Source: a virus
Direction: 5' to 3' (one strand)
Virus record (IMG/VR): IMGVR_UViG_3300008116_000011
Span: 32,001-96,000 of that record
Length of the DNA: 64,000 nt
Part shown: positions 1 through 64,000 of the stretch, piece after piece
Position numbering within the stretch: the stretch's first letter is position 1
Layout of the letters: each line of letters opens with the position of its first letter
Position numbers and translations under genes: made by a program
Notes under the pieces: model-generated
Told to the model about the DNA's origin: nothing
Databases searched by the model: none
Seen by the model: the letters and a program-made list of their open reading frames with translations, nothing else

Positions 1-1222
1 ATGATGACTGAGATCGCAGACGGATAAATCCACTGCGATCTAAAGCAACAGCATATCTACGTTTATTTCCAGCTACTACAAGATTAGGATCATTTTCTTC
101 TTTTACATCAAATGTAAATCCTCTATATGTTATATTACCTACATTATTTCCATTATCTAACAAACCTTTTATCTCCTCAGGTGTTAAATTTTCATCTAAT
201 GCTTTATCAATAACATCACTAATAGGTAGTAATCTAGATTCTTGGTATATAACTTCTGATATCAGATCGTCTAGTGCTGAGCGGGTTGTACCTAGTAGGA
301 TAGTAATAGAGTCTATAGTTAAAATAGTATTAACTATTTTTTGGACAGTTAATGGTGTTGTAGGGAATTGAACAGTAGCTATTAATATTTTAGCTGCTAA
401 AGATAAAATAGTAAGAAATATTTCTAAAGTTTTAACTATATCTCTAATATTTTCTATTTGTCTTTTAGCTTTACCTAATTCAGCTAAAGCAGCATCTCTT
501 GTAATTCTTGCTTTTAAAACATCTTGTTTAGTTTGAATTGATAAAATTTGATCATTTACCTTATCAACCAATTCAGATAACTGTTGAACTGTTTTAGCTA
601 ATCGCTGAACTTCTCTATTTAGTAGTTTTGCTATTATAAATAAAGCAGCGGCTTTAGCTACTGCTTTAACAGCTGCTTTTCTTTTTTTAAGTTCAATTAA
701 TACTTCATTTAATTTAATTTTTTTAGTTCTTATCTTAACTTTAAGTTTACTTGTTTTTTTAGCTATATCGGCTTGTTTTTTTAAAGTTATTCCTGAAAGT
801 GCTATTCCTAATTGTTGTAATATAAGTCTTATTTGGGTGTCAATTCCCGTTAATGCTTTAGTAGTTTTTTGAACTTCTGCTTCTGCTTTTTTTATAGCAG
901 CTTCAGCTACTTTAGTAACACCTTTTGCTTTATCTGCTAATTCTTGCTTTATTTTTTGAGGATCTATTCCTGGTTGGTTTATGCGATTAGCATATTCTTG
1001 AGGGTTAGGGGCAAAAGAAGCAGCTGTTTTTAAAGCGGTAGCAGGATCTAAACTAAGATTACCTAAAATACTAGAAAAAGAAACAGCTTGAGATAATGCT
1101 ACTTTAGACTGCTCAAATGAAGCAATAGCAATATCATATTGTCTCTTAGTATCTTCATACAATGCTTGAGAGTCCTCTAATGTTTTTTTAAGCAATTCTA
1201 TTCTTTCGTTTGTCTTAGGCAT
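1..1222 (-). CDS. Long coiled-coil protein, probably virion-associated (truncated by window edge; missing from ORF track)
   Basis: ATG at 1222 overlaps the upstream TAA (TAATG); frame MPKTNERIELLKKTLEDSQALYE... appears open to position 1; Ala/Lys/Leu-rich helical pattern. Confidence 0.7.
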   Translation of the reverse strand, partial: MPKTNERIELLKKTLEDSQALYEDTKRQYDIAIASFEQSKVALSQAVSFSSILGNLSLDPATALKTAASFAPNPQEYANRINQPGIDPQKIKQELADKAKGVTKVAEAAIKKAEAEVQKTTKALTGIDTQIRLILQQLGIALSGITLKKQADIAKKTSKLKVKIRTKKIKLNEVLIELKKRKAAVKAVAKAAALFIIAKLLNREVQRLAKTVQQLSELVDKVNDQILSIQTKQDVLKARITRDAALAELGKAKRQIENIRDIVKTLEIFLTILSLAAKILIATVQFPTTPLTVQKIVNTILTIDSITILLGTTRSALDDLISEVIYQESRLLPISDVIDKALDENLTPEEIKGLLDNGNNVGNITYRGFTFDVKEENDPNLVVAGNKRRYAVALDRSGFIRLRSQSS

Positions 1223-2430
1223 TATACAGTAAATGTTGTTTTAGAAAGTAATTTATCAGTATCTAAATCTTTACTAACAGAAGTTATACCTTTCTGTAAA
1301 GCTTCAGATCCTACTGCTATAGACGTAAGAGTTATACCTTCAGGAGTTGCTTTTGCATCTGATATGGCTGTGCAAAAATTACTTAGTGCTTGTAAAAGGT
1401 TACTAAGAAAAGTTTCTAAATTATTTCCTAGTACAAGCGGTTGAGTTGTTGTATTATTAGATGAAGGACCTAAAAATATACTATTATTTTGCAGTGCAAT
1501 TCCCACTTCATCACTTTGCATATAAACAGGACCTTGAGAATATAATTCTACTCCTGTTCTACCAAATACTAATACTTCATCCCATTTAGCCGAAATAACA
1601 GTTCTATCTGCATTTAAAATTGCTTGAGAACCATTATAGTCTCGTATAGATATGGGAGATGTTATATTGCTTAATCTAACATTTCCTATATTTAAAGGAA
1701 TAGACTGTTTAGAAGTTAAATAAAGTGAAGATCCATCCCAATTAATATCTTCAACAAACATATCTGATCCTGAAATTTTAAAATTATGTTCATTAGATAA
1801 AATAACAATAGGGTTATTTTCTAGTTCATTTGGATTTGTAGACCAAGGACTTAAGTCTTTACTCCCCAATTTATTTGTACTTCCAAAACGAATAGAATTT
1901 CCAAATCTACCCTCTATAATATTATCTCCTGCAAATGGTTGAACCCCTCTAAAGTCATCATTTTGAGTAAATGATCGATAATCTTCAAGCAATTGTTTAT
2001 TTTCATCTATAAATAAACCATTAAATTGAGGACTATTCCAAGCATTAATTGGAGACAAATAATACGTTTCAAATGCTTTATTAGTAATAGGAGATGGGGC
2101 TGCAGGGAGTTGAAATAATAAAACAACTTCACCTGGTAAGGGAAAATATTTTTGATAAGGTAATAAAGGCAAAGCAGTAGTTAATGATGCTATCTTATCA
2201 TCAGTTAAACTAGCCAAATCAATTTCAGATTCAGGATTATAAGTATCAAAACATATAGTTCCAATACCACTCCACCCACCATTATCTTCCCATACTTTTT
2301 TAGGTACATTCCCCGGATTAAGCATAGTAGCATATACTTTTCCTACTTGATATGTTGTAGGAGGAGTATAGTTATTATATCCTGTATTAGCAGTTATTGT
2401 AGCTAAACCTTCTCTTACCCTTACACTCAT
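1222..2430 (-). CDS. Putative baseplate hub/spike (gp5-like) protein
   Basis: PLPGEVV OB-fold-like segment, GDNIIEGRFGNSIRFGS motif, beta-rich middle and QPLVLGNNL C-terminal motif as in myophage gp5-like proteins. Confidence 0.55.
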   Translation of the reverse strand: MSVRVREGLATITANTGYNNYTPPTTYQVGKVYATMLNPGNVPKKVWEDNGGWSGIGTICFDTYNPESEIDLASLTDDKIASLTTALPLLPYQKYFPLPGEVVLLFQLPAAPSPITNKAFETYYLSPINAWNSPQFNGLFIDENKQLLEDYRSFTQNDDFRGVQPFAGDNIIEGRFGNSIRFGSTNKLGSKDLSPWSTNPNELENNPIVILSNEHNFKISGSDMFVEDINWDGSSLYLTSKQSIPLNIGNVRLSNITSPISIRDYNGSQAILNADRTVISAKWDEVLVFGRTGVELYSQGPVYMQSDEVGIALQNNSIFLGPSSNNTTTQPLVLGNNLETFLSNLLQALSNFCTAISDAKATPEGITLTSIAVGSEALQKGITSVSKDLDTDKLLSKTTFTV

Positions 2431-2431
2431 A

Positions 2432-2785
2432 TTATTTGTTTATGGGTCCGTTAATGTTATCGCCAACCTCTTTAACAGCTGAAAATAATTGCTCCTTTTC
2501 AGCTTCACTTAAAATAAAACTAGCTGCTTCATCTGTGTTAGCAGACAGGGCACGTTGAACAATACCTGCTAATTTAACAAGTTGTTCATCATTTTTTACA
2601 CTAATATTAAGATGTTCAGCAATTAAAGGAACAATCATAAGAGCTGATTGGGCGTCGTTAACCAATGGTTTTAACGTCTCAATCAGCTCCCTAATTTGTT
2701 TTTCTTTATCCTTAGAGTTAGTGTATATGTCCTTAAGTAGGTCCGAAAACTTTTTACTACCCCACATTACTTGATCAAAATTCAT
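2432..2785 (-). CDS. Hypothetical phage protein
   Basis: 117 aa ORF preceded by ATATTTAT at 2802-2809. Confidence 0.7.
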   Translation of the reverse strand: MNFDQVMWGSKKFSDLLKDIYTNSKDKEKQIRELIETLKPLVNDAQSALMIVPLIAEHLNISVKNDEQLVKLAGIVQRALSANTDEAASFILSEAEKEQLFSAVKEVGDNINGPINK

Positions 2786-2824
2786 TATCTAATTTTTGAC
2801 TATAAATATAGGAACAATAAAATT

Positions 2825-3628
2825 TTATATTTTTATATAACCCTCTTGGTAATATTTATTATATAAATCAACGTATATCGACTTTAGCTTCTTAATAATC
2901 TTAGTAATTTGAGGGGTATCTACGTCAACCATTTCACGTATATAAATGTATAATGCCTTCTTGTTAAAAATATCTAATGATTCACATTTACGAAACAATT
3001 CCATTATGGCGTCGGCTGTTTTAGCATCATTTTCTTTTGGAAATAATTTACTAAGATTTTTATCAACATACCTAATATATAAACTCATAAACTCGGTAAT
3101 GCTATAATCTTGACTATAGTAACTATTAATCGTTTCTTCTTTAATTTTCTTATCGTCATCTACTTCCGCCAAATCACCTTTATCCTGTAATTTTTGGTAA
3201 TTCTTTTTGTTTTTAAGGATAAGATAACGTTTGGCTATAGTACCAAAGTATGAGTATGCTTTACCCTTATGTGGCTTATATAACTTAAGTTTCTCAAGTA
3301 AAAACGCAATTACCTCTTGTTGTACATCCTCTACCGATTCACCATCGGTATAGTAAAATTTAAACGTATGGATAATATTTTGGGTTAATTTAAAAAATCC
3401 ATACTCAATACGCTCGCGATAGACATTATTTCTAAATTCTTGGTCTTCCGAAGCAACATACTCAACAATAGCATTCTGAGTGTCTTCGGTAAAATAGGTA
3501 TTAGATGTCTTAGGTTTGCGTTTACGTGGCTTACCGGATTTAGTTAATTCAACTGTTATAGAATTATCTTCTACTAGAAGGTGGGGTTGACTGTGTGTTT
3601 CTGTTGTTTTCATTAATATTAAATTCAT
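2825..3628 (-). CDS. Phage sigma factor, T4 gp55-like (late transcription)
   Basis: YFTEDTQNAIVEY...FFKLTQNII...DVQQEVIAFLLEKL...KGKAYSYFGTIAKRYLI resembles sigma region 2 of gp55-like proteins. Confidence 0.65.
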   Translation of the reverse strand: MNLILMKTTETHSQPHLLVEDNSITVELTKSGKPRKRKPKTSNTYFTEDTQNAIVEYVASEDQEFRNNVYRERIEYGFFKLTQNIIHTFKFYYTDGESVEDVQQEVIAFLLEKLKLYKPHKGKAYSYFGTIAKRYLILKNKKNYQKLQDKGDLAEVDDDKKIKEETINSYYSQDYSITEFMSLYIRYVDKNLSKLFPKENDAKTADAIMELFRKCESLDIFNKKALYIYIREMVDVDTPQITKIIKKLKSIYVDLYNKYYQEGYIKI

Positions 3629-3890
3629 TTAGTTCTCTCTGCAATGTTTTTACACTTTCAAAGAACCAACCTATTTCATCGTCTGATTCAAATGTTCCTT
3701 TATTGTCGATATTGTCTAATTGCTGTTTAGTATAGTTTACAGTATTAGAAAATCGACGAATATATGAATCTTGTGAGTCGACAATTTTTTCTAATTTTTC
3801 AACCTTCCTAAACAAATTATAGGAAATATACCCTATAAGCAAGTTAACCAAAAATAAAATAATAGATAAAGTTACCATAATTAGTTCCAT
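3564..3890 (-). CDS. Membrane-anchored coiled-coil protein
   Basis: N-terminal hydrophobic helix; GTFESDDEIGWFF motif. Confidence 0.65.
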   Translation of the reverse strand: MELIMVTLSIILFLVNLLIGYISYNLFRKVEKLEKIVDSQDSYIRRFSNTVNYTKQQLDNIDNKGTFESDDEIGWFFESVKTLQRELNEFNINENNRNTQSTPPSSRR

Positions 3891-4150
3891 TCATCATTTT
3901 CAATAGAAATAGTACCACGTATGCTATCAACTATTTCTTTTATATTATCGATAGTTTTTTGAACCTCAACAGCAGGAAATGAACGATGAAGACTCATTTC
4001 TAAGGTCTTAAGTTGATTTTCAAGTTTTTCAATTTTTGAAAGTGCTTGTTGTTTATATTTCATAAATAATTTTTTTAAATCTAACAACAATATACGACCT
4101 TTCTCTAATACTACCAAGTCTCTAATGCTCCGTTTTGAGTGCTTTACCAC
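3881..4150 (-). CDS. Hypothetical protein (true start may be the internal MKYKQQ)
   Basis: ORF track; helical. Confidence 0.55.
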   Translation of the reverse strand: MVKHSKRSIRDLVVLEKGRILLLDLKKLFMKYKQQALSKIEKLENQLKTLEMSLHRSFPAVEVQKTIDNIKEIVDSIRGTISIENDEWN

Positions 4151-4220
4151 TCACTCCTCAATAAATACGTATATACAACATTCTTAGCTAGAGAGAAAGC
4201 CTAAAAGGCTTTTACGCGTT

Positions 4221-4496
4221 TTAGGCTTGTTTACGAGATGCTTTAGCCATCTCTTTAAGGTCAATTTTCTTTACAGGATAAGAAAATGATTTATTATTAA
4301 TCAAAGTATCGAGCATACCAATTTCTTGTGGACTATCAGTAGCAAATATAGTTTTATCTTCAGATTTATTACTACCAGGAACATCAAGAAAATTAGTAGT
4401 ATCTAAACCCAATTTAGGATCCATTTGTCCTAAAAGTTTATTCATGTAATTAATAAACGCTGCTTTATCTCTGTCGCGCAATAGATATTCTGCCAT
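4221..4496 (-). CDS. Hypothetical protein (start MAEYLL)
   Basis: ATG at 4496 preceded by ATATTTAT at 4519-4526. Confidence 0.6.
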   Translation of the reverse strand: MAEYLLRDRDKAAFINYMNKLLGQMDPKLGLDTTNFLDVPGSNKSEDKTIFATDSPQEIGMLDTLINNKSFSYPVKKIDLKEMAKASRKQA

Positions 4497-4533
4497 GTTT
4501 GAATTTTGAGTATATATTATAAATATAGAATAG

Positions 4534-4722
4534 TTATGTGTTCTTAGTCGATTTCTTAGTTGATGATTTTTTCCCAAACTTATAATACTTAATAACATCA
4601 CCCTTAGAACCGATAATAGTATTGATATCGGGTGTACCGTGTACAGCAGCTATCTTAACAGGAATATCGGGATCAAGAGTAAAAAGATAATCGATAGTAG
4701 ATTGCATGTATATAACCATCAT
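4534..4722 (-). CDS. Hypothetical protein
   Basis: ATGA overlap with the upstream gene. Confidence 0.5.
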   Translation of the reverse strand: MMVIYMQSTIDYLFTLDPDIPVKIAAVHGTPDINTIIGSKGDVIKYYKFGKKSSTKKSTKNT

Positions 4723-5198
4723 ATAGCAGCATTATTTTCAGCGATAATACGAGTAATAATATCATCAGCAGTAGATACGGTGACTGCGAATCCTTCCTTA
4801 TTAACGCGATATCGATTAAGCTGGGAATGTATAATAGACTCGATTTGCGCGGGTGCTTTACATGGGAATGCATTAACTATAAACCACGGGGTGATAACAC
4901 CCGTACCGGAGTTAATTTCTTTAACGCGCGCTTGTGGCGTACGATCCGTATATCCTATTTTAAGTATACCCGGTTGCCCTTTATTCTCCAACACATATAT
5001 ATATCCCTCGTTAAATGACAATTGAGCCTCAAATCGTTGGCGCTTAATCCAATAATTGATAAACTCGGCTGTTGTATAATTCTCATATTGAGGACCATCG
5101 AGCGGTGTTAACGTAAATGCATCCGTATATTTAACCGACATTCCTGCTGGCCTGGGATAATAATTCTCTTTAGCTTCCTCCAACGATATTTTAATCAT
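4719..5198 (-). CDS. T5orf172/MUG113-like GIY-YIG domain protein
   Basis: GYIYVLEN...LKIGYT.RTP..RVKEIN...IESIIH...KEGF. Confidence 0.8.
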   Translation of the reverse strand: MIKISLEEAKENYYPRPAGMSVKYTDAFTLTPLDGPQYENYTTAEFINYWIKRQRFEAQLSFNEGYIYVLENKGQPGILKIGYTDRTPQARVKEINSGTGVITPWFIVNAFPCKAPAQIESIIHSQLNRYRVNKEGFAVTVSTADDIITRIIAENNAAI

Positions 5199-5485
5199 AA
5201 TATAACACCCTCCACTATTGTGTGTTCCATCAACTTATCGTCGTTTGGGTTGTCAATCTCCTCGTGAGCACCGTAATACCATTCTTTATTCACATCCAAT
5301 GCGAAATGTTTAATCGCACTTACGGGACCGGCGTCGTTAAATCCACCCTCGTACCCGGGAACAAATACGTGTAATTCTGGGTCAAGTTTACTTAGTTGTT
5401 CAATTAATTCCTTTACTTTCATATAAGGTATGTTTAATTGTGAATGTATGTATATACGCTTGGACTTCCAAAAAAGGTTGTACAA
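5195..5485 (-). CDS. Hypothetical protein (likely start MKVKELIEQL)
   Basis: MKVKELIEQLSKLDPEL...GYEGG, a common small phage protein pattern. Confidence 0.6.
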   Translation of the reverse strand: MYNLFWKSKRIYIHSQLNIPYMKVKELIEQLSKLDPELHVFVPGYEGGFNDAGPVSAIKHFALDVNKEWYYGAHEEIDNPNDDKLMEHTIVEGVIL

Positions 5486-5524
5486 AAAGAGGGTTGCAAA
5501 TTTATAACCTTATAATAAAAAGGA

Positions 5525-5680
5525 CTATAATGATTTTGCGCGTTTGTTTTTTGGCCATGTACTAGCCACGTTCCATATTAGTTGTACTATCGATGCAATG
5601 AATATAATAACACTAATTGAATATACTGTTATTACTGTTTTGTCTAGAGAGGTTAGCTCTTTTAGGATTTGGTTTTTCAT
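5525..5680 (-). CDS. 51 aa single-pass membrane protein (missing from ORF track)
   Basis: MKNQILKELTSLDKTVITVYSISVIIFIASIVQLIWNVASTWPKNKRAKSL*; ATATTTAT just upstream. Confidence 0.5.
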   Translation of the reverse strand: MKNQILKELTSLDKTVITVYSISVIIFIASIVQLIWNVASTWPKNKRAKSL

Positions 5681-5729
5681 ATGTTTACAATAAATATGAA
5701 AATTGGGTTCTCCAAATATATTTGTATAT

Positions 5730-5925
5730 ATGCGCGCCTGGGGTAAAGATTGTAGTTTATCTGTAGATACGGGGCAGCTATGCGCGCCGGCGGCGGCGCG
5801 TCGATGGACCGCTATTGCTGTGGGGTCGTTTCGCTAGCGTCTCGCCAGCGCCGCGCTAGTGATCATCTTTTTTTTGACAGGGCGAGGATCGGATAAAAAT
5901 GCCTGCTTTTTTATGGCAGGCGATT
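5730..5925. other. GC-rich non-coding element with several inverted repeats
   Basis: CGCGCCG-GCGG-CGGCGCG, TCGCTAGCG...CGCTAGTGA followed by a T-run, GCCTGC...GCAGGC; no ORF. Confidence 0.6.
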
Positions 5926-5945
5926 TCTCATGAGGATTAATATTA

Positions 5946-6206
5946 TTATCCGTTACACCGATCGATCAGGCGCTCTAGCTGAGGCAGACAATCACTCGCC
6001 GTACGCCCCTTCAATCCATAATAATGCTTCAGATCCCTTAATTTAACTTGCCTATTTTGAATGCCGCGCGCCATCAGGCTCAAATAAAATTTGTGTACCG
6101 CTAGTTGATAATGAAAATAATTGATCGAGCCGGATGAGGTAGAAACTGATGGTGTTTGAAGCTTACCTTCGGCTGCTTGTAATACTGCTTGTTCAAATGG
6201 AGTCAT
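5946..6206 (-). CDS. Hypothetical protein (start MTPFEQ)
   Basis: A-rich initiation region before ATG at 6206. Confidence 0.6.
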   Translation of the reverse strand: MTPFEQAVLQAAEGKLQTPSVSTSSGSINYFHYQLAVHKFYLSLMARGIQNRQVKLRDLKHYYGLKGRTASDCLPQLERLIDRCNG

Positions 6207-6376
6207 AACATTTAATTTTTGTGATATGAATATAATTGGGATTATTAATACGAAAAAAAGCATCGATAAAAAATTCATACAGTAAATATAATAATCATAG
6301 TTATGCTCCCAATAAAAAAGCCCCGGATGAAAATCCAGGGCGTAACCATTAAAATTAAAAGTATGAACTGTAATTA

Positions 6377-6784
6377 TCAAACGCTTGTTTGCTCGTATAA
6401 TTTAATTTGTACAGGGCCGTATGTATCAAAACACTCCCAATAATCGCCATCGAAAATATAAGTATAATCCACTCCCTTATCATTTATTATCTCACTGTAC
6501 TTATCATTTCTAGCTCCAGTATTCGGCTCGCCCCTATCCCTTCCATATGCCAAACACCACTTTTCATTATGAGTGGAGCGATCATTAAAATCCTGTTTCT
6601 CACCGATCTCCTCCCCCAATATACTCAAATCACCTAGCGCCAGCAACGCCTTTACTTTATCAATTGTCTTATAATGCTCAGTTAAAATAACTCCATTGTG
6701 AGATGGATAACCATCATAATGGCAATAAATGTAATCAACTGAGTCGTCTGTGTTTCTGATTCCAATGAAAGATCTTGTAGCCAT
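6377..6784 (-). CDS. Conserved phage protein (MATRS...YCHYDGYP type)
   Basis: Characteristic MATRSFIG and IYCHYDGYP motifs; own promoter at 6806-6837. Confidence 0.75.
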   Translation of the reverse strand: MATRSFIGIRNTDDSVDYIYCHYDGYPSHNGVILTEHYKTIDKVKALLALGDLSILGEEIGEKQDFNDRSTHNEKWCLAYGRDRGEPNTGARNDKYSEIINDKGVDYTYIFDGDYWECFDTYGPVQIKLYEQTSV

Positions 6785-7083
6785 AAATTTAATTTTTTAA
6801 TGGGATGAATATATACAAAAATATTAGGGTACAAAAATATATAACACAAAAAAACTATACCCAATCTTCTATTGATGCAAAACATTCTGCTATCACTTTA
6901 GGAGCAAAACTCATTTCTATTCCTGCACACCATCCTCTTACACCAACTAGATCAACCCACCCTTCTTCGGTAGCTAAAACTGTTACCACATCACCCTGTA
7001 AAAAAACAACATTTTCTTCTGATGCATAACCTTTAATAGCGATTAAATTTTTTCCTTTGTTCATAGCATTTAATTTTATATTA

Positions 7084-7115
7084 TAAATGTAGACAAAAAA
7101 ATATGGTTACCCAAA
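7084..7115 (-). promoter_or_regulatory. Bacteroidota sigma-A type promoter
   Basis: TTTGGGTAACCATATTTTTTTGTCTACATTTA = TTTG-N20-TAnnTTTA. Confidence 0.75.
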
Positions 7116-7613
7116 CAAAAAACATTGTTTGTCTAACATAATTCCTACATTCATCTGCTCATACCACTCAAATTCACTTAACTGCTCCTCAGGGTAGGTT
7201 GATCTAAAAGATGGCTCTTTGGGGCGTTCACCCTGTACTGGTTTGCCGAAGAAAAATTCCTTAACTGCATTAATAATTTGTTCTAATAATTCCATAACCT
7301 TTAATTTTATAATGTAAATATAAAAAAAGGGGGCAATGCCCCCTAATTTATGCTTGAGCTGAAACACCATTTTTTATTAGCTGCTCAATATAATCATCCT
7401 CACTTTCTTGCTCTTTTAATCTCATTACAACCTTAAACATTGCTAACTTAAACAATTCATCAATGTTTGGGTCTTCAATAATTGCGGAGGCAATCATGCT
7501 TGATAAATCACCGCCATTACCTTCGATTTGAACTTTAATTTGATCGTTTACCATTTCAAGTAACAAAATGTTTTTTTCGCTCATAACATAAAATTTTAAT
7601 TGTTAATAATGAT

Positions 7614-7649
7614 TAAATATAGAAAAAAAAACGGGGTTACCCCCGTTTT
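7614..7649 (-). terminator. Intrinsic terminator fused to the next promoter
   Basis: AAAACGGGG-GTAA-CCCCGTTTTTTTTT followed by TATATTTA; same hairpin at 8011-8030 and 9951-9969. Confidence 0.75.
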
Positions 7650-8239
7650 GTTTTATTTGTTTTCTTCATCCTTAAACCATTCAACCCAATTATTAACTGC
7701 ACTTTTAACTGCATTTGAAACTGAATAATCACTTATATCAACAGAATCAATTTCTACCTCTCTACCGTTCATTGATAAATCATAATCATCAAATGCATCG
7801 ATCCCTAAATCCTTAATTTCATCAACAACATTATTAACTAATTCTTTAATTTGTTGATCATTGAGTTCAAAAGACGCTCCGGTTTCAATTTTACTGATCA
7901 TGTCGATTACCTGTTCTACTGAATAAAACCCTGGTAATTGCTGTTTTAAAAGATCGATTGTTGCTTGCTTTGTCATAATTTTTAATTTTATAATGTGAAT
8001 GTAAACAATGAAACGGGGTTACCCCCGTTTTATTTTTTGGTTGTTAATAATGTTACTGCGCTGAACATTACAACGAAGAATCCGAATATGAACATCACTA
8101 GTAGAGCCTGTCTGACTGGCTCGCTAGCGCCAGCCGTCCTAGCCATACAAAAAATAACAATTGCGGTTCCTAAAGCAAATGATGTCCATGCTGACTGTCT
8201 TAATAATTTAGGTCTGTTGTCCATGTGTTTTAATTTTGA

Positions 8240-8271
8240 TAAAGATACACAACACACACACGGTTTCCAAA
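8240..8271 (-). promoter_or_regulatory. Bacteroidota-type promoter
   Basis: TTTGGAAACC-GTGTGTGTGTTGTG-TATCTTTA. Confidence 0.7.
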
Positions 8272-8291
8272 TTTATGCTGGCAATATTATT

Positions 8292-8322
8292 TTTGGAGGC
8301 CCAATTATGTTTCGTAGATTTA
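8292..8322 (+). promoter_or_regulatory. Plus-strand Bacteroidota-type promoter with no downstream ORF
   Basis: TTTGGAGGCCCAATTATGTTTCGTAGATTTA = TTTG-N19-TAnnTTTA. Confidence 0.6.
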
Positions 8323-8418
8323 CATTATCGATTTGGATAGGCGCCCCATGAAACGGGTGGAGAGATCAGAGGTAGGTTGCTTAAGATTTCTTACATACAT
8401 CCTAAAAAGCAATTGGTC

Positions 8419-8509
8419 TAAAGGTACGTACTATTAGTTGGGTCTCCAAATTTATTTTTCCCAAAATGAAATTGGTATGAAGGTACGTACGGATAATTGG
8501 GTCTCCAAT
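8419..8509 (-). promoter_or_regulatory. Tandemly duplicated promoters (59 bp period)
   Basis: TTTGGAGACCCAACTAATAGTACGTACCTTTA (8419-8450) and ATTGGAGACCCAATTATCCGTACGTACCTTCA (8478-8509). Confidence 0.7.
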
Positions 8510-8580
8510 TTTGGAGAGAAATGAGACCCAGCTCCATCAAGCTGAGTCTCTAACTGATAACCCCTAATTACCAGTTAATA

Positions 8581-8835
8581 TTAAGCTGCCTTTTCGGCAG
8601 CTGTATTTTTTGGACGACCACGTTTTACAACATCCCCGTTTGCAATTCGTTCTGCAAACATTGCGAGGCGTTGTTGACGATCACTGGTCGGGTTTGGTTT
8701 GCGACCTCTCTGAATTGACAACCCTTGCTCTGCAAGTGTCGCTTTTAAAGCCAATTTCATTTGACGAGCACTGTTTGGGTTTGACTTACGACCCCTTTGT
8801 TTTGTTTCTACTGTTTGTACTGTTGTTTCTGACAT
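8581..8835 (-). CDS. Small basic DNA-binding protein with three AT-hook-like motifs
   Basis: QRGRKSNPNSARQ, QRGRKPNPTSDRQ, KRGRPK; promoter at 8879-8910 and hairpin at about 8523-8550. Confidence 0.65.
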   Translation of the reverse strand: MSETTVQTVETKQRGRKSNPNSARQMKLALKATLAEQGLSIQRGRKPNPTSDRQQRLAMFAERIANGDVVKRGRPKNTAAEKAA

Positions 8836-8914
8836 AACCTTTGTTTTAAAATTTGTTTTAATAATTAATTTAACATGGTAAATATACGCTGGGTTCTTTT
8901 GGGTTCCAAATTTG

Positions 8915-9225
8915 CTTCAACAAAAAGAAAAAAAAAACAAAAAAACATATATACAAAATATTTCGAAGTGTTTTAGTTGTGTCGCAATGCATTTTTGCAT
9001 ACAACAAAAAAACCACAATACCCATTACCTCGCCTCATTCCACCTACTATAGCGCCTTAACACAAAAAAAATCAATGATATACCTATGTTTTGATATACT
9101 TATATGTTGTTTTCTACACTTTATTTAACAACAAAAACAAAAAAACATACGTAAATTCGTTAAGTTTCTCGCGCAAAAAACCATTATCTCTCGTTAGTCA
9201 ATATAGTGTGTAACAAAAAAAAGCA
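8915..9225. repeat. Non-coding array of (CAA)CAAAAAAA A-tracts
   Basis: A-tracts starting near 8921, 9005, 9063, 9132, 9174 and 9214, all on the same strand; no ORF. Confidence 0.55.
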
Positions 9226-9240
9226 CACGGTAACTCAGTT

Positions 9241-9630
9241 TTACTTATCAATAGCCACCCTCATATAGTCACCCTCTTTTGATAACACCACTACATCACC
9301 ATCACGTATCAACCTACGTTTACGTTTCGGTACTAACTTAAGTGCACGTTCGTATTTGTTTTTCAACTCGTACATATCCGCTTCACCATTCGCTATGATC
9401 GAATCTAGTTTTGCTTTTTCAAACAAAAAATCTAATTCCCTATTCGTCAACGTACGTTTCAATTCGGTTATCTGTCTCGTCGTATAGGCGAGTCGTTGCT
9501 CCATTACCGCACACTGTTCTAATCTACGCGTTAATCGTGTTAGTGCCTCCCTCGTTATATATACCTTTTGAGCGTATATATTGCCTGTTATTACTAGTCC
9601 TGTTGTTAGTAACAAAAATATTTTATTCAT
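9241..9630 (-). CDS. Signal-peptide coiled-coil protein
   Basis: MNKIFLLLTTGLVITGNIYAQ Bacteroidota-like signal peptide (AQ junction). Confidence 0.6.
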   Translation of the reverse strand: MNKIFLLLTTGLVITGNIYAQKVYITREALTRLTRRLEQCAVMEQRLAYTTRQITELKRTLTNRELDFLFEKAKLDSIIANGEADMYELKNKYERALKLVPKRKRRLIRDGDVVVLSKEGDYMRVAIDK

Positions 9631-9647
9631 TATTCGCTGGGTTATTA

Positions 9648-12600
9648 TTATTCATTATCCATCTCATTACCATTATTCTCCCAATACTTGTGAGCCTCGT
9701 CCATAGCAACCAAATACCCTCGCAATTCATCTTCCGTATCTTCACTAAACAAACCACTGTCCAACAATTCCTCTACTGTTTGTTTAACATAATCCAATGC
9801 GTTCTCGTTTTGCTCCGCAAATTTTGCCGGTGTTGGGTCATTAAATGTGTCTTCGAATTGATCTGCTACTGCCCAACCGTGTTGTGAATTAATCACTGCT
9901 TTTACAATGTCTATTGTGTACATAACTTTTATTTAATTAAATGTAAAATAAAAAACGGGGTTACCCCCGCTTTACTTATAATTCTATACTCGCTGGTACT
10001 GCTGGTATGTATTTTAATTTCTTACCTGCTGTTAACTCGTGTATAGTTAAGCTATTAACAAAATTCTTAGCACTTTCATTGTGTCCACCCGCTATATTCA
10101 TCTCAATTTCTTCCCTTATTTCATCCCATTCACCTTGGGTGAAAATATCACCATACTCGTCCATTACAACGTAATACTTAGGTTTAGCTGTTGCTTTTTT
10201 AGTTGCCATAATTTTTTATTTTAATTGTTTAATACACTAAATATACGCACATTCATTTGGTTCCCAAATGTATATACGTATGTTTGTATTGATGTTGTGT
10301 ACTGTTAAAGCTTTGCTATTTTTTGTTTTAAGCTTTACGTCTAATATTTTCGTTAATTGCGAATAGCAAAAGAATGATTACAAAATATACCATAACTTAT
10401 TTATTTATATCTTTCTCAATTTTCCTAATCACCGTTCTAACAACGGGGTACATGGCTACTGTTTCTCTACGTTTAATTCCGTCCTCATCTTCACCTATTA
10501 CCTTCCAAAAATCATATACACCACTACTAGTACCCCAACCAATCCCGTCAGCTTCCACCGTTATAGCATTTGTTATTATACCTAACGGACCACCAACTAT
10601 TAAATCTAAATGATATCTGTTCATTTGTTATTATTTTACATTATATCCTCACCCTTATGTGTTTTAGCGAGTAGATACGATACAAACATGATGTTTAATA
10701 TTAAACATGTTATTATTGTTCTCATTTATTCATCATACGCTTTAGGTGAAGGTAAGCCACTATAATGACAATCCAAACCATTAATTAATAGGTCTGCTAT
10801 TTTACCACGATTCGCCTCGATTCGATCATCAACATTATCTATTTTGGCACTTAAATAACCCTGAACGAATCCACTAATCCAAAAGTATTTATCATTCTCA
10901 TCACAACCGTGACATCCTTCCCATTGCGTTTCGGCTAATTGTTCTATTTCTTTTAATGTCATAACTTATTTATTAAGTAAATCTACTAACTTAATTATGC
11001 CACTCACAATAGCCATTCCAATCACAATTGACACTACCGTCATTGCTATAAAGAAACCTATTTCCTCCATTTTATGTATGTTTATTTTATTTTTCATTTA
11101 CTGAATAATTCTTTTAACCGTTCTTTTAATGTTAATTGTACCAAATTAAATTGTCCACTTTGCCACCTCACAACCTTATTTCCATTACTACTGTCTTTCC
11201 AAACACACACTCTACAATTCCTAACTGTACCTAACGCTATTGGTAATTGAAATTTGCGGCTATCCTTCTTAAACATAAATAGCGGGTACCACCTATTACA
11301 CGTATAACAACGTTTACCCTTCATATTATTTACTCAATTCTTTATCACACATTTCAATCAGCATTTCAGCCAACGGATCATCATTATCAATTATATCACC
11401 ATTCTCATCCATTACCTGGTAGTCATCATGAAGATCATTTTCGGCTAAACTAACACGATATTCCCTACCATCTTCACGTTCAATTGTGAAATGTACTGTT
11501 CTGTAACTTGCTTTGTCTGTGATTTCGTATTTCATAGCTTTTATTTTATAAATTTAATTGCCAATGCTGTTTCTACCTTATCATATTCACCCATTGTAAT
11601 ATCCGACTTATATTCTTTAAGGACACTTAACACCGCTTTTTCGGCTTCATCAGCCGTGAACCCCTCCTTCAACATCAATATCCTACAACATTTATCGGCC
11701 ATTATGTAGACTTTCTTTAGGTCTTTAGGTAACCCTTTCAATAATTTTTTATCCATAACCTATATCTTTAATCTATCATTTCTTTAATCTTAAGTGCTCT
11801 AGCAGTTATATCCTCAATAAATTTCTTTGCTCTATCTACTGTTTTAGTGTAAGCCCAAAACTGACAATACTCTGAATCGAAAACAACGCCGGTACAATCT
11901 ATGTGCTTATTAATATACTCTTCTAAATCATAAGCACTTTCAAAATCTCTGAATCGATAGGCTTTAGCTATCTTACCTGTAATGGTGTACTCTTCTTTAC
12001 TTTCTTCTAACTTGAAAATAGTGAACCCGATTGGATAATTAATGTCTTGCATAACCTTTTATTTGAACTAAATGTATAAACAATAATTTGGTTTCCAAAT
12101 TAATGATTATCAGCCCATTTTCTACCTTCTTCCGTTGATGAATATAATACCTCACCATCATCACCTATACTCATCTTAACCATTCCTTTATCTACTAAAT
12201 TACCTAACGTATCACCTACTAATTTTTCAGTTGCTGTTCTAAATGTTTGTTCTAAATCAACATCAGATAAAGCATATGTCTTTTCTTCCCCGGTAATGTA
12301 GTGGAGGAATTTAACATTACATAGTTGTCTTATTTCAATACTCCAATAATCAATTACATCTTCAGGTAATCCATTATCGAATGTTTTTAAATCATTGATG
12401 ATTGCATCTGCATACTCATCACCGTTGCTGAAATTGAATTCCATCATAATTAATAGTTGTTTCTTCTAAATATAGAGGCTATTTCCTTAACCAATATTAA
12501 AATGAATATTCCCACAATTATAGCGGTTACAGGATAGTCATTCACTAATCTAAATAAATCTCTCATTCAATTGAATTTATGATTCTATATTTGGTTTTTC

Positions 12601-12840
12601 AGAAGGAGTTGGTTTACCAACTCCTAATCCTTCAAATTTAAGTAATGCATTTGCAATGTATAATTGAACTTTGTGTAGGTATTTCATTTGTTCAATTTCA
12701 GTAATCATTTTAAGACGATCTGATTCTTTAATTTTACTGTCTTTAAGAAAATCAAGGCAAATTGTTTTGGCTTGTTCTAATGTTTTTGCTTCGAAGACTT
12801 GTGTTGCAATTTTGTCGAGTGTTGATGTAAAATGTTTCAT
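9648..12840 (-). other. Block of small hypothetical early-type ORFs (9648, 9976, 10397, 10726, 11094, 11326, 11541, 11768, 12100, 12577)
   Basis: Dense co-oriented 70-115 aa ORFs; promoters at 9938-9969, 10238-10268, 12069-12099 and 12859-12890. Confidence 0.7.
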
Positions 12841-13059
12841 ACTTATAATTTTATAAGATAAAGATAAATATGTTATTGGGTTTCTCCAAACATTATTCTG
12901 TGTATTTGTTATCTAAATCGACAACATTATTACTCCACCACTTTCTAAATTTATTTGTCTTTGATATTTTTACTAAACGTTCTGTAATTAATATAATTCC
13001 TATAAAAGTAGGAATCGAAATTAATACTAGTAATAGATAAATTTTAACTATCATAATTT

Positions 13060-13614
13060 TTATTCTGCTAGGTATAATCTTAAACTATTGTATTTTGCTA
13101 CTGGGTTGTTTTCAGCTAGCATTTCATATTTGTTAAGTGTATGGTGGTAAGCATCTTTAACAGGTAAGTGAGAGACATTTCCTAACCATTGAGCGAATGA
13201 ATCATTTGATTCATCAACTACTGACTGTGGTGTACCAGGTAAACCACAGAACAAGGCTTCACTCACCTCACTAATAAACATGCCACTATAGAACCCCTTT
13301 AATTCATATTTCTTTACAAATTGATCAGCATTACACCAGATAAACATGTTTTGTTTCTTAGGAATTAAAGCATGTACTGTTTCACTATCAATAATGTAAG
13401 TTGGATAGTAATTATTTTCTCTAAAACGACCAACACCAAATAACCCCCATGGTGAACCATGACCCATCATCATTACACGATCATGTTCTTCAATCAACTT
13501 AATAATATCCGATTTTAACCCTTCTGTTAACACAGTAGTATTAGGTATATTTTCGTAAATCGGCTTTAAAAAGTCGGTTGTTCTGTCTTTGGGGTGTATA
13601 ACTAATGTTTTCAT
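13060..13614 (-). CDS. Alpha/beta protein, possible clan CD (caspase/CHAT-like) peptidase fold
   Basis: VMMMGHGS and MFIWCNAD motifs, each after a hydrophobic strand. Confidence 0.4.
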   Translation of the reverse strand: MKTLVIHPKDRTTDFLKPIYENIPNTTVLTEGLKSDIIKLIEEHDRVMMMGHGSPWGLFGVGRFRENNYYPTYIIDSETVHALIPKKQNMFIWCNADQFVKKYELKGFYSGMFISEVSEALFCGLPGTPQSVVDESNDSFAQWLGNVSHLPVKDAYHHTLNKYEMLAENNPVAKYNSLRLYLAE

Positions 13615-13616
13615 TT

Positions 13617-14427
13617 TTATCTTTTAATCAACGACTCAGATATTAATCCTACTCCCATGTATATAAGTTGTCCTGCAAGAAATAGTTTATAGAAAATTTC
13701 AATTTGATTGTATTCCACTAAATGGTAAATACCAACAATATACACTAAAGACAATATAAATGAAAGATTAACTAACACTCCAACTCTAAGTTTAAAAAGA
13801 TTATCGTCTTTAGTATTCCATAATAATTTAACTATACCTGATGTAGCAGCAAAATATATTAATATAAATCCTAAACTAGTAAGAAACGATTTTAAGTCTT
13901 TATTCATAACCTTTTTTATTTACTTAAATATAAGATAACTTATTGGGTTTAGGACTTCTCCTCAGGAATATCTAACATTTCATCTCCAGTAAGTATTCCT
14001 TTATCTTTTAATGTTTTAGTGATAGTGAAATTAATTAATGAAGCAACAAGTTGGTTACTTTTCATTACTTCTACTACTGCTTCTAACTTACGAATCTTAT
14101 ACATACAAAATCCAAAACCAACAACACTGATGATGTTGTACAATTCCTGTAACCCAATTTCTATCATTTGTTTATTTTTATATTTTAATATTCATCATCA
14201 TAATCATTACCATCATAATAGTTATTTATATCCTTTAAAGATAAAATACTATCCCCCTCACTAACTAAGTTGTGCAATATTCCTTCATCTTCATTTTCAG
14301 TAGCCCAATCTATAAGGTCATCTAAATTATCTACCTCTGCTTCTTCAAATGCATTATCAAGAACAGTATTCCACATCTCATCATCAATGAGTTGCTCATG
14401 AATTTCTAAAAGTTGATCAATAATCAT
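13617..14427 (-). other. Three small ORFs (13617-13907 membrane protein, 13949-14167, 14185-14427 acidic)
   Basis: ORF track. Confidence 0.6.
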
Positions 14428-14456
14428 CGTTTTTAAATTTAGGATAAATATACTGG

Positions 14457-14918
14457 CTATTGTTCAAGTATCCAACTACATTCATTAAAAGCTCTTTCAA
14501 TATTTCTTTTAGCAAAGTCTTCTGCTTGTAACTCATAAGGATTCTTCCAATAACCATATTTGTCTAATAATTCAAAATACACTTTCATATCTTGAGTATA
14601 ATGACAAAACTCATGTAATAATGAATGTGTTAAAGATTTTACTGTTTTATTTCGTTTTAAATGGATTGTAATTAAATTATCTTCTTTCACCCAATCAGCA
14701 ACACCAATAAAATGCTTTGTATTGCGTCTTAAAACATTAACTCCTGGTTTGCGTTTCGGTGCTTTATATCTGTATATTTTAAATTTGATTTTTTTATGGT
14801 ATGGTTTGTGGTACTCCTTATGTAATAAGTTAAGTACTTCTTTAACATAAGCAATTAAAACCTTTCTCGGTAGTTTGCGAGTACGAGTATATAAAGATAT
14901 ATTGCTCATAAGGATCAA
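14457..14918 (-). CDS. Zincin-like metallopeptidase domain protein
   Basis: LLHEFCH (HExxH) plus downstream YWKNPYELQA glutamate ligand. Confidence 0.7.
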   Translation of the reverse strand: MILMSNISLYTRTRKLPRKVLIAYVKEVLNLLHKEYHKPYHKKIKFKIYRYKAPKRKPGVNVLRRNTKHFIGVADWVKEDNLITIHLKRNKTVKSLTHSLLHEFCHYTQDMKVYFELLDKYGYWKNPYELQAEDFAKRNIERAFNECSWILEQ

Positions 14919-15193
14919 TTTTCATGTCTAAATATATAAACATGAACTTAACCCTTAAAATTATTTACTCAGATTTTTGATCAGATAACCAAGCGTAATA
15001 TGCTTCTTCCTCGTTTTGTTGATTTAACCATTCATCATATTGATAATCAGCATCAATTGTATCAGGCCATAAATCAATGTATCTATCTACCAAAAGCGCT
15101 TCTTTGATTTTACTCATATTATTTAATTTTATAGTGTAAAGTTAAAATTGGGAGCTTGGTTTCCCAAACTCCCTATTATAACAACACAATTAA

Positions 15194-16522
15194 CTAATTA
15201 ATAGGTATAACTCCATTTCGCTCATAGTCTCTTACATAAACGTAAGGTTTTAAAATTTCATCAAATTTATTTTTTATAGTTAACCATTCATTTTCATCAA
15301 ATGATAACATATCTTCTAAATTATATTTTTTAATTTTTTCAGGACCGTAATAATATATGTAAAATTCTCTATTTAATTTTACTATTTCTTTTCTATCTAA
15401 TATAACAGGATGTTCCCAAATTCTATGTAAATTTTCATACATTTCCTTAATAAAAGGCCATTCTTCTGTTTTATAATTAAAATCATTTTCTAAACCATAC
15501 ACTTGTATTTTATTAGGCCCATACCACCAAATAAGATACTCTCTCTGAGCCTCAATAAATTCTTTTCTTGTTTGTGTTTGGATAAACCATCCATTTATAA
15601 ATTTAGAATATGCAACAGATGGATCATTATCTGGGCGGCGTTCATGCCATACTATTCCACGATAAGCAATAAGAGTTACATCATGAAACCTAGCAAACAT
15701 TTCAGAAGTAAATGATGATGTAAATTCATGACCAACTATACCATCATGCATTCGAGCTGATAATTTAGTTCTGTAGTGTAATCTTACTAATTCATTCCAA
15801 AAGTTATAATACTTTAGTAATAAGTTTTTATCTTGAAAAAGATAACCAATTAGAAAACCATCAAGATCAAGATCACCATCGTATGTTTTTACTTCAGGAT
15901 TTAAATTGCCATCTAAAAATATAAATTTAAAATTAGGAGCCTGCTTAGAAGTATCAAACCCCATTGAATGCATAAGATTTTCAATACCTGTCACTGCTGA
16001 GTTTTCTCCTTTTATTCGCTTTACAAATTCATTATGTGGATATCCATTTGAAAGTCTATTTGGATGGCCTATAATTATATTTTCACTACATTCAGGAGCA
16101 TTAAAATGTTTTTTAAATTCTTCAAAGGCAGTATACATTCCTGCATTAGTAATGTAACACCCAATATCACATAAGATAAAATTTGTTATATCGTTTTCAG
16201 CACACCATTTTATCCCATGTCTTATAATTCCAATAGGAAAGCTATGCCATATTTTACCTATTTCTTTAAAGTATTCATCTTCATCTGTGATGCATAGAAT
16301 AGGTTCATTTATTCTATCTTCATCTGTTCGTAATGTTTCTAGATCAACTACTATTAATTTACAAGGTACAGAAACATTATCTAGTAATTGGGGTGTATTA
16401 GTTATAATTACTACGTTAACTTCTTTAGGAGCTGTTTGTAGCATTTTAACTAATGAATTTATATAAGGAGGACCTATTAATGTATAGACAAAATGAAAAT
16501 TTTCTATGGGACTTAACTTCAT
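15194..16522 (-). CDS. Putative GT-A glycosyltransferase-like protein, paralogue of 55856-56911
   Basis: IGPPY...VVIITNTP...FPIGIIRH...ILCDIG parallels FGPSY...YVILTDYP...FSYSAHRF...FMDGD. Confidence 0.45.
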   Translation of the reverse strand: MKLSPIENFHFVYTLIGPPYINSLVKMLQTAPKEVNVVIITNTPQLLDNVSVPCKLIVVDLETLRTDEDRINEPILCITDEDEYFKEIGKIWHSFPIGIIRHGIKWCAENDITNFILCDIGCYITNAGMYTAFEEFKKHFNAPECSENIIIGHPNRLSNGYPHNEFVKRIKGENSAVTGIENLMHSMGFDTSKQAPNFKFIFLDGNLNPEVKTYDGDLDLDGFLIGYLFQDKNLLLKYYNFWNELVRLHYRTKLSARMHDGIVGHEFTSSFTSEMFARFHDVTLIAYRGIVWHERRPDNDPSVAYSKFINGWFIQTQTRKEFIEAQREYLIWWYGPNKIQVYGLENDFNYKTEEWPFIKEMYENLHRIWEHPVILDRKEIVKLNREFYIYYYGPEKIKKYNLEDMLSFDENEWLTIKNKFDEILKPYVYVRDYERNGVIPIN

Positions 16523-16591
16523 ATTATTTTGCAATAAATACATAAAATAGGGATCTAGTTTCCTAGACCCCATATTATGACAACACAACTA

Positions 16592-17383
16592 TCAATTAAC
16601 ATATTCTTCGGCTAATTGCCACAATTCACCATTGAATTGCATATCTGCTGTAAAGTTTTTAAGCGCTCTAACTTTACGTGTTTTTCTCCCGTTATTGTAA
16701 TTAATACCTCCGTTTACTAATTTCTCTTGAATGCGATTAAATACATTCCATAAATTAGCACCGTTATCTTCATTACGCTCAGAGGCAAGTAACTCTATTA
16801 CATCTATTTGAATGTTTTTATTTTTCCAACGCAATGCTGCTGCTTTTAAAGCAAATTCAGTCATTTGTTCATCACTCAATGGAGTATCTCTAAATGTATT
16901 AATCTTTTGAACAAGGTTAGGTAATGAATTGATCATTGCTAATACTTGCTCACGAAGCGCTTCAAACGTATAACCCATATGACGAATTGCTACATTACTA
17001 AATTCACTATCAGCAATTACAAGTCCATTTGAGCATACTAAACGATATAATCCTACTCTCAAATGAAATGCATTTTTACCATCATGACTATTAGTCAATA
17101 GTAATTCAGGAAATACATCGTCACCATCATTTCCCTTAATCATGATGTTTTGATTTTGGAAACGAATAATATGTTTTTGATACCCTTTACCTCTACGTGC
17201 TTTAACTTCTTGAGCACTTACTGGTGTCCACCCTAGCTCAATCATGTCTTCAATTACTTGAGACGTTGGGATGTGGGTGTAATTAGTTGATACATTAGGT
17301 GCTGATGCAAGTGTGAATGCACTTGAACACATTCTTTGAATTTCTTGCAAACTCATTGGTTCGCGTTTGTTTGTAATTGTCAT
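16592..17383 (-). CDS. DUF932 family protein
   Basis: YTHIPTSQVI...KHIIRF...PELLLTNSHDG...GLYRLVCSNGLV...LWNVFNRIQEKL; promoter at 17406-17437. Confidence 0.85.
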   Translation of the reverse strand: MTITNKREPMSLQEIQRMCSSAFTLASAPNVSTNYTHIPTSQVIEDMIELGWTPVSAQEVKARRGKGYQKHIIRFQNQNIMIKGNDGDDVFPELLLTNSHDGKNAFHLRVGLYRLVCSNGLVIADSEFSNVAIRHMGYTFEALREQVLAMINSLPNLVQKINTFRDTPLSDEQMTEFALKAAALRWKNKNIQIDVIELLASERNEDNGANLWNVFNRIQEKLVNGGINYNNGRKTRKVRALKNFTADMQFNGELWQLAEEYVN

Positions 17384-17438
17384 AACCGTTTTTTTAATTG
17401 TGCTATAAATATACAACTATAAAATCAGGTTTCCAAAC

Positions 17439-18137
17439 TTAATCTCTTTTAGGTAAGAATACAGAATTAGGATCTTCTATTTTTAATCGTTCTAATTTTT
17501 CAATAGATGTAGGTCCTAAATCACCATCAACACTAATATATCTATCTAATAAATAAAATTTATTCTGTGCTGGACCTGAATATCCTTCTTCCTCTTGTAT
17601 AAAATGGATATTTTCTTCTGTTATTGTTTTTTTTAACCCTGGATATATTTGGTTGTGGAAGTGTCCGGCAAATGGTGGATTTTCAGGGTCAAGTATTGCT
17701 TGGCGAAATGAGTCTAGGTATTTGAAAGGCAATGCATAGAAGTTATCACAGGTAAAATATCTACCATCATAGAAATGATGTATTTCTCTAAATAGGAAAT
17801 TAAATTTATTAAAATCAATATTAAATGAAGATACCTTATCTAGAAATACAATATCAGGCCTTGTAAATATGATAAAATCAAGATCTTCATTTTGCACCAA
17901 TTCAATACTTTTTAATGTTCTACGTTGAAGGTGAAAAGTCAAAATTGATTCAGCCCACTTTTCAGGTTTGTAAAATTCTAATATCTCAGGAGTTATTTCA
18001 TTAGTACTTAAATATATTTTTGTTTCATGACCGGACCAACAGTTTATTAAATTTTCTTTAATATTATCTTTAGTTCGTCTCCAATCTCTATTTCTTAATC
18101 TAGAAACAAGACCAGTCAACACAATCCCTATCTTCAT
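17439..18137 (-). CDS. Putative glycosyltransferase-like protein
   Basis: MKIGIVLTG...DFIIFTRPD...CDNFY pattern of phage GT-A-like proteins. Confidence 0.5.
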   Translation of the reverse strand: MKIGIVLTGLVSRLRNRDWRRTKDNIKENLINCWSGHETKIYLSTNEITPEILEFYKPEKWAESILTFHLQRRTLKSIELVQNEDLDFIIFTRPDIVFLDKVSSFNIDFNKFNFLFREIHHFYDGRYFTCDNFYALPFKYLDSFRQAILDPENPPFAGHFHNQIYPGLKKTITEENIHFIQEEEGYSGPAQNKFYLLDRYISVDGDLGPTSIEKLERLKIEDPNSVFLPKRD

Positions 18138-18433
18138 TACTTAGTTTTATTTAAATAAGCAGTAAATGAGGCAATGAATACTTCTACAGGCATATTAGCA
18201 CCATTAAGTTTTTCCTCTTTAACCCATTTACTCATTAATTGCTTTATTTCTTCTGTGTAATCTGTTTTTAATTTTTCAGAGTACAAATAAGCATCATGTA
18301 ATTCATCTTGTAGATGTTGAATCCATTCTAATACAGTAAGATCATTTCTATCAAGATCAGTTCCGTATTTTTTATTTCCCATTTCCGCTCTTGTTTTAAA
18401 GCGGTTTATTACTCTAGTTACTATACTATCCAT
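18137..18433 (-). CDS. All-alpha NTP pyrophosphohydrolase-like (MazG-like) protein
   Basis: GNKKYGTDLDR...WIQHLQDELHDAYLY (ExxD helix). Confidence 0.45.
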   Translation of the reverse strand: MDSIVTRVINRFKTRAEMGNKKYGTDLDRNDLTVLEWIQHLQDELHDAYLYSEKLKTDYTEEIKQLMSKWVKEEKLNGANMPVEVFIASFTAYLNKTK

Positions 18434-18436
18434 AAA

Positions 18437-19069
18437 CTATTTTATTTTAAATTTAAAACCAGTAATTTGCTCAACCACCTTTAGATCAACCTCATTATTT
18501 TTTAGACCGTCTGCTTTAGTATTATTATTATCAAATAAATAAGCCTCGTAAGTGTTCATTCGCTTATTGTAAATTACCTTCCAACATTGTTTAGGTATAG
18601 ACATTTTACCTATTTTCCTTACTTCACCTATAGCCCCAGCCCAAATATAAAGCGAATCATATTTACTAGCATCCTCACGTGTCATTGATTCTAATACTTT
18701 CCAATCACCTCTATTAAGTTGTGGTGTTTGAGGAATCATATTTGAAAAGTAAAATGATTCTCTCATTTTATCTATATCACAACCACCATCAGCAGCAGGA
18801 AATACATGACCACGATCAAATCCTGAGCCGTTGTAGTGTTGTTGTAAATTAGTGTGTTCAGATAATTGTGGGTCAGGTTCAAAATTGTCTGTTCGTTTTA
18901 CTTTAGTATCACAACTAATCATTTTCCTTGTTAACCACCACTCAACCTTAACAGGATATTGTTTTGATTTGCTGTAGGTTGTTTTGTAGGCTTTATGGAT
19001 AATAGTAACTGTATCTTGAGCTGATGCTTCAAGATTAATGAATATGAGAATTGATAGTAGGTATTTCAC
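18437..19069 (-). CDS. Secreted DNA/RNA non-specific endonuclease (NucA/EndA family)
   Basis: Signal peptide; GFDRGHVFPAAD, SNMIPQ, LNRGDWKVLE. Confidence 0.9.
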   Translation of the reverse strand: MKYLLSILIFINLEASAQDTVTIIHKAYKTTYSKSKQYPVKVEWWLTRKMISCDTKVKRTDNFEPDPQLSEHTNLQQHYNGSGFDRGHVFPAADGGCDIDKMRESFYFSNMIPQTPQLNRGDWKVLESMTREDASKYDSLYIWAGAIGEVRKIGKMSIPKQCWKVIYNKRMNTYEAYLFDNNNTKADGLKNNEVDLKVVEQITGFKFKIK

Positions 19070-19202
19070 CTTTATAAATATTCCCTATTGCTTATTTATT
19101 AAATCAATTACAACTTGAATAATAAACACAATAACCATTCCAATAAAGGAATAAAATACTATTTTTTCGCTTGTTTTAGTTTGATCAGGACGTTTACCTT
19201 GA

Positions 19203-20586
19203 TTATCCATTTGGTAATGATTTAGATATTGCCTCGTAATATTCTTCCCTTAAACGACGAACTGCTGCTTCAGCACTTGCTGCTCCTGCTTTGAACATTT
19301 GGTTGTTGCTCTCAAAGCCACGTTCATTAATTACTCTAAATACTTCTTCAAAGATTTCAAATCCAAAGATGTTACTACCTAATGCTTGATACTTATCCAT
19401 AAATTTATTTTTCAATTTTTACTTCTATTTCATATTGTTCACCATCGACTTCAGCATGTGCTTGTTCTAGCATTATTGTTAAATATTGTTCCGCTACAGC
19501 GTCATTTTTAAATGGTGTTCCATTTAAATCATTAACATCAATATATCCATCTCCATGATATATAAACTCACACTTTGGATTTCCATCTACATACATTAAA
19601 AATGTTTTATCATCAATATCTTCAAATTCTAATTTATGTTTTTTCATAATATACTATTTAAAGAATTTATTTCTTGGTTTACTTAAATCAACAATAGCTT
19701 GTGGTTTTGGTTTTGCCTTGCGACCTCTTGGCTTTGATTCCTTAGACTCAGGCTCATCCCATTTCCATTTCTTTACTTTTTCAAGAAATGCGGCCCTATA
19801 ACCTGCTAAACGTTCTGCTTCTGTTCTCATATAAACTCATATATTAATTCTAAACCGTGAGATATACTTTGTAATGTATGAAATTTACTCATATCGTTAA
19901 GTGGCTTAGCATCTCTAACATTATATGACCATTGTGGCACACCACCATAAGCTAAACCAGTAAAGTAACCATAATCACTCATTACAATATATTCAGGTAT
20001 TTTATGCTTTTTATTTTTCATTTATATAAAAGTATAAAGTTTATTTGGATCCTCCAAATTTACTATTAGCTAATAGATCATCCCAATCTTTATAGCCTTG
20101 TGATTTAGCATACTCATCATTCTTTTTCCTACGATAATGTGCAACTGCTTCAGGTTCTCTCATTTGATCACTATCAGTAAAGCCAAGTGACTTAGCACAT
20201 TCCTCTTCACACCATTCATGTGAACCTATCTTTATTTCAATTGGTAGATCTGTTTCTAGTGATTCAATAAAGTCTTCAAATTGAGATGCTGCTTCAAATG
20301 GCATAGTGTAGATTCCTTCATCTACTTGATAATCTGATTCATTTTCTTTATCAAATATTTCAATCCTACCCATTCTATATTTTTCACCAAACAAAGTCAT
20401 TACGCCGTAACCTACAGTTGAATAATAATATCTACCAGTTCTTGCCACACCATTTACATCAATACAACCAGGATTGAGTTCAATATAATTAGCAAGATGA
20501 TCAGCAAATTCTTCTTCAGTCGCTTCAGGGAAGCGTTGTTTGACATTATATATAAAATATTTAAGGTCTTGTCTATTTACTTTCAT
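19203..20586 (-). other. Small hypothetical ORFs (19203, 19405, 19654-19830 missing from track, 19827, 20041)
   Basis: ORF track; 19654-19830 reads MRTEAERLAGYRAAF...KPRGRKAKPK... Confidence 0.6.
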
Positions 20587-20603
20587 TTTATATTTATTTG
20601 TGT

Positions 20604-20852
20604 ATGCTAAATAAATTTATATATTATTTTTTAAGGTATTGGGTATCTATATCTTTTCTTCTTCTTGCTTTTTATTTTTATGAACCAACACCATCTATAA
20701 TCCACTGTTCACCAGATTCTATCTTACAAGAAATTGAAGTAAAAACATTTTTAGGTTTAAACGAAATGACTTTAATGTGGATTTTAATGGCTATAGCACA
20801 CGGTGCTAACGCTTGTTATTGTGATATTAAATCCATACTAAAGAAAGTCTAG
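20604..20852 (+). CDS. Small membrane protein in inverted orientation
   Basis: Two hydrophobic segments; fills a gap between minus-strand genes; ATATTTAT at 20590-20597 on the plus strand. Confidence 0.55.
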   Translation: MLNKFIYYFLRYWVSISFLLLAFYFYEPTPSIIHCSPDSILQEIEVKTFLGLNEMTLMWILMAIAHGANACYCDIKSILKKV

Positions 20853-21319
20853 TCACTTAATCTATGTGTTACAGTAATTATATTTACTTGGGTTGCAATA
20901 TTTGATTCTTCATAATTATAATTCATACAAATAGCTGATCTAATTATGCTATCAGTATCAATTATTCTTTCATCATACATTTTTTCTGTAATTTTAGGAA
21001 CTTCATCTTCAATACAGCAGGCACCACCACAGTCTTTATATCTAACTACTTTAGAAATAGTATAAATGTATCTAGTATTTGCCTCTACTATTGCTTTATA
21101 TATTGTATCAATGTGTGTCGGTAAATAATAATCATAACTATCTAAATAACAAATATATTTTAAACCTTCATCTAATATAAATTGAATAGTCTGATTAGTA
21201 GTCTCAGGATCAGTTTCATAGACTTTAAACTCCTTATTTGTTTGTTGTTCTAATGAAGCTAAACATTTATCTAAAAGTCTATCTTCTCCTTTATGTTTTA
21301 TCAATAGTACTGCTATCAT
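20849..21319 (-). CDS. Minimal GT2-like glycosyltransferase
   Basis: CLASLEQQT...KYICYLDSYDYYLPTHI. Confidence 0.55.
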   Translation of the reverse strand: MIAVLLIKHKGEDRLLDKCLASLEQQTNKEFKVYETDPETTNQTIQFILDEGLKYICYLDSYDYYLPTHIDTIYKAIVEANTRYIYTISKVVRYKDCGGACCIEDEVPKITEKMYDERIIDTDSIIRSAICMNYNYEESNIATQVNIITVTHRLSD

Positions 21320-21596
21320 AATCTGATATTTTAAGTCCACAATATAAATCAAGCCAAGCCATTTCACGTGAAGCTATTTTCGAATAGTGACGTTTTTTCT
21401 TTTTAATATGTTCAACACCCCAATCTCTCCATTCTTTATTTTGGGCTTCAGTCATTGTATACTGTGTAAACCATTCATCAGTTCTACCTTCTACATCTTC
21501 AAACTTAAGATCGTGGCCTGCAATCTCAAACATCTTATCAATAAGTTCTTTAAGAAACATTCTCTCTTTATTTGCTTTTTGTTCTGCTCGTGTCAT
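21291..21596 (-). CDS. Hypothetical protein
   Basis: ORF track. Confidence 0.65.
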   Translation of the reverse strand: MTRAEQKANKERMFLKELIDKMFEIAGHDLKFEDVEGRTDEWFTQYTMTEAQNKEWRDWGVEHIKKKKRHYSKIASREMAWLDLYCGLKISDYDSSTIDKT

Positions 21597-21601
21597 AACA
21601 T

Positions 21602-22339
21602 TTATTTTACTGAGTTAACGGTAATTTTATTATCTTGAATAACCAAATAGTTTCCTGATATTTCCATAGTGTCTATAAAATAATACCTACCGCCAGTGAA
21701 TTTATCACTGCCTTCTAAGTCAATTCTTCTCATTGCAGTGTGACCTACAATTTGAATATAATCTTTCTTTAATCCTTTAGGGTGCTTCTTATTTGCAGAC
21801 ATTAATGATCTAGGTCTAATCCAAATAGGTGTTTGAGTTGTATTATCACCACTAGATTCAAAACCATTAAAATCAAATGCTTTAGGTTTATATCTAAACA
21901 TTTCATTTAGGTCAACTACAACATTTTCTATACTCCAATCATTCTCACCAAACACTTCATCCATAAATATAGGACTTACACCTGCGTGTGTACACAAGAA
22001 GTTATCAAAACCATAAGCTATTTGTAAATGATTTCTATTCTCATCTATTACTTGATTAATTGATGGAGCAATTTTTGACTGGTAACCACTAGTTCCAGTG
22101 TAACCAACTTCAGGAAAGTAGTGATGATCGTGATTACCAATCAACATAACTACCTCAACTTGTGGATTATTTTCCTTATATTGAATAATTTCTTTAAAGT
22201 TAGCAATTTGTTCTACACCACTAAAGTCAAATGAATCAAAGTAATCGCCTATGAAGATAACTCTATCCGGTTTATCTTGATGTACTGCTAATTTCCAAAG
22301 TGAACGTCCGTGGGTATCACCCAATACAATTGTTTTCAT
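21602..22339 (-). CDS. Calcineurin-like metallophosphoesterase
   Basis: GDTHG, GDYFD, GNHD, THAG and GHT motifs; promoter at 22344-22375. Confidence 0.9.
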   Translation of the reverse strand: MKTIVLGDTHGRSLWKLAVHQDKPDRVIFIGDYFDSFDFSGVEQIANFKEIIQYKENNPQVEVVMLIGNHDHHYFPEVGYTGTSGYQSKIAPSINQVIDENRNHLQIAYGFDNFLCTHAGVSPIFMDEVFGENDWSIENVVVDLNEMFRYKPKAFDFNGFESSGDNTTQTPIWIRPRSLMSANKKHPKGLKKDYIQIVGHTAMRRIDLEGSDKFTGGRYYFIDTMEISGNYLVIQDNKITVNSVK

Positions 22340-22814
22340 AACCTAAATTTAAGTTACTAATTTGGATTCACCAAATTTTCCACCATGGTTTTTTAGACTC
22401 TATTTTAGGTCTATTAAAGCTAATATTACGATTGAATGCAGAAGATACTATACGAAACACCTTACTATGGTCCTCAACTTTGACATCATTAACATTCACT
22501 TGATATTGGATTGGGATAACCATATCATCTATCTCAAGTGAACCATCAATTACAATATATTCCTTATTGAAATGTCTAGTGTATCGAATCATAGCATAAA
22601 TAAATATACTACGACTTGTATCTTTCATATTCTAATTTACCCACCTCTTGGTAAGCATCATAGATGTTATCTATAGCAGTGTGTAAGAGATTTCTAATTT
22701 CTCTTTCTTGTCTACCAAGTGGGTGTTTAATACAGTGGTCTTCAATGGTACACATCACAACGTGTAAACGATCCATTAGTTCTAAATAATGACCTTGATT
22801 AATTTTATTTTCCA

Positions 22815-23459
22815 TTATGATAATATTTCATGATGGTCTGAAAGGATAACGCTTGTTTTAATGGGTCTACTTTCAAGTAATGATATTATTTCTTTCATTT
22901 CATATGGTCTTAAATTATTTCCATCCATACCAACATCCATTGCTTTACCAGGCATTATTTTCCTATATCCAGGTAAATGAACATGGCCAAACACATGAAA
23001 ACGACCTTTATTCATATCATGCCAACTTACAATTGGGAAATGAGATAATACAAACCCATATTCTAAATCATCACTATCTTCATCTACTACATTTAACAAT
23101 TCATAATGTGATGTTTTAACAAATATATCTTGAATATTATTTTTATTTCGTTCAATATGATGATCATGATTACCTAATATTAAATAAACATTTTTACATA
23201 CTATTCTATTTCTAAAATCCCCAATAGACTCAAACCCACTAAAAGCCCAATCACCTAAATGAACTAATATATCATCTTGTCCTACCATTGTATTAATATT
23301 ATTTACAATAGTATCATTCATTTTTTCTAATGATGGAAAGTCTCTAGTTACACTTTCAGGACCCCAGTTTGAAGTACTACGACATATATTTCTGTGATTG
23401 TAATGGGTATCTGAGGTGAAGAATAATTTTTGTCCTGGGGTTAGATTAATGTTCCACAT
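22815..23459 (-). CDS. Calcineurin-like metallophosphoesterase
   Basis: SDTH, HLGD, GNHD, SHFP, GHVH, DVGMD. Confidence 0.9.
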   Translation of the reverse strand: MWNINLTPGQKLFFTSDTHYNHRNICRSTSNWGPESVTRDFPSLEKMNDTIVNNINTMVGQDDILVHLGDWAFSGFESIGDFRNRIVCKNVYLILGNHDHHIERNKNNIQDIFVKTSHYELLNVVDEDSDDLEYGFVLSHFPIVSWHDMNKGRFHVFGHVHLPGYRKIMPGKAMDVGMDGNNLRPYEMKEIISLLESRPIKTSVILSDHHEILS

Positions 23460-23822
23460 TGTTTATTTTTTGAAGATCTTTGCATTTATTTAATTCTATT
23501 TCTTTTATAAATAGTTCACCTTTAATACTGTCTACTCTATATTCTAAAGTATCAGTCTCAAAAGCATTTAAATTTAATTCATCTTTAAGCATTGAATTAC
23601 TAATATACAATTGAGTAGCAATAAATGATAAGGTAAATATAATTCCTAAAGCTAGAATTCTTGAAAGATTTGTCATTGTATTTTATTTTTTATTTTTCTT
23701 TTCAGGTGTATTGAAAGGTCCAATTTCATAATCATCAATCTCTTTATCCCAACATTTAATCCCACCAATCCATAACCAAACTAATGAACCTAGTAATATT
23801 GCTGTTATAATAACTATAATAA

Positions 23823-24317
23823 TTAATCCCACCATCTTTGAATATTTTCTTCTAAGATTTTAAATAATAATTTATGTGCTCGTTTTTCATTTTCACGACC
23901 TATATAAAATGCTGTTCTATGGTTATCTTCAGTTTTAACCTGATTGTAGATGCGAGGGTATTTATTGAAATAGTCATCATAACGCTCCCATAGTGTTTCT
24001 GTCTCCATCTCATACATACCAGGGCGTAATTTACTCTCAATAAACTTTATATTTACTTTCTCGTAGTTTTGGTATTCACATCCATAATATTCATCTTGTA
24101 CTCTTTCAATTAAACGAACACATAACATCATTATTTCAGCGTCGCGTTCAGCTGATAGATGGTTACCTCTTTTTCCAATATATTCAGCTTGGTTTTTAAG
24201 CTTAAATTTAAGTATTTCGAAAATAAAATGGTGATCCCAATCCTGATCTTTCCATATAATTGGAAACCAACGATATAAATTATAAATGCGTCTAAAGAAT
24301 TGTTTTATTATGTACAT
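23823..24317 (-). CDS. Conserved hypothetical phage protein
   Basis: WFPIIWKDQDWD...ILKFKL...RWWD. Confidence 0.7.
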   Translation of the reverse strand: MYIIKQFFRRIYNLYRWFPIIWKDQDWDHHFIFEILKFKLKNQAEYIGKRGNHLSAERDAEIMMLCVRLIERVQDEYYGCEYQNYEKVNIKFIESKLRPGMYEMETETLWERYDDYFNKYPRIYNQVKTEDNHRTAFYIGRENEKRAHKLLFKILEENIQRWWD

Positions 24318-25281
24318 AACCTTTACTAAATGGATCTAAGAATAAGTAATGGAGTGGTTTTACTCCTTCAGGGTTGTCTTTTATGGTTTCCCATATAGGG
24401 AGTTCTTCATGGTAAAAAGTAGTAAACGTCCAGTCTTTAAACCATTCAGGGTATTTAACATGAATATACCCCATTAATTCTTGTTCTGTGCATATATAAT
24501 TTTGCTCAGGTAAACTTAATACACGTTCAGCTAACTCAGTAAAAGCATTAATATATTGTTTAAGATATGGAGTATTACCACCAAACATTGCTCCTACAGG
24601 AAATTTGTTTGATGATATAACTTGCTCACTAAATGATTCCTGGATTTGGGTTTCTAGTAATCTATAGTCATTATCCATTACATTTTGTCTACAAATACAT
24701 AATATTTTATCTTCTACATATTCATTTATTTTATTTAAAGCCTCAGGAGTAAGTATTTTAGCAAATATAAACTCTTTAAAAGCATGTTCATGGTGGTGTT
24801 CCCTATCATGATACTTAATATAAAATCCAGGTTCGGTAGAATATAAATTATATTTGTAAGGAAATATAGCTCCGGTTGATAATCCAGAGTCAATCCAATA
24901 TAAATAAATTCCATCTTCATATTCCATATTTAGGAAATGCCATTTTAACCAATATATAGCCATTGGCAGTGTATAAAATGGATGAAATTCATTATTATAC
25001 AATTCAGGATTATTCATCCTAATATTGTATATTCTATCGTGAAATGGACTATCTTTTAAATTATATTTTTTAACTGTTAGATTTGTTAGGTTATGTTTTT
25101 CTTTTAATCTTAAAAGGTAGTTGTATCCATCCTGTTCGTCATCAGTATAACAAACTATGTCTGCTCCTAAACCACAGATTGAAATTAGAGAGTAAGAATA
25201 CCACTCATATCTACTTCGCTTCCCCCAAAATGGAGGATCATAATGAGCAGCATAAAACGTAGTAACTAATTTAGTAACCAT
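24292..25281 (-). CDS. HtrL/YibB (WlaTC)-like glycosyltransferase
   Basis: LVTTFY...YWIDSGL...GAMFGG...TEQELM; matches the middle domain of 51804-54218. Confidence 0.65.
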   Translation of the reverse strand: MVTKLVTTFYAAHYDPPFWGKRSRYEWYSYSLISICGLGADIVCYTDDEQDGYNYLLRLKEKHNLTNLTVKKYNLKDSPFHDRIYNIRMNNPELYNNEFHPFYTLPMAIYWLKWHFLNMEYEDGIYLYWIDSGLSTGAIFPYKYNLYSTEPGFYIKYHDREHHHEHAFKEFIFAKILTPEALNKINEYVEDKILCICRQNVMDNDYRLLETQIQESFSEQVISSNKFPVGAMFGGNTPYLKQYINAFTELAERVLSLPEQNYICTEQELMGYIHVKYPEWFKDWTFTTFYHEELPIWETIKDNPEGVKPLHYLFLDPFSKGYVHNKTIL

Positions 25282-25306
25282 ATATTTTTTAATAAATATC
25301 TTTAGC

Positions 25307-25460
25307 TGTCAGGGAAGGATTCGAACCTTCACGCAGCGATTCAATAAGCAACAAATTAAGCCGGCTTTGTGGTCAACCCCTATTACTTATCTATTTCGAT
25401 ATCTGCGCCCACGAGACGAGTGGGTGTGTCTGCCGTGTAGCTACCCTTTCACCACCTGAC
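25307..25460 (-). ncRNA. Giant tRNA-like RNA (154 nt)
   Basis: 6 bp acceptor GTCAGG/CCTGAC + A; T arm GAAGG-TTCGAAT-CCTTC; anticodon arm CCCAC-TCGTCTC-GTGGG; enlarged D loop; ~75 nt variable arm closed by CGCAG/CTGCG. Confidence 0.8.
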
Positions 25461-25463
25461 AAT

Positions 25464-25664
25464 TTACTGTTTCCTTTCTTTATACAATCTAATCCATGTC
25501 ATAGAAACATCCACAGCCATTAATACTGGGGCCATAACTAGTATAGCTAATGTTTCTAATCCTGGCGATGCATAAAGTGGATCTTCATTTCTTTTAGAGT
25601 AACTTGTATACATTTTGTACACACAGTAAATAACCGAAATAATATAAATTAATGTTAATATCAT
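25464..25664 (-). CDS. Small membrane protein
   Basis: Two hydrophobic helices; promoter at 25669-25700. Confidence 0.6.
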   Translation of the reverse strand: MILTLIYIISVIYCVYKMYTSYSKRNEDPLYASPGLETLAILVMAPVLMAVDVSMTWIRLYKERKQ

Positions 25665-25680
25665 ATGTTAAATATACGTT

Positions 25681-25713
25681 AAAAAAATAGGGTAACCAAA
25701 AATGGTTACCCTA
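25681..25713 (-). terminator. Intrinsic terminator overlapping the next promoter
   Basis: TAGGGTAACC-ATTTTT-GGTTACCCTA-TTTTTTT; its loop and 3' arm supply TTTGG of promoter 25669-25700. Confidence 0.75.
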
Positions 25714-25719
25714 AAAAAT

Positions 25720-26056
25720 TGATGGGAATAACGATTACCCACAATCCCTGGACGGACCCCTTTTCACCTATAGTCCACAAAGATGATCAGTCTAAGTGTT
25801 AAGACTAGCTGGATTGTCTACCAGCAACGCCTGCGGAGATCGTCTTGATTTATCTTCGGCGTATCCAGAGCACTGTTGGGTTGCGCATTCTACCCTTAGT
25901 GATGGTGGTTTTAACTCATCCGTCTGTGATACCCAACTCAACGGTTTTTCAACCGTCTCGCCAGTGCCTTAGTCCCTCTCAAGAACTTATTCAGCCACAG
26001 TTTGTAAATGACTTAGCCTGGGACAGTGAACCAGGAGAACTGTGCTAAGTACTTGT
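25720..26056 (-). ncRNA. Large ornate structured RNA of unknown class (~335 nt)
   Basis: GC-richer ORF-free unit between ATATTTAT (26061-26068) and a terminator; at least 10 helices and a 5' pseudoknot by eye. Confidence 0.75.
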
Positions 26057-26153
26057 GTATATAAATATATCAAAGATCTAGAAAACCGCTAATTTATTTA
26101 TTTTTTTTTAATATTTATACTCGATCTATTATTATTAACTAAAACAATTTATT

Positions 26154-26321
26154 ATGAAAGATCAATTATTAGGACTTATCAGACATGCTTTAACCTTTGT
26201 TGGTGGTATTGTTGTTACTAAAGGTTTAATTGATGAAAGTTTGTCTCAAGAAGTAATCGGTGGTATTATGACGTTGGTTGGTGCTGTTTGGTCCATCGTT
26301 TCTAAAAAGAAAGTTGCTTAA
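26154..26321 (+). CDS. 55 aa two-helix membrane protein, putative holin (missing from ORF track)
   Basis: MKDQLLGLIRHALTFVGGIVVTKGLIDESLSQEVIGGIMTLVGAVWSIVSKKKVA*; ATATTTAT at 26111-26118. Confidence 0.7.
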   Translation: MKDQLLGLIRHALTFVGGIVVTKGLIDESLSQEVIGGIMTLVGAVWSIVSKKKVA

Positions 26322-26339
26322 TATTATTTAACAATTTTA

Positions 26340-26374
26340 AAAGAGGGGTTGATTAATATCAATCCCTTTTTTTA
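26340..26374. terminator. Probable bidirectional terminator
   Basis: AGGGGTTGAT-TAAT-ATCAATCCCT with a T-run, between the convergent holin-like gene and tRNA-Leu. Confidence 0.75.
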
Positions 26375-26376
26375 TG

Positions 26377-26463
26377 TGCCTCCAGCGGGAATCGAACCCG
26401 CACGAACTTTTTCGGTTCACAGGATTTTAAGTCCTGCGTGTCTACCAATTCCACCACAAAGGC
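26377..26463 (-). tRNA. tRNA-Leu(UAA)
   Basis: GCCTTTG...CAGGA-CTTAAAA-TCCTG, long variable arm, GGTTCGATTCC; CCA not encoded. Confidence 0.95.
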
Positions 26464-26473
26464 AAATATTGTG

Positions 26474-26547
26474 AGCCACCTGTAGGAATCGAACCCACAA
26501 CCCTCTGAGTACAAATCAGATGCTCTACCAAATTGAGCTAAGGTGGC
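26474..26547 (-). tRNA. tRNA-Thr(UGU)
   Basis: GCCACCT/AGGTGGC acceptor; TCTGA-TTTGTAC-TCAGA anticodon arm; CCA not encoded. Confidence 0.92.
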
Positions 26548-26550
26548 TTA

Positions 26551-26642
26551 TTAGGTAAGTAGAAGATGGGTGCGTGGACATCTACTTTTACGATTGGCAT
26601 TTCTTTACGCTCTTGCGTTCCGTCATATCCCAATCAACCTAA
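26551..26642 (-). ncRNA. Candidate 92 nt three-way-junction RNA
   Basis: TTAGGT/ACCTAA closing stem; GATTGG/CCAATC and AAGTAGA/TCTACTT arms; ends 3 nt before tRNA-Thr. Confidence 0.55.
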
Positions 26643-26649
26643 TTTTAAT

Positions 26650-26889
26650 TTACTTAATTACTTCTCTTTTGGTAGGATTTCCTAGTTCTCCATCTTTTGC
26701 TGGGAAAACTTCTTCTACAGGTGAACCTCCACCTTGAATAACTCCTACTGAAGAATCAGCAACTGCTACTGAGTCAGCAACTACTGTAGAATCTACTACT
26801 AATGAATCTACTGGTTGAGATTCACTTGATGAGCCGTTGCAGCTAGTAAGTGCAACTAATGTGGCCAAAGCCATAACTGTTTTTTTCAT
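26650..26889 (-). CDS. Small lipoprotein
   Basis: Lipobox LTSC after a hydrophobic helix; VDS/ADS repeats. Confidence 0.75.
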   Translation of the reverse strand: MKKTVMALATLVALTSCNGSSSESQPVDSLVVDSTVVADSVAVADSSVGVIQGGGSPVEEVFPAKDGELGNPTKREVIK

Positions 26890-26900
26890 ATTTCTATTTT

Positions 26901-27302
26901 TTATTTTACTCTGTAAACTGGTACTTTAAGTCCAACAAATCTTAATCGATCATTGAAAGAACTTGTAAATGCTAATCTAACTTGGTGAGATAATTTAAAA
27001 TCTAAACCAAACATCGGTTCAAAAGTGTGATTTTGAATGTATGCTCCACTTAACTGGATTCCTAATTTTTCTTTCCAGAAGGAATGTCTGAATCCGACAG
27101 TAGAAACATCATACCCAGCAAGAACTTTAGAATAGGTTCCAACTGCATGTAAATTTTTGGTTAAGTGGCCGCTAACTTCTACTTGGGAAAAACCATAATT
27201 TTTACCTCTGTAGGTTACATTTCCTCCTTGAACAGATACTACTTGTGCTTTGATTGCTGCTGTGCTTAACATCAGAACAACCATTAAAAATAGTTTTTTC
27301 AT
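26901..27302 (-). CDS. Exported beta-strand protein, possible small outer-membrane beta-barrel
   Basis: Signal peptide ending KAQ; alternating amphipathic strands. Confidence 0.55.
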   Translation of the reverse strand: MKKLFLMVVLMLSTAAIKAQVVSVQGGNVTYRGKNYGFSQVEVSGHLTKNLHAVGTYSKVLAGYDVSTVGFRHSFWKEKLGIQLSGAYIQNHTFEPMFGLDFKLSHQVRLAFTSSFNDRLRFVGLKVPVYRVK

Positions 27303-27339
27303 TTTGTTTTTTGTTTTTTAATTAATAAATATAAATCAG

Positions 27340-27726
27340 TGGAGATAGTGGGATTCGAACCCACGTCTCCGAAAGAGACAATAATACTAACGTCTCACAT
27401 GCTTAGTACTGCTTGCGCTGCACCGTAAGGGCTGACCTGGTTAGGGTCAAATTCCACCACTTGATTTTATGACTATCAAGAAAACTAACTCACAGTCCTT
27501 ATTTAACGAGTCGATCGTGAATACTCGGTGGTATTCTGTTCCTAGGTTACTCACACCCGATGCGGACTAAGCAAATGTTGCTTCGTCGGCGCCTACGAAC
27601 GCCATAAGGTCGTCGAAGGTCATGGTTGACATTTCGTCATTTATTGTTTAGTATCTTCTAAGGCAGTATACTCAAATGCCTGCATGTAGTATTACCTCTG
27701 CATCCGGATCAATACCGGTTATCCCC
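27340..27726 (-). ncRNA. ssrA: tmRNA
   Basis: GGGGATA/TATCTCC+A acceptor with G3:U; T arm GTGGG-TTCGAAT-CCCAC; tag frame 27638-27567 after ATAAAT encodes DEMSTMTFDDLMAFVGADEATFA*. Confidence 0.92.
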
Positions 27727-27728
27727 AT

Positions 27729-27777
27729 ATGTTAAAGAACTAGTATAAATATACAATACTATGTTTAGGTCTCCAAA
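27729..27777 (-). promoter_or_regulatory. Promoter plus boxA-like element upstream of tmRNA
   Basis: TTTGGAGACC...GTATATTTA (27746-27777) then AGTTCTTTAACAT. Confidence 0.65.
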
Positions 27778-27778
27778 C

Positions 27779-28183
27779 TTAAAGTTTCTTAATAGTATTA
27801 ATCAAATCATCTACTGCATTTTTCTTTTTTTTGCGAGATGATTTTTTAGGAAGTCCTTTTATTATTTTTTCCTTGGCCTTCATTATTTCAGCACATAACT
27901 CATATTCTTCATTTTCAACTAAAATATCCATATTTGCTTCTAATGTTTCAAGAAAACTACTTTCATCAACATTTAAGCAAACTATTTCTTTAGAATTAGG
28001 AATTATAATTTCAGCAAATGTTGTTTTTGATTTGCCAAATTTAATACAATGTAATATAGCCTCAACTATCTTTTTAGATATTTCATCCCTATGAGTATCA
28101 AATACAGATTTGGGATCATTTGTTCTTATAGACAAAGGCTCAAATATTATTATATTTGCTTTAGGATTTACCATCAGTATCAA
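27779..28183 (-). CDS. Protein with UvrB/UvrC (UVR)-like motif
   Basis: LVENEEYELCAEI; similar to 29794-30192. Confidence 0.5.
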   Translation of the reverse strand: MILMVNPKANIIIFEPLSIRTNDPKSVFDTHRDEISKKIVEAILHCIKFGKSKTTFAEIIIPNSKEIVCLNVDESSFLETLEANMDILVENEEYELCAEIMKAKEKIIKGLPKKSSRKKKKNAVDDLINTIKKL

Positions 28184-28367
28184 TTTTCTTTACCTTTGAT
28201 TCAGGTACAGGGATAGGCTTTGGCGGTGGTGGAGCTATACTAGCCTCATAGCTAGTTATACATTGATCACAGCATAATTTTCCATCAGATGCTGTTCTTC
28301 TTTGACATCCACAAGATAGTTGGGTATTACAATTGTTACAAAGTTTCATATTATTACTATTTACCAA
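28161..28367 (-). CDS. Small Cys-rich metal-binding protein
   Basis: CNNC...CGC...CCDQC. Confidence 0.6.
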   Translation of the reverse strand: MVNSNNMKLCNNCNTQLSCGCQRRTASDGKLCCDQCITSYEASIAPPPPKPIPVPESKVKKIDTDGKS

Positions 28368-28601
28368 TAAATATTATTAATATATACTTTTTCCTTTTAT
28401 TGTTTATTGTAATCGTTTTGTTTTTTCTTTAATTCTAGCCATTCCATTTGTAATGCTAGTGAAGCACCCATTTGATGTAAATCAGGTAAAGTTAATTCAC
28501 TTAGTGGTGGCATTTTTTTCTTTTTAAAGAATGATTTGTCTACTTTCCTATCTGCTTTACTTTGTGCTTCGTCTTTTGTTTGAATAGCCATTATATTAAT
28601 T

Positions 28602-28811
28602 TTAAACAATTACATCTACAATAGGTGAAGTAATAGCGGCTTTAATTTCAAAATTACGCTCACTTCTTTCTACTAAATACTTAGTCATTTTAGCTTCTGC
28701 TTCTGTAACCGATACAGCATCAATAAGGTAATCTACTTTTTGTCTTTTAATTTTACCTTTTTCGTCTTCAAGTTGAAATTCAACTTTAACTGTGTAATAC
28801 TTGTTTTCCAT
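28602..28811 (-). CDS. DUF4494-like protein
   Basis: YYTVKV...GKIKRQKVDYLIDAVSVTEAEAK. Confidence 0.7.
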   Translation of the reverse strand: MENKYYTVKVEFQLEDEKGKIKRQKVDYLIDAVSVTEAEAKMTKYLVERSERNFEIKAAITSPIVDVIV

Positions 28812-28836
28812 AATCTATTTTTTGTGTTTATAAATA

Positions 28837-29481
28837 TTATTTTTGATATGCTATAAATTCAGATCCCGGTTCATCATCATCGTCATCTTCATCCCACAAA
28901 CCTAATGATTTCATGTTTTCAATTTGCTCAGGTGATAAATCCCACTCATGTGGTACGGCTTTAACTTCAGTGTTATCTTCAATATGTCTAATTTGGTCCT
29001 GAGTTAGTGGGTCAGCAACATATAGGAAATAGCAATTGTAGCAGTATAATTCTAAATTGTCAATTAGATAGTTACATTTATTATTATCTTTAAAATGTAA
29101 TAACAATGGTGTTTTATAATCTGTTATTCGACGCTCATTAAATCCACAATGATAACATTCATCTTTTAAATACGCCTCAGCTATTAATCGTGACTTAATT
29201 TTTTCAGGTGTAAATGATTCCCAACCTGTACCGGTTTCAACAATTTGTTTTACATTTGGATCTTTACGTTTATTAGGTAAGAATTTAGGAATACCTTTAC
29301 CTGATTGATTTTTATGTAGTTCAAATAATGTTGGGCCGTCATCTTCTAGTTTATACAATTTAGCCCAAGGTTTATAGTGTTGGTATGATACTCCTAAATA
29401 GCGAGCAGCAGCACGATTTGATTTTGTAAATCGCATTGCACGCAATATATCTTCTTTACTTAGTGGTTTTGGAGCAGGCAT
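28837..29481 (-). CDS. HNH-type nuclease-like protein with N-terminal HTH
   Basis: SNRAAARYLGVSY HTH; CYHC...LLHFKDNN..NYLIDNL...CYNC. Confidence 0.7.
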   Translation of the reverse strand: MPAPKPLSKEDILRAMRFTKSNRAAARYLGVSYQHYKPWAKLYKLEDDGPTLFELHKNQSGKGIPKFLPNKRKDPNVKQIVETGTGWESFTPEKIKSRLIAEAYLKDECYHCGFNERRITDYKTPLLLHFKDNNKCNYLIDNLELYCYNCYFLYVADPLTQDQIRHIEDNTEVKAVPHEWDLSPEQIENMKSLGLWDEDDDDDEPGSEFIAYQK

Positions 29482-29885
29482 TACTTTTTAATAAATTGTT
29501 TTACTAATTCCCATAAATCTTCAATTCGCTCTAAAGGAATAATATTATCTTCACTATCGTAAAGAGGATTAATTGTTCCGTCTGGATTGGTTCTCTCATA
29601 GAGATAGAACATAATTAATTCTCCTGCATCTTTTCCAAATTGCATAAATATTAAGCTATCAATAATTTGAAAAAAAGGTTCATCATAATTACTTAAATCA
29701 ACAGCATAATCAACATGGAGCATAGAGCTCCTATTTATGATATGTTCTAATAAAGGAATAGTATTTAAAAAAAGCTCTCGTTGATTATCCTCATTAGTCT
29801 TTTTTCGACGTTTTAGTGTACTTTGAGCCCCTATTATTTGGTTTATCTGTTCTTGAAGCTTTTCTATATAATCTTTTTGTTCCAT
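29481..29885 (-). CDS. Hypothetical protein
   Basis: ORF track. Confidence 0.65.
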   Translation of the reverse strand: MEQKDYIEKLQEQINQIIGAQSTLKRRKKTNEDNQRELFLNTIPLLEHIINRSSMLHVDYAVDLSNYDEPFFQIIDSLIFMQFGKDAGELIMFYLYERTNPDGTINPLYDSEDNIIPLERIEDLWELVKQFIKK

Positions 29886-30192
29886 AACTTGCTATTGATT
29901 CAATTAATTTTTGAATATCAGCACACACTTCATATTCTTCCATATCTGAAAAATATGTTTGGGCTTTTTCTAGAGATTGAGTCCAATCTGAACGATCAAG
30001 AGAAATATAATTTCCGCTTGAATTTAATTCTATTATAGTTGCTTCTGCTTGATTGCGTTCAGAAGCTTCTTTAATTGCTGATACGAGACTGTTAAATACC
30101 ACATTTTGGACCTGTGGGTTAATTTGAATTGCGTTAAAATCTACTCCATCTTGGAGAGTAATGTACAAATTTGGGATTTGTCTTCTACGCAT
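29794..30192 (-). CDS. Protein with UvrB/UvrC (UVR)-like motif
   Basis: FSDMEEYEVCADIQKL. Confidence 0.5.
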   Translation of the reverse strand: MRRRQIPNLYITLQDGVDFNAIQINPQVQNVVFNSLVSAIKEASERNQAEATIIELNSSGNYISLDRSDWTQSLEKAQTYFSDMEEYEVCADIQKLIESIASYGTKRLYRKASRTDKPNNRGSKYTKTSKKD

Positions 30193-30201
30193 ATTTAAAA
30201 T

Positions 30202-30585
30202 TTAAGCAGGTTCAACGACAGGTTCAGAATTTCCTCCTTCAAGTGCAGATTTAACAAGCATTTTAATGTTACTCAATCTAATTAAGAATCCAATAACATT
30301 TTCATAAGGTACATCTAAATCAACATCTACACTTAGCATATGTGGTGCTAAGCCAGCATTCAATTTAGTTTTTAACTTTTGTGTTAATTCTTCTTTTTGG
30401 TTTGTAGTATATCCCTTAGGTAATATGAATTGTACCTTAACACCCTTTTTAGTTGGATTAGGATTAACGTCTAATTTTAAACGAGGTGAAGAAGGTACTT
30501 CTACTTCAGCATCAATATTTGCTTCAACTTCTTCTTCGGCTTCAAGAAATAATTTTAATTCCTCTAATATGCTTATTGGTTCCAT
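30202..30585 (-). CDS. Hypothetical protein
   Basis: LDVNPNPTKKGVKVQF motif; ATATTTAT at 30599-30606. Confidence 0.65.
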   Translation of the reverse strand: MEPISILEELKLFLEAEEEVEANIDAEVEVPSSPRLKLDVNPNPTKKGVKVQFILPKGYTTNQKEELTQKLKTKLNAGLAPHMLSVDVDLDVPYENVIGFLIRLSNIKMLVKSALEGGNSEPVVEPA

Positions 30586-30588
30586 GTA

Positions 30589-31521
30589 TTATTTTTGTAT
30601 AAATATTAAATCTTGTTCAAATGATTCTAATGATTTTACTGTAACTTTGGTATTTCCTAGCTCAAATGTACCTATTTCATTATTTTCAGCAACAATGTCA
30701 TTTAATTGGGTTAAGAATGTATAATCTTGTTGAGTAAAGGTACTAACATCTATTTCAACAACCACATTTGCTTTTTCAGGAGTAGATGTAAAGAATAAAT
30801 CTAAAGCATTAGTCAGGTCAGGGGTTGATATTCCTTTAATAGTATATGCTTTTTTATACACTTTGTTATATCTAGATATTCTAAAACCCCATTTTTTAAT
30901 GAATGCTAGGTTAGACAACATTTCTATTTCTTGATAATTGTCGGATCTTGATGTTTTGCTTACAAAGTGATAGACCATAGCTCCTGTAGTTACTTTGCAG
31001 CTATAACCTGCTAGTTTATATCTTAAATGTACATCATCATCTTCACAGAATTTTTTAAATGTGTATCCATCTATATCCAAATAATCTTCTTTGTAAACAG
31101 CAAAGAACAATTGTGAACCACCCTCTAATACCATATCATCACTATTGTATGAAAAGAATTTATCTTTATCGTATGTTTCAATATCTCTTCCACAATCAAA
31201 TATAGATTTACCTGGATAGGTATCTGTGTATATTGGCGGTTCTACTCGATGATAAACAAGTACCATTTTGCGCTCTATATACTTTAATATTGTCTCCACA
31301 AATCCAGGATGTGGAACCATGTCATTGTGCATTAATACTACTACTTCACCTTTTGCTTTAGCAACAGCATTATTATAGTTAATTCCTAAAGTAACATTAT
31401 CATTTACTTCAACTACAATTTCAACTTCATTTTCATTAGGATATAATTCTCTAATTTGTTGAATTGCAAAGTCAGTATATTTTTGATTAGATGAAGTCGC
31501 TGGTATTATTAAAGATATCAT
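30589..31521 (-). CDS. GT2 glycosyltransferase
   Basis: ISLIIP, LMHNDM, CEDDD, VYHFVSKTSR. Confidence 0.85.
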   Translation of the reverse strand: MISLIIPATSSNQKYTDFAIQQIRELYPNENEVEIVVEVNDNVTLGINYNNAVAKAKGEVVVLMHNDMVPHPGFVETILKYIERKMVLVYHRVEPPIYTDTYPGKSIFDCGRDIETYDKDKFFSYNSDDMVLEGGSQLFFAVYKEDYLDIDGYTFKKFCEDDDVHLRYKLAGYSCKVTTGAMVYHFVSKTSRSDNYQEIEMLSNLAFIKKWGFRISRYNKVYKKAYTIKGISTPDLTNALDLFFTSTPEKANVVVEIDVSTFTQQDYTFLTQLNDIVAENNEIGTFELGNTKVTVKSLESFEQDLIFIQK

Positions 31522-32377
31522 ATTTCATTTTGTTTTTGTTTGATGGGATTGGTTTTACAAATGAGTATTCATCAAATTTAGGCATTTGTCCCCATTTGTT
31601 TAAAAATTTTACAGCATTTCTGTGTTCTGTAATTCTTTGCCTTTCAGAGGATTGTCCATTATTTTCTTCTAGACGATGAGAACCTCTACCAGCGAAGTGC
31701 CAAATTACAGATTTTGTTGTTTGTACAAATCCAAATCCTTCATTTTGCATTCTAATAAACAAGTCCATATCTTCCCAAGATGTAGGGGCAAATAAAGCAT
31801 CATTACCTCCTATGTAATCCCAATCTTCTTTTCTAATTATATACCCACCTGCTCCTTCTCCTCTTCTAATTTGGATATCATTCATGCAACTAACTTCTCT
31901 TGAAAATTCTAAAAAAGCCTCTTCTTTAAAACCATCATGATATGCTCCAAAAGTATCTAATGGAGTAAATATTGTACCTGCTCTTTCATGATCATTAAAT
32001 ACATTTGGTTGTATTCTCCAAGATGATACAACATATTTTCCATTATGTTTTCTTATTTCATTTAATAAATCTAAATCAAAGTCTTCAGCAACGTAGAAAT
32101 CAGACTGCAGGAATATAATGTATTCTGTTTTTACTTTACTAGCACAGAAGTTCATTCCACCACCTATTCCTCTAGCTGGTTCAAAGTATGGTTCGATATA
32201 GATTTCTAAATTATATTTATCTTTAACTTCTTCAAGCCATTCATTAGTACCATCCGTACAATTTTCGGCATGTACTATAAATGGAGCATCTTTAAAGTAA
32301 GCATTTTGTCTTACAGATTTAATACACCATTTAAGATATTCTAAATTATTATATGTCGAAACTGTAAATGTTATCAT
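31487..32377 (-). CDS. GT2 glycosyltransferase
   Basis: STYNN, CTDGT, FLQSD, GGND, WEDMD, IWHF. Confidence 0.85.
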   Translation of the reverse strand: MITFTVSTYNNLEYLKWCIKSVRQNAYFKDAPFIVHAENCTDGTNEWLEEVKDKYNLEIYIEPYFEPARGIGGGMNFCASKVKTEYIIFLQSDFYVAEDFDLDLLNEIRKHNGKYVVSSWRIQPNVFNDHERAGTIFTPLDTFGAYHDGFKEEAFLEFSREVSCMNDIQIRRGEGAGGYIIRKEDWDYIGGNDALFAPTSWEDMDLFIRMQNEGFGFVQTTKSVIWHFAGRGSHRLEENNGQSSERQRITEHRNAVKFLNKWGQMPKFDEYSFVKPIPSNKNKMKYDIFNNTSDFI

Positions 32378-33108
32378 GGCTTATAATTTTGAGCTAAACT
32401 CATCATTTTATATTTTTCACTGTCCAACCCATTAATTGAGAAGAAATGATCCATTCCACCTTGAGCCAGCTGGCAGTATTGTTCCAAGGTAATATCAGAT
32501 TTTCCTTCTTTTGTTGTTTTAGCTACTAAATGTACGGCTGTAAGGTAATCAACTATTCCTATTTTCCAACCTTTTCTTTCACATACTATTCCTGAGTAGA
32601 TGTCTAGTCCCCATCCATAGATCATGCTCATATCAAATTGTTTAATTTCTTCAATTAAACGTCTATGAATTAGAGGAGACATAAAATCAACCCATGGTAC
32701 TTGTCTTACATTTTGAGTACCATAGTTAAACATTTGTCGCCACATATCTGATTCTAATCTAACTTGAATAACGGAAGGAGATAATATAGTATAATTTTGT
32801 TCAAACATTTCTTTACGTAGTGTTTCTACAAAATTATGTCCGTGTAATAAAACGTCATTACTTAAAAATAATAATGAATCATATTCTTTATTTTCAAGAA
32901 TATACTCAAACATTAAATTCATTGCCCCTCCGAAATAACAGTTTTTCTCTGTTTCAAAATGTACTATACTAGGCTTACCTTCAGGACTACTTGCATTATC
33001 TAATACAACCACATCATATAAATTATTTTCATATGGTTTTAATGAATTGTATAAGAAATTAGTATACTCTGGTAGGTTATGGTTGAGTATTGTTACTAGA
33101 GTTTTCAT
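32374..33108 (-). CDS. GT2 glycosyltransferase
   Basis: ILNHN, VLDNAS, FLSND, GWGLD. Confidence 0.8.
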   Translation of the reverse strand: MKTLVTILNHNLPEYTNFLYNSLKPYENNLYDVVVLDNASSPEGKPSIVHFETEKNCYFGGAMNLMFEYILENKEYDSLLFLSNDVLLHGHNFVETLRKEMFEQNYTILSPSVIQVRLESDMWRQMFNYGTQNVRQVPWVDFMSPLIHRRLIEEIKQFDMSMIYGWGLDIYSGIVCERKGWKIGIVDYLTAVHLVAKTTKEGKSDITLEQYCQLAQGGMDHFFSINGLDSEKYKMMSLAQNYKP

Positions 33109-33131
33109 ATATAACCTTTTTAATTGTCATT

Positions 33132-34124
33132 TTAATTAGTCCAATCCGGGTATAACCCGTTCATTGTTTCATAAGGGGGATGAGAAGATAAAGATCGAGT
33201 TGGTTGTTGTTGTACCCAATTCCACATTTGAGTTAATCCAACATTCAAAGACGTTTCATTAGTTGCCCCAAATAATTGTATTGATTTTGCTATATCAGGA
33301 TATGAATCTTCTATTTCATACCTTGGAGCATCATATACCTTTTGGCTAGTACCTACAACTTGATCAAATATATCACTAGCTTCATTAATAGTAGTAGGTA
33401 CAGATCCTCCTAAATTAATTATTTGTTTTGAACAATTAGATTGAACAGCACTTTTCCAAATATTTTCTAAATAATCATCTATAAAGCTAAAACGCCTTAT
33501 TTGGTTTCCATCTCCAAATATTGTTCTAGGTTGATTATTCAAATATTGGTACATCCAAATTCCAAATATATTTCTATATCTATCCCAAATATTTTGTTTA
33601 GTTCCATATAAGTTATATAAACGCAAAATACACCAGTCTAATCCTTGTTGTTCTCCTGCTATTTGAATATCTTCTTCACTAGTGTATTTTGCCACTCCAT
33701 AAGGATCAATAGGGTTACATGATTGTAATTCATCATAAGGATGTCCATATCCACGACCATAGACAGCAGTCGCAGATGAAAATATTAATTTTCCAACATT
33801 ATAGTTAAGACAATTATTTACTATTTTAGATGTAGCTAGTAGATTATTTTTATAGTTATATACTCTAACAAAAGGAGATAATGTTTCAGGAGCATATGCT
33901 GCAAAATGAAATACATAATCAAATTGATTAGAGGAAAAGCAATTTTCTATAGGGTCATCTACTATATTCATTTGAAATAATGTAACATTAGAATTTACAT
34001 TTTCAATGTATCCCCCACTTAAATCATCTATGCCCACAATTTCTGTAGTTGGGTAATTAGCTACTACCCAATCAGCAAATTTACTGCCTAAAAATCCTGC
34101 TACGCCAGTAATTAGTATTTTCAT
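33132..34124 (-). CDS. NAD-dependent nucleotide-sugar epimerase/dehydratase
   Basis: TGVAGFLG, YGVAK (YxxxK), LRLYNLYG. Confidence 0.9.
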   Translation of the reverse strand: MKILITGVAGFLGSKFADWVVANYPTTEIVGIDDLSGGYIENVNSNVTLFQMNIVDDPIENCFSSNQFDYVFHFAAYAPETLSPFVRVYNYKNNLLATSKIVNNCLNYNVGKLIFSSATAVYGRGYGHPYDELQSCNPIDPYGVAKYTSEEDIQIAGEQQGLDWCILRLYNLYGTKQNIWDRYRNIFGIWMYQYLNNQPRTIFGDGNQIRRFSFIDDYLENIWKSAVQSNCSKQIINLGGSVPTTINEASDIFDQVVGTSQKVYDAPRYEIEDSYPDIAKSIQLFGATNETSLNVGLTQMWNWVQQQPTRSLSSHPPYETMNGLYPDWTN

Positions 34125-34831
34125 TTTAATATTGTTTTTAATTTATCTAAATTCATTGATATGTTGCCAGGAACATGTTCTGGTTTTTGTGCTGGTTGTG
34201 TTTCTGGTTTTGTTTGTTTTGCTAGGTCAAGCATTGTTTTTAATTCAGTACCTACATTATAAATACCAGTTGCTTTTTTATTTATTAGTTTAATAATTAA
34301 ATCCGCAATTGTATCTATGTAGTCAAAATTGCCTATTTGGTTATACCATGCATATTTAAATTCAAAAGGTCTTGCTTTAAATGAACATCTACAAATTAAA
34401 TGATTATTATTAGTTAATGAAACATATTCATCAGCTAATAATTTATAGTACGTGTACCAATTATTTGAAGGAATAGGCATATCTTCTTCTGTAGCATTGT
34501 TTGTTGATCCGGCATAAATATAGTCTGTTGAAATATGAATTAATTTTATACTATAGGCATTGCAGATATCCGATAAAATAGAAACAGCTTCATAATTTAC
34601 TTTATACATTGCTTCTTTATCTGTTGAATATGTGTCTGTATTTGCAATGCAATTTACTACTGCATCGTACTTTGTTGTAGCTCTATTTCCTGACACATTG
34701 AGTACATAATTAGCTATTTTATTAGAGTCTGTTATTTCAAATCCATCTTTTTTTCTTGAAACATAATCCCAGCCTGTTTGTTTTACAATTTCAGACCCTA
34801 GCATTCCATCTCCTAATACTAATACTTTCAT
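34121..34831 (-). CDS. RmlD-like NDP-4-keto-sugar reductase
   Basis: GDGMLG, HISTDYIY, YTYYK. Confidence 0.8.
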   Translation of the reverse strand: MKVLVLGDGMLGSEIVKQTGWDYVSRKKDGFEITDSNKIANYVLNVSGNRATTKYDAVVNCIANTDTYSTDKEAMYKVNYEAVSILSDICNAYSIKLIHISTDYIYAGSTNNATEEDMPIPSNNWYTYYKLLADEYVSLTNNNHLICRCSFKARPFEFKYAWYNQIGNFDYIDTIADLIIKLINKKATGIYNVGTELKTMLDLAKQTKPETQPAQKPEHVPGNISMNLDKLKTILK

Positions 34832-36111
34832 TTAAATTTTGTTAAAACATCATTAATGTAATCGAATACTGGTTCACGATAATGAGGAGCAGCTCCTATA
34901 AAGAATACTTTATCTAATACTTTATTTGCTTCAGGATAATCTTTATAGTCATCTAAGTGACTAAATCCAGGATGTAATAATATGTTTCCTGCAAAGTAAT
35001 TTCGAGTTTGTATTTTATTATCTTCTAGATATTGAACTAATCTATGCTTTAGTCCAGGTTCGTCACATATAAATGGCGTTCCAAACCAACATGGTTCTGC
35101 TTTACTTAATCTAGACGGTGCTCTTAATCCAGGGATGTTATCAACAAATATTTGTGTAATTGTTTCTTTACTTCTTTTTCTATTTTTTTCTATTTCTTCA
35201 AATTTATCTAATTGAGCTAATCCAATTGCTCCTTGTAAATCTAACGGTTTTAAGTTATACCCCATCTCAGCAAACACATATTTGTGATCGATTATACCAT
35301 CATAATTTTCAAGCCATTTGTCAAATCTATTTCCACAAGTACCACAAGATAATAAATTAGCTGAGCCTACACAGTAACAATCTCTGCCCCACCAACTTAG
35401 ACTAGTAAATAGTTTTTTAAGTGCTTCATCATTAGTACAAATCATTCCCCCTTCACCTGTTGAAATATGGTGTGCTGGGTAAAATGAATTTGAGTGAGCT
35501 ACATAATAATCAGTAAGTAGTTTTCCATTCCATTTACTTCCTAAGCTATCACAGTTATCACCTATCAATTTAAGATTATACTTATTTGCTAATTCTACCA
35601 ATTTATCGAAATCAGGAGGATTACCTAATACAGGTGAAACAAATATACCTTTAGTTTTTGGTGTAATTTTTTCTTCTATTTTAGCTATATCAAAATTTAA
35701 AGTATCCCATTCAATATCTACAAACACTGGTTTTAGTCTGTTTTGATAAATTACAGATACTGTTGTTGCAAATCCAACAGGTGATACAATTATTTCATCT
35801 TCATCTTGCCAATTAAATCGTTTTTTAAGAGCAGTAATCAATACTAAGTTTGCGGATGAGCCTGAGTTCACCATGTGGGCGTACTTTTGATTAAATTTCT
35901 TTGCAAACCTACTTTCAAATTTATGTACTTTTTCTCCTGCTACAATCCATTTCCCATTTAGGAAAGCATCCATAGCAGCTACTATTTCATTACTATCCCA
36001 GTATGGACCTGAATAATATACTGGAGTTATCCCGGGTTCAAAATGATCATTGTAGATATATTTTGGAACGTGATTTCCAGCTAGTGCTTGTATGTTGGAT
36101 AGTTCTATCAT
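34828..36111 (-). CDS. RfbH/DdhC-like NDP-4-keto-6-deoxysugar 3-dehydratase (DegT family)
   Basis: VNSGSSANL, SFYPAHHISTGEGG (His at the PLP-Lys position), WGRDCYC..CG, YDHKY-like IDHKY. Confidence 0.85.
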   Translation of the reverse strand: MIELSNIQALAGNHVPKYIYNDHFEPGITPVYYSGPYWDSNEIVAAMDAFLNGKWIVAGEKVHKFESRFAKKFNQKYAHMVNSGSSANLVLITALKKRFNWQDEDEIIVSPVGFATTVSVIYQNRLKPVFVDIEWDTLNFDIAKIEEKITPKTKGIFVSPVLGNPPDFDKLVELANKYNLKLIGDNCDSLGSKWNGKLLTDYYVAHSNSFYPAHHISTGEGGMICTNDEALKKLFTSLSWWGRDCYCVGSANLLSCGTCGNRFDKWLENYDGIIDHKYVFAEMGYNLKPLDLQGAIGLAQLDKFEEIEKNRKRSKETITQIFVDNIPGLRAPSRLSKAEPCWFGTPFICDEPGLKHRLVQYLEDNKIQTRNYFAGNILLHPGFSHLDDYKDYPEANKVLDKVFFIGAAPHYREPVFDYINDVLTKFK

Positions 36112-36788
36112 GTTGTATAATTTATAATTTGTTCCCAGTTAATTATTGGAGCTAACCATTCTACTTCACAATGCGTTGCTAAGCTAGGAATAGGAGATAA
36201 AATGGTTCTATTTCTATTTTCTCTTAAAAATTCATATCTATTAAAATCACTACAGTTTGTTGAGTGAGTATCAAAATCTTCTTCTAATATTCTTTTTCCA
36301 AATATTACACTTCCTGTTGTATTAGGAACCCATCTCCAATGATGTGTTTTAGTTAAAAACATATATGTAACTAAATCAGGATACATTGTTGAGTTATATT
36401 TGTCATTATGATCATATAAACTAACATAATCTAAACCATTATATGATTCAAATAACTCTAATACTTTATAAGCCCATCCAGGAACATGAACATAGTCATT
36501 TTCTGCTATATATATTAAGTCTTTATCCCCAATATTTAATTTTTTAGCATAATTCCAAGCATAAAAGTATGAGTTACAATCAGAACCAGCAGTGAATATT
36601 TGAGTATGATGGATTCTTGGATCTACAGGAGCATAATCTCCATCAAGTAAAAGATGAAATTTTACAAAATCTAATCCTTCTATTGTAGTAAGAATATTAT
36701 TTAAACTTTTATCATAAGAAAACCAATAAGGTCTATTTTTACCTAATCCACTAGCATTACTTGTATGTCTATAAAGTATATGTATCAT
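36108..36788 (-). CDS. Glycosyltransferase-like protein
   Basis: YIAENDYVH, YVSLYDH, SPIPSLATH. Confidence 0.6.
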   Translation of the reverse strand: MIHILYRHTSNASGLGKNRPYWFSYDKSLNNILTTIEGLDFVKFHLLLDGDYAPVDPRIHHTQIFTAGSDCNSYFYAWNYAKKLNIGDKDLIYIAENDYVHVPGWAYKVLELFESYNGLDYVSLYDHNDKYNSTMYPDLVTYMFLTKTHHWRWVPNTTGSVIFGKRILEEDFDTHSTNCSDFNRYEFLRENRNRTILSPIPSLATHCEVEWLAPIINWEQIINYTT

Positions 36789-37381
36789 TTTATTTTTTTA
36801 GCAGGTGTCCCAATATATACTCCCGGTTCAATAATATCAGTTAGTACTCCTGAATTTAATCCAATTGTTACATCATTGCATATTTTGGTTTTTTGTTTGT
36901 TACATGATCTAGTTCCAAAATATACTCTATCTCCTATAGTACACGTTCCTGAAATTTGAACTCCAGGAGCGGTTGTAAAATAATTTCCAATTATATTATC
37001 ATGTCCTATAGTTGTTATTAAATTCAAATGAGCATGTTTACCTATTTTACAGTTTGTTGTAATAATAGTACCAGCACATATTATACTTCCTTCACCAATT
37101 TCAACATCAGGTCCGTGTATTTGAGCGGACGGGTGAATATACGTAAAAAATTTAGTGTTTCCAGGTAAAGAATTTACTATTCTTTCTCTTACAACAGGAT
37201 CAGCAATAGCTACTATTACCTGATATTCTGTAGGGTCAAATTTAGATAGGGGTAAAGTTTTGTCTTTTCCTTGGTAGTAATTATCATCTATAAAAAATAC
37301 ACATTCATCTTGTTCTTTAAGGGATAAAGTCCAAAATATTTCTGTTCCAAAACCACCAGCACCTATAATTGCTTTTTTCAT
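36785..37381 (-). CDS. PglD/NeuD-type sugar acetyltransferase
   Basis: IIGAGGFG, hexapeptide repeats, IGHD, GTPAK. Confidence 0.9.
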   Translation of the reverse strand: MKKAIIGAGGFGTEIFWTLSLKEQDECVFFIDDNYYQGKDKTLPLSKFDPTEYQVIVAIADPVVRERIVNSLPGNTKFFTYIHPSAQIHGPDVEIGEGSIICAGTIITTNCKIGKHAHLNLITTIGHDNIIGNYFTTAPGVQISGTCTIGDRVYFGTRSCNKQKTKICNDVTIGLNSGVLTDIIEPGVYIGTPAKKIK

Positions 37382-37382
37382 A

Positions 37383-38003
37383 TTATTTATTTTTATAATA
37401 CCAACAATTACCTACTATAATTACTTCTAAATTGTTTTCATTAGCAAATTCATGAGCAGCTTGTCTTACTCCAGGCCATGTGTAATCATCTCCTACTATA
37501 GTAGCATTAGGCCAAAATTTATAAGAAACAGTAATATCATGTAATACACTTTCATAATCATGATGTGCATCAATATAAATTACATCAAAAGGTATATTTA
37601 GTTTTCCTAATATTTGTAAACCATCTACTGTTTTAGCTTTAAGAGGTGTCAAACGATCTTTATATTCCCAAGTATTTACTAAAAATGTTTCAAATAATGA
37701 TTTAATATGATGCCATATTTTTCTTACTTCATAGATATTAAACTCCTTTTGAACATAATCATTTTCATCATTACTCCAATGATCAACACATACAATATAA
37801 GCTTCAGGAGCCGCCCTTAATATAAACTTTGTTGAACCAGATCCATTCCAACTTCCCATTTCTAAAATGTATTTTGGCTGTCTTTCCTTTATTACTTGAC
37901 CTAACACAGATGCATTATCTCCACCAAACCAATTATATCCATTTTCTGAGATATTTGGTTTTTCAGTAGGCCATTGGAATAATGTTTCTAATTTTTCTTT
38001 CAT
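37383..38003 (-). CDS. Class I SAM-dependent methyltransferase (Methyltransf_24-like)
   Basis: LEMGSWNG, DVIYIDAHHDY, GDDY..PGV. Confidence 0.85.
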   Translation of the reverse strand: MKEKLETLFQWPTEKPNISENGYNWFGGDNASVLGQVIKERQPKYILEMGSWNGSGSTKFILRAAPEAYIVCVDHWSNDENDYVQKEFNIYEVRKIWHHIKSLFETFLVNTWEYKDRLTPLKAKTVDGLQILGKLNIPFDVIYIDAHHDYESVLHDITVSYKFWPNATIVGDDYTWPGVRQAAHEFANENNLEVIIVGNCWYYKNK

Positions 38004-38629
38004 TGTTTATATATTTCAAATTTTGATAGATCTGGGTATGGTAATTCCAAGTCAGCATTGTGTTTTTTGGTTCCATCTAGGTTGTAAAATTGGTTCATTA
38101 ATAGTAATCCTCTAGCTGCTAGTTCAGGCATCATATAGAAATTCCATCCTAGCATATCAAAGTTATCATCATGATATGAGCATTCTCTTCTTCCACTATA
38201 TCTTGCTCTTTTAAACCAATGATATGCTTCTAAACTATCTGTTAATATAGCTCCACCTTTACTTAATTTAAAATGCTTATAAGGACCTGTAAATGAAAGA
38301 CACATATGAGTTCCTGGTTTGTACATATCTGCTGTGAAGCATAAAGCACTATCCCAAACATTAGTAGGTGCTAATTGATAAGCTCCTTTTAATGTTTTAC
38401 CTTTTACAGATTTAAACTTTACTTTAGCCCCAGCATGAATAATTTCACAAGGTACAGAAGGATAAGTACGAGCAGGAATTGTTACCTCTTTTCCTTTAAC
38501 ATTTTCAAACATTAAAGCTAAGAACAAAGCATTACTTTGATTATCTACAGTTACTGCATAAGGAGCACCTGTATAATCAGCTAATTTTTGTTCAAACTCT
38601 TCTGTTATTTTGTAAATACCATTTGCCAT
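38000..38629 (-). CDS. Compact DegT/DnrJ PLP aminotransferase
   Basis: FEQKLADY, TYPSVP, WDSA, SFTGPYKHF..KGGAILT, GWNFYM; only 209 aa. Confidence 0.75.
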   Translation of the reverse strand: MANGIYKITEEFEQKLADYTGAPYAVTVDNQSNALFLALMFENVKGKEVTIPARTYPSVPCEIIHAGAKVKFKSVKGKTLKGAYQLAPTNVWDSALCFTADMYKPGTHMCLSFTGPYKHFKLSKGGAILTDSLEAYHWFKRARYSGRRECSYHDDNFDMLGWNFYMMPELAARGLLLMNQFYNLDGTKKHNADLELPYPDLSKFEIYKQ

Positions 38630-38632
38630 AAC

Positions 38633-39232
38633 TTATAATTTAGAATAAAATTCGTTTTGTCGCTCTTGCCTCTTAATATCTTTAGGATGAAATAAACAAT
38701 ATTCTTCTATTTGTGGTAGTACTGAGTAGGTTTCAAATCCATCTAGGCGTTCATGTACTTTATTTATCCATTTAATTTTCTTATTATTTTTCCAAACACG
38801 CCATTGGTAATCAGGAAAATTAACCCATCCTTTTTCATTTACATTCCATCCCCACTTTCCAATGTGTTGTACAGTTAGTCCTTCAACAGTATTAATTCTA
38901 GGAACTAAAATTACATCTATTGGGTTGTATTCTAATATCTGGGGAAGTGATTGAATTAGAAATGGATGGGGGTATTCATCCGCATCTATCTGGAAGATAT
39001 AATCTTTAGTACAGAATTTAGTTAGGTGATTTTTGAATGTTGCAAAGTCTCCATTTAATGGATGAGCAGTATATTTGTTTGCTACTTCTCTTACTTCTTT
39101 AGTTGCATTGTCTATATCTAGTTGAATTACTATTTCATCCTCGGGACGTATATGCTTACTTAGTAAATCTAAAAGGAACGATAGTTCTTTATGCTCATTA
39201 CAAGCAGTGATAGCATAACTAATTGAAGGCAT
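38633..39232 (-). CDS. GT2 glycosyltransferase
   Basis: ISYAITACNE, FQIDADE, PDYQWR, KVHE. Confidence 0.85.
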   Translation of the reverse strand: MPSISYAITACNEHKELSFLLDLLSKHIRPEDEIVIQLDIDNATKEVREVANKYTAHPLNGDFATFKNHLTKFCTKDYIFQIDADEYPHPFLIQSLPQILEYNPIDVILVPRINTVEGLTVQHIGKWGWNVNEKGWVNFPDYQWRVWKNNKKIKWINKVHERLDGFETYSVLPQIEEYCLFHPKDIKRQERQNEFYSKL

Positions 39233-39480
39233 AACTTAATCGTTAAGTTGTTGTTTAGAGGTTGTATATGTTATATCTGTTCCAGAAGGCAAATTAGTTA
39301 AATTATGTCTAGTAGTACCTGTATTTATAAATCCGGTTCCACCTATTCCTATAGACACACCCTTATTATCAGATACCTTCCCCAATTCTTCTTTAATACT
39401 ATCCCATTGTTTAGGTGTAGGAGCAAATTCATTACAAGCTTCTACAAATCCTTTTAACCATATTACAAATTCGCTTGATG

Positions 39481-39912
39481 TCATAGTGAATTTAATTTTA
39501 TAACTGCAGATGCAAATGTTTCTTTAGGAAAATGTTCCATTTGATTCATATCAATTTTATGAGTTTGATTCTTTGGGAAGCGTGCTTTTTCTTCTTCCTT
39601 AATTGGTACTAAAGGAGCTACTGTCCATCCCCAAGAGTCTTTACCTCCACCATTTGGAAATAATATACCCTTTTCAGGGATGTTGATAGTACTTGGGTAC
39701 CATACGAATCCATCTTCATCTATGATCTCTAAATCCTTAATTAATTCAGGAAGTGATTCCTTAGCATTTTTTACAAAGTCACTATCTTGAACCATATGTG
39801 AAGTACTACCATAACCACAATTAAAACACATCCATTGTATAAATTGTGAATGATGATATTCGTAGCACATTTCCGCACCACAACAGTGGCATGTAACTAA
39901 ATTGTCAGTCAT
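39481..39912 (-). CDS. Zinc-ribbon protein
   Basis: CHCCG...CFNCG; promoter at 39917-39948. Confidence 0.6.
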   Translation of the reverse strand: MTDNLVTCHCCGAEMCYEYHHSQFIQWMCFNCGYGSTSHMVQDSDFVKNAKESLPELIKDLEIIDEDGFVWYPSTINIPEKGILFPNGGGKDSWGWTVAPLVPIKEEEKARFPKNQTHKIDMNQMEHFPKETFASAVIKLNSL

Positions 39913-40168
39913 ATTATAAATTTACGAACAGTAAATTAGAGTCCCAAAAACTTCTTAACTTTATCTAAAAACGATACTTTTGATTCTGATTTGTTATCAT
40001 CGTGGTAAGCTACATATGGTGTTGCTTCCGGAGCGAGGATCGGAGCTTCTTCTAATTTTACTTTTTTAACAATTTTTTTCTTTGGAGCAGCTGTTTTTTT
40101 CTTTGAAGCTGGAGCTTTTTTTAGTTGTTTCTTTTCCATTTGGTTTATGTTTTGTATATAAATATATG

Positions 40169-41467
40169 TTACTCTATTTTTTTAAGTTTAGGTAATTTTA
40201 ATTCAACATGTTTAGGAAATTCAGGAACATATTGCTTAAGTAATTCATCTAGTTTTTCAGTCATTTTATCTAATGAAAAATTCTGTTTGTTTTTATAAGC
40301 AAGGCGTTTTGCTTTTTCTTGATATTCCTTGTAACGATTAAATACATCCATAAATGCATGTCCTGTTTGATTATCATCTGGTTTAAACCACATTGATTCT
40401 GGGATGATAGTATTTGCTACTACAGCACTAGGGTGTATTTTAGATAATGTTCCTCCAACTATACCACAAAATTCGGGTGTTAAAAAATCCATATGCCCAC
40501 TCCATCCACTAGCAATGATTGGTTTTCCAACTACACTAAATTCAAGTAATGGACGCCCAAATCCTTCACCTTTTGTAAGTGAAATCATTGCTTTTACTTT
40601 TGGATGATTATAGATACAGTTTATTTCTTCATCATTTAAATCACCATGAATTAAATATATGTTAGGTAAATCTTTTGAAGATACTGTTTTTCTAACATTT
40701 TCTATTCTTTTTAATATATCATCTCTATCCATGATAGATGGAGCACCTTGTGATGTTTTTAATATTAATGCAGGTTTATTCTTTTTATCTTTAAACACTT
40801 CTAAAAATGCTTTAACTAAATATCCAACATTTTTTCTATCTTCTCCAAAATCACCTTGTAACCAGTGGCCTACAAATAAATAACAGAATGATTCTTTAAT
40901 TGTATTCAAATCATTATAAACATCAAAACCAGTAAGAACATCAGATTTAAAATATTTAGTTAAATCTGCTCCTTCAAACAATATTTCAATTGGTTTTTTT
41001 AATTCAATTGATCCAACAGTTTGACCCATTTGGTTTCTTTGTTCAAATTTACTACTTTGAAATACTTTTTGAGAGTGTTCTGAAGAGATTAATGTGAGGT
41101 CAATTCTGTTACATCCTTCAATCCAACTAGCATCACATATTGTAGTTTCAATACCTGCTGTAACTCCAATGTTATATTTTCCTAGAGGTTGAAATTCATT
41201 TGGTACTGTAATTTGTATCCAAATATCTGGTTTAAAGGAAAGATTCATTGTTAATGAGCCAATTATTCTATTTTTTAAATCAGCTTCTTCTTTAATATTT
41301 TCATCTAATGCTCCAAAAGGTGTTTGACCCCATCTTTGGGATAATATTTTAATATCCCATTCTTCTCCTTTTGCTTTAATAAGAGACTTTACAAAATCAC
41401 GAGATCTAGCTCCATACCCACTAGAAGTATCAATAGGGCAACTTACTATACAGATTGGTTTATTCAT
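40169..41467 (-). CDS. GT4 (GT-B) glycosyltransferase
   Basis: SGYG, RKNV, GEGFGRPLLE, KPIIASGWSGH. Confidence 0.88.
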   Translation of the reverse strand: MNKPICIVSCPIDTSSGYGARSRDFVKSLIKAKGEEWDIKILSQRWGQTPFGALDENIKEEADLKNRIIGSLTMNLSFKPDIWIQITVPNEFQPLGKYNIGVTAGIETTICDASWIEGCNRIDLTLISSEHSQKVFQSSKFEQRNQMGQTVGSIELKKPIEILFEGADLTKYFKSDVLTGFDVYNDLNTIKESFCYLFVGHWLQGDFGEDRKNVGYLVKAFLEVFKDKKNKPALILKTSQGAPSIMDRDDILKRIENVRKTVSSKDLPNIYLIHGDLNDEEINCIYNHPKVKAMISLTKGEGFGRPLLEFSVVGKPIIASGWSGHMDFLTPEFCGIVGGTLSKIHPSAVVANTIIPESMWFKPDDNQTGHAFMDVFNRYKEYQEKAKRLAYKNKQNFSLDKMTEKLDELLKQYVPEFPKHVELKLPKLKKIE

Positions 41468-42906
41468 AACGAAACTATGTGTTTGTTTTGTTTTGCAGGT
41501 AATTCTTCAATTTTTATAAAATCATAGGATACTCTTGGCTCCCAAGTATCAAAAGTTTTATCTATATACTTAATAGCATTTTTAGCCATATTTTCAGCTG
41601 TCATCATAGCCTCATCAGATGTAACCCATTTACGAGCAGCCTCTCCTTTATGTTTACGTTCCTCAGAACTTAATTCATACATTGCTTTTATTTGAGCAGC
41701 TGCATCTCTAAAATCAACTCTATCATCAAATATATAAGGTGTTGGGATAGATCCTATTACAGACATATTAGAAGGAAATACGGGGAATGCCCATTTACCA
41801 CATTTTTTATATTTTCCAAAATGATTTGATCCAAATTCTTCTGTAAACTTAACCCAATTACCATTTTCATCTTCAAAACGCATTTGATCTTGCATACCAC
41901 CAGTAACATTAGCAATAATAGGTTTACTACACATCATTGCTTCTGTTAATGATAATCCCCAACCTTCATTTGATGAAAGTAAAATAACTCCATCTGAGCA
42001 GTTATATAGAAGATTCATTTGTTCTGGAGTGAATCTGTTTAGTCCTGTAATGAAGACATTTGGTGGGTTTTTACCCCAAATCATTTCCATTACTGCATAA
42101 AGATCGGTTCCATTTTCATCTACAGGTTGGGTATGAGCTATAAAGGCAACTTTATCTTTTTTATCTTCAGGAAGTTGATCTACAAATAATTTCCAAGCTA
42201 ATAGAGTATCGGGAAATGATTTACGTCTAATGTTTCTAGAATTAAACATTAAAATAAATTCATATTCTTTATCTTTAAATAATTGTTTTTTAAATGTTTG
42301 AAGCTCATCCCATTTATCTGTTCCTTCTTGAATAGGAAAAAATACATTTTTATTTATACCATGAGGTACATATCCTATTACTTTATCTTTAGCTTTATCT
42401 CCTAATACAACATGGTTAATATTTTCTGTTTGTTTAGAAATAGCTAGTAGAGCATCACATGATTCATAATAAGCTCTATTATATAAAGGATAAGGTAATG
42501 AATCCCAAATATTAAGATAAATAATAGGAACTTGAGCACGTATTTCTCTCTCATGCATCCACAACCAAGTCCAATAACGCGGGTCTGTAAATAGCATTAT
42601 TGCGTCTGGTTTTTCTATGGCTAGTAAATCTCTAATTCTTTCAATAGTGCCATATCCAGAGCTAGGATACAGGAATACACTAGAATCTGTTAGTTCATTA
42701 ATTCTGTTTGAGTCTTCGCTTAGATCTAATTTTTTACCTTCATCAGGATGTTTAATTGTGCTTCCTAAATTCACCCAGTTATAATGATGACAAGTTCCTA
42801 CAACTATTTCTCTAGCCATAGTAGCAATACCAGATGTAGTTCTAATGTCATCTGATAATAATAGAATTTTCTTTCGTTGTTCTTTGGGGATATAACCTTC
42901 TTTCAT
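41464..42906 (-). CDS. GT4 (GT-B) glycosyltransferase
   Basis: VPHG, RNIRRK, NEGWGLSLTEA, TGGMQD. Confidence 0.88.
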   Translation of the reverse strand: MKEGYIPKEQRKKILLLSDDIRTTSGIATMAREIVVGTCHHYNWVNLGSTIKHPDEGKKLDLSEDSNRINELTDSSVFLYPSSGYGTIERIRDLLAIEKPDAIMLFTDPRYWTWLWMHEREIRAQVPIIYLNIWDSLPYPLYNRAYYESCDALLAISKQTENINHVVLGDKAKDKVIGYVPHGINKNVFFPIQEGTDKWDELQTFKKQLFKDKEYEFILMFNSRNIRRKSFPDTLLAWKLFVDQLPEDKKDKVAFIAHTQPVDENGTDLYAVMEMIWGKNPPNVFITGLNRFTPEQMNLLYNCSDGVILLSSNEGWGLSLTEAMMCSKPIIANVTGGMQDQMRFEDENGNWVKFTEEFGSNHFGKYKKCGKWAFPVFPSNMSVIGSIPTPYIFDDRVDFRDAAAQIKAMYELSSEERKHKGEAARKWVTSDEAMMTAENMAKNAIKYIDKTFDTWEPRVSYDFIKIEELPAKQNKHIVSL

Positions 42907-42923
42907 AACAAATTTTAGAATTA

Positions 42924-43127
42924 TTAAAGACTACCACTCATAACTAAATCAGTATGATTGTGTAATTGCTTGCGAAATTCTTCATCGCTTAAATACAAAT
43001 GAATTGCTCTATTAGTTAATTTTTGCAAATTGAATTTATTTTTAATACTTGCAACTTTAAACTCTTCAAACAAGTCTTGATGTACTTTTACACTTGTAAG
43101 TGTTAATTTTTCATTTTTACCTGCCAT
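42924..43127 (-). CDS. Small putative ribbon-helix-helix DNA-binding protein
   Basis: LTSVKV strand followed by two helices. Confidence 0.5.
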   Translation of the reverse strand: MAGKNEKLTLTSVKVHQDLFEEFKVASIKNKFNLQKLTNRAIHLYLSDEEFRKQLHNHTDLVMSGSL

Positions 43128-43157
43128 AAACTATATATTTTATATAAATATATACAG

Positions 43158-44102
43158 CTATATAGAAGAGTTCATCTTGTTGCAAAGAGAAGGATTGTTA
43201 TTAAATTGGCACCAATTACATAAAGGACCTACTTGTTTTAAGTGTTCTTTAACTAATGGTTTTCCATCCTTATCAAAGCAATCTTCTATAAATGTACGAA
43301 AACTTTCTAAGGTAGCCGAACGTTTTCTTGAACCTGATGCAGGAATAAATGATTGAATTCTAGGAATTGGGTATTCACTTTCTTCCCATATTTTGCGTTT
43401 TACAATGAAGAATTCAACTTCTATTTTATCTACATCCCAATTAAATAATTTACTAAAGTATTCCTTGTAAAGTATAATTTGTGATATTTTAGTTTCATTT
43501 CGTTTATCCTCATCTCTCCATCCGCGTTTTGAAGTCTTGATATCGTATATTTGAATTTTATCTACTGCTTCATTATATAAAATAAAGTCAATATATCCTC
43601 TAAATTTAACATTAGGGTATTTCTCGTGTGGAGTAAAGGATAAAGGAAATTCAATTCCTATAAGATGTGTTTTACGAGTTGAAAAATATTCGCCTCGTTT
43701 TTTAAGGAAGAATTCAATTATTGATCTTCCATCTTCAAAATATTCAGCCATTTCATCGGCTGAAGAGAAATGTACTTTATTATTTTGTTCAAATCCTTTT
43801 TTATATTCTTCTCTAAAGGTATTTTCAAATAAAGTAAGAATATCTTCTCTGTCAGCGGCGACACCACTTTGTTCATACATTACTTTTAAATAATGTTGAA
43901 TAGCAGTGTGCATTGCTGTTCCAAAAGCAAATTCAATACTTGGAGGGCTTTTATGTTTGTCTACATTTTGAAGTTTCCATTTATGAGGACATTGCCTCCA
44001 AGTAGAATATTGCGAATAAGAAACTATCTTTTCTTTACTCCAATCAATTTCCGTTTCTTTATGCTCAAGTAGAGGCTTTAGATGCTTTGGTAGTTTTTTC
44101 AT
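43158..44102 (-). CDS. PD-(D/E)XK Cas4/RecB-like exonuclease
   Basis: SYSQ..CP, GTAMH, GYID, DIKT, QIILY, C-terminal CxxC...C. Confidence 0.85.
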   Translation of the reverse strand: MKKLPKHLKPLLEHKETEIDWSKEKIVSYSQYSTWRQCPHKWKLQNVDKHKSPPSIEFAFGTAMHTAIQHYLKVMYEQSGVAADREDILTLFENTFREEYKKGFEQNNKVHFSSADEMAEYFEDGRSIIEFFLKKRGEYFSTRKTHLIGIEFPLSFTPHEKYPNVKFRGYIDFILYNEAVDKIQIYDIKTSKRGWRDEDKRNETKISQIILYKEYFSKLFNWDVDKIEVEFFIVKRKIWEESEYPIPRIQSFIPASGSRKRSATLESFRTFIEDCFDKDGKPLVKEHLKQVGPLCNWCQFNNNPSLCNKMNSSI

Positions 44103-44511
44103 CCTTCAATAACTTTTTAATTTCATCGTCGTTTATTCCTCTACTACTTAAGATATCTTTTATTTGATCTTTACTTAGTATGTAAAGATATTCTTTTATT
44201 TCTCTAGTTGATACTTGGAAATGATTTGCTAAAACTTCAAGTAATTCACTATTTGCTTTAGACTTAGTTGACTTAATATATTTTGCAAATACCTTATTTT
44301 CAGGTAAATAATTACAATATATTAAATATATTTGATCCGGTTTTAATTGCCAAAACTGTTGTAAGTAATTAGCTAACTCAATATATGGTTCATACATTGA
44401 TACTAGTCGATGCATCATATAGGGATTAAATGTCGCTTTATCTTCATCGCTAAATGAAGACCAAGGATCCCTAACGTATGTAACTTGTTTAAACCAATCA
44501 AATATTGTCAT
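44065..44511 (-). CDS. Clamp loader small subunit (gp62-like)
   Basis: FNPYMMHRLVS...KYIK...HFQVSTRE; next to the RFC gene. Confidence 0.7.
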   Translation of the reverse strand: MTIFDWFKQVTYVRDPWSSFSDEDKATFNPYMMHRLVSMYEPYIELANYLQQFWQLKPDQIYLIYCNYLPENKVFAKYIKSTKSKANSELLEVLANHFQVSTREIKEYLYILSKDQIKDILSSRGINDDEIKKLLKDEKTTKASKAST

Positions 44512-44735
44512 TACGCTTTGTCTTTAGGCATAAAATCAGCATTTACGTGTCCGCATTTAGAACAAGTAAATACTTGAATAGGCATAAGTGCATCTTGTGA
44601 AGTACCAGCTACAAAACGTGAAATTTTACGTAGCATTACTCCTTCGATAAACACTTCATTTTCACATTCTTCACATTTAATAGGTGTAGTATCTTTTAAT
44701 GCTACATTCATGTTAATTTGTTGTTGTTGACTCAT
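44511..44735 (-). CDS. Zinc-ribbon protein
   Basis: CEEC...CSKCGH. Confidence 0.7.
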   Translation of the reverse strand: MSQQQQINMNVALKDTTPIKCEECENEVFIEGVMLRKISRFVAGTSQDALMPIQVFTCSKCGHVNADFMPKDKA

Positions 44736-44736
44736 T

Positions 44737-45648
44737 TTATTTGATTTTTAAGATTTGAGATATAAACGCCATAAAGTTAATTTCTTTATCAGCGATAGTA
44801 TTATTTTGCCATAGATATTGAGCTGAATGTATTGCTACGTCTGCAGGTTGGGTTGTGTATTCGCTTACACGTTCATATAAGCCTGTAAATAAAGGTACGT
44901 AATCATTTACATCTGCATCTGCTACTGTTTGTCTAATATCAGTCCAAGCTGTTTTACTCTTTAATTTTAAATGTTTTATAACATCATTTAAAACGCCCTC
45001 AACATTAGCTACTAATGCTCCTGGATTTAGAGTATTATTGTCATCTATTGATTGTTGAGATGCATTAATAATTTTTCTAATGTCAGGGTAGTATGTTTTA
45101 ACTATAGCAGCAATATTAGGTAATTCATATTTAACACCCTCTTGATCTAATATCCAGGCTAAATGTTTTGCAACATCACCTTTAGCAGGTGGTTCAATAT
45201 GAAATGTTTGACATCTACTTTTAAGCGGATCAATTATACGTTCAGCATAGTTAGCTGTAAGTATAAATCGTGTTTTTGCAGAATAAGTTTCCATTACATT
45301 ACGTAATGCTGCTTGTGCTTGAGCAGTAATATAATCGGCTTCATCAAGTATTACTACTTTAAGTGGATTAAAACTACTCACAGAGGCAAAATCTACAATT
45401 TTATCTCTAATAGTATCAATTCCTCTTTCATCAGAAGCGTTAATGTACATTATATCACACTTGATATTTTTTGTAATTAACTTAGCTAATGTTGTTTTAC
45501 CTGTACCCGGCTTTCCAAATAGTAATAGATGAGGAATATCATTTGTAGTGATACATTTAGAAATGAAGGCTTTTACACCCTCATTTCCAACGTATGTATC
45601 TAGATTTTGACTACGATATTTCTCAACCCATAGCGAGTTGTTCGTCAT
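44737..45648 (-). CDS. Clamp loader large subunit (RFC/gp44-like AAA+)
   Basis: WVEKYR, GKPGTGKT, NASDERG, LDEAD, SRC. Confidence 0.95.
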   Translation of the reverse strand: MTNNSLWVEKYRSQNLDTYVGNEGVKAFISKCITTNDIPHLLLFGKPGTGKTTLAKLITKNIKCDIMYINASDERGIDTIRDKIVDFASVSSFNPLKVVILDEADYITAQAQAALRNVMETYSAKTRFILTANYAERIIDPLKSRCQTFHIEPPAKGDVAKHLAWILDQEGVKYELPNIAAIVKTYYPDIRKIINASQQSIDDNNTLNPGALVANVEGVLNDVIKHLKLKSKTAWTDIRQTVADADVNDYVPLFTGLYERVSEYTTQPADVAIHSAQYLWQNNTIADKEINFMAFISQILKIK

Positions 45649-47254
45649 TTTTATCTTTTTTAGGTTCGTTATAGATTACACATTCAGTTAACAATACAGT
45701 ACCTGCTACTGAAACGGCATTTTCAAGTGCTGTACGAGCTACTTTCATAGGATCGATAATACCTGCTTCAAACATATCTTTTATTGTTTCTGCTTTAATG
45801 TCGTATCCAAATGTACGGCCATTAGTTGGGTTTTCCTCTCTAGACTTCCTAAGAGCAAAGATAATTTCCTCTTTATTTTCAACACCCGCATTATCAAGAA
45901 TCTTAAGGAATGGAGCAGCACAAGCAATATATGCTATTCTCTTTCCTAAATTAAAATCTTCTCCATCTTCTTTCTTAAGTACGATATTTTCTCTTGCTTC
46001 TAGTAAAGCAATACCACCACCTGGGAGTAATCCTTCTTCAAGTGCTGCTTTAGTTGCTTGTAGAGCATCATCAATACGATCTTTCTTTTCTTTAATTTCA
46101 GTTTCTGTAGCTCCACCAATATTAATTACAGCAACTCCACCTACTAATTTTCCAAGACGCTCTTGTAAATGTTCTTTTTCGAACGCTGATTGTGCTTTTG
46201 CAATTTGTTCTTTTAGATCAGCAACACGATTTTGAATATCACCTTCTGCTCCACCACCATCTACAATTGTAGTTGTATCTTTAGTTACTGTTACTACTCT
46301 TGCTTTACCGAACCAATCTGAGTTGAAGCGCTCTAATTTCATTCCTTTCTCAGGTGAAATTACAGTACCACCAGTTACAGTTGCAATATCTTCAAGTACT
46401 GCTAAACGACGATCTCCAAAATCAGGTGCTTTAACAGCAACTGCTTTTAACATACCTCTCATTTTATTTACAATGAGTGTAGATAGTGCTTCACCATCAA
46501 TATCTTCAGCAATGATTAAAAGTGAACTATCTGTTTGTGAAGTACCCTCAAGTACTGGAAGTAGTTCTTTAACTGATGTTAATCGTCCGTTATAGATTAA
46601 AATCAATGGGTCTTTTAGAGCAGCAGACATTGTACTATTATCTGTTGTAAAATACATTGATTTATATCCCCTATCAAATTGAATACCTTCTACTGTTTCA
46701 AGTGATGTTTCACCTGTTTTACTTTCTTCAACAGTAACTACACCATCCATTCCTACCATATTCATGGCTTCAGCTACTAATGCTCCAATTTCTTCGTCAT
46801 TGTTAGCTGAGATAGTAGCTACTTGCTTAATTTGGTCTTCAGAATTAATTTCACGTTTAATTTCTTCTAAACCTTTAACTACTTCTTTAGCAGCCGCTTC
46901 AATACCTTTCTTTACTAATACTACGTTAGTATTAGGATTGATACTATGAAATGCTTTTTGAATTAATGAATTAGAAAGTACAGTTGATGTTGTTGTACCA
47001 TCACCTGCTTTATCTGCTGTTTTAATAGATGCTTGCTTAATCATTTGTGCACCTATATTTTCAATTGGATCTTCAAAATCCTTAAGTGTTTTTGCTACTG
47101 TAACACCATCTTTAGTACTGCGTACAGTTCCGTAGTCATCAATGAATACTACGTTGCGACCATAAGGTCCGAGTGTTGAGCTAACAGCATCAGCAACTTG
47201 CTTGATACCACTAGCTAATTTTTCTTTTGCTTCTTGATTGAATGCTGTCTTCAT
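45623..47254 (-). CDS. groEL: Chaperonin GroEL
   Basis: [37 protein letters not shown]. Confidence 0.97.
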
Positions 47255-47273
47255 ATTTTTGTTTTATATATTC

Positions 47274-47405
47274 TTAAAATACAGGAGCAAATCCCCTTTT
47301 TGTTTTATCACATTTTTCACATTTCCATAAAGCAAATGTACCATAAATGTGAACACAAGTCCATTTATGTTTACAAAATAAGGATTTGATATACTGTTTT
47401 ATCAT
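47274..47405 (-). CDS. 43 aa CxH...CxxC zinc-finger peptide between groES and groEL (missing from track)
   Basis: MIKQYIKSLFCKHKWTCVHIYGTFALWKCEKCDKTKRGFAPVF*; TAATG-coupled to groES. Confidence 0.55.
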   Translation of the reverse strand: MIKQYIKSLFCKHKWTCVHIYGTFALWKCEKCDKTKRGFAPVF

Positions 47406-47695
47406 TAGTCATTAATTAATGCTAATACGTTTGCTTCTGACACTGCAATATATTCTACTCCTTCCCATTCTAGTTTAGTAGGTCCTACTTGAGGTAATAC
47501 TACTTTATCTCCTACTTTAAATGACATAGGGATACGAGCATCTCCTGCGTTGTTCCACCTTCCAGGTCCAACATCAATAATTGTTCCTACAATTGCTTTT
47601 TCTTGTGACAAATCGGGAATAATAAATTTGCCGTGCATTTTTTCTGTTTTTTCATCCACCTTTACAATGATGGCATCCCATACTGCTTTAATCAT
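47405..47695 (-). CDS. groES: Co-chaperonin GroES
   Basis: IIPD...GTIIDVGPG...KVGDKV. Confidence 0.92.
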   Translation of the reverse strand: MIKAVWDAIIVKVDEKTEKMHGKFIIPDLSQEKAIVGTIIDVGPGRWNNAGDARIPMSFKVGDKVVLPQVGPTKLEWEGVEYIAVSEANVLALIND

Positions 47696-48229
47696 AAGTT
47701 TAATGCTTGTTTAAAATTTTCAAGTGTTTGTTTATGTTCGTTTACGTACTCTCTAAAAGTGTAAGTACCTTTTTTATTTACCATACAATTACGAACTAAT
47801 GTATGTAATACGTTTTCAAGTGAATTATAATAACCAACTGCAGTCATATTATCATTATACCCGGGTTCCATTAGAGTATAACATGATTTGTCTTCATGTA
47901 TTTCATAAGGGGCAAAGATAGGGTCTTTAATAATAACAATGTCTTTAGTTTGGCCTTTTTGGCGTCCGCGACGCCCCTTAAATGGATCACTCATAACTTT
48001 TATTTTTGTTTATATATAAATGTATGTTATTCAATTGTGTTCTCCACATTTTCTTCGATAATCTCAACATCCATTATTTGTTCACAGAAGAATACTTTAC
48101 CATCCTTTTTAAATGTTTTATGTGATGGTGATAAAGCGTTCCAATCCGGCCCTAAAGGCTCATACTTTTCATCTAATATTGTTTTTACGATGAATAATTC
48201 ATCATTTACTCGTATCATTCCTTTACTAA

Positions 48230-48970
48230 TCATCCTACTTGAACTTCAGGTAAATAATAAACAGCGTTTCCTGTTTCTGTTTTGATATCTAATTTTAAAA
48301 GTCCTTGAGTGCTAATATATCCTTTTGCTTCTATCAAATCATCTTTACTAGCATTAAGTATTTCTTTTACATATGCTGAATTAAATGATAGGAATCCAAT
48401 ATGCATTTCATTAAATGAAGCCTCAGCTGTAAATTCAACTTTATTGGAGTGAGATGTGGGTTCGCCTAGTATTAGTTTAACTTGTTTATTTTGATCTTCA
48501 TTTACATTAGTAGATATTCTAAATACTTCTCTAATATTTGACCCTAGAGCTCCTTTTGCCTTAGCAAAACGCATAATAAACTCAGAATCAATACTAAATG
48601 TTATTTCGTATTCAGGTTCACTTATTGATGGGGTATTTTGAATAATAAATGGATCTGCTAATGAATATTGTAGTGAGAAATTAGAATCTTCAATTAACAA
48701 CTTAGTAGGTACTTTATGTTGTTTATCAACATTAACTAAAATATCCATATCTAGAATAGATAACATTTTAAGTAATCCACTTGTATTAAATATACCTAGT
48801 GTTCCATCTTCTAATTCAACATCACATTCAACATGTCCTACTAGATCCTGATTCGGAGATACAAAGTCAATATTTAATTTATTGTTTGCAACATTCCATT
48901 TAACACTTTCAACAGTGCCATTTAAGTAGTATCGCTCAATGTTTGCTACTAGGTCTAGTTTATTAATCAT
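48230..48970 (-). CDS. DNA sliding clamp (gp45-like)
   Basis: 246 aa; between polymerase and clamp loader; LGIFNTS..LKML, GLLKL...YYL pattern. Confidence 0.7.
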   Translation of the reverse strand: MINKLDLVANIERYYLNGTVESVKWNVANNKLNIDFVSPNQDLVGHVECDVELEDGTLGIFNTSGLLKMLSILDMDILVNVDKQHKVPTKLLIEDSNFSLQYSLADPFIIQNTPSISEPEYEITFSIDSEFIMRFAKAKGALGSNIREVFRISTNVNEDQNKQVKLILGEPTSHSNKVEFTAEASFNEMHIGFLSFNSAYVKEILNASKDDLIEAKGYISTQGLLKLDIKTETGNAVYYLPEVQVG

Positions 48971-49194
48971 AATTTTTCAATTTCTTGTTTTACTTCTATC
49001 CAATATGGGAATCTATTTGCGAAGTCTGTTACTATTAATTCTTCAATTATCTCATCTACTGCTATTAATGCACATTTTTTAGCATAATATACATCAGCAT
49101 CGGTATGAAAGTTAAGATAATCAAACATTTTGTTTAGTAATTCTGCTGCTTTTTCTTGTGGTGTCATATTATAAAGGTAATAAGATTTATTAGT

Positions 49195-51777
49195 TTATCC
49201 AAATTTAAAGAATTTATTTATGGTATTGTTGAATATTGGTTTTCCCCATTTCAAATCCTCATATAGTGTTTCTAGTTTATTCTTTAACATTGAATCAAAT
49301 AATTGCACTTTGTCTAGGTATTTTTCAATGAATTCAGTAATAAATGGAGGATCATCATAACCGTTAAATCCAATTACGTCAATTCGATATGGATTATCTT
49401 TTAAATATGCTATAAACATTTTATCTCCAATCTGAAATGTATTGTGTTTTTTATCTAGTTTTTTAAATCGAAGTAAATCATTATAGTAAATAGCTGCTTT
49501 AGTATTGATAGGACATTTTAATTCCAATTTAGAGAATATTTCACCTGGTTGAGGTTTTGAAGCAATATATTCGCCTATGTTTTTTAATCCAGTAGGTTTA
49601 AGCAATAAACGCCAATCTACTGTGTTGATACTTTCTCTAAATGTAATAATCTGTTTGTCTATTTCTGGTTTAGGTTTACCAAACATAATGTCTTGAATTA
49701 GACCCTTTGCAAATTTTCTAAAGTAAGGAGCAAAGTTAGATTTCATCAAATCTAATCCTTTAATATCTAATTCCTCTACAGGCACACCTTCTTTATTTAC
49801 AATAAATTGAGCGTAACGTCTTTTACCTGCAAAGTATCCTCGTTCAAGTACAACCTCTTGCTTTAATTCAAAGTAATGAGGACGATCATGTAAATTAAAT
49901 AATTCTACTACTAATGTATTTAGATTTTCGTTTGCTACTTTTTGTATTTCAGTAGCAATTTCTAAAACATACTTTACAGCTTCTTCTCTATTATTAAGAT
50001 TTACATCAGGATATCTTTTTCGGATTAGATCCTTTACTTGGATAAATAACGAATCAGTATCTGATGTTACAATATAATCAATACCCTCAGTTTCCATTTG
50101 TTCATTCATCCATCTATTTACATATTTAATAGATTCCTGAGTTAAACGTTGCCCTGTAAGTGTAATTGCTTTTGAAACGAATTTATGTCCATCTGTATAG
50201 CGCCATCCATTAATAGCATAGCAACCATAAACGTCATTCAATTTAATTTTATATGCGTGTTGTCTACGATTATAGAATTCACCTTTAACAGCATCACCTG
50301 ACTTATATGCTTTTTTCATCAGGTTTTTATATTCAACACGTTTATTAAACCAGTCAGTTAATACATCACATACTATACTTGATCTGTCTTTTCGAAATAT
50401 AACACCAGGAGCAGATATAATCCAATTTTCCTGTTCAATTAATTTAATTATTTTTTCTACAGTTACAATTGAGCGTGAAATACTTTTATTTGGATTTATT
50501 CGCTCAATAGTAATTTCAGTATTTGGGTTTAATAATTTTAATTCTTTTAAAGACCATTGATTATCATATTTGTCTTTATTTACTATTCGTCCTATTAAAG
50601 TTTCAATCCCCATATTTAAGGAACGAATAATAGACGGATATAATGATGTAAAATCTAAATCAATAACCCACTCATATAATCCTGGTACTGGGTCTTTTAG
50701 GTATCCGCCAGCATATTCCTCTTTAATGTCTTTTAAATTAGGATTATAAGTTGTTGGTTTATTAGGTGAAATTACATTTTTACGTTTTAGATAAGTTAAA
50801 ATAGCGCCTTCATTTAATGTTGTAGACATATAAATTTGCTCATAAGGCACATGACACAGGTGGCAAATAATTACTGTTAGATCAATAAATTTAAGTTTAT
50901 CTTCAAGTGCAACTATAATTTCAACGTCTCTAATATTGTAATCAATAAACTTATTTATATCTTCTTTAAATAATTTATCTAATGAACCTAAATAATCTAC
51001 TTTGCCTAAATCAACATATTTTTCTCCAATATTACCTAAGGCATAAGATGGTTCTTGAGCTGTGATGTATTTTTTAAACAGCAACATATAGTCAAGGTGG
51101 TTTACACCTGCTATAGTAGTATATTTTTCTCCAGCAAATTCACCTTCATCTACTTGTTTTAATGGAGATAAACGTACAGCTTGGCTTTCACCTATTACTT
51201 TAGCAATACGATGATATAAGTAAGGAATATCAAAGAACTCACTATTCCACCCAGTTATAATTGTTGGATCTAATTCTTCCCATTTATCAAGGAACTTATA
51301 CATTAATTCCTTTTCTGTAAGGCAAGGTATTACTGTTTTATTTTCACTTGTAGATTCACTCATTGCCTTTGCTTCATCTAGAATGTAACAATAATACATT
51401 TTAGTACTATTGTCGTATAAAGCAATTGCTGTTAATTTACCTGCAGGGTCACGAACACTATCTTGGGTAAGCGCTCCTGCAATTTCACACTCAATATCTA
51501 GATAGACAATGTTTTGATATTCAGGTGTGTCGTCTTGTTCATAATAGGCATCTACTAATACACGAGTAAATTTATCAACATCACTTTCATAAGCATTAGA
51601 ATCTTTCCAATCATATTGTTTAGTTGGAGATACTTTAACGCCCTCTAATGTTTCATATTCACCTTTTTCATTTGCAACGTAGCAGGTAGCTCGATATGGA
51701 AATTCGAGCCACCCCTTTTTATCGTCACGTAGATGATATGTCTTTGTACTTCTGTTGTAATAAATTGCTTGATACAT
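49195..51777 (-). CDS. Family B DNA polymerase (gp43-like)
   Basis: DIE and GWNSEFFDIPY exonuclease motifs; DFTSLYPS, KIKLNDVYG, SDTDS, KRRY. Confidence 0.97.
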   Translation of the reverse strand: MYQAIYYNRSTKTYHLRDDKKGWLEFPYRATCYVANEKGEYETLEGVKVSPTKQYDWKDSNAYESDVDKFTRVLVDAYYEQDDTPEYQNIVYLDIECEIAGALTQDSVRDPAGKLTAIALYDNSTKMYYCYILDEAKAMSESTSENKTVIPCLTEKELMYKFLDKWEELDPTIITGWNSEFFDIPYLYHRIAKVIGESQAVRLSPLKQVDEGEFAGEKYTTIAGVNHLDYMLLFKKYITAQEPSYALGNIGEKYVDLGKVDYLGSLDKLFKEDINKFIDYNIRDVEIIVALEDKLKFIDLTVIICHLCHVPYEQIYMSTTLNEGAILTYLKRKNVISPNKPTTYNPNLKDIKEEYAGGYLKDPVPGLYEWVIDLDFTSLYPSIIRSLNMGIETLIGRIVNKDKYDNQWSLKELKLLNPNTEITIERINPNKSISRSIVTVEKIIKLIEQENWIISAPGVIFRKDRSSIVCDVLTDWFNKRVEYKNLMKKAYKSGDAVKGEFYNRRQHAYKIKLNDVYGCYAINGWRYTDGHKFVSKAITLTGQRLTQESIKYVNRWMNEQMETEGIDYIVTSDTDSLFIQVKDLIRKRYPDVNLNNREEAVKYVLEIATEIQKVANENLNTLVVELFNLHDRPHYFELKQEVVLERGYFAGKRRYAQFIVNKEGVPVEELDIKGLDLMKSNFAPYFRKFAKGLIQDIMFGKPKPEIDKQIITFRESINTVDWRLLLKPTGLKNIGEYIASKPQPGEIFSKLELKCPINTKAAIYYNDLLRFKKLDKKHNTFQIGDKMFIAYLKDNPYRIDVIGFNGYDDPPFITEFIEKYLDKVQLFDSMLKNKLETLYEDLKWGKPIFNNTINKFFKFG

Positions 51778-51803
51778 AACCTTTTAAATATACTAGGGTT
51801 TCT

Positions 51804-54218
51804 TTAATTTTCACGCCTTTCTTCTGGTTTATAGTAAATAATTCTATTATGCCAAACAGGTGCTGCTAATAATATAGCTGGTTTGATATGACCTCTCATT
51901 GTTTCTTGAAATATATAGGACATCCAGGTTTGTTCAAATGGATTTGCCCATTCTGTTTCTAGGAACATTTTATAATTACCTTTTTTATTTGCAATCATAG
52001 GCCAGTTAGCATAATAAATGTCACCAGTAGCATAAGATACTTCATTATGAACTTCAATTCTATCAAATTTAGTTCTGGGAGCATATGGGTCTAATCCTGA
52101 TACTGGTAATTGGTCATAGTCAGGCCATATATAACTTCTAACAGCTTGAGGAACATTATACCAAGATACTTGAATATTATTATCCATGTATACTTCTGTA
52201 TATGATAATTTAAGGAAATCAAATTCTTCCTTAGCCATTATTTCATGAACTTTGTCATATAGGTTAGGAACATATTTTCTAAATCCATTTCTACAGAAAC
52301 CAGTTTCAGTTGAAGGATATAACCCCATATCATCTTCAAAGAAGAAATAATAATCACTATCTGATTCATTGAAATGTTTTGCAGCAAATAGTCTTCCACC
52401 ATTAATTCCTTTGTTTTCATTCATAATGATGTGTTCAAAACCGTATTTGTCTGCTACTTCTTTATTAGTAATTCTAGCTTGTTCGTCTGTTGAGTTATCA
52501 ATTAGAATTTTTTTATGCGGTCTACTTAACCAATCAGGTGAATTTGCTTGCCATGTAGCTAAAGTATGTTCAATTTGTTGAGGAAAATTAAACGTTAACA
52601 TATATAGAGATGTTTTATCTGTATCTCTATTGTATAATCCTTTAGGCAAAACATGAGAGCGAGTACCATTATTTTCTAATTGTACTTGATCATCTAATAA
52701 TGCTTGTACAAATTTAACTACTAAACCATTATCATCTAAAGCATAACGTCTATAGATGTGAGGTTCTAAATGAGCCATAATACTAAAGATACTCTCTTCA
52801 GTGCCCATATATCCTGAATTTAGTGTATCTTGAAGTAAATTATAGTAGGTACCATTTGCTTGACTTAAAAAGTCTTTATGTCCACCAAATAATCCACCTC
52901 TACAAACATAAGTTACTTTTTCACGAGCATATCTGTTAATTGCTTTAAAGTCAAATCCATGAATTTCATCTGCGGCTTCATAGGGGTAACTTAGGAATAG
53001 GAATGTTTTTAGATACGGAATTATTTTATCTAGGCATCTATGCTCAGTAAAATATTTTTCATATACAGTATTTGTAATACCAGCATCAAGCCATAAGAAA
53101 TAATTAGTATCAAATACATTCATTACTTTAGCATCATGCAACATAAACATTTTTGATTGCACAATTGGGTTATACCACTCAAGTGATGCTTGAGGACTAC
53201 CAGGAAGCCATCCATGAGGACCTGTTTGATTCAACCAGTCAGGATTAGTTCTTATTTCTTGAGTTTTATCCCAAAATGGTTGATAGAAATTATTTTTAAT
53301 ACTTTCTAGTTCAAATGTTCTAACATAAGTGTTTTCAGGTTTACGTTTTTTCCATACTAGATATTCATATTCTTTAGGAATATAAATAAACATTTTAACT
53401 GGTATGTCTAGGAATTTATCAAAATTTTCAATGTAGTGGCTAAAATCTCTACCTGGGCGTCCTATGTTCCATAGCCCTGTTACTAGAGTTAAATCTTCAG
53501 TTAAATGTACTTCGGGAGTATTTTCAGATATTTTTACTTGTTCTCTTAGTTTATCTAGTTCATAAAATGCTAATCCTTTTCTAGTTCCTCCTTCATAATT
53601 GTCTACAATTGATTTTTCTTCAATATAAAGTTCAGGTTTAGGAAAATTAAAAGGTTCTGAATGTAGGCAGACAGGATAAAAAGCAGCTGCTCCTCTTTCC
53701 CAGTTTGCATCTACAGTTACAGTATTATCAGCATTAATATGTTTTTGAGAATAATTTTCATCGTTTAAATCATACCAAGTAGTAGTTAGAAGATATTTAC
53801 ATTTTGATTTTAAAATGTTATTTATTGCTTTACGTCCATCTTCTAAACTAAGATGTCCTAACACATCTCTTACAATCAATAAGTCAGCTTCAGGAATTTC
53901 AATATTGTCTTGAGTTAAATCAATTTCTTGAAATTTAATTATTGAATTAGCATACTTTTGGTTGTCTTGGATTAATTCAGGGACAATATCACATCCTGTG
54001 TAGCTTTCAAAACTATACACTATATCTTTCATCCAGTTAAAGTCACCACAAGGAATATCAACTACGGATTTAATCTCTTTGTCTTTAACTAATTGCTTAA
54101 TTTGTTGTCTAATAACTTCAGTTTCATCCATTGTGCTTCCAGGGCCACTTTTACTTTCAGGCCAACCTCCAAATCTCCAGTTTGTGTAAACATCTTGAAA
54201 AACCTCTTTTAAACTCAT
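51804..54218 (-). CDS. Multidomain protein: SAM methyltransferase + HtrL-like glycosyltransferase + GT-A domain
   Basis: SGPGS...VDIPCGDFNW; LVTGLW...WLDAGI...GGLFGG...GTEE; LIDNS...FFEDD. Confidence 0.75.
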   Translation of the reverse strand: MSLKEVFQDVYTNWRFGGWPESKSGPGSTMDETEVIRQQIKQLVKDKEIKSVVDIPCGDFNWMKDIVYSFESYTGCDIVPELIQDNQKYANSIIKFQEIDLTQDNIEIPEADLLIVRDVLGHLSLEDGRKAINNILKSKCKYLLTTTWYDLNDENYSQKHINADNTVTVDANWERGAAAFYPVCLHSEPFNFPKPELYIEEKSIVDNYEGGTRKGLAFYELDKLREQVKISENTPEVHLTEDLTLVTGLWNIGRPGRDFSHYIENFDKFLDIPVKMFIYIPKEYEYLVWKKRKPENTYVRTFELESIKNNFYQPFWDKTQEIRTNPDWLNQTGPHGWLPGSPQASLEWYNPIVQSKMFMLHDAKVMNVFDTNYFLWLDAGITNTVYEKYFTEHRCLDKIIPYLKTFLFLSYPYEAADEIHGFDFKAINRYAREKVTYVCRGGLFGGHKDFLSQANGTYYNLLQDTLNSGYMGTEESIFSIMAHLEPHIYRRYALDDNGLVVKFVQALLDDQVQLENNGTRSHVLPKGLYNRDTDKTSLYMLTFNFPQQIEHTLATWQANSPDWLSRPHKKILIDNSTDEQARITNKEVADKYGFEHIIMNENKGINGGRLFAAKHFNESDSDYYFFFEDDMGLYPSTETGFCRNGFRKYVPNLYDKVHEIMAKEEFDFLKLSYTEVYMDNNIQVSWYNVPQAVRSYIWPDYDQLPVSGLDPYAPRTKFDRIEVHNEVSYATGDIYYANWPMIANKKGNYKMFLETEWANPFEQTWMSYIFQETMRGHIKPAILLAAPVWHNRIIYYKPEERREN

Positions 54219-55846
54219 AAATTTATGTTTTTTCTAATATAATATTTTTCTGTTATTAATCCATCCATTTGGGAATTTTCAAATACATATAAAGCATCTT
54301 TTAACGTTGTAAGAATAGGCATTCCATTAACATTAAATGATGTATTTAGTATAACACCAATTCCTGTCTTTTCTTCAAATTTAGTTATAAGATCATATAA
54401 CCATTTATTTTGTTCTCTTGTTACTGTTTGAACACGAGCGGTATTATCAACGTGTGTAATAGCTGCTAATTTTTCTCTCCATTCTTCACGTACAACGGGA
54501 GCATAAGACATCCACCTTGCATCTCGATCCCACTCAAAGTATTTATTTACATCTTCTAAACGCACAACAGGAGCAAATGGTCTATACCATTCTCTATGTT
54601 TAACTTTTTGGTTTAAAATATCTTTCATTTCTGGAAATGATGGGTTGCAGATAATACTTCTGTTTCCTAGTGCTCTAGGTCCGTGCTCAGAATTTCCTCT
54701 TACTATTCCTATAATTTTACCTTCAGCTAGTTCATCAATAACCAAATTCATATCTAGATCATCTTTCCACCATGATTGATTATTAAAATAATAATGAAGC
54801 ATATCTTTGTCTAATACAGGCAAACCAGCATATGTTACATCTATTGGTTCTTCTGGTTTGATAAAAGCAGCTAATAAGCCTACAGCTATACCACAGTCAT
54901 TAGGGTTAGGTCCTACGAATACTTCTTTATTAAATTCATTTACTAATCTAGTATTTAACAGAATGTTCAAACCACATCCTCCAGTTATACAAATTGGAAG
55001 ATCAGGAAATAATTCAAAATATGGTAATGCTATTTCTAAAAAGCATTCTTCAAATGCTCTTTGTGAAGTAGTAGCTATATCCCATGCTACTTGTCCTTCC
55101 AATCTGTTATTAAAATCAAATGTAACTCCTATTTTTTCACCTAACACATCTATTTTGGCTTGATAGTTAGTTCCATTAGGATCACTTTTGTAAAAATCTA
55201 TAAAATCATTTAACCATTCCTCTCTTACATTACCATAAGAAACAAGTCCCATTATCTTACCAGAGTAAACTAAATTTCCTTCACTTAAAGGTTCAAACTT
55301 TATATCATTAAGATAATGTCCAAACAACATATAGGGAAATCCTAAATCATATTCTATCCAATGTTGCCCCATAGTAGGATTTGCTAGTCTTTCTAGCAAT
55401 GCAGGTTCTTTACCTCGCACACAATGATAAATGTTAAATTTACCATCATCTCCTCCTCCATCAAATGAAAATACTATTGCTTCCTTGTACGGTGATTGAT
55501 AAAAAGTACCAGCAGCATGAGCTTGATGGTGATGATAATCATAGTAATTATCAGCTTTTATAGCATGTGGGGTGTGTAATAACTGGTTATCTATTACTAG
55601 ATCAGTATTGATGGCAATGCAATTTTCAAATTTATCAATATTATATTCTTTTTTGATAAGATCAACTGCATCTCTAATTAGTCCTTTAAGGTCATTATAT
55701 CCCTTATGTTTAGGTACTTTATATTGAGCTACACCTGCATTTTTATACCCTATATATCTTTCAATTTCAACAACACATACTATTTTGCCGTCTTTTTCAA
55801 CAGCTAAAGCTGCATTGTGTGATCCATAATATCCTATATTAGCCAT
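54215..55846 (-). CDS. NodU/CmcH-family carbamoyltransferase
   Basis: HHQAHA, DGGGD, GKIMGL, GGCGLN, EHGPRALGNRS, KHREWYRPFAP, NTSFN. Confidence 0.93.
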   Translation of the reverse strand: MANIGYYGSHNAALAVEKDGKIVCVVEIERYIGYKNAGVAQYKVPKHKGYNDLKGLIRDAVDLIKKEYNIDKFENCIAINTDLVIDNQLLHTPHAIKADNYYDYHHHQAHAAGTFYQSPYKEAIVFSFDGGGDDGKFNIYHCVRGKEPALLERLANPTMGQHWIEYDLGFPYMLFGHYLNDIKFEPLSEGNLVYSGKIMGLVSYGNVREEWLNDFIDFYKSDPNGTNYQAKIDVLGEKIGVTFDFNNRLEGQVAWDIATTSQRAFEECFLEIALPYFELFPDLPICITGGCGLNILLNTRLVNEFNKEVFVGPNPNDCGIAVGLLAAFIKPEEPIDVTYAGLPVLDKDMLHYYFNNQSWWKDDLDMNLVIDELAEGKIIGIVRGNSEHGPRALGNRSIICNPSFPEMKDILNQKVKHREWYRPFAPVVRLEDVNKYFEWDRDARWMSYAPVVREEWREKLAAITHVDNTARVQTVTREQNKWLYDLITKFEEKTGIGVILNTSFNVNGMPILTTLKDALYVFENSQMDGLITEKYYIRKNINL

Positions 55847-55855
55847 TATATTTAA

Positions 55856-56911
55856 TTAATAGGGTTCAGTATGAGGCCAAGCATTATGTTGATCCATCAT
55901 ATCTTTTATTTCTTTATTTTTCTCCATAAAATCCTCTAAACTAGTCCCTACAGCAAAATTTCCACCAAATCCAGGAATAGAAGGAGGCATAAAATATCTA
56001 TCTTCGAAATGTATTTGTCTGTTATATACAGTGTTAGGGAAATTTAATACTTCTATTTTATGAAAAATATTAGTAGTTGCTACTGGCATATAGTCACATA
56101 ACATATAGCCACCGCATTGTTGGCATGCTTTTAAGAAATGTTCTCCATAAAATATGTTAATACATTCATTCCATATATCAAAGTAATCTTTAACCTTTTC
56201 CGGACTTTCAAAATGATAGTATCTGAATGGTCCCTCAGTTATAGGAAGTTGAGTTATAAATGGATCACCAAATATATTTTTTTGTTTAAATAATTTATTA
56301 AGAACTATTGAGCATGCTTGTAAACCTACTAAAGAACCTGTTGATCCCATAGCCATAGACCATCTTAATCTGTATGAACCTGTTGGAGAATCAAAAGAAA
56401 GAGGATCAATTCCTAAAGTTTCTTTAACACATCCCTTCATTGAATTAATAGGAGTATTAAATTCCTCCCAAAATTCTTCTTCAGTCATAGTTCCATCTAC
56501 TATTTTATCGTATCTGATTTTTACATCACCATCCATAAACACAATTTTCTTATATCCTAATTGTGATATAGTTGGAAATGAAAATCTATGAGCCGAATAA
56601 GAGAAAAAATGACCTCTGCTCATAGCTTCTTTATATTCATTCCCATAAGCATCAGGGTCAATAGCATTTGATGGAATAAATTCTAAATCTTCAGACCATG
56701 GATATGGTTTTCTAGCTTCATGAACATTTATAATGGCTTTAACTTTCCCAGTCTGTTCAGCAAATTCTAAAAAATCTTCAGGATAATCCGTTAAAATAAC
56801 ATAATCCATCATGTTATCATAACCCATAGACATTGCATCTAAAATATTAAGTTTAACGCGTCTACGGTAAGAAGGACCAAATCCCCAAAGTGAAATAATC
56901 GGTTTTTCCAT
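55856..56911 (-). CDS. Putative GT-A glycosyltransferase
   Basis: VILTD.P and FMDGD (DxD). Confidence 0.5.
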   Translation of the reverse strand: MEKPIISLWGFGPSYRRRVKLNILDAMSMGYDNMMDYVILTDYPEDFLEFAEQTGKVKAIINVHEARKPYPWSEDLEFIPSNAIDPDAYGNEYKEAMSRGHFFSYSAHRFSFPTISQLGYKKIVFMDGDVKIRYDKIVDGTMTEEEFWEEFNTPINSMKGCVKETLGIDPLSFDSPTGSYRLRWSMAMGSTGSLVGLQACSIVLNKLFKQKNIFGDPFITQLPITEGPFRYYHFESPEKVKDYFDIWNECINIFYGEHFLKACQQCGGYMLCDYMPVATTNIFHKIEVLNFPNTVYNRQIHFEDRYFMPPSIPGFGGNFAVGTSLEDFMEKNKEIKDMMDQHNAWPHTEPY

Positions 56912-56914
56912 AAC

Positions 56915-57859
56915 TTATTTTAAAAGTTCTAAATCAAAAACATCAAAAAACGACTCTACAATTTTATCCAATAATAAATATTGTTGATAATATTCTACGT
57001 TATTTCTAGATATAGAAGTTAATAATTCTTCGTTATTAATAGCATCTTCAACTGCTTTTATATAATTAGCAGCTGACTGTTCAAAAGGTATTCCTGGAAA
57101 TACTAGACTGGCATTTATAGAGGCTTCATTTCCTTTTATGTAATTTGTCCCAGGAATTAGTTCTTTATAAAAAGGAGTTTTTAATTCTGCTCTTACAAGA
57201 GGAATTCCTAACCCCATTGCTTCTACATCTCTTAAACACCATTCTCCATTACCATTAAGTGAAAGAGCAAGAGCATATTGACTTAATACTTCATAATATT
57301 TTTCTCCTCGAATGTTGTGTTCATGTCCAAATACATCAAATAAAGGGTGTTGTTCTAGTATATCTGTTATTTGTTTTCTTGAATCATATATCCATCCTAT
57401 AAAACATGCCTTTTTAATTTTTTCATTGTAATTATAAGGTATTCTATATTTTTCTATAAGATCATAGGAACGTAAAAATTCTAAAGCATATAAGAACGGA
57501 CTAAACTTAATTCCTGTTCTTTGTAATATTGCTTCAGGGGATTCATAAATACCTAACCCACCTATAAGGTGAACAATATTAAGTGAATCCCATTCAAGAT
57601 GGCCTGTTGTTATATCCATTGCTCTATCCCAAAAACTAAGAACAGTTGCCTTTTTATTATCCGGGTTAATAATTTTTAAACTAGCTATTCCACATCTACC
57701 CCCTGGTGATTGGCAACCAGGGTAAACATCATACACACTTATTTTAGATTTTGTTACTTCAGGATAATGTTTGTCAATATTATTATACACACTATTAAAT
57801 ACATATCCAAATCCTTGATTTCCACCTCCATCAAAAGAGTACTCAAATATTAAATTCAT
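56915..57859 (-). CDS. Putative GT-B glycosyltransferase-like protein
   Basis: FIGW...R, LSLNGNGEWCLRDVEAMGLGIP. Confidence 0.55.
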   Translation of the reverse strand: MNLIFEYSFDGGGNQGFGYVFNSVYNNIDKHYPEVTKSKISVYDVYPGCQSPGGRCGIASLKIINPDNKKATVLSFWDRAMDITTGHLEWDSLNIVHLIGGLGIYESPEAILQRTGIKFSPFLYALEFLRSYDLIEKYRIPYNYNEKIKKACFIGWIYDSRKQITDILEQHPLFDVFGHEHNIRGEKYYEVLSQYALALSLNGNGEWCLRDVEAMGLGIPLVRAELKTPFYKELIPGTNYIKGNEASINASLVFPGIPFEQSAANYIKAVEDAINNEELLTSISRNNVEYYQQYLLLDKIVESFFDVFDLELLK

Positions 57860-59154
57860 CTAATTATTTTATAATTATAATCAATGTTACCTTCAATTCG
57901 CTCAGCCCAATCTTTAGATCTGCTGTGTGCCCAAATTACCCAACGTGATGGTACTTTGTCTGTAAGGAAGAATTTTTCTTCCCTATACCAATCTCCAGGT
58001 GATGATAGTATATTTCTTATTTGGTATTCATTATAATCTTCTCTCCACATTTCTTTTCCATCTTCATCATCAAAGGCACAAACCCAAAAATCATAATCAT
58101 TTTCTTTAAAATTAGATTTATTAAATTCAACTAAATGGTAGAAAGAAAACATAAATGAATCTTCCCATTCTTGTTCATTTTCAATTATAGGATTTGGAGG
58201 ATAATTATTTTCATAAGTATAACGCTGTACTGAGCGTTTTTTAAAATGAATACCAGCATATTTTTCATAGTCACGGAGTGTACGTTCAGTTCCTAAATCA
58301 TATCCTGTAAGATCAAATCCATTGTCTTCAGTACGTAATAATTGTCTAATTTTAGAGCGAGCAATATTTTGTTGTGTCCACCAATCTTCACCACGTTTGT
58401 GTTGGTCATCCCAAACTAAAATACCATCACGTTCAGTTCTCATAGTAGCATGCCAAATTACAAGTTTATGAGGATGAAACATATCATATCCATGAGTATA
58501 AGAACGTACTGTTAAATTAAGTTCTTCACCACTAAAGTAAATATCTTGGTCATGTAGTATTGTTTTAGCCCAATGCCCATCAGCAAAGCAGAAATGACCT
58601 GATAAAAATCTTGATGGTGGTGGTTCAGTCATATCTTGCCATCCATGTAACAGTGAAGGACGAATAAAGATAGTACCATGTGGATAAAAACAAGCAAATG
58701 TTTGTTGCCAAGGTTCCATTGTCCTGTCAGCAGGATCATTAAACGGATTATAATAGGGTAGATAAGCGGCTAATATTGGTTTTTTAATACCTTTATCTTT
58801 AAGTTGATCATGCATCTCAATTAATGTAACATCCCAACCCTCAGCAAATCTATGATGTGAATCAAGTTGACAAATATACTCTTCATCTCTTAACATTGTG
58901 TTAATTTGATAACGAGCATAAGGTAAACCTTTAGCTTCAGTGTGCGGAATATCCATTATTCTAAAACGAGGATCATCTCTAAATTCATCTACGTTATCAA
59001 ATCCATCTTCAGGATTAAATTGCCTACAAATACCAAATACTAATCTATCAGGATAAGTAGCATTTTCTAATGCCGATTTAATTGTAGGGACTAATTCTGG
59101 TTCTCTATAGGCAGGTAGATGGATAAAGATTTTTCTTAAATGTGCTTTTTTCAT
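57856..59154 (-). CDS. Skp1-hydroxyproline GlcNAc transferase-like (GT60/GlcNAc family)
   Basis: IFIHLPAYRE, AKGLPYAR, QLDSHHRF, SGHFCF, FSGEE, YTHGYD. Confidence 0.8.
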   Translation of the reverse strand: MKKAHLRKIFIHLPAYREPELVPTIKSALENATYPDRLVFGICRQFNPEDGFDNVDEFRDDPRFRIMDIPHTEAKGLPYARYQINTMLRDEEYICQLDSHHRFAEGWDVTLIEMHDQLKDKGIKKPILAAYLPYYNPFNDPADRTMEPWQQTFACFYPHGTIFIRPSLLHGWQDMTEPPPSRFLSGHFCFADGHWAKTILHDQDIYFSGEELNLTVRSYTHGYDMFHPHKLVIWHATMRTERDGILVWDDQHKRGEDWWTQQNIARSKIRQLLRTEDNGFDLTGYDLGTERTLRDYEKYAGIHFKKRSVQRYTYENNYPPNPIIENEQEWEDSFMFSFYHLVEFNKSNFKENDYDFWVCAFDDEDGKEMWREDYNEYQIRNILSSPGDWYREEKFFLTDKVPSRWVIWAHSRSKDWAERIEGNIDYNYKIIR

Positions 59155-60434
59155 TATCTAGGTATTTCTTGTTCAATAATTTTGTGATTCCATTCTTTTG
59201 ATTTACTATGTGGCCATAATAACCAACTTACAGGTGCTTCTTCACATTCAAACTCTCTCCAAATATGGTAAAATTGATCTGTTGAATCAGACATTTTAAA
59301 ATTTCTAATTTCATTTTCATTAACATCTGCTCTAATCATTTCATTACCATTTTTATCTTTAAAAGCAACTACCCAACAATCATAATCATCATCAGTTAAC
59401 GCTCCTTTCCATACATCTATACAATATTTAAATTTCTTTACAAAATTTTTATTCCATTGTTCTTCACTTTCAAATGGTACTGGGAGTAATTTTTGGTCTA
59501 AAGTATGTCTTTGTATTCGTTTTCCTTTAAAATCAACTCCAATATAACGCTCAAATTCAGCTAATGAACGTTCTTTACCTAAATCAAACCCAACAAAATC
59601 AAGTCCTTCTCTACTTTCATCATCTATTCCAAATAATGCTCTATATTTTCTAAATGAAAATTTATCTAAAGGAGAAAATTGATGATCATCCCAATGACGT
59701 GTTTTTCCATTTCTAGTATATTCATGCCATATTACTGGAAAATGGGGATGGAATAGGTCATATCCATGAGTGTATGCTCTAGCAGATATTGATGTTTCTT
59801 CTCCATGAAAATAAAGATCAGGATCATGTGGAACATCATGTACAAATGATCCTAAAGTAAATCCAAAATGTCCTGAATAAAATCTTGCAGGGATAGGTTC
59901 GGTATATTTTTGCCAGTTATCAACATGAGAAGGAACAATAAATATAGGACCTTCAGGCATAAATCTATCATAATTAGTATGCCATACCTCTATATTACGC
60001 CCAGCAGGGTCATTATTTGGAAAGTATCCAGGTAAATATGCAGTTAATAGTGGTTTTTTATAGCCTTTCTTTTGAAGATTTTTTAGCATGTTAATTAAAC
60101 TTTCATCCCAATCTTTAGTAAATCGATGATGAGAGTCTAATTGTAATGTGTATGTTTCTCCATTATAATATCTTTGTAATCTATTTCTAGCCCAACAAAC
60201 ACCTTTAGCATCTTTGTAATGAATATCTATAATTTTAAAACGAGGATCACCCAAATATTCATCTAAATGATCCCATTTATCTTCCTCAGCATGTTGCCAG
60301 GCAATGCATATCCTTAAATTTTCAGGCCACTTTGCATTATCAAGCATGTCCTTAATTGTAGGACGTAATTCAGGATCGCGATAAGAAGCAATTTGTACGA
60401 ATATTGTTTCTTCTAGTTGTTTCTTTTTTGGCAT
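59154..60434 (-). CDS. Skp1-hydroxyproline GlcNAc transferase-like (GT60/GlcNAc family)
   Basis: IFVQIASYRDPE, AKGVCWAR, QLDSHHRF, FHGEE, ARAYTHGYD, LGKERSL. Confidence 0.85.
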   Translation of the reverse strand: MPKKKQLEETIFVQIASYRDPELRPTIKDMLDNAKWPENLRICIAWQHAEEDKWDHLDEYLGDPRFKIIDIHYKDAKGVCWARNRLQRYYNGETYTLQLDSHHRFTKDWDESLINMLKNLQKKGYKKPLLTAYLPGYFPNNDPAGRNIEVWHTNYDRFMPEGPIFIVPSHVDNWQKYTEPIPARFYSGHFGFTLGSFVHDVPHDPDLYFHGEETSISARAYTHGYDLFHPHFPVIWHEYTRNGKTRHWDDHQFSPLDKFSFRKYRALFGIDDESREGLDFVGFDLGKERSLAEFERYIGVDFKGKRIQRHTLDQKLLPVPFESEEQWNKNFVKKFKYCIDVWKGALTDDDYDCWVVAFKDKNGNEMIRADVNENEIRNFKMSDSTDQFYHIWREFECEEAPVSWLLWPHSKSKEWNHKIIEQEIPR

Positions 60435-60472
60435 AACAGATTATATAACAATTTATTTGCTATACATATATA

Positions 60473-61012
60473 TTAGAGTGAATTTCTTTGCTTATCATTT
60501 TGCCACTGTCCATTATACATTACATCAGTATTGTTTGATGGGTGGAAATAAATTTGTGCTACACGAGCATCTTTTTCAATGAATATTGTTTCATGAACAT
60601 AAAGCAAAGTACCCATATTATCTGTTTCAAATCCAGGATCAAATACAGGGCTATTGATTATAGCTCCATTTCTGTACAGAGATGAACGTTGCTTAATGAA
60701 TGCAGTACGATTTGATGGAATTTTACATCCCTCCCAAAACGTAATATCATATACACCTTTATAAAGTAACCATCCTTCAGCACCATCTAAATTGATAGTA
60801 TCAACAGGAGTATAAGTAGTTAATTCAGTTTTGTCCTTAAGTACTTTACCTATTTTACCATCTTTAGTTACGTTGTAAGGGTTATTTGCTATGCTAGTAC
60901 CTACTTTCTGTACGGCTTTAAGTGATAAATCATAACCAACTTGTGCTGGTTTTCCTTTAGTGTGCTCTAATTTGAGCAATCCTTCGTCTATAATTTGTTG
61001 TGAATTTAACAT
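60473..61012 (-). CDS. dCTP deaminase/dUTPase family protein
   Basis: GYDL, RSSLYR, FDPGF, RVAQI, YNGQWQ. Confidence 0.85.
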   Translation of the reverse strand: MLNSQQIIDEGLLKLEHTKGKPAQVGYDLSLKAVQKVGTSIANNPYNVTKDGKIGKVLKDKTELTTYTPVDTINLDGAEGWLLYKGVYDITFWEGCKIPSNRTAFIKQRSSLYRNGAIINSPVFDPGFETDNMGTLLYVHETIFIEKDARVAQIYFHPSNNTDVMYNGQWQNDKQRNSL

Positions 61013-61024
61013 AATATAAAGTTA

Positions 61025-61186
61025 TTAAAGTTCTTCTAATATTCCAAGTATTTCTGCTAGTACAAATCCTAATCCTGCGAATTCAAAATCTTGATACATA
61101 ATACCAACACCAGCTATAATTCTAATAACTGATTTGGCTATACTAAACCAGAAATGACTTTTTGATTTACTTTCCTTTGGTTGCAT
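61025..61186 (-). CDS. 53 aa membrane peptide (missing from track)
   Basis: MQPKESKSKSHFWFSIAKSVIRIIAG...AEILGILEEL*. Confidence 0.6.
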   Translation of the reverse strand: MQPKESKSKSHFWFSIAKSVIRIIAGVGIMYQDFEFAGLGFVLAEILGILEEL

Positions 61187-61580
61187 AGTCTGCTATTGTT
61201 TGTGAATCTTTTTGTTCCCATGGATAAACTATCCATTCATTTTCAGAAGCTAACTTCCACCAAAAATGAGGTTCATATTCTGATGCTGTTTTATAATGAA
61301 GAGTAGCTGTGTAGACATTATCTTCAAATTTAAAACGTTTTAATGTTTTACCTGAGTCGCAAATGTCATCTACAATTAGGATGTTGCTTGTTATTCCTTT
61401 AATGTTAGCTTGAGACACAAAAGGGATATTTAACTTATGAGACAATATAACTGCTGGAATTAATCCTCCACGAGGTAAACCTCCAATAGCTGCTATCTCA
61501 TATTTGCTGTTGGTGATGTTAATGGCTAGTCTTTCAACAGCATCATCAATATCACTCCATGATATAAAACGTTTATCCAT
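61167..61580 (-). CDS. Purine phosphoribosyltransferase (Gpt/Hpt-like)
   Basis: GLPRGGL, LIVDDICDSGKT, WIVYPWE. Confidence 0.9.
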   Translation of the reverse strand: MDKRFISWSDIDDAVERLAINITNSKYEIAAIGGLPRGGLIPAVILSHKLNIPFVSQANIKGITSNILIVDDICDSGKTLKRFKFEDNVYTATLHYKTASEYEPHFWWKLASENEWIVYPWEQKDSQTIADYATKGK

Positions 61581-62308
61581 TATCTATAACCTTCCATTCC
61601 TAATTTAAGCATTTCAAGTACCTCAGCTTTAGCTGTTCTAGTATGATCAGCAAATACACCTGATACCTCACTTGTAACCATTGATGCTCCAAAATGTTTT
61701 ACTCCTCTACAACTAACACAGTTGTGGAATGAATGTACTACTACCATTACACCAATGTTATCTTCACAAATAGTATCTACAGCATTGTGTATTGCAACTG
61801 TAAGTTGTTCTTGAATAGCACCTCTACGAGCAAAATGCTCTACAATACGATTTAATTTACTTAAACCTACTACTTTACCATCTTTACCAGGTACATAAGC
61901 AACGTGTGCTTTACCTAAAATTGCTTGGTGGTGGTGAGAACACATTGATACAATTGGAATATCTCTTTCAAGTACAATACCTGTGTAACCATCAGAAGGG
62001 AATGCTGTGATGTCTGTAGGTAACTCATAACGACCTTTCCATAGGTCATTAACGTATGCTTTAGCTACACGGCGAGGTGTTTCCATACTATTTGGATCAT
62101 TTCTCCAATCAACACCCAATGCATCTAAAAATTCACCGTATGCTTTTTCAGCTTGATCAATTATTGCTGTTTTCTCATCTGAATTCAGTGAACGATGATT
62201 ACCAGCATCAATTAATGATTTTAATTGAAGTGACATTCCGTTTGCAAAGCCGGGTTGTGCTGTTTCTAAAGATTCAACTTGTGTAACTTTTCGTCTTTTA
62301 TTTTCCAT
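61580..62308 (-). CDS. folE: GTP cyclohydrolase I
   Basis: TPRRVAK, SMCSHH, GLSKLNR, QEQLT, HNCVSCRG; promoter at 62329-62360. Confidence 0.95.
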   Translation of the reverse strand: MENKRRKVTQVESLETAQPGFANGMSLQLKSLIDAGNHRSLNSDEKTAIIDQAEKAYGEFLDALGVDWRNDPNSMETPRRVAKAYVNDLWKGRYELPTDITAFPSDGYTGIVLERDIPIVSMCSHHHQAILGKAHVAYVPGKDGKVVGLSKLNRIVEHFARRGAIQEQLTVAIHNAVDTICEDNIGVMVVVHSFHNCVSCRGVKHFGASMVTSEVSGVFADHTRTAKAEVLEMLKLGMEGYR

Positions 62309-62360
62309 TTACATAACTATTTTATAATTAAATATACGACCAAATATTTGGTTTTCAAAA

Positions 62361-63248
62361 TTAAATACTAAATTTTTCAAGTAATATTCTAATTTCATTA
62401 GGTATAAGTTCTAATCCTCTCTGTTTTTCTAAAATCCATCCTTTAAAACTATCATAGTCCTCCCAATCTTTTCTATGATCTTCTGGTGAGAATGGGTATA
62501 GTTGTTTAGTGTAGTTATTTTCTTCATACAGAGAATCAAAACAAACATCTCTTAAATGTAATAACTTTATATTAGGTTCCACGGGTATTTTATTATCCTT
62601 ATGTAAATGAAGATGTCTACCGGGCCCCCAATTTATGTTTTTTTGTACTATAATAGGTTTATCGCAAAAGAATGAATTACGTACCCAATAAGAACGTTGC
62701 ATGTATATAGGAGCATTCCATCCTAGTTTTTCCTCATATATGTTTTGGACAATATCATACCCTTCAGGAATAATGTATTCAAAGTCTGTTTCTAATATTT
62801 GGTGAATATTTTCTCCCACTAACAATTCATCTGAATCTAGAAATATAAATTTATATTTTTTATGTATTAATTGAGATTTAATTCTATTAATTACATAAGG
62901 AGTTTCAGATATAAGTAATTTATATATGTTTAAATTTTCTCTGTAAGGGATAAGACATTCATACGGGCAATGAAATATAATAGGAACATTTAAATCAACC
63001 ATGTGCTCTAACAACCCATTAATTTCTTTATTAAACTCATTCTTATTTACTATTTTATTTTTTGTAATAGTTAATACAAATAAATTAGTAAATCCTTGAC
63101 TAATTAAATATTCTTTTAATTCCTCATTGTCTTTTGAGAAATTTATAAATATAAATTGGTTTTTATTAAATACCTGAGTATGGTATTCTACCCATTTTTT
63201 AAAATAATTACTAGGACGTCTGTCTAGAAGCGTTGATATTCGAAACAT
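62361..63248 (-). CDS. GT2-like (Glyco_tranf_2_4-type) glycosyltransferase
   Basis: WVEYH, FLDSDE, DKP, WGPGRH, LLHL. Confidence 0.6.
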   Translation of the reverse strand: MFRISTLLDRRPSNYFKKWVEYHTQVFNKNQFIFINFSKDNEELKEYLISQGFTNLFVLTITKNKIVNKNEFNKEINGLLEHMVDLNVPIIFHCPYECLIPYRENLNIYKLLISETPYVINRIKSQLIHKKYKFIFLDSDELLVGENIHQILETDFEYIIPEGYDIVQNIYEEKLGWNAPIYMQRSYWVRNSFFCDKPIIVQKNINWGPGRHLHLHKDNKIPVEPNIKLLHLRDVCFDSLYEENNYTKQLYPFSPEDHRKDWEDYDSFKGWILEKQRGLELIPNEIRILLEKFSI

Positions 63249-63554
63249 TTATTTATCATCCTTATTTTTTTCTTTAGTTCCAAAATAATAACTAAAGATC
63301 ATTAGTACTAGTGTTTTAATTAGATCAAATAATTCTTCATTTTGTTCTGGAGATATTAAGTTAATTTTCCAAGCTATAGTTTTATCAACGATAAATAAAG
63401 CAACTAAGGCTGTAAATATCATTAATATGAATCTAACTAATATTTCTTGGGTTCCTTGTGCAAATAATTTATATACAAAATAAACAGATCCCATTATAAA
63501 TCCTAAGGCCATAATTATCCCTAGGACCATTGTTAGCCCACCTTCTGAAAACAT
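63249..63554 (-). CDS. Three-helix membrane protein, possible holin
   Basis: Hydrophobic helices, SYYFG and charged C-terminus; next to the endolysin. Confidence 0.5.
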   Translation of the reverse strand: MFSEGGLTMVLGIIMALGFIMGSVYFVYKLFAQGTQEILVRFILMIFTALVALFIVDKTIAWKINLISPEQNEELFDLIKTLVLMIFSYYFGTKEKNKDDK

Positions 63555-63560
63555 ATGGTA

Positions 63561-64000
63561 TTATTTTAGTAAGTCGTAATATTCCTTAAAATGTTTCTTA
63601 CGATCTTCTAAACCAATAGTTCCACCGTTTACAAGTTTTGTAACTTTAGTTACTGTATCGTCTCCGGCTCCTAAATCTGCGGTTGCATTAATTTTTCTGC
63701 TGTTCCAATACCAAGCAGCTGATAGTAATGGATATTTAGTTGCAACTAAATCAGGATTTTCAAGAATATTTTCTGTTACTACAGCATCAAATGCTTTATA
63801 ATTATCTTTTCCAGTTAATTGAATATAACCACGTCCTCTAAATTTCCAACCCTCTTTTGTAGCTTCAACACCATTACCCATTCTACCACCATATACTTTA
63901 GAAGCAATTAATTCCGGTTTTCTTTCATATTGTTTTGCTAGTGCTTCAGTTGGGAAATATTTTTTAAAAGTAGTCATCAATCCTTTTGCTCCGTAATTTA
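63561..64000 (-). CDS. GH19 (chitinase-like) endolysin, 5' end outside the window
   Basis: GWKFRGRGYIQLTGKDNY, SAAWYW, VTKLVNGG..GL.DR. Confidence 0.9.
   Translation of the reverse strand, partial: NYGAKGLMTTFKKYFPTEALAKQYERKPELIASKVYGGRMGNGVEATKEGWKFRGRGYIQLTGKDNYKAFDAVVTENILENPDLVATKYPLLSAAWYWNSRKINATADLGAGDDTVTKVTKLVNGGTIGLEDRKKHFKEYYDLLK

What the first reader, a model, noticed from the sequence alone, without database searches (positions are those of the whole stretch)
25720..26056. Unrecognised ~335 nt ornate RNA with a 5' pseudoknot and its own promoter and terminator
Seen on the minus strand: ACTTAG(C) at 26044-26050 pairs with 26011-26017 and encloses a CCTGG/CCAGG hairpin. CACAGTT (26038-26044) pairs downstream with 25996-26002, which makes a pseudoknot. 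Next come an AGTTCT/GGGACT hairpin and a GCACTG/CAGTGC domain holding ACGGTT-GAAA-AACCGT and GTTGGGT/ACCCAAC. A CTGGA/TCCAG multiloop holds ACGCC/GGCGT, GCTGG/CCAGC, AGTCT/AGACT and GGAC/GTCC, and a TGGG/CCCA hairpin ends the RNA. It lacks RNase P, tmRNA, SRP and group I/II intron signatures. Established: large ornate RNAs such as GOLLD and ROOL occur beside phage tRNAs, but they are longer. Inference: a new large phage ncRNA class, possibly a ribozyme or scaffold, probably late-expressed. This is the best candidate for an undescribed system in the window.
Basis: partly seen in the sequence, partly recalled or inferred. Interest (0 to 1): 0.85.

Follow-up and report, generated by a model that had tools for sequence, protein, structure and literature searches.

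The report
Enlarged two-core manA-like phage RNA
The flagged stretch encodes a real, conserved folded RNA of about 285 bases in an uncultured 174-kb phage; it is an enlarged, uncatalogued relative of the known manA RNA, which a 2026 preprint reports to build RNA-only cages, and not a wholly new class.

Summary
Window 25720-26003 (minus strand) is a GC-rich, ORF-free island. It has a promoter-like box upstream and an intrinsic terminator downstream.

I collected 45 distinct homologues (55-88% identical) from viral and metagenome contigs. A 14-helix model is 95% paired, against 84.5% in shuffles and 31-46% when partners are slid. 44 of its 74 pairs show changes on both sides.

Five others are no better than shuffles, and competing covarying helices replace them. 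The 5' "pseudoknot" lies outside the conserved RNA.

The RNA is not a new class:
- Rfam's manA model (RF01745) is the only non-tRNA hit, at 19.8 bits here and 19-33 bits in relatives, against a gathering score of 55.2.
- My own model hits bona fide manA RNAs in return.
- manA's pseudoknot corresponds to a helix that clamps the two ends, and a second, degenerate manA core is nested inside.

The gene stands alone. It lies beside tmRNA or tRNA genes (29 of 45 have a tmRNA within 1.6 kb upstream), and what lies downstream varies.

Two hairpin loops carry self-complementary hexamers that change while staying palindromic. This suggests that copies pair with each other (inferred, not shown).

Earlier agents of this scan reported similar enlarged manA-like RNAs on other DNA.

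The parts
26057..26070 (-). Promoter-like box ATATATTTATATAC
   Evidence: A related box lies upstream of 24 of 45 homologues, ending 7-17 nt from the RNA in most and 29 nt at most. It gives 17 matches in the window against 5.9 expected. Other copies lie 10-25 nt upstream of an ATG on the same strand. Promoter function is inferred.
26011..26050 (-). 5' tRNA-like minihelix: ACUUAG/CUAAGU stem stacked on a CCUGG-UUCACUGUC-CCAGG hairpin
   Evidence: Read from the sequence. It is present, with identical sequence, only in ours, L085, L090 and L117. In L085 it lies between the tmRNA 3' end and the RNA. It is not part of the conserved RNA. A role as a processing signal or tRNA remnant is inferred.
25716..26003 (-). 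Conserved RNA with its end clamp (about 285 nt)
   Evidence: Model R1 scores 347.8 bits on 25700-26016. The core is 275-282 nt long in 43 measured homologues.
25998..26003 (-). Clamp, 5' strand (AAACUG); corresponds to the 5' pseudoknot strand of manA
   Evidence: It pairs with 25716-25721. Five of the six pairs change on both sides, and 80% of cells are paired. The L069-type sequences have a perfect 9-bp clamp. Rfam aligns it to manA's pseudoknot brackets in L105. In ours it is weak: 5 of 6 pairs form, with one C-A mismatch.
25716..25721 (-). Clamp, 3' strand (CAAUUU)
25965..25998 (-). Core 1 junction: GUGGCUGAAUAA, P2 hairpin (25971-25987), CUAAGGCA
   Evidence: Matches the manA consensus at high posterior probability. 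P2 has four pairs that change on both sides and is 100% paired.
25933..25964 (-). P3a/P3 bent hairpin capped by an invariant GAAA tetraloop
   Evidence: 12 pairs, 7 with changes on both sides. It aligns to the GNRA-type hairpin of manA in L105.
25918..25924 (-). Long-range helix, 5' strand (GACGGAU)
   Evidence: It pairs with 25751-25757. 98% of cells are paired, and three pairs change on both sides in 14-15 sequences each.
25751..25757 (-). Long-range helix, 3' strand (GUCCGUC)
25865..25905 (-). P5 hairpin; its loop carries the palindrome UGCGCA (25882-25887)
   Evidence: The helices covary. The loop variants UGCGCA, UGGCCA, UGUACA and UGGUCA are all self-complementary.
25827..25862 (-). P6 hairpin (ACGCC/GGCGU) with the invariant GAUCUC at 25836-25841
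   Evidence: 100% paired, with three pairs that change on both sides.
25808..25825 (-). P7: GGUA...AAUCC hairpin of the inner core
   Evidence: 100% paired, with three pairs that change on both sides. It matches the GGUA/AAUCC hairpin of manA.
25771..25807 (-). P8 (UAGUC/GACUA) enclosing P9; the P9 loop carries the palindrome UGAUCA (25784-25789)
   Evidence: P8 is 100% paired, with 17-19 sequences changed on both sides at two of its pairs. The loop variants UGAUCA, UAGCUA and UCAUGA are all palindromes.
25757..25768 (-). Core 2 junction, degenerate: GGUGAAAAGGGG
   Evidence: It aligns with a literal GUG(G/A)CUGAAUAAU in the distant homologues L070, L071 and L078. Rfam manA hits this second core on its own in L073.
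25722..25742 (-). P10: GGUA...AUUCC hairpin of the outer core
   Evidence: 100% paired. Rfam aligns the equivalent hairpin of L105 to manA's GGUA/AAUCC hairpin, just before the pseudoknot strand.
25681..25713 (-). Intrinsic terminator: 11-bp stem followed by a U run
   Evidence: Homologues carry terminator hairpins of different sequence at the same place. By a crude check for a T run, 33 of 45 have one.

Best explanation
The stretch encodes a free-standing, highly structured non-coding RNA of about 285 nt. It is an enlarged relative of the manA RNA (RF01745).

Shown by covariation:
- The 5' end (AAACUG, directly before GUGGCUGAAUAA) pairs with the 3' tail that follows the last GGUA-type hairpin. 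This is manA's pseudoknot, here acting as a clamp on the two ends.
- The outer manA-like core encloses an insertion of about 180 nt.
- The insertion holds a second, degenerate and circularly permuted manA core: the P7 GGUA hairpin, P8, and GGUGAAAAGGGG. A long-range helix joins it to the rest.

Inferred:
- In this phage the RNA is transcribed from its own promoter-like box, with a tRNA-like minihelix at the 5' end, and stops at an intrinsic terminator.
- In relatives the RNA lies 8-13 nt from flanking tRNA or tmRNA genes, so tRNA-processing enzymes would release it there.
- Two hairpin loops carry self-complementary hexamers (UGCGCA and UGAUCA) that stay palindromic when they change. The RNA probably binds copies of itself through loop-loop kissing, forming dimers or larger assemblies. 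This would resemble the kissing-loop oligomers and cages reported for manA in vitro. I put this step at about 45%.

Its role in infection is unknown. The tight linkage to tmRNA and tRNA genes points to RNA processing or translation.
For: A real RNA:
- GC-rich island without an ORF.
- 45 distinct homologues.
- The model is 95.2% paired against 84.5% in shuffles and 31-46% when slid. 44 of 74 pairs change on both sides. The covariation score is 0.384 against 0.185, reached by 0 of 500 shuffles.
- Length is held at 275-282 nt.

Related to manA:
- manA is the best Rfam hit here: 19.8 bits, E = 0.0045.
- It scores 19-33 bits in 13 of 16 relatives' loci, often across the full length.
- In L105 the manA pseudoknot brackets map onto the clamp, and the GGUA hairpin maps onto P10.
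- My model R1 hits threshold-passing manA RNAs: L038 26.5 bits, L028 22.4, L027 18.7. About 40 loci that carry the same search motif by chance give nothing.

Second core:
- Distant homologues score 91-114 bits with R1 and carry a literal second GUGRCUGAAUAA where ours has GGUGAAAAGGGG.

Stand-alone gene:
- 11 of 45 lie 8-10 nt after a tRNA or tmRNA, and 7 lie 10-13 nt before a tRNA. The others have the box and a terminator, and the downstream gene varies.
- 29 of 45 have a tmRNA within 1.6 kb upstream.

Self-pairing loops:
- Four self-complementary variants occur in loop A and three in loop B. The exceptions are the loop B of L121 and of L070/L075 and, in part, the loop A of L070.
- manA oligomers held together by kissing loops and a GNRA-receptor contact are reported in bioRxiv 10.64898/2026.07.01.735769.
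Against:
- The fold is no more stable than shuffled sequence (z = -0.43). The covariation model (-66 to -75 kcal/mol) lies above the minimum free energy (-89).
- The clamp is weak and AU-rich in this copy.
- The manA score is far below Rfam's threshold.
- The loci used for the reciprocal test were chosen with a manA-like motif, so those E-values are optimistic.
- Oligomerisation rests only on the palindromic loops and on analogy with an in-vitro preprint. L070/L075 and L121 lack the loop B palindrome.
- Sequences in the alignment are related, so shuffle controls overstate significance.
Confidence: 0.72

Rival explanations
1. It is a manA-like RNA that works as a single molecule in the tmRNA/tRNA pathway. 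It might, for example, bind or divert a host RNase, SmpB, the ribosome or a phage protein. On this reading the palindromic loops serve protein binding or tertiary folding, not RNA-RNA assembly.
For: 29 of 45 copies lie downstream of a tmRNA gene on the same strand, 19 of them within 110 nt. The others lie inside tRNA arrays. Ours carries a tRNA-like minihelix. L134 duplicates tmRNA and RNA together as one module.
Against: Linkage may only reflect shared transcription and processing. Loops that change while staying self-complementary are the expected signature of RNA-RNA pairing between identical molecules, not of protein binding. This phage has no SmpB, RtcB or Ro60 match among the genes I checked.
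Confidence: 0.2
2. It is a cis-acting leader (riboswitch or attenuator) that controls the downstream 66-aa ORF and 329-aa gene through the terminator at 25688-25713. This is the role first proposed for manA.
For: The order is promoter box, RNA, terminator, then an ORF starting about 25 nt later. manA was classed as a candidate riboswitch (PMC2864571).
Against: What lies downstream is not conserved: tRNA-Thr, tRNA-Gly, tRNA-Met or unrelated sequence. Some copies lie between two tRNAs with no terminator at all. The related phage L002/L003 keeps the 329-aa gene without the RNA. I saw no segment that could compete with the terminator stem. The two ends are clamped, as in a finished RNA.
Confidence: 0.05
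3. It is a wholly new RNA class, and its likeness to manA is convergent or due to chance.
For: The Rfam score is well below the gathering score (19.8 against 55.2). The RNA is about 90 nt longer than manA and has a different central domain.
Against: The likeness is reciprocal, recurs across 13 relatives and spans the full architecture: pseudoknot, junction, P2, GNRA hairpin and GGUA hairpin. Scores grade continuously from 79 down to 19 bits among motif-bearing RNAs.
Confidence: 0.03

Closest known systems
manA RNA motif (Rfam RF01745; Weinberg et al. 2010, PMC2864571; cryo-EM assemblies in bioRxiv 10.64898/2026.07.01.735769)
   Same: It shares these features:
- the junction GUG(a/G)CUGAAUAA - hairpin - UAAGG, closed by two or three pairs;
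- a GNRA-capped hairpin after the junction;
- a GGUA...AAUCC hairpin followed directly by a strand that pairs with the bases just before GUG;
- occurrence in phages.
In the viral contigs I fetched, threshold-passing manA RNAs also lie directly beside tRNA-type genes (L028, L027).
   Different: It differs as follows:
- It scores 19.8 bits, against a gathering score of 55.2.
- It is about 285 nt long, against under 200 nt.
- It carries an insertion of about 180 nt with a second, permuted and degenerate core.
- It has two palindromic loops. The manA pentamers described in the preprint use kissing between different loops (L5-L7', L8-L9', L3-L8').
- It has its own promoter-like box and terminator, and is not in a 5' UTR.
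- Most members lack the 5' P1 hairpin.
Enlarged or double-core manA-like phage RNAs noted earlier in this scan (e1-5689198, e1-5689210, e1-5362657, e1-5406227, e1-5689984 and others)
   Same: They show the same general picture: 277-430-nt RNAs beside tmRNA or tRNA genes of uncultured phages, with sub-threshold manA hits, clamped ends and self-complementary loops. Two of them share 11 of 114 short words with this stretch and are probably the same family.
   Different: They lie on other DNA. Those notes are unchecked AI notes. One reports joined ends (a possible circle) and a Ro60 neighbour. This phage has no Ro60 or RtcB match, and I could not test for joined ends.
Large ornate phage-associated RNAs (GOLLD, ROOL)
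   Same: From my own knowledge, they are big structured RNAs often found near phage tRNA genes and reported to form multimers.
   Different: No Rfam match to either appears even at E up to 10. This RNA is much shorter, and I saw no motifs shared with them.

Membership tests
manA RNA (RF01745) | Covariance-model score at or above Rfam's gathering score (55.2 bits) | tested here: not met
   19.8 bits in the window and 19-33 bits in 13 relatives. Positive controls found in the same scans score 79, 77.9 and 67.9 bits.
manA RNA (RF01745) | Conserved junction GUGaCUGAAUAA - P2 hairpin - UAAgG with short closing pairs | tested here: met
   GUGGCUGAAUAA lies at 25987-25998, P2 at 25971-25987 and CUAAGG follows. 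It aligns at high posterior probability. P2 and the closing pairs are 100% paired with covariation.
manA RNA (RF01745) | GGUA...AAUCC hairpin followed by a strand that pairs with the bases just 5' of GUG (pseudoknot) | tested here: met
   P10 with the clamp (25998-26003 with 25716-25721) fills this role. Five of the six clamp pairs change on both sides. The mapping is explicit in L105. The clamp is weak in this particular copy.
manA RNA (RF01745) | Compact size (under 200 nt) with a single multi-stem centre | tested here: not met
   The core is 275-282 nt with an insertion of about 180 nt that holds a second core.
manA RNA (RF01745) | Position in the 5' UTR of a protein gene (the original cis-regulatory annotation) | tested here: not met
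   It has its own terminator or flanking tRNAs, and the downstream gene is not conserved.
manA RNA (RF01745) | Homo-oligomer formation through loop-loop contacts (2026 preprint) | not testable with these tools
   Only indirect evidence exists: two loops keep self-complementary hexamers through changes, and the GAAA tetraloop is invariant.
tRNA (RF00005), for the 5' minihelix at 26011-26050 | Cloverleaf recognised by ARAGORN or the Rfam tRNA model | tested here: not met
   Neither calls it. Only an acceptor-like 6-bp stem and a T-arm-like hairpin with a 9-nt loop are visible.

The most novel reading that the evidence does not exclude
Large freshwater phages encode, next to their tmRNA, a two-core manA-type RNA. 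During infection it would assemble with itself through two palindromic kissing loops and a GNRA contact into a defined multi-subunit RNA particle (ring or cage). That particle would act in the cell, for example by sequestering or scaffolding components of RNA processing or translation. This would extend the in-vitro manA cages to a larger natural family with a biological setting.
Probability: 0.25. Interest if true: 0.85.

Novelty: new variant of a known kind. Interest (0 to 1): 0.6.

Why it matters
manA was filed in 2010 as a possible riboswitch. In 2026 it was reported to form RNA-only cages in vitro, but its biology is unknown.

This family gives that question a concrete natural context:
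- It is a gene of its own, tied to phage tmRNA and tRNA genes.
- It has clamped ends, a nested second core, and loop palindromes that covary as expected for self-pairing.
- The ordinary manA RNAs found here also lie among tRNA genes, which argues against the riboswitch reading for the whole superfamily.

The family is absent from Rfam at threshold, so phage annotation misses it. The alignment and model made here (A2, R1) could seed a new family or a manA clan.

Tried and rejected
- blastn of the RNA against 50,697 phage records found no match.
- The closest phage found by synteny (L002/L003, 62% identity in the 329-aa protein) has no copy of the RNA.
- The first pattern scan, with the exact loop GGTAGACAATCC, found nothing.
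- nhmmer of the single sequence against the first 65 loci found nothing useful.
- A de novo scan for helices that tolerated G-U pairs was too noisy to use.
- RNase P, tmRNA, SRP, group I/II introns, GOLLD, ROOL, 6S and Y RNA: no credible Rfam match. The Y RNA hit scores 13.9 bits at E = 4.8, which is noise.
- A protein-coding reading is rejected. The only ORFs are 49-67 aa, single-base indels occur among homologues, and substitutions are compensatory.
- The family pattern found nothing in 185,579 prokaryote species genomes. By this strict pattern the family is seen only in viral and metagenome contigs.
- This phage has no RtcB or Ro60 match.
- Pfam finds nothing for the small ORFs between the tmRNA and the RNA.

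Full report
**What is there**

The window is bases 32001-96000 of a 174,437-bp IMG/VR phage record with direct terminal repeats. The record encodes a family-B-type DNA polymerase, GroEL and many glycosyltransferases.

On the minus strand the order of features is:
- tmRNA at 27339-27726, then two small ORFs;
- tRNA-Thr and tRNA-Leu at 26376-26547;
- a plus-strand holin gene of the Pam3 gp28 family at 26154-26321;
- the flagged stretch;
- a 66-aa ORF, a GC-rich tRNA-like element, and a 329-aa ORF.

The stretch 25725-26024 has 47% GC, against about 25-33% around it. The tRNA and tmRNA genes show the same contrast. The longest ORF in the stretch is 67 aa. An 11-bp terminator hairpin with a U run lies at 25688-25713. 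The predicted folding energy is not unusual (z = -0.43), so thermodynamics alone proves nothing.

**Homologues**

blastn against deposited phages found nothing. The nearest phage by synteny lacks the RNA.

The only Rfam signal was a sub-threshold manA hit: RF01745, 19.8 bits against a gathering score of 55.2. It shared UGGCUGAAUAA...CUAAGG and a GGUA...AAUCC hairpin with the model. I used these motifs for pattern scans:
- One search returned ordinary manA RNAs, scoring 79, 77.9 and 67.9 bits. They lie directly beside tRNA-type genes. It also returned a graded series of weaker relatives.
- One search found the first true homologues, including the 3' part.
- Searches (viral contigs; metagenome contigs) used blocks specific to this family. 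They raised the set to 45 distinct sequences, 55-88% identical to ours.

The same pattern finds nothing in 185,579 prokaryote species genomes. This phage holds a single copy.

**Structure**

On alignment A2 my model has 74 pairs in 14 helices:

| Measure | Model | Control |
|---|---|---|
| Cells paired | 95.2% | 84.5% in shuffles; 31-46% with partners slid |
| Pairs with changes on both sides | 44 of 74 | 32.8 in shuffles |
| Covariation score | 0.384 | 0.185 (reached by 0 of 500 shuffles) |

The main helices, in window coordinates:
- clamp, 25998-26003 with 25716-25721;
- P2, 25971-25987;
- P3a/P3 with an invariant GAAA loop, 25933-25964;
- long-range helix, 25918-25924 with 25751-25757, where three pairs change on both sides in 14-15 sequences each;
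- P5, 25865-25905;
- P6, 25827-25862;
- P7, 25808-25825;
- P8/P9, 25771-25807;
- P10, 25722-25742.

Five others do not (GCACTG/CAGTGC, GTTGGGT/ACCCAAC, CTGGA/TCCAG, AGTCT/AGACT, GGAC/GTCC). They score no better than shuffles and break exactly where the columns vary. For example, L134 keeps P5 through a complete exchange of the stem (CGUUC/GAACG), which destroys GCACTG/CAGTGC.

The sequences are related to one another, so the shuffle control overstates significance. The slid controls, and the direct competition between the two models, are the stronger argument.

**Relation to manA**

- Rfam's manA model is the only non-tRNA, non-tmRNA hit that recurs at this RNA. It appears in 13 of 16 relatives' loci at 19-33 bits, often spanning the whole 300 nt.
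- In L105 the alignment maps manA's 5' pseudoknot strand, junction, P2 and GNRA hairpin onto the 5' part. About 180 nt are treated as an insertion. manA's GGUA/AAUCC hairpin and 3' pseudoknot strand map onto P10 and the 3' tail. manA's pseudoknot is therefore this RNA's end clamp.
- In the other direction, model R1, built from A2, hits threshold-passing manA RNAs over exactly their Rfam coordinates: L038 26.5 bits, L028 22.4, L027 18.7. About 40 loci that carry the search motif by chance give no hit. This limits the selection bias but does not remove it.
- R1 also finds distant full-length relatives that were not used to build it (L070, L071, L075, L076, L078; 91-114 bits). Three of these lineages (L070/L075, L071 and L078) carry a literal second GUG(G/A)CUGAAUAAU and a GGUAGUCAGGAAUCC hairpin where ours has GGUGAAAAGGGG and GGGUAAUCGUUAUUCCC.

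The insertion thus holds a second core in permuted order: the GGUA hairpin P7, then the strand UAGUC, which pairs across P9 with GACUA just before the second junction. The RNA fails manA's score threshold, size and genomic position. It meets the tests for junction, hairpin and pseudoknot. I therefore file it as a new variant of a known kind, not as a member of RF01745.

**Gene organisation**

- The core length is held at 275-282 nt.
- Eleven of the 45 copies begin 8-10 nt after a tRNA or tmRNA 3' end, and seven end 10-13 nt before a tRNA. The spacers are just the clamp strands. Ordinary tRNA processing would therefore release the RNA (inference).
- Twenty-four copies instead have a TATATTTATATA-type box, ending 7-17 nt upstream in most (29 nt at most). 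By a crude check for a T run, 33 have a terminator.
- The box is over-represented in the window and precedes other genes, so it is probably a phage promoter (inference).
- Twenty-nine of the 45 have a tmRNA upstream on the same strand within 1.6 kb, 19 of them within 110 nt. In ours the distance is 1.3 kb.
- What lies downstream is not conserved, which argues against a cis-regulatory role.

**The 5' element**

In ours, L085, L090 and L117, a 40-nt element lies between the box (or the tmRNA) and the RNA. It has a 6-bp stem (ACUUAG/CUAAGU) stacked on a hairpin CCUGG-UUCACUGUC-CCAGG. This resembles the acceptor and T arms of a tRNA. MAFFT aligns it with the real tRNA that occupies this place in L069.

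It may be a remnant of a tRNA, or a handle for RNase P or RNase Z. This is speculation, at about 40%.

**Likely mechanism**

Two hairpin loops carry self-complementary hexamers:

| Loop | Variants (number of sequences in A2) | In distant relatives | Exceptions |
|---|---|---|---|
| Loop A, on P5 | UGCGCA (38), UGGCCA (4), UGGUCA (2, through G-U pairs), UGUACA (1) | UGGCCA, UGGUCA | L070 in part (CGUACA: inner GUAC only) |
| Loop B, on P9 | UGAUCA (36), UAGCUA (8) | UGAUCA, UCAUGA | L121 and L070/L075 |

A six-base palindrome cannot pair within its own loop. The natural reading is symmetric loop-loop kissing between copies.

With the invariant GAAA tetraloop, this parallels the contacts reported to hold manA pentamers, decamers and a 60-mer cage together in vitro. 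Those contacts are kissing loops and a GNRA loop-receptor contact (bioRxiv 10.64898/2026.07.01.735769).

That this RNA oligomerises is inferred, not shown; I put it at about 45%. Its role in infection is unknown. The tmRNA and tRNA linkage suggests RNA processing or translation. This phage has no RtcB or Ro60 match.

**Earlier notes of this scan**

Twelve earlier findings of this scan, in at least nine genomes, describe enlarged manA-like RNAs in phage tRNA or tmRNA loci. Two of them share words with this stretch and are probably the same family.

They gave me the manA lead, the preprint, and the wording "double core" and "clamp". I re-derived each of those points here from my own searches. 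Their reports of transcription and of joined ends could not be tested.

**Verdict**

The stretch is a real RNA. It is a new variant of a known kind. It is of moderate to high interest because it gives the cage-forming manA fold a natural, testable setting.

Noticed in passing
window 25296-25460 (-): A GC-rich tRNA-like element of about 165 nt lies between the 66-aa and 329-aa ORFs. A 7-bp acceptor-like stem (GUCAGGG.../CCCUGAC) and a perfect T arm (GAAGG-UUCGAAU-CCUUC) enclose about 110 nt of extra sequence. ARAGORN and the Rfam tRNA model do not call it. The related phage has a different sequence with the same plan at the same place, L003:5855-5985.
   Followed up: partly
window 26057-26070, 40154-40167, 43140-43153, 48012-48025 (all -): The box ATA(T/C)ATTTATATA recurs: 17 matches with up to 2 mismatches, against 5.9 expected. 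Several copies lie 10-25 nt upstream of an ATG with no obvious Shine-Dalgarno sequence. It is probably a phage promoter motif.
   Followed up: partly
L028:1980-2289; L027:3940-4328: Threshold-passing manA RNAs (67.9 and 79 bits) in viral contigs lie directly next to tRNA genes or a tmRNA-like piece, not in front of protein genes. This fits poorly with manA's annotation as a cis-regulatory element.
   Followed up: partly
L134:353-670 and L134:4329-4646: One 6.8-kb metagenome contig carries two nearly identical copies of the RNA, each about 96 nt after a tmRNA gene. This looks like a tandem duplication of a tmRNA-plus-RNA module.
   Followed up: no
window 27339-27726 (-): The phage tmRNA has an unusually long predicted tag, DEMSTMTFDDLMAFVGADEATFA. 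Relatives carry similar tags ending in YAVAA or YALAA. No SmpB-like Pfam match appears among the neighbouring small ORFs.
   Followed up: no
window about 5730-5800 (+): A strongly GC-rich stretch with repeated GCGCGCC follows a promoter-like box in this AT-rich genome. I did not examine it.
   Followed up: no
window 25836-25841 and 25976-25981 (-): The invariant GAUCUC in the P6 internal loop could pair with the invariant GAGAG of the P2 loop (UCUC with GAGA). Neither segment varies, so the pairing cannot be tested by covariation.
   Followed up: no

Follow-up and report, generated by a model that had tools for sequence, protein, structure and literature searches.

Organization of the locus

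The window, that is, the whole 64,000-nucleotide stretch analyzed, is part of a complete 174-kb Immutovirus-like phage genome. Using ORF, Pfam, and PHROG searches, we identified a run of ten genes and one 53-codon ORF at positions 49195–62360, all on the minus strand and with intergenic gaps of −4 to 52 bp. The run ends in PolB which, together with the downstream GroES and GroEL, served as a synteny anchor and lies outside the glycan cassette described below; the order PolB-u246-GroES-GroEL is kept in 78 loci. The features are as follows:

45623–47254, minus strand: GroEL, 56% identical to GroEL of Flavobacterium phage immuto_2-6A
47405–47695, minus strand: GroES, 37% identical to immuto_2-6A GroES
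49195–51777, minus strand: PolB, family B DNA polymerase (PF00136, PF03104; phrog_262, 7e-155)
51804–54218, minus strand: methyltransferase/HtrL protein, 804 aa (Pfam, PHROG); conserved end of the cassette
54215–55846, minus strand: NodU/CmcH/TobZ-type O-carbamoyltransferase (PF16861, 5e-64; PF02543, 1e-24); accessory tailoring enzyme
55856–56911, minus strand: candidate GT-A (GT8-like) glycosyltransferase, 351 aa; variable cassette member
56915–57859, minus strand: GT-B-like glycosyltransferase (CgeB/GT90/RXYLT1_C-like; structure and feature match); variable cassette member
57856–59154, minus strand: GT2, a paralog of GT1 (44% identical; PF11397, 5e-53)
59154–60434, minus strand: GT1, GT60-like GT-A glycosyltransferase (PF11397, 3e-70)
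60473–61012, minus strand: Dcd-family dNTP pyrophosphatase (PF22769, 6e-12; PF00692)
61025–61186, minus strand: 53-codon ORF with one hydrophobic stretch
61167–61580, minus strand: small Gpt-like 6-oxopurine phosphoribosyltransferase (PRTase; PF00156, 3e-13), the conserved partner of FolE
61580–62308, minus strand: FolE, GTP cyclohydrolase I (PF01227, 5e-44), first step of 7-deazaguanine synthesis
62331–62358, minus strand: sigma-70-like match (TTGAAA-16-TATATT, 10/12) in the 52-bp gap upstream of folE

The sequence-only reading of this DNA described eleven tightly packed, co-oriented genes driven by a promoter at 62329–62360. The place, content, and packing of the run hold; the count of eleven is reached with the 53-codon ORF, and co-orientation is uninformative because the minus strand carries 207 of the genome's 224 predicted genes. 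The sigma-70-like match exists, but such matches occur in the region at chance level (90, compared with 96.7 ± 9.9 in shuffled sequences) and are no evidence of a promoter. If the host belongs to the Bacteroidota, its promoters would follow a different consensus.

A nucleotide and 7-deazaguanine module

FolE, the PRTase, and the Dcd-family gene would form the first of two units in the run, belonging to the nucleotide/7-deazaguanine module of the phage. Upstream of the run, 8–13 kb beyond the window, the phage encodes QueC (1.4e-40), QueD, a DpdA3 homolog, and a QueE-like gene of the radical-SAM type, and therefore FolE-PRTase is part of a known type of guanine-to-7-deazaguanine system. Thus, the assignment of FolE to this pathway in the sequence-only reading is borne out, and the que and dpdA genes that it proposed to look for are found just outside the window. 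The closest characterized counterpart is immuto_2-6A, in which G is fully replaced by fdPreQ1 (PMC10516641). The present phage shares with it orthologs of FolE (63% identity to gp210), the PRTase (49% to gp211, which likewise adjoins FolE), QueC (62%), QueD (73%), and DpdA3 (33% to gp206 over 258 residues, E = 4e-38), as well as a backbone with GroES/GroEL after the polymerase, DnaB, recombinase, and endolysin. The two phages differ in that the present one has PolB in place of a family A polymerase, a Dcd-like gene in place of the MazG-like gp208, a QueE divergent in type, and a glycan cassette that is missing in immuto_2-6A. Neither QueF nor DpdN was found in the genome, so that fdPreQ1 is not expected. 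FolE is located downstream of QueC, QueD, QueE, and DpdA3, which are upstream of PolB, in 22 of the 36 cassette-less PolB relatives.

The Dcd-family protein, previously read as a dCTP deaminase, matches the model of archaeal-type dUTPases (NF002598, 4e-23) better than that of dCTP deaminases (TIGR02274, 1.5e-7), with both matches under the curated cut-offs; among solved chains, the “probable dUTPase” 9w59 is the nearest. By its sequence, it looks more like a dUTPase.

By analogy with immuto_2-6A, GTP would be converted to a 7-deazaguanine base, probably preQ0 given the absence of QueF and DpdN, which, once the DNA has been replicated, DpdA3 would insert in exchange for guanine. The PRTase most likely would recycle the excised guanine to GMP. 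Among solved chains, it comes closest to two purine PRTases of archaea (1vdm and 4z1o) and to Escherichia coli XGPRT, and the match to the NCBIfam xanthine PRTase (3e-13) is under the cut-off. An alternative role for the PRTase alone, which we regard as unlikely, is conversion of the 7-deazaguanine base to a nucleotide that would reach DNA via ribonucleotide reductase and the polymerase, with the Dcd- or MazG-like enzyme clearing the dGTP that competes with it. The FolE-PRTase adjacency kept in immuto_2-6A and many relatives, the dNTP pyrophosphatase and class II ribonucleotide reductase in the same neighborhood, and the precedent of TubE-type PRTases, which join 7-carboxy-7-deazaguanine to PRPP (PMC6112128), are compatible with such a route; so are the observations that DpdA3 phages replace 100% of G and that reconstitution of DpdA3 activity did not succeed (PMC10516641). 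Against it, a DpdA3 homolog, regarded as a signature of post-replicative insertion (PMC10516641), is present, many relatives with the full pathway lack the PRTase, the nearest relatives of the PRTase are ordinary 6-oxopurine PRTases, and the dNTPase scores as a dUTPase.

Predicted enzymes of the cassette

The second unit, comprising GT1, GT2, the GT-B-like and GT-A-like proteins, the carbamoyltransferase, and the methyltransferase/tandem-GT protein, would be a cytoplasmic O-glycosylation cassette; its proteins all lack membrane-like segments and signal-like N-termini. GT1 and GT2 belong to PF11397, the Skp1-GlcNAc transferase family of Pfam. GT1, which has at least 590 relatives in IMG/VR, contains the metal motif D100-S101-H102, invariant in 52 distinct homologs, and no hydrophobic segment; from sequence, it is predicted to be an initiating polypeptide HexNAc-transferase. 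Eukaryotic GT60 enzymes include Gnt1 of Dictyostelium and Toxoplasma, which modifies a hydroxyproline of Skp1, and the trypanosome mucin Thr alpha-GlcNAc transferase. The phage enzymes resemble them in the PF11397 match, the D-S-H motif, solubility, and a Thr/Pro-rich candidate acceptor and differ in their viral/prokaryotic setting and in having an additional domain, about 90 aa long, at the C-terminus. No prolyl hydroxylase is encoded in the genome, so that linkage to Thr/Ser is expected rather than to hydroxyproline.

The product of 56915–57859 has no Pfam match; its ESM Atlas feature score to PF13524 clusters is 0.97, and its TM scores to Glyco_trans_1_2 models are 0.66–0.71. The 351-aa protein likewise belongs to no Pfam family, contains an invariant D127-x-D129, and was modeled with a pLDDT of 70. 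Among the Foldseek matches listed for it, nearly all are GT-A enzymes (WbbM, XXYLT1, and glycogenin), with TM scores of just 0.2–0.35, and we consider it, with moderate confidence, a probable GT-A (GT8-like) glycosyltransferase. The carbamoyltransferase matches 7xb6, NovN, TobZ, and GdmN in the PDB (1e-42 to 1e-49).

The 804-aa protein begins with a SAM methyltransferase, which is optional among relatives, followed by two GT-A domains, the first HtrL/YibB-like and the second with an invariant E628-D629-D630. The regions 240–515 and 535–800 were modeled with pLDDT of 80–94, and the best Foldseek matches are the tandem GT-A enzymes Mimivirus R699, LH3, LARGE1, and K4CP (E = 1e-9 to 5e-11; 5e-11 to 1e-8 with LH3/ColGalT1 taken together). 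Several such enzymes build glycans on proteins. The overall TM score is low, about 0.2, because the domains of the phage protein have a different orientation, and the methyltransferase is additional.

The cassette is a variable insertion

The cassette is missing from 36 of the 53 PolB loci, and in 19 of these 36 relatives, the dNTPase gene (Dcd-like or MazG-like) ends within 300 bp of PolB. Thus, the glycosyltransferase block represents an insertion, located between the dNTPase gene and polB in one subclade. Its gene content is hypervariable: the 804-type protein accompanies GT1 in 61 of the 72 wider loci, and the carbamoyltransferase is present in 9 of 14 close, 4 of 12 distant, and 8 of 72 wider loci. 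Among the same 72 wider loci, FolE, QueC, or DpdA3 is nearby in just four and PolB in just two. Two genomes, G001 (100% complete) and G002 (98% complete), carry the cassette and lack QueC, DpdA3, ThyA, TET, and PolB.

The slot occupied by the cassette is the one in which immuto_2-6A harbors DpdA3, DpdN, and QueF, its genes for deazaguanine tailoring, a position compatible with a co-opted role on DNA.

Association with Thr/Ser-Pro repeat proteins

The genome encodes three proteins with Thr/Ser-Pro (T/S-P) repeats, of 2,350, 1,730, and 219 aa, the repeats covering about 1,600 residues of the first and about 1,100 of the second. The repeat domain of the 2,350-aa protein (1,616 residues) contains 37% Thr, 18% Pro, and 15% Ser, with synonymous codons mixed. 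The gene for the 1,730-aa protein, which has a C-terminal Gly_rich_2 domain, is located between tail sheath and adaptor/fiber genes; from this position and weak PHROG matches, we infer that the repeat proteins are in the virion.

In the present genome, the repeat genes (11.9–20.3 kb and 130–135 kb) are distant from the cassette (83.8–92.4 kb). Across the 103 phage loci with a GT60-like enzyme, a repeat ORF is present in 56, and 38 of these have one on the same strand that ends no more than 400 bp upstream of the GT60-like gene, compared with none in 61 control loci (1.0 Mb). The closest relative encodes a 1,180-aa repeat ORF between the PRTase and the dUTPase-like gene. The repeat pattern is present in all four complete cassette genomes and absent from all nine complete cassette-less relatives, a split that overstates the evidence because these genomes are related and are not independent samples; immuto_2-6A also lacks the pattern. 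No repeat pattern was seen in two incomplete cassette genomes, and one cassette-less genome (84% complete) encodes (TP)n repeats without a GT1 match.

Probable glycosylation of phage proteins

Taken together, the run likely combines a deazaguanine/nucleotide unit with a mobile cassette that glycosylates the mucin-like repeat proteins of the phage itself. The GT60-like enzymes most likely would attach the first HexNAc to Thr/Ser of these proteins, the remaining glycosyltransferases would lengthen the glycan, and the carbamoyl- and methyltransferases would decorate it; we infer the acceptor from gene context only, and the sugars named are predictions. If so, the virion fibers would carry a sugar coat. 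A carbamoylated, methylated protein glycan, the second option of the sequence-only reading, is therefore supported by the comparative evidence, in that the block travels with T/S-P repeat genes, whereas the DNA glycan that it put first is not supported.

A homologous gene pair is present in the Xanthomonas jumbo phage XacN1. Its ORF334, which shares 41% identity with GT1 across 97% of the length, adjoins the carbamoyltransferase ORF333, and its genome shows the T/S-P repeat coding pattern (48 matches, 0 in controls). The XacN1 report describes at least two virion glycoproteins, for which the authors suggested phage glycosyltransferases as the makers, and DNA that is cut by BssHII, NaeI, and SpeI (Yoshikawa et al. 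2018; PMC5852040). XacN1 differs in being an unrelated 385-kb jumbo phage of a gammaproteobacterial host, with a single GT60-like gene, a longer carbamoyltransferase (2,298-bp gene), and a bona fide ThyA 50 kb away.

In mycobacteriophages with glycosylated virions, short extensions at the C-termini of capsid and tail-tube subunits reportedly serve as acceptors, and the glycosyltransferases are of other families. In the present phage, in contrast, the candidate acceptors are the giant repeat domains, the longest of about 1,600 residues, of fiber-like proteins, and the enzymes are GT60-like, with carbamoyl and methyl tailoring in addition. Common to both would be that the virion proteins are modified in the cell by glycosyltransferases encoded by the phage itself, as reported for the mycobacteriophages (Freeman et al. 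2023, Cell Host Microbe 31:1216; cited in PMC12582341).

Alternative targets of the cassette

Remodeling of the host envelope, in which the cassette would alter LPS, capsule, or O-antigen, for instance, against superinfection, and would not act on phage proteins, appears improbable. The HtrL/YibB domain comes from a family of the LPS-core gene region, the 351-aa protein has weak WavE and WbbM-like matches, a similar tandem GT-A fold occurs in two polysaccharide polymerases, K4CP and heparosan synthase, and the hypervariable gene content is in the style of O-antigen loci. However, membrane-like segments and signal-like N-termini are absent from the cassette proteins, flippase, polymerase, and ligase families are unmatched in the block (Pfam, PHROG, and NCBIfam), the predicted initiating enzymes belong to a polypeptide-GlcNAc-transferase family, the dominant conserved neighbor is a repeat-protein gene directly upstream, and the glycoproteins described for XacN1 (PMC5852040) are in virions.

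Hypermodification of DNA, whereby a 7-deazaguanine or hydroxylated pyrimidine would be glycosylated in DNA and the sugar then carbamoylated and methylated, is still harder to accept, and we consider it highly improbable. The location of the cassette between FolE-PRTase-dNTPase and PolB, in the slot of the immuto_2-6A tailoring genes, is in its favor. There are also biochemical precedents: a phage NodU-family enzyme carbamoylates 5hmC (MetaGPA; Yang et al. 2021, PMC8670742), phage glycosyltransferases add di- and trisaccharides to 5hmC (bioRxiv 10.1101/2023.12.21.572611), and huimycin is a natural N2-glycosylated preQ0 (PMC7439116). Moreover, phage DNA glycosyltransferases have been recruited from protein and LPS glycosyltransferase families (bioRxiv 10.1101/2023.12.21.572611), which counts against the protein-glycan reading. 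The present phage shares a NodU/CmcH-family carbamoyltransferase with the MetaGPA and T4-type glycosylated hmC systems, but the MetaGPA enzyme co-occurs with a thymidylate synthase homolog (PMC8670742), and the complete genome analyzed here contains no ThyA-like, TET/JBP, or 2OG-Fe(II) gene that could provide the acceptor hydroxyl. The base predicted in the absence of QueF, preQ0, has no hydroxyl either. The salvage of a modified base into the dNTP pool that the sequence-only reading envisaged is made unnecessary by base exchange through DpdA3, and relatives carry the glycosyltransferase block without linkage to polB and folE, with no deazaguanine gene nearby in 68 of the 72 wider loci and some complete cassette genomes devoid of the modification genes. 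Furthermore, MetaGPA found carbamoyltransferases flanked by glycosyltransferases on unmodified contigs (PMC8670742), and XacN1, with its homologous GT-carbamoyltransferase pair, has restrictable DNA (PMC5852040).

Finally, a soluble sugar-bearing 7-deazapurine, similar to huimycin, dapiramicin, or toyocamycin and made by the cassette with FolE and the PRTase, has parallels in TubE-type PRTases (PMC6112128) and in huimycin clusters that combine preQ0 genes with a glycosyltransferase (PMC7439116) but is almost certainly not the product, considering that transporter and self-resistance genes are not in the block (Pfam and PHROG), that the cassette mostly occurs without any deazaguanine gene, and that DpdA3 points to DNA as the destination of the base.

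Two units in the folE-polB gene run

The packed genes leading from folE into the DNA polymerase gene comprise two units: a 7-deazaguanine/nucleotide module of known type and an inserted cassette, the latter being a mobile, hypervariable, cytoplasmic O-glycosylation system. Most likely, this cassette glycosylates giant mucin-like fibre proteins of the phage itself, a reading in which acceptor, sugars, and virion location are all inferred. The source record is an IMG/VR virus of 174,437 bp with direct terminal repeats, rated complete, of which the window covers bases 32001-96000. When the 13-kb region was compared by megablast with phage records, nothing matched, and no phage on record is nearly identical.

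By ORF calls, the run consists of 10 minus-strand genes and a 53-codon ORF, with intergenic gaps of -4 to 52 bp. Pfam and PHROG searches identified, in order, FolE, a small phosphoribosyltransferase (PRTase), a Dcd/dUTPase-fold protein, two PF11397 "GlcNAc" glycosyltransferases (3e-70 and 5e-53), two ORFs without a family, a NodU/CmcH carbamoyltransferase, an 804-aa methyltransferase/HtrL_YibB protein, and a family B DNA polymerase (PolB). The run described in the sequence-only reading is therefore present, with three corrections. Its co-orientation is real but carries no information because 207 of the 224 predicted genes of the genome lie on the same strand. The promoter proposed upstream of folE corresponds to a 10/12 consensus match at 62358-62331; such matches are no commoner than in shuffled sequences, and the sigma-70 reading was dropped because consensus matches in the region occur at chance level. 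Finally, the protein labeled dCTP deaminase scored 31.3 bits against TIGR02274 (dCTP deaminase; cut-off 92.8), missing the equivalog level, and was better matched by the archaeal-type dUTPase model NF002598 (81.7 bits; cut-off 130), so that the deaminase identity was rejected. In different relatives, the position immediately ahead of the polymerase or cassette (window 60473-61012; L008:33370-33894 in a relative) is taken by either this Dcd-like, dUTPase-type gene or a MazG-like (PRA-PH) pyrophosphohydrolase gene, which encode two unrelated dNTP pyrophosphatases.

A 7-deazaguanine module of known type

FolE (PF01227, 2e-45) is the enzyme with which phages start 7-deazaguanine synthesis, and its partner genes were to be sought outside the window. 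The rest of the genome encodes them.

Deazaguanine genes elsewhere in the genome (genome coordinates)
102371-103261 (L006:8371-9261): divergent QueE-like ORF, 296 aa
104506-105333: QueC (PF06508, 1.4e-40)
105377-106168: DpdA3 homolog, 263 aa, adjoining QueC; matches residues 2-258 of DpdA3 (gp206) of Flavobacterium phage immuto_2-6A (33% identity, E 4e-38)
106911-107372: QueD (PF01242, 2e-16)

Phage immuto_2-6A has 7-(formylamino)methyl-7-deazaguanine in place of all its guanine, for which the divergent transglycosylase DpdA3 is held responsible (PMC10516641). FolE, the PRTase, QueC, QueD, GroEL, DnaB, the recombinase, and the endolysin are 40-73% identical to the immuto proteins, and FolE, QueD, and QueC each show 62-73% identity to their orthologs. 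Pfam models for TGT (PF01702) and DUF6610 (PF20314) detected no DpdA in the genome, and only homology to immuto DpdA3 revealed one. The QueE-like ORF has no Pfam match and is 24% identical to immuto QueE (E 4e-4); five NCBIfam QueE models match it at 6e-10 to 1e-5, all far below their cut-offs, and homologs with 71-80% identity occur at the QueE position in relatives. QueF and DpdN are absent from the genome. Given the QueC, QueD, QueE-like, and DpdA3 genes, FolE is part of a deazaguanine system of known type; of the features of a phage Dpd-type system, the genome carries the preQ0 genes for FolE, QueD, and QueC and a homolog of the DpdA-family DNA guanine transglycosylases. The deazaguanine system of this phage is ordinary, and its modified base is predicted to be preQ0-like.

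The PRTase is a Gpt-like 6-oxopurine enzyme, also encoded next to FolE in immuto, and would recycle the guanine released by DpdA3. Alternatively, it could act on the deazapurine base itself, as TubE does, an enzyme that provides a precedent for such activity (PMC6112128).

Across relatives, two alternative QueE types, the immuto type and the divergent 296-aa type missed by Pfam, share one cluster position, and nearly all PolB loci show exactly one of them. The deazaguanine genes form two groups, and the space separating them holds the gene of a probable endolysin of 199 aa, which matches chitinase class I (GH19) and shares 51% identity with the endolysin of immuto (window 63561-64000, the ORF running to genome position 96160).

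Enzymes of the glycosylation cassette

The first two cassette genes encode the paralogous glycosyltransferases.

Window 59154-60434, minus strand: GT1, GT60-like glycosyltransferase
Window 57856-59154, minus strand: GT2, GT60-like glycosyltransferase

Both belong to the GT60/PF11397 family, scoring 237.9 and 181.2 bits, respectively, against a curated cut-off of 21 and carrying the GT-A metal motif D-S-H, which is invariant in 52 homologs. For this family of polypeptide GlcNAc-transferases, the acceptor would be Thr, Ser, or Hyp of a protein and the donor UDP-GlcNAc; here, gene context makes Thr/Ser the putative acceptor, as a T/S-P repeat ORF lies directly upstream in 38 of 103 loci and no prolyl hydroxylase is encoded. 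The 314-aa ORF is GT-B-like, and the 351-aa ORF has a conserved D-x-D motif and weak fold matches that are nearly all GT-A enzymes. In the 804-aa protein, a methyltransferase precedes two GT-A domains; the best fold matches of this protein are tandem glycosyltransferases, such as Mimivirus R699, LH3, LARGE1, and K4CP. A sequence search of solved structures returned nothing for GT1 or the 804-aa protein. The carbamoyltransferase has the two domains of the NodU/CmcH/TobZ family (Carbam_trans_N, 1e-24; Carbam_trans_C, 5e-64); it is no NodU equivalog (164.7 bits, cut-off 1000) and resembles the sugar and small-molecule O-carbamoyltransferases TobZ, NovN, and GdmN (1e-42 to 1e-45). Three residues (W408, G421, and R423) are reported to set cytosine-modifying carbamoyltransferases apart. 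None of the cassette proteins contains a membrane-like segment.

A second, small sugar island outside the window (genome 99261-102147; L006:5261-8147) encodes a TylF-like O-methyltransferase, a HAD-phosphatase/nucleotidyltransferase fusion, and a 275-aa protein with homologs inside the glycan cassette of other phages. The methyltransferase and the fusion protein probably supply or tailor sugars. One relative (L093) encodes the HAD-nucleotidyltransferase directly upstream of PolB.

The cassette as an insertion independent of DNA modification genes

We compared 78 PolB-homolog loci from IMG/VR, in which the usual gene order is DpdA3-QueC-QueD-QueE-FolE-(PRTase)-dNTPase-PolB-u246-GroES-GroEL. Upstream of PolB, 53 loci extend for at least 4 kb; 36 of them have no GT60-like gene, and in 19 of these 36, no more than 300 bp separate the end of a Dcd-like or MazG-like gene from PolB. 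The arrangement from GT1 and GT2 through to the 804-aa protein between the dNTPase and PolB is found only in a subclade with PolB at least 81% identical, plus a few others. Compared across these loci, the glycosyltransferase block is an insertion. Its middle part is variable: among close loci, 9 of 14 encode the carbamoyltransferase, and among distant loci, 4 of 12 do; elsewhere, genes of the GT2, GT92, and FkbM types take its place.

More distant relatives have the cassette in a different gene neighbourhood. The genomes G001 (174 kb, 100% complete) and G002 (98% complete) contain it but lack QueC, DpdA3, ThyA, TET, and PolB. GroEL of G001 is 53% identical to that of this phage, compared with 58% for immuto and 60-63% for cassette-less relatives; by this measure, G001 is more distant from this phage than any of these. 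A profile-based sweep extended the GT60-like family to at least 590 IMG/VR stretches. Of the 72 new loci that it yielded, FolE, QueC, or DpdA3 is encoded within 10 kb in 4 and none of them in 68; PolB is present in 2, and a homolog of the 804-aa protein in 61. Separation of the block from polB and folE in relatives had been named beforehand as evidence against the DNA model, and the relatives show this separation. By gene content, the cassette is independent of DNA-premodification genes.

The position of the transferase block between nucleotide-modification genes and a DNA polymerase had suggested DNA hypermodification by glycosylation, carbamoylation, and methylation. With the cassette present in G001 and G002, where ThyA, TET, QueC, and DpdA3 are missing, this DNA-glycan model is very improbable. 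Hypermodification of hydroxymethyl- or hydroxy-pyrimidines (T4 glucosyl-hmC, 5cmC, arabinosyl-5hoC, and TET-dependent glycans) would call for an enzyme that makes the acceptor hydroxyl, either a thymidylate-synthase homolog or a C5-methyltransferase together with a TET/5mYOX enzyme, as well as for transferase genes that travel with premodification genes. The thymidylate-synthase-like and 2OG-Fe(II) genes that the sequence-only reading proposed to look for were not found: the complete genome contains no homolog of thymidylate synthase (PF00303), TET/JBP (PF12851), or two general families of 2OG-Fe(II) oxygenases (PF13640 and PF03171), with the controls matching, and across relatives, the transferase genes do not travel with premodification genes. 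Less probable still is that, in the insertion subclade, the cassette was co-opted to place a carbamoylated, methylated glycan on 7-deazaguanine or another DNA base; the product, if this is true, would be a sugar-bearing purine, the first in any genome. A transferase block in such a setting calls for caution, as here it is most probably no DNA hypermodification pathway. A Hyp-linked (Skp1-type) mechanism was dropped because the genome encodes no 2OG oxygenase, and no prolyl hydroxylase was found with PF13640 or PF03171.

Mucin-like repeat proteins as candidate substrates

A composition scan of the proteome identified three proteins with repeats of the form (T/S)-x-T-P-(S/T).

Repeat proteins (genome coordinates)
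11931-12590: 219-aa protein with (T/S)-x-T-P-(S/T) repeats
13255-20307 (L041:255-7307), minus strand: 2,350-aa protein, residues 1-1,616 of which are 37% Thr, 18% Pro, and 15% Ser
130079-135271 (L120:2079-7271), minus strand: 1,730-aa protein with ~1,100 repeat residues

The Thr and Ser residues of the repeats are encoded by mixed codons, with both serine codon families used; therefore, the repeat is kept at the protein level. In the two large proteins, the repeats are followed by recurring small Cys-containing modules with T/P linkers between them. The 1,730-aa protein is encoded between tail sheath and adaptor/fibre genes, ends in Gly_rich_2, and matches tail-fibre-associated PHROG families.

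Genomes were screened for the repeat with a degenerate DNA pattern. It was found in all 4 complete cassette-bearing genomes (317, 17, 2, and 25 matches), in none of 9 complete cassette-less relatives, and not in immuto. As an exception, one 84%-complete genome has pure (TP)n without GT1. A repeat ORF occurs in 56 of 103 GT60-like loci, and in 38 of the 103, it ends no more than 400 bp upstream of the leading GT60 gene, with both on one strand; 61 PolB loci lacking the cassette (1.0 Mb) contain none. L010, the closest relative, has a repeat ORF of 1,180 aa between the PRTase and the dUTPase-like gene. All of these counts are inflated by kinship, yet the pairing of repeat and cassette recurs in at least three lineages of this phage group and in Xanthomonas jumbo phages. 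For the genes beside the cassette in distant relatives (genome 10.5-28 kb), PHROG and Pfam gave almost nothing, so that their structural nature is read from size and repeats.

To our knowledge, experiments have demonstrated glycosylated phage virions only for mycobacteriophages, with hints of this for the Xanthomonas jumbo phage XacN1. For glycosylation of the mycobacteriophage type, phage-encoded glycosyltransferases would come with Ser/Thr/Pro-rich acceptor tracts on virion proteins; here, the genes of the glycosyltransferases and the repeat tracts co-occur and adjoin, one repeat protein is encoded among tail genes, and a virion location is predicted. The XacN1 glycosyltransferase ORF334 is 41% identical to GT1 and adjoins a carbamoyltransferase (ORF333). 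According to the XacN1 report, the virion contains at least two glycoproteins, ascribed by its authors to phage glycosyltransferases, and the genomic DNA was digested with BssHII, NaeI, and SpeI (PMC5852040). The MetaGPA study describes GT-flanked carbamoyltransferases on contigs without cytosine modification (PMC8670742). In the literature on GT60 in phages and on threonine-rich glycosylated phage proteins, we found no description of the present system.

The glycan cassette is of greater interest than the deazaguanine system: its GT60-like family is found in at least 590 phage contigs, with the genes typically located right after Thr/Ser-Pro repeat genes, and the present genome encodes mucin-like domains of ~1,100 and ~1,600 residues. 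If these domains are glycosylated, many environmental phages would use enzymes of their own to coat their fibres with mucin-type sugars, with potential effects on adsorption, stability, grazing, or immune recognition. Both XacN1 and Xoo-sp13 have been cultured.

Polymerase genes

The T4-like family B polymerase gene (window 49195-51777) occupies exactly the place of the family A polymerase gene gp199 of immuto. A 425-aa homolog (33% identity) of the other "family A polymerase" piece of immuto, gp001, is retained (L007:3321-4598; genome 115321-116598). These genes suggest that, within a single phage group, one polymerase was replaced by a non-orthologous one. In one relative (L108:10001-13447), the PolB match spans 3.4 kb rather than the usual 2.6 kb, which suggests an insertion in this polymerase gene, either an intein or a homing-endonuclease gene.
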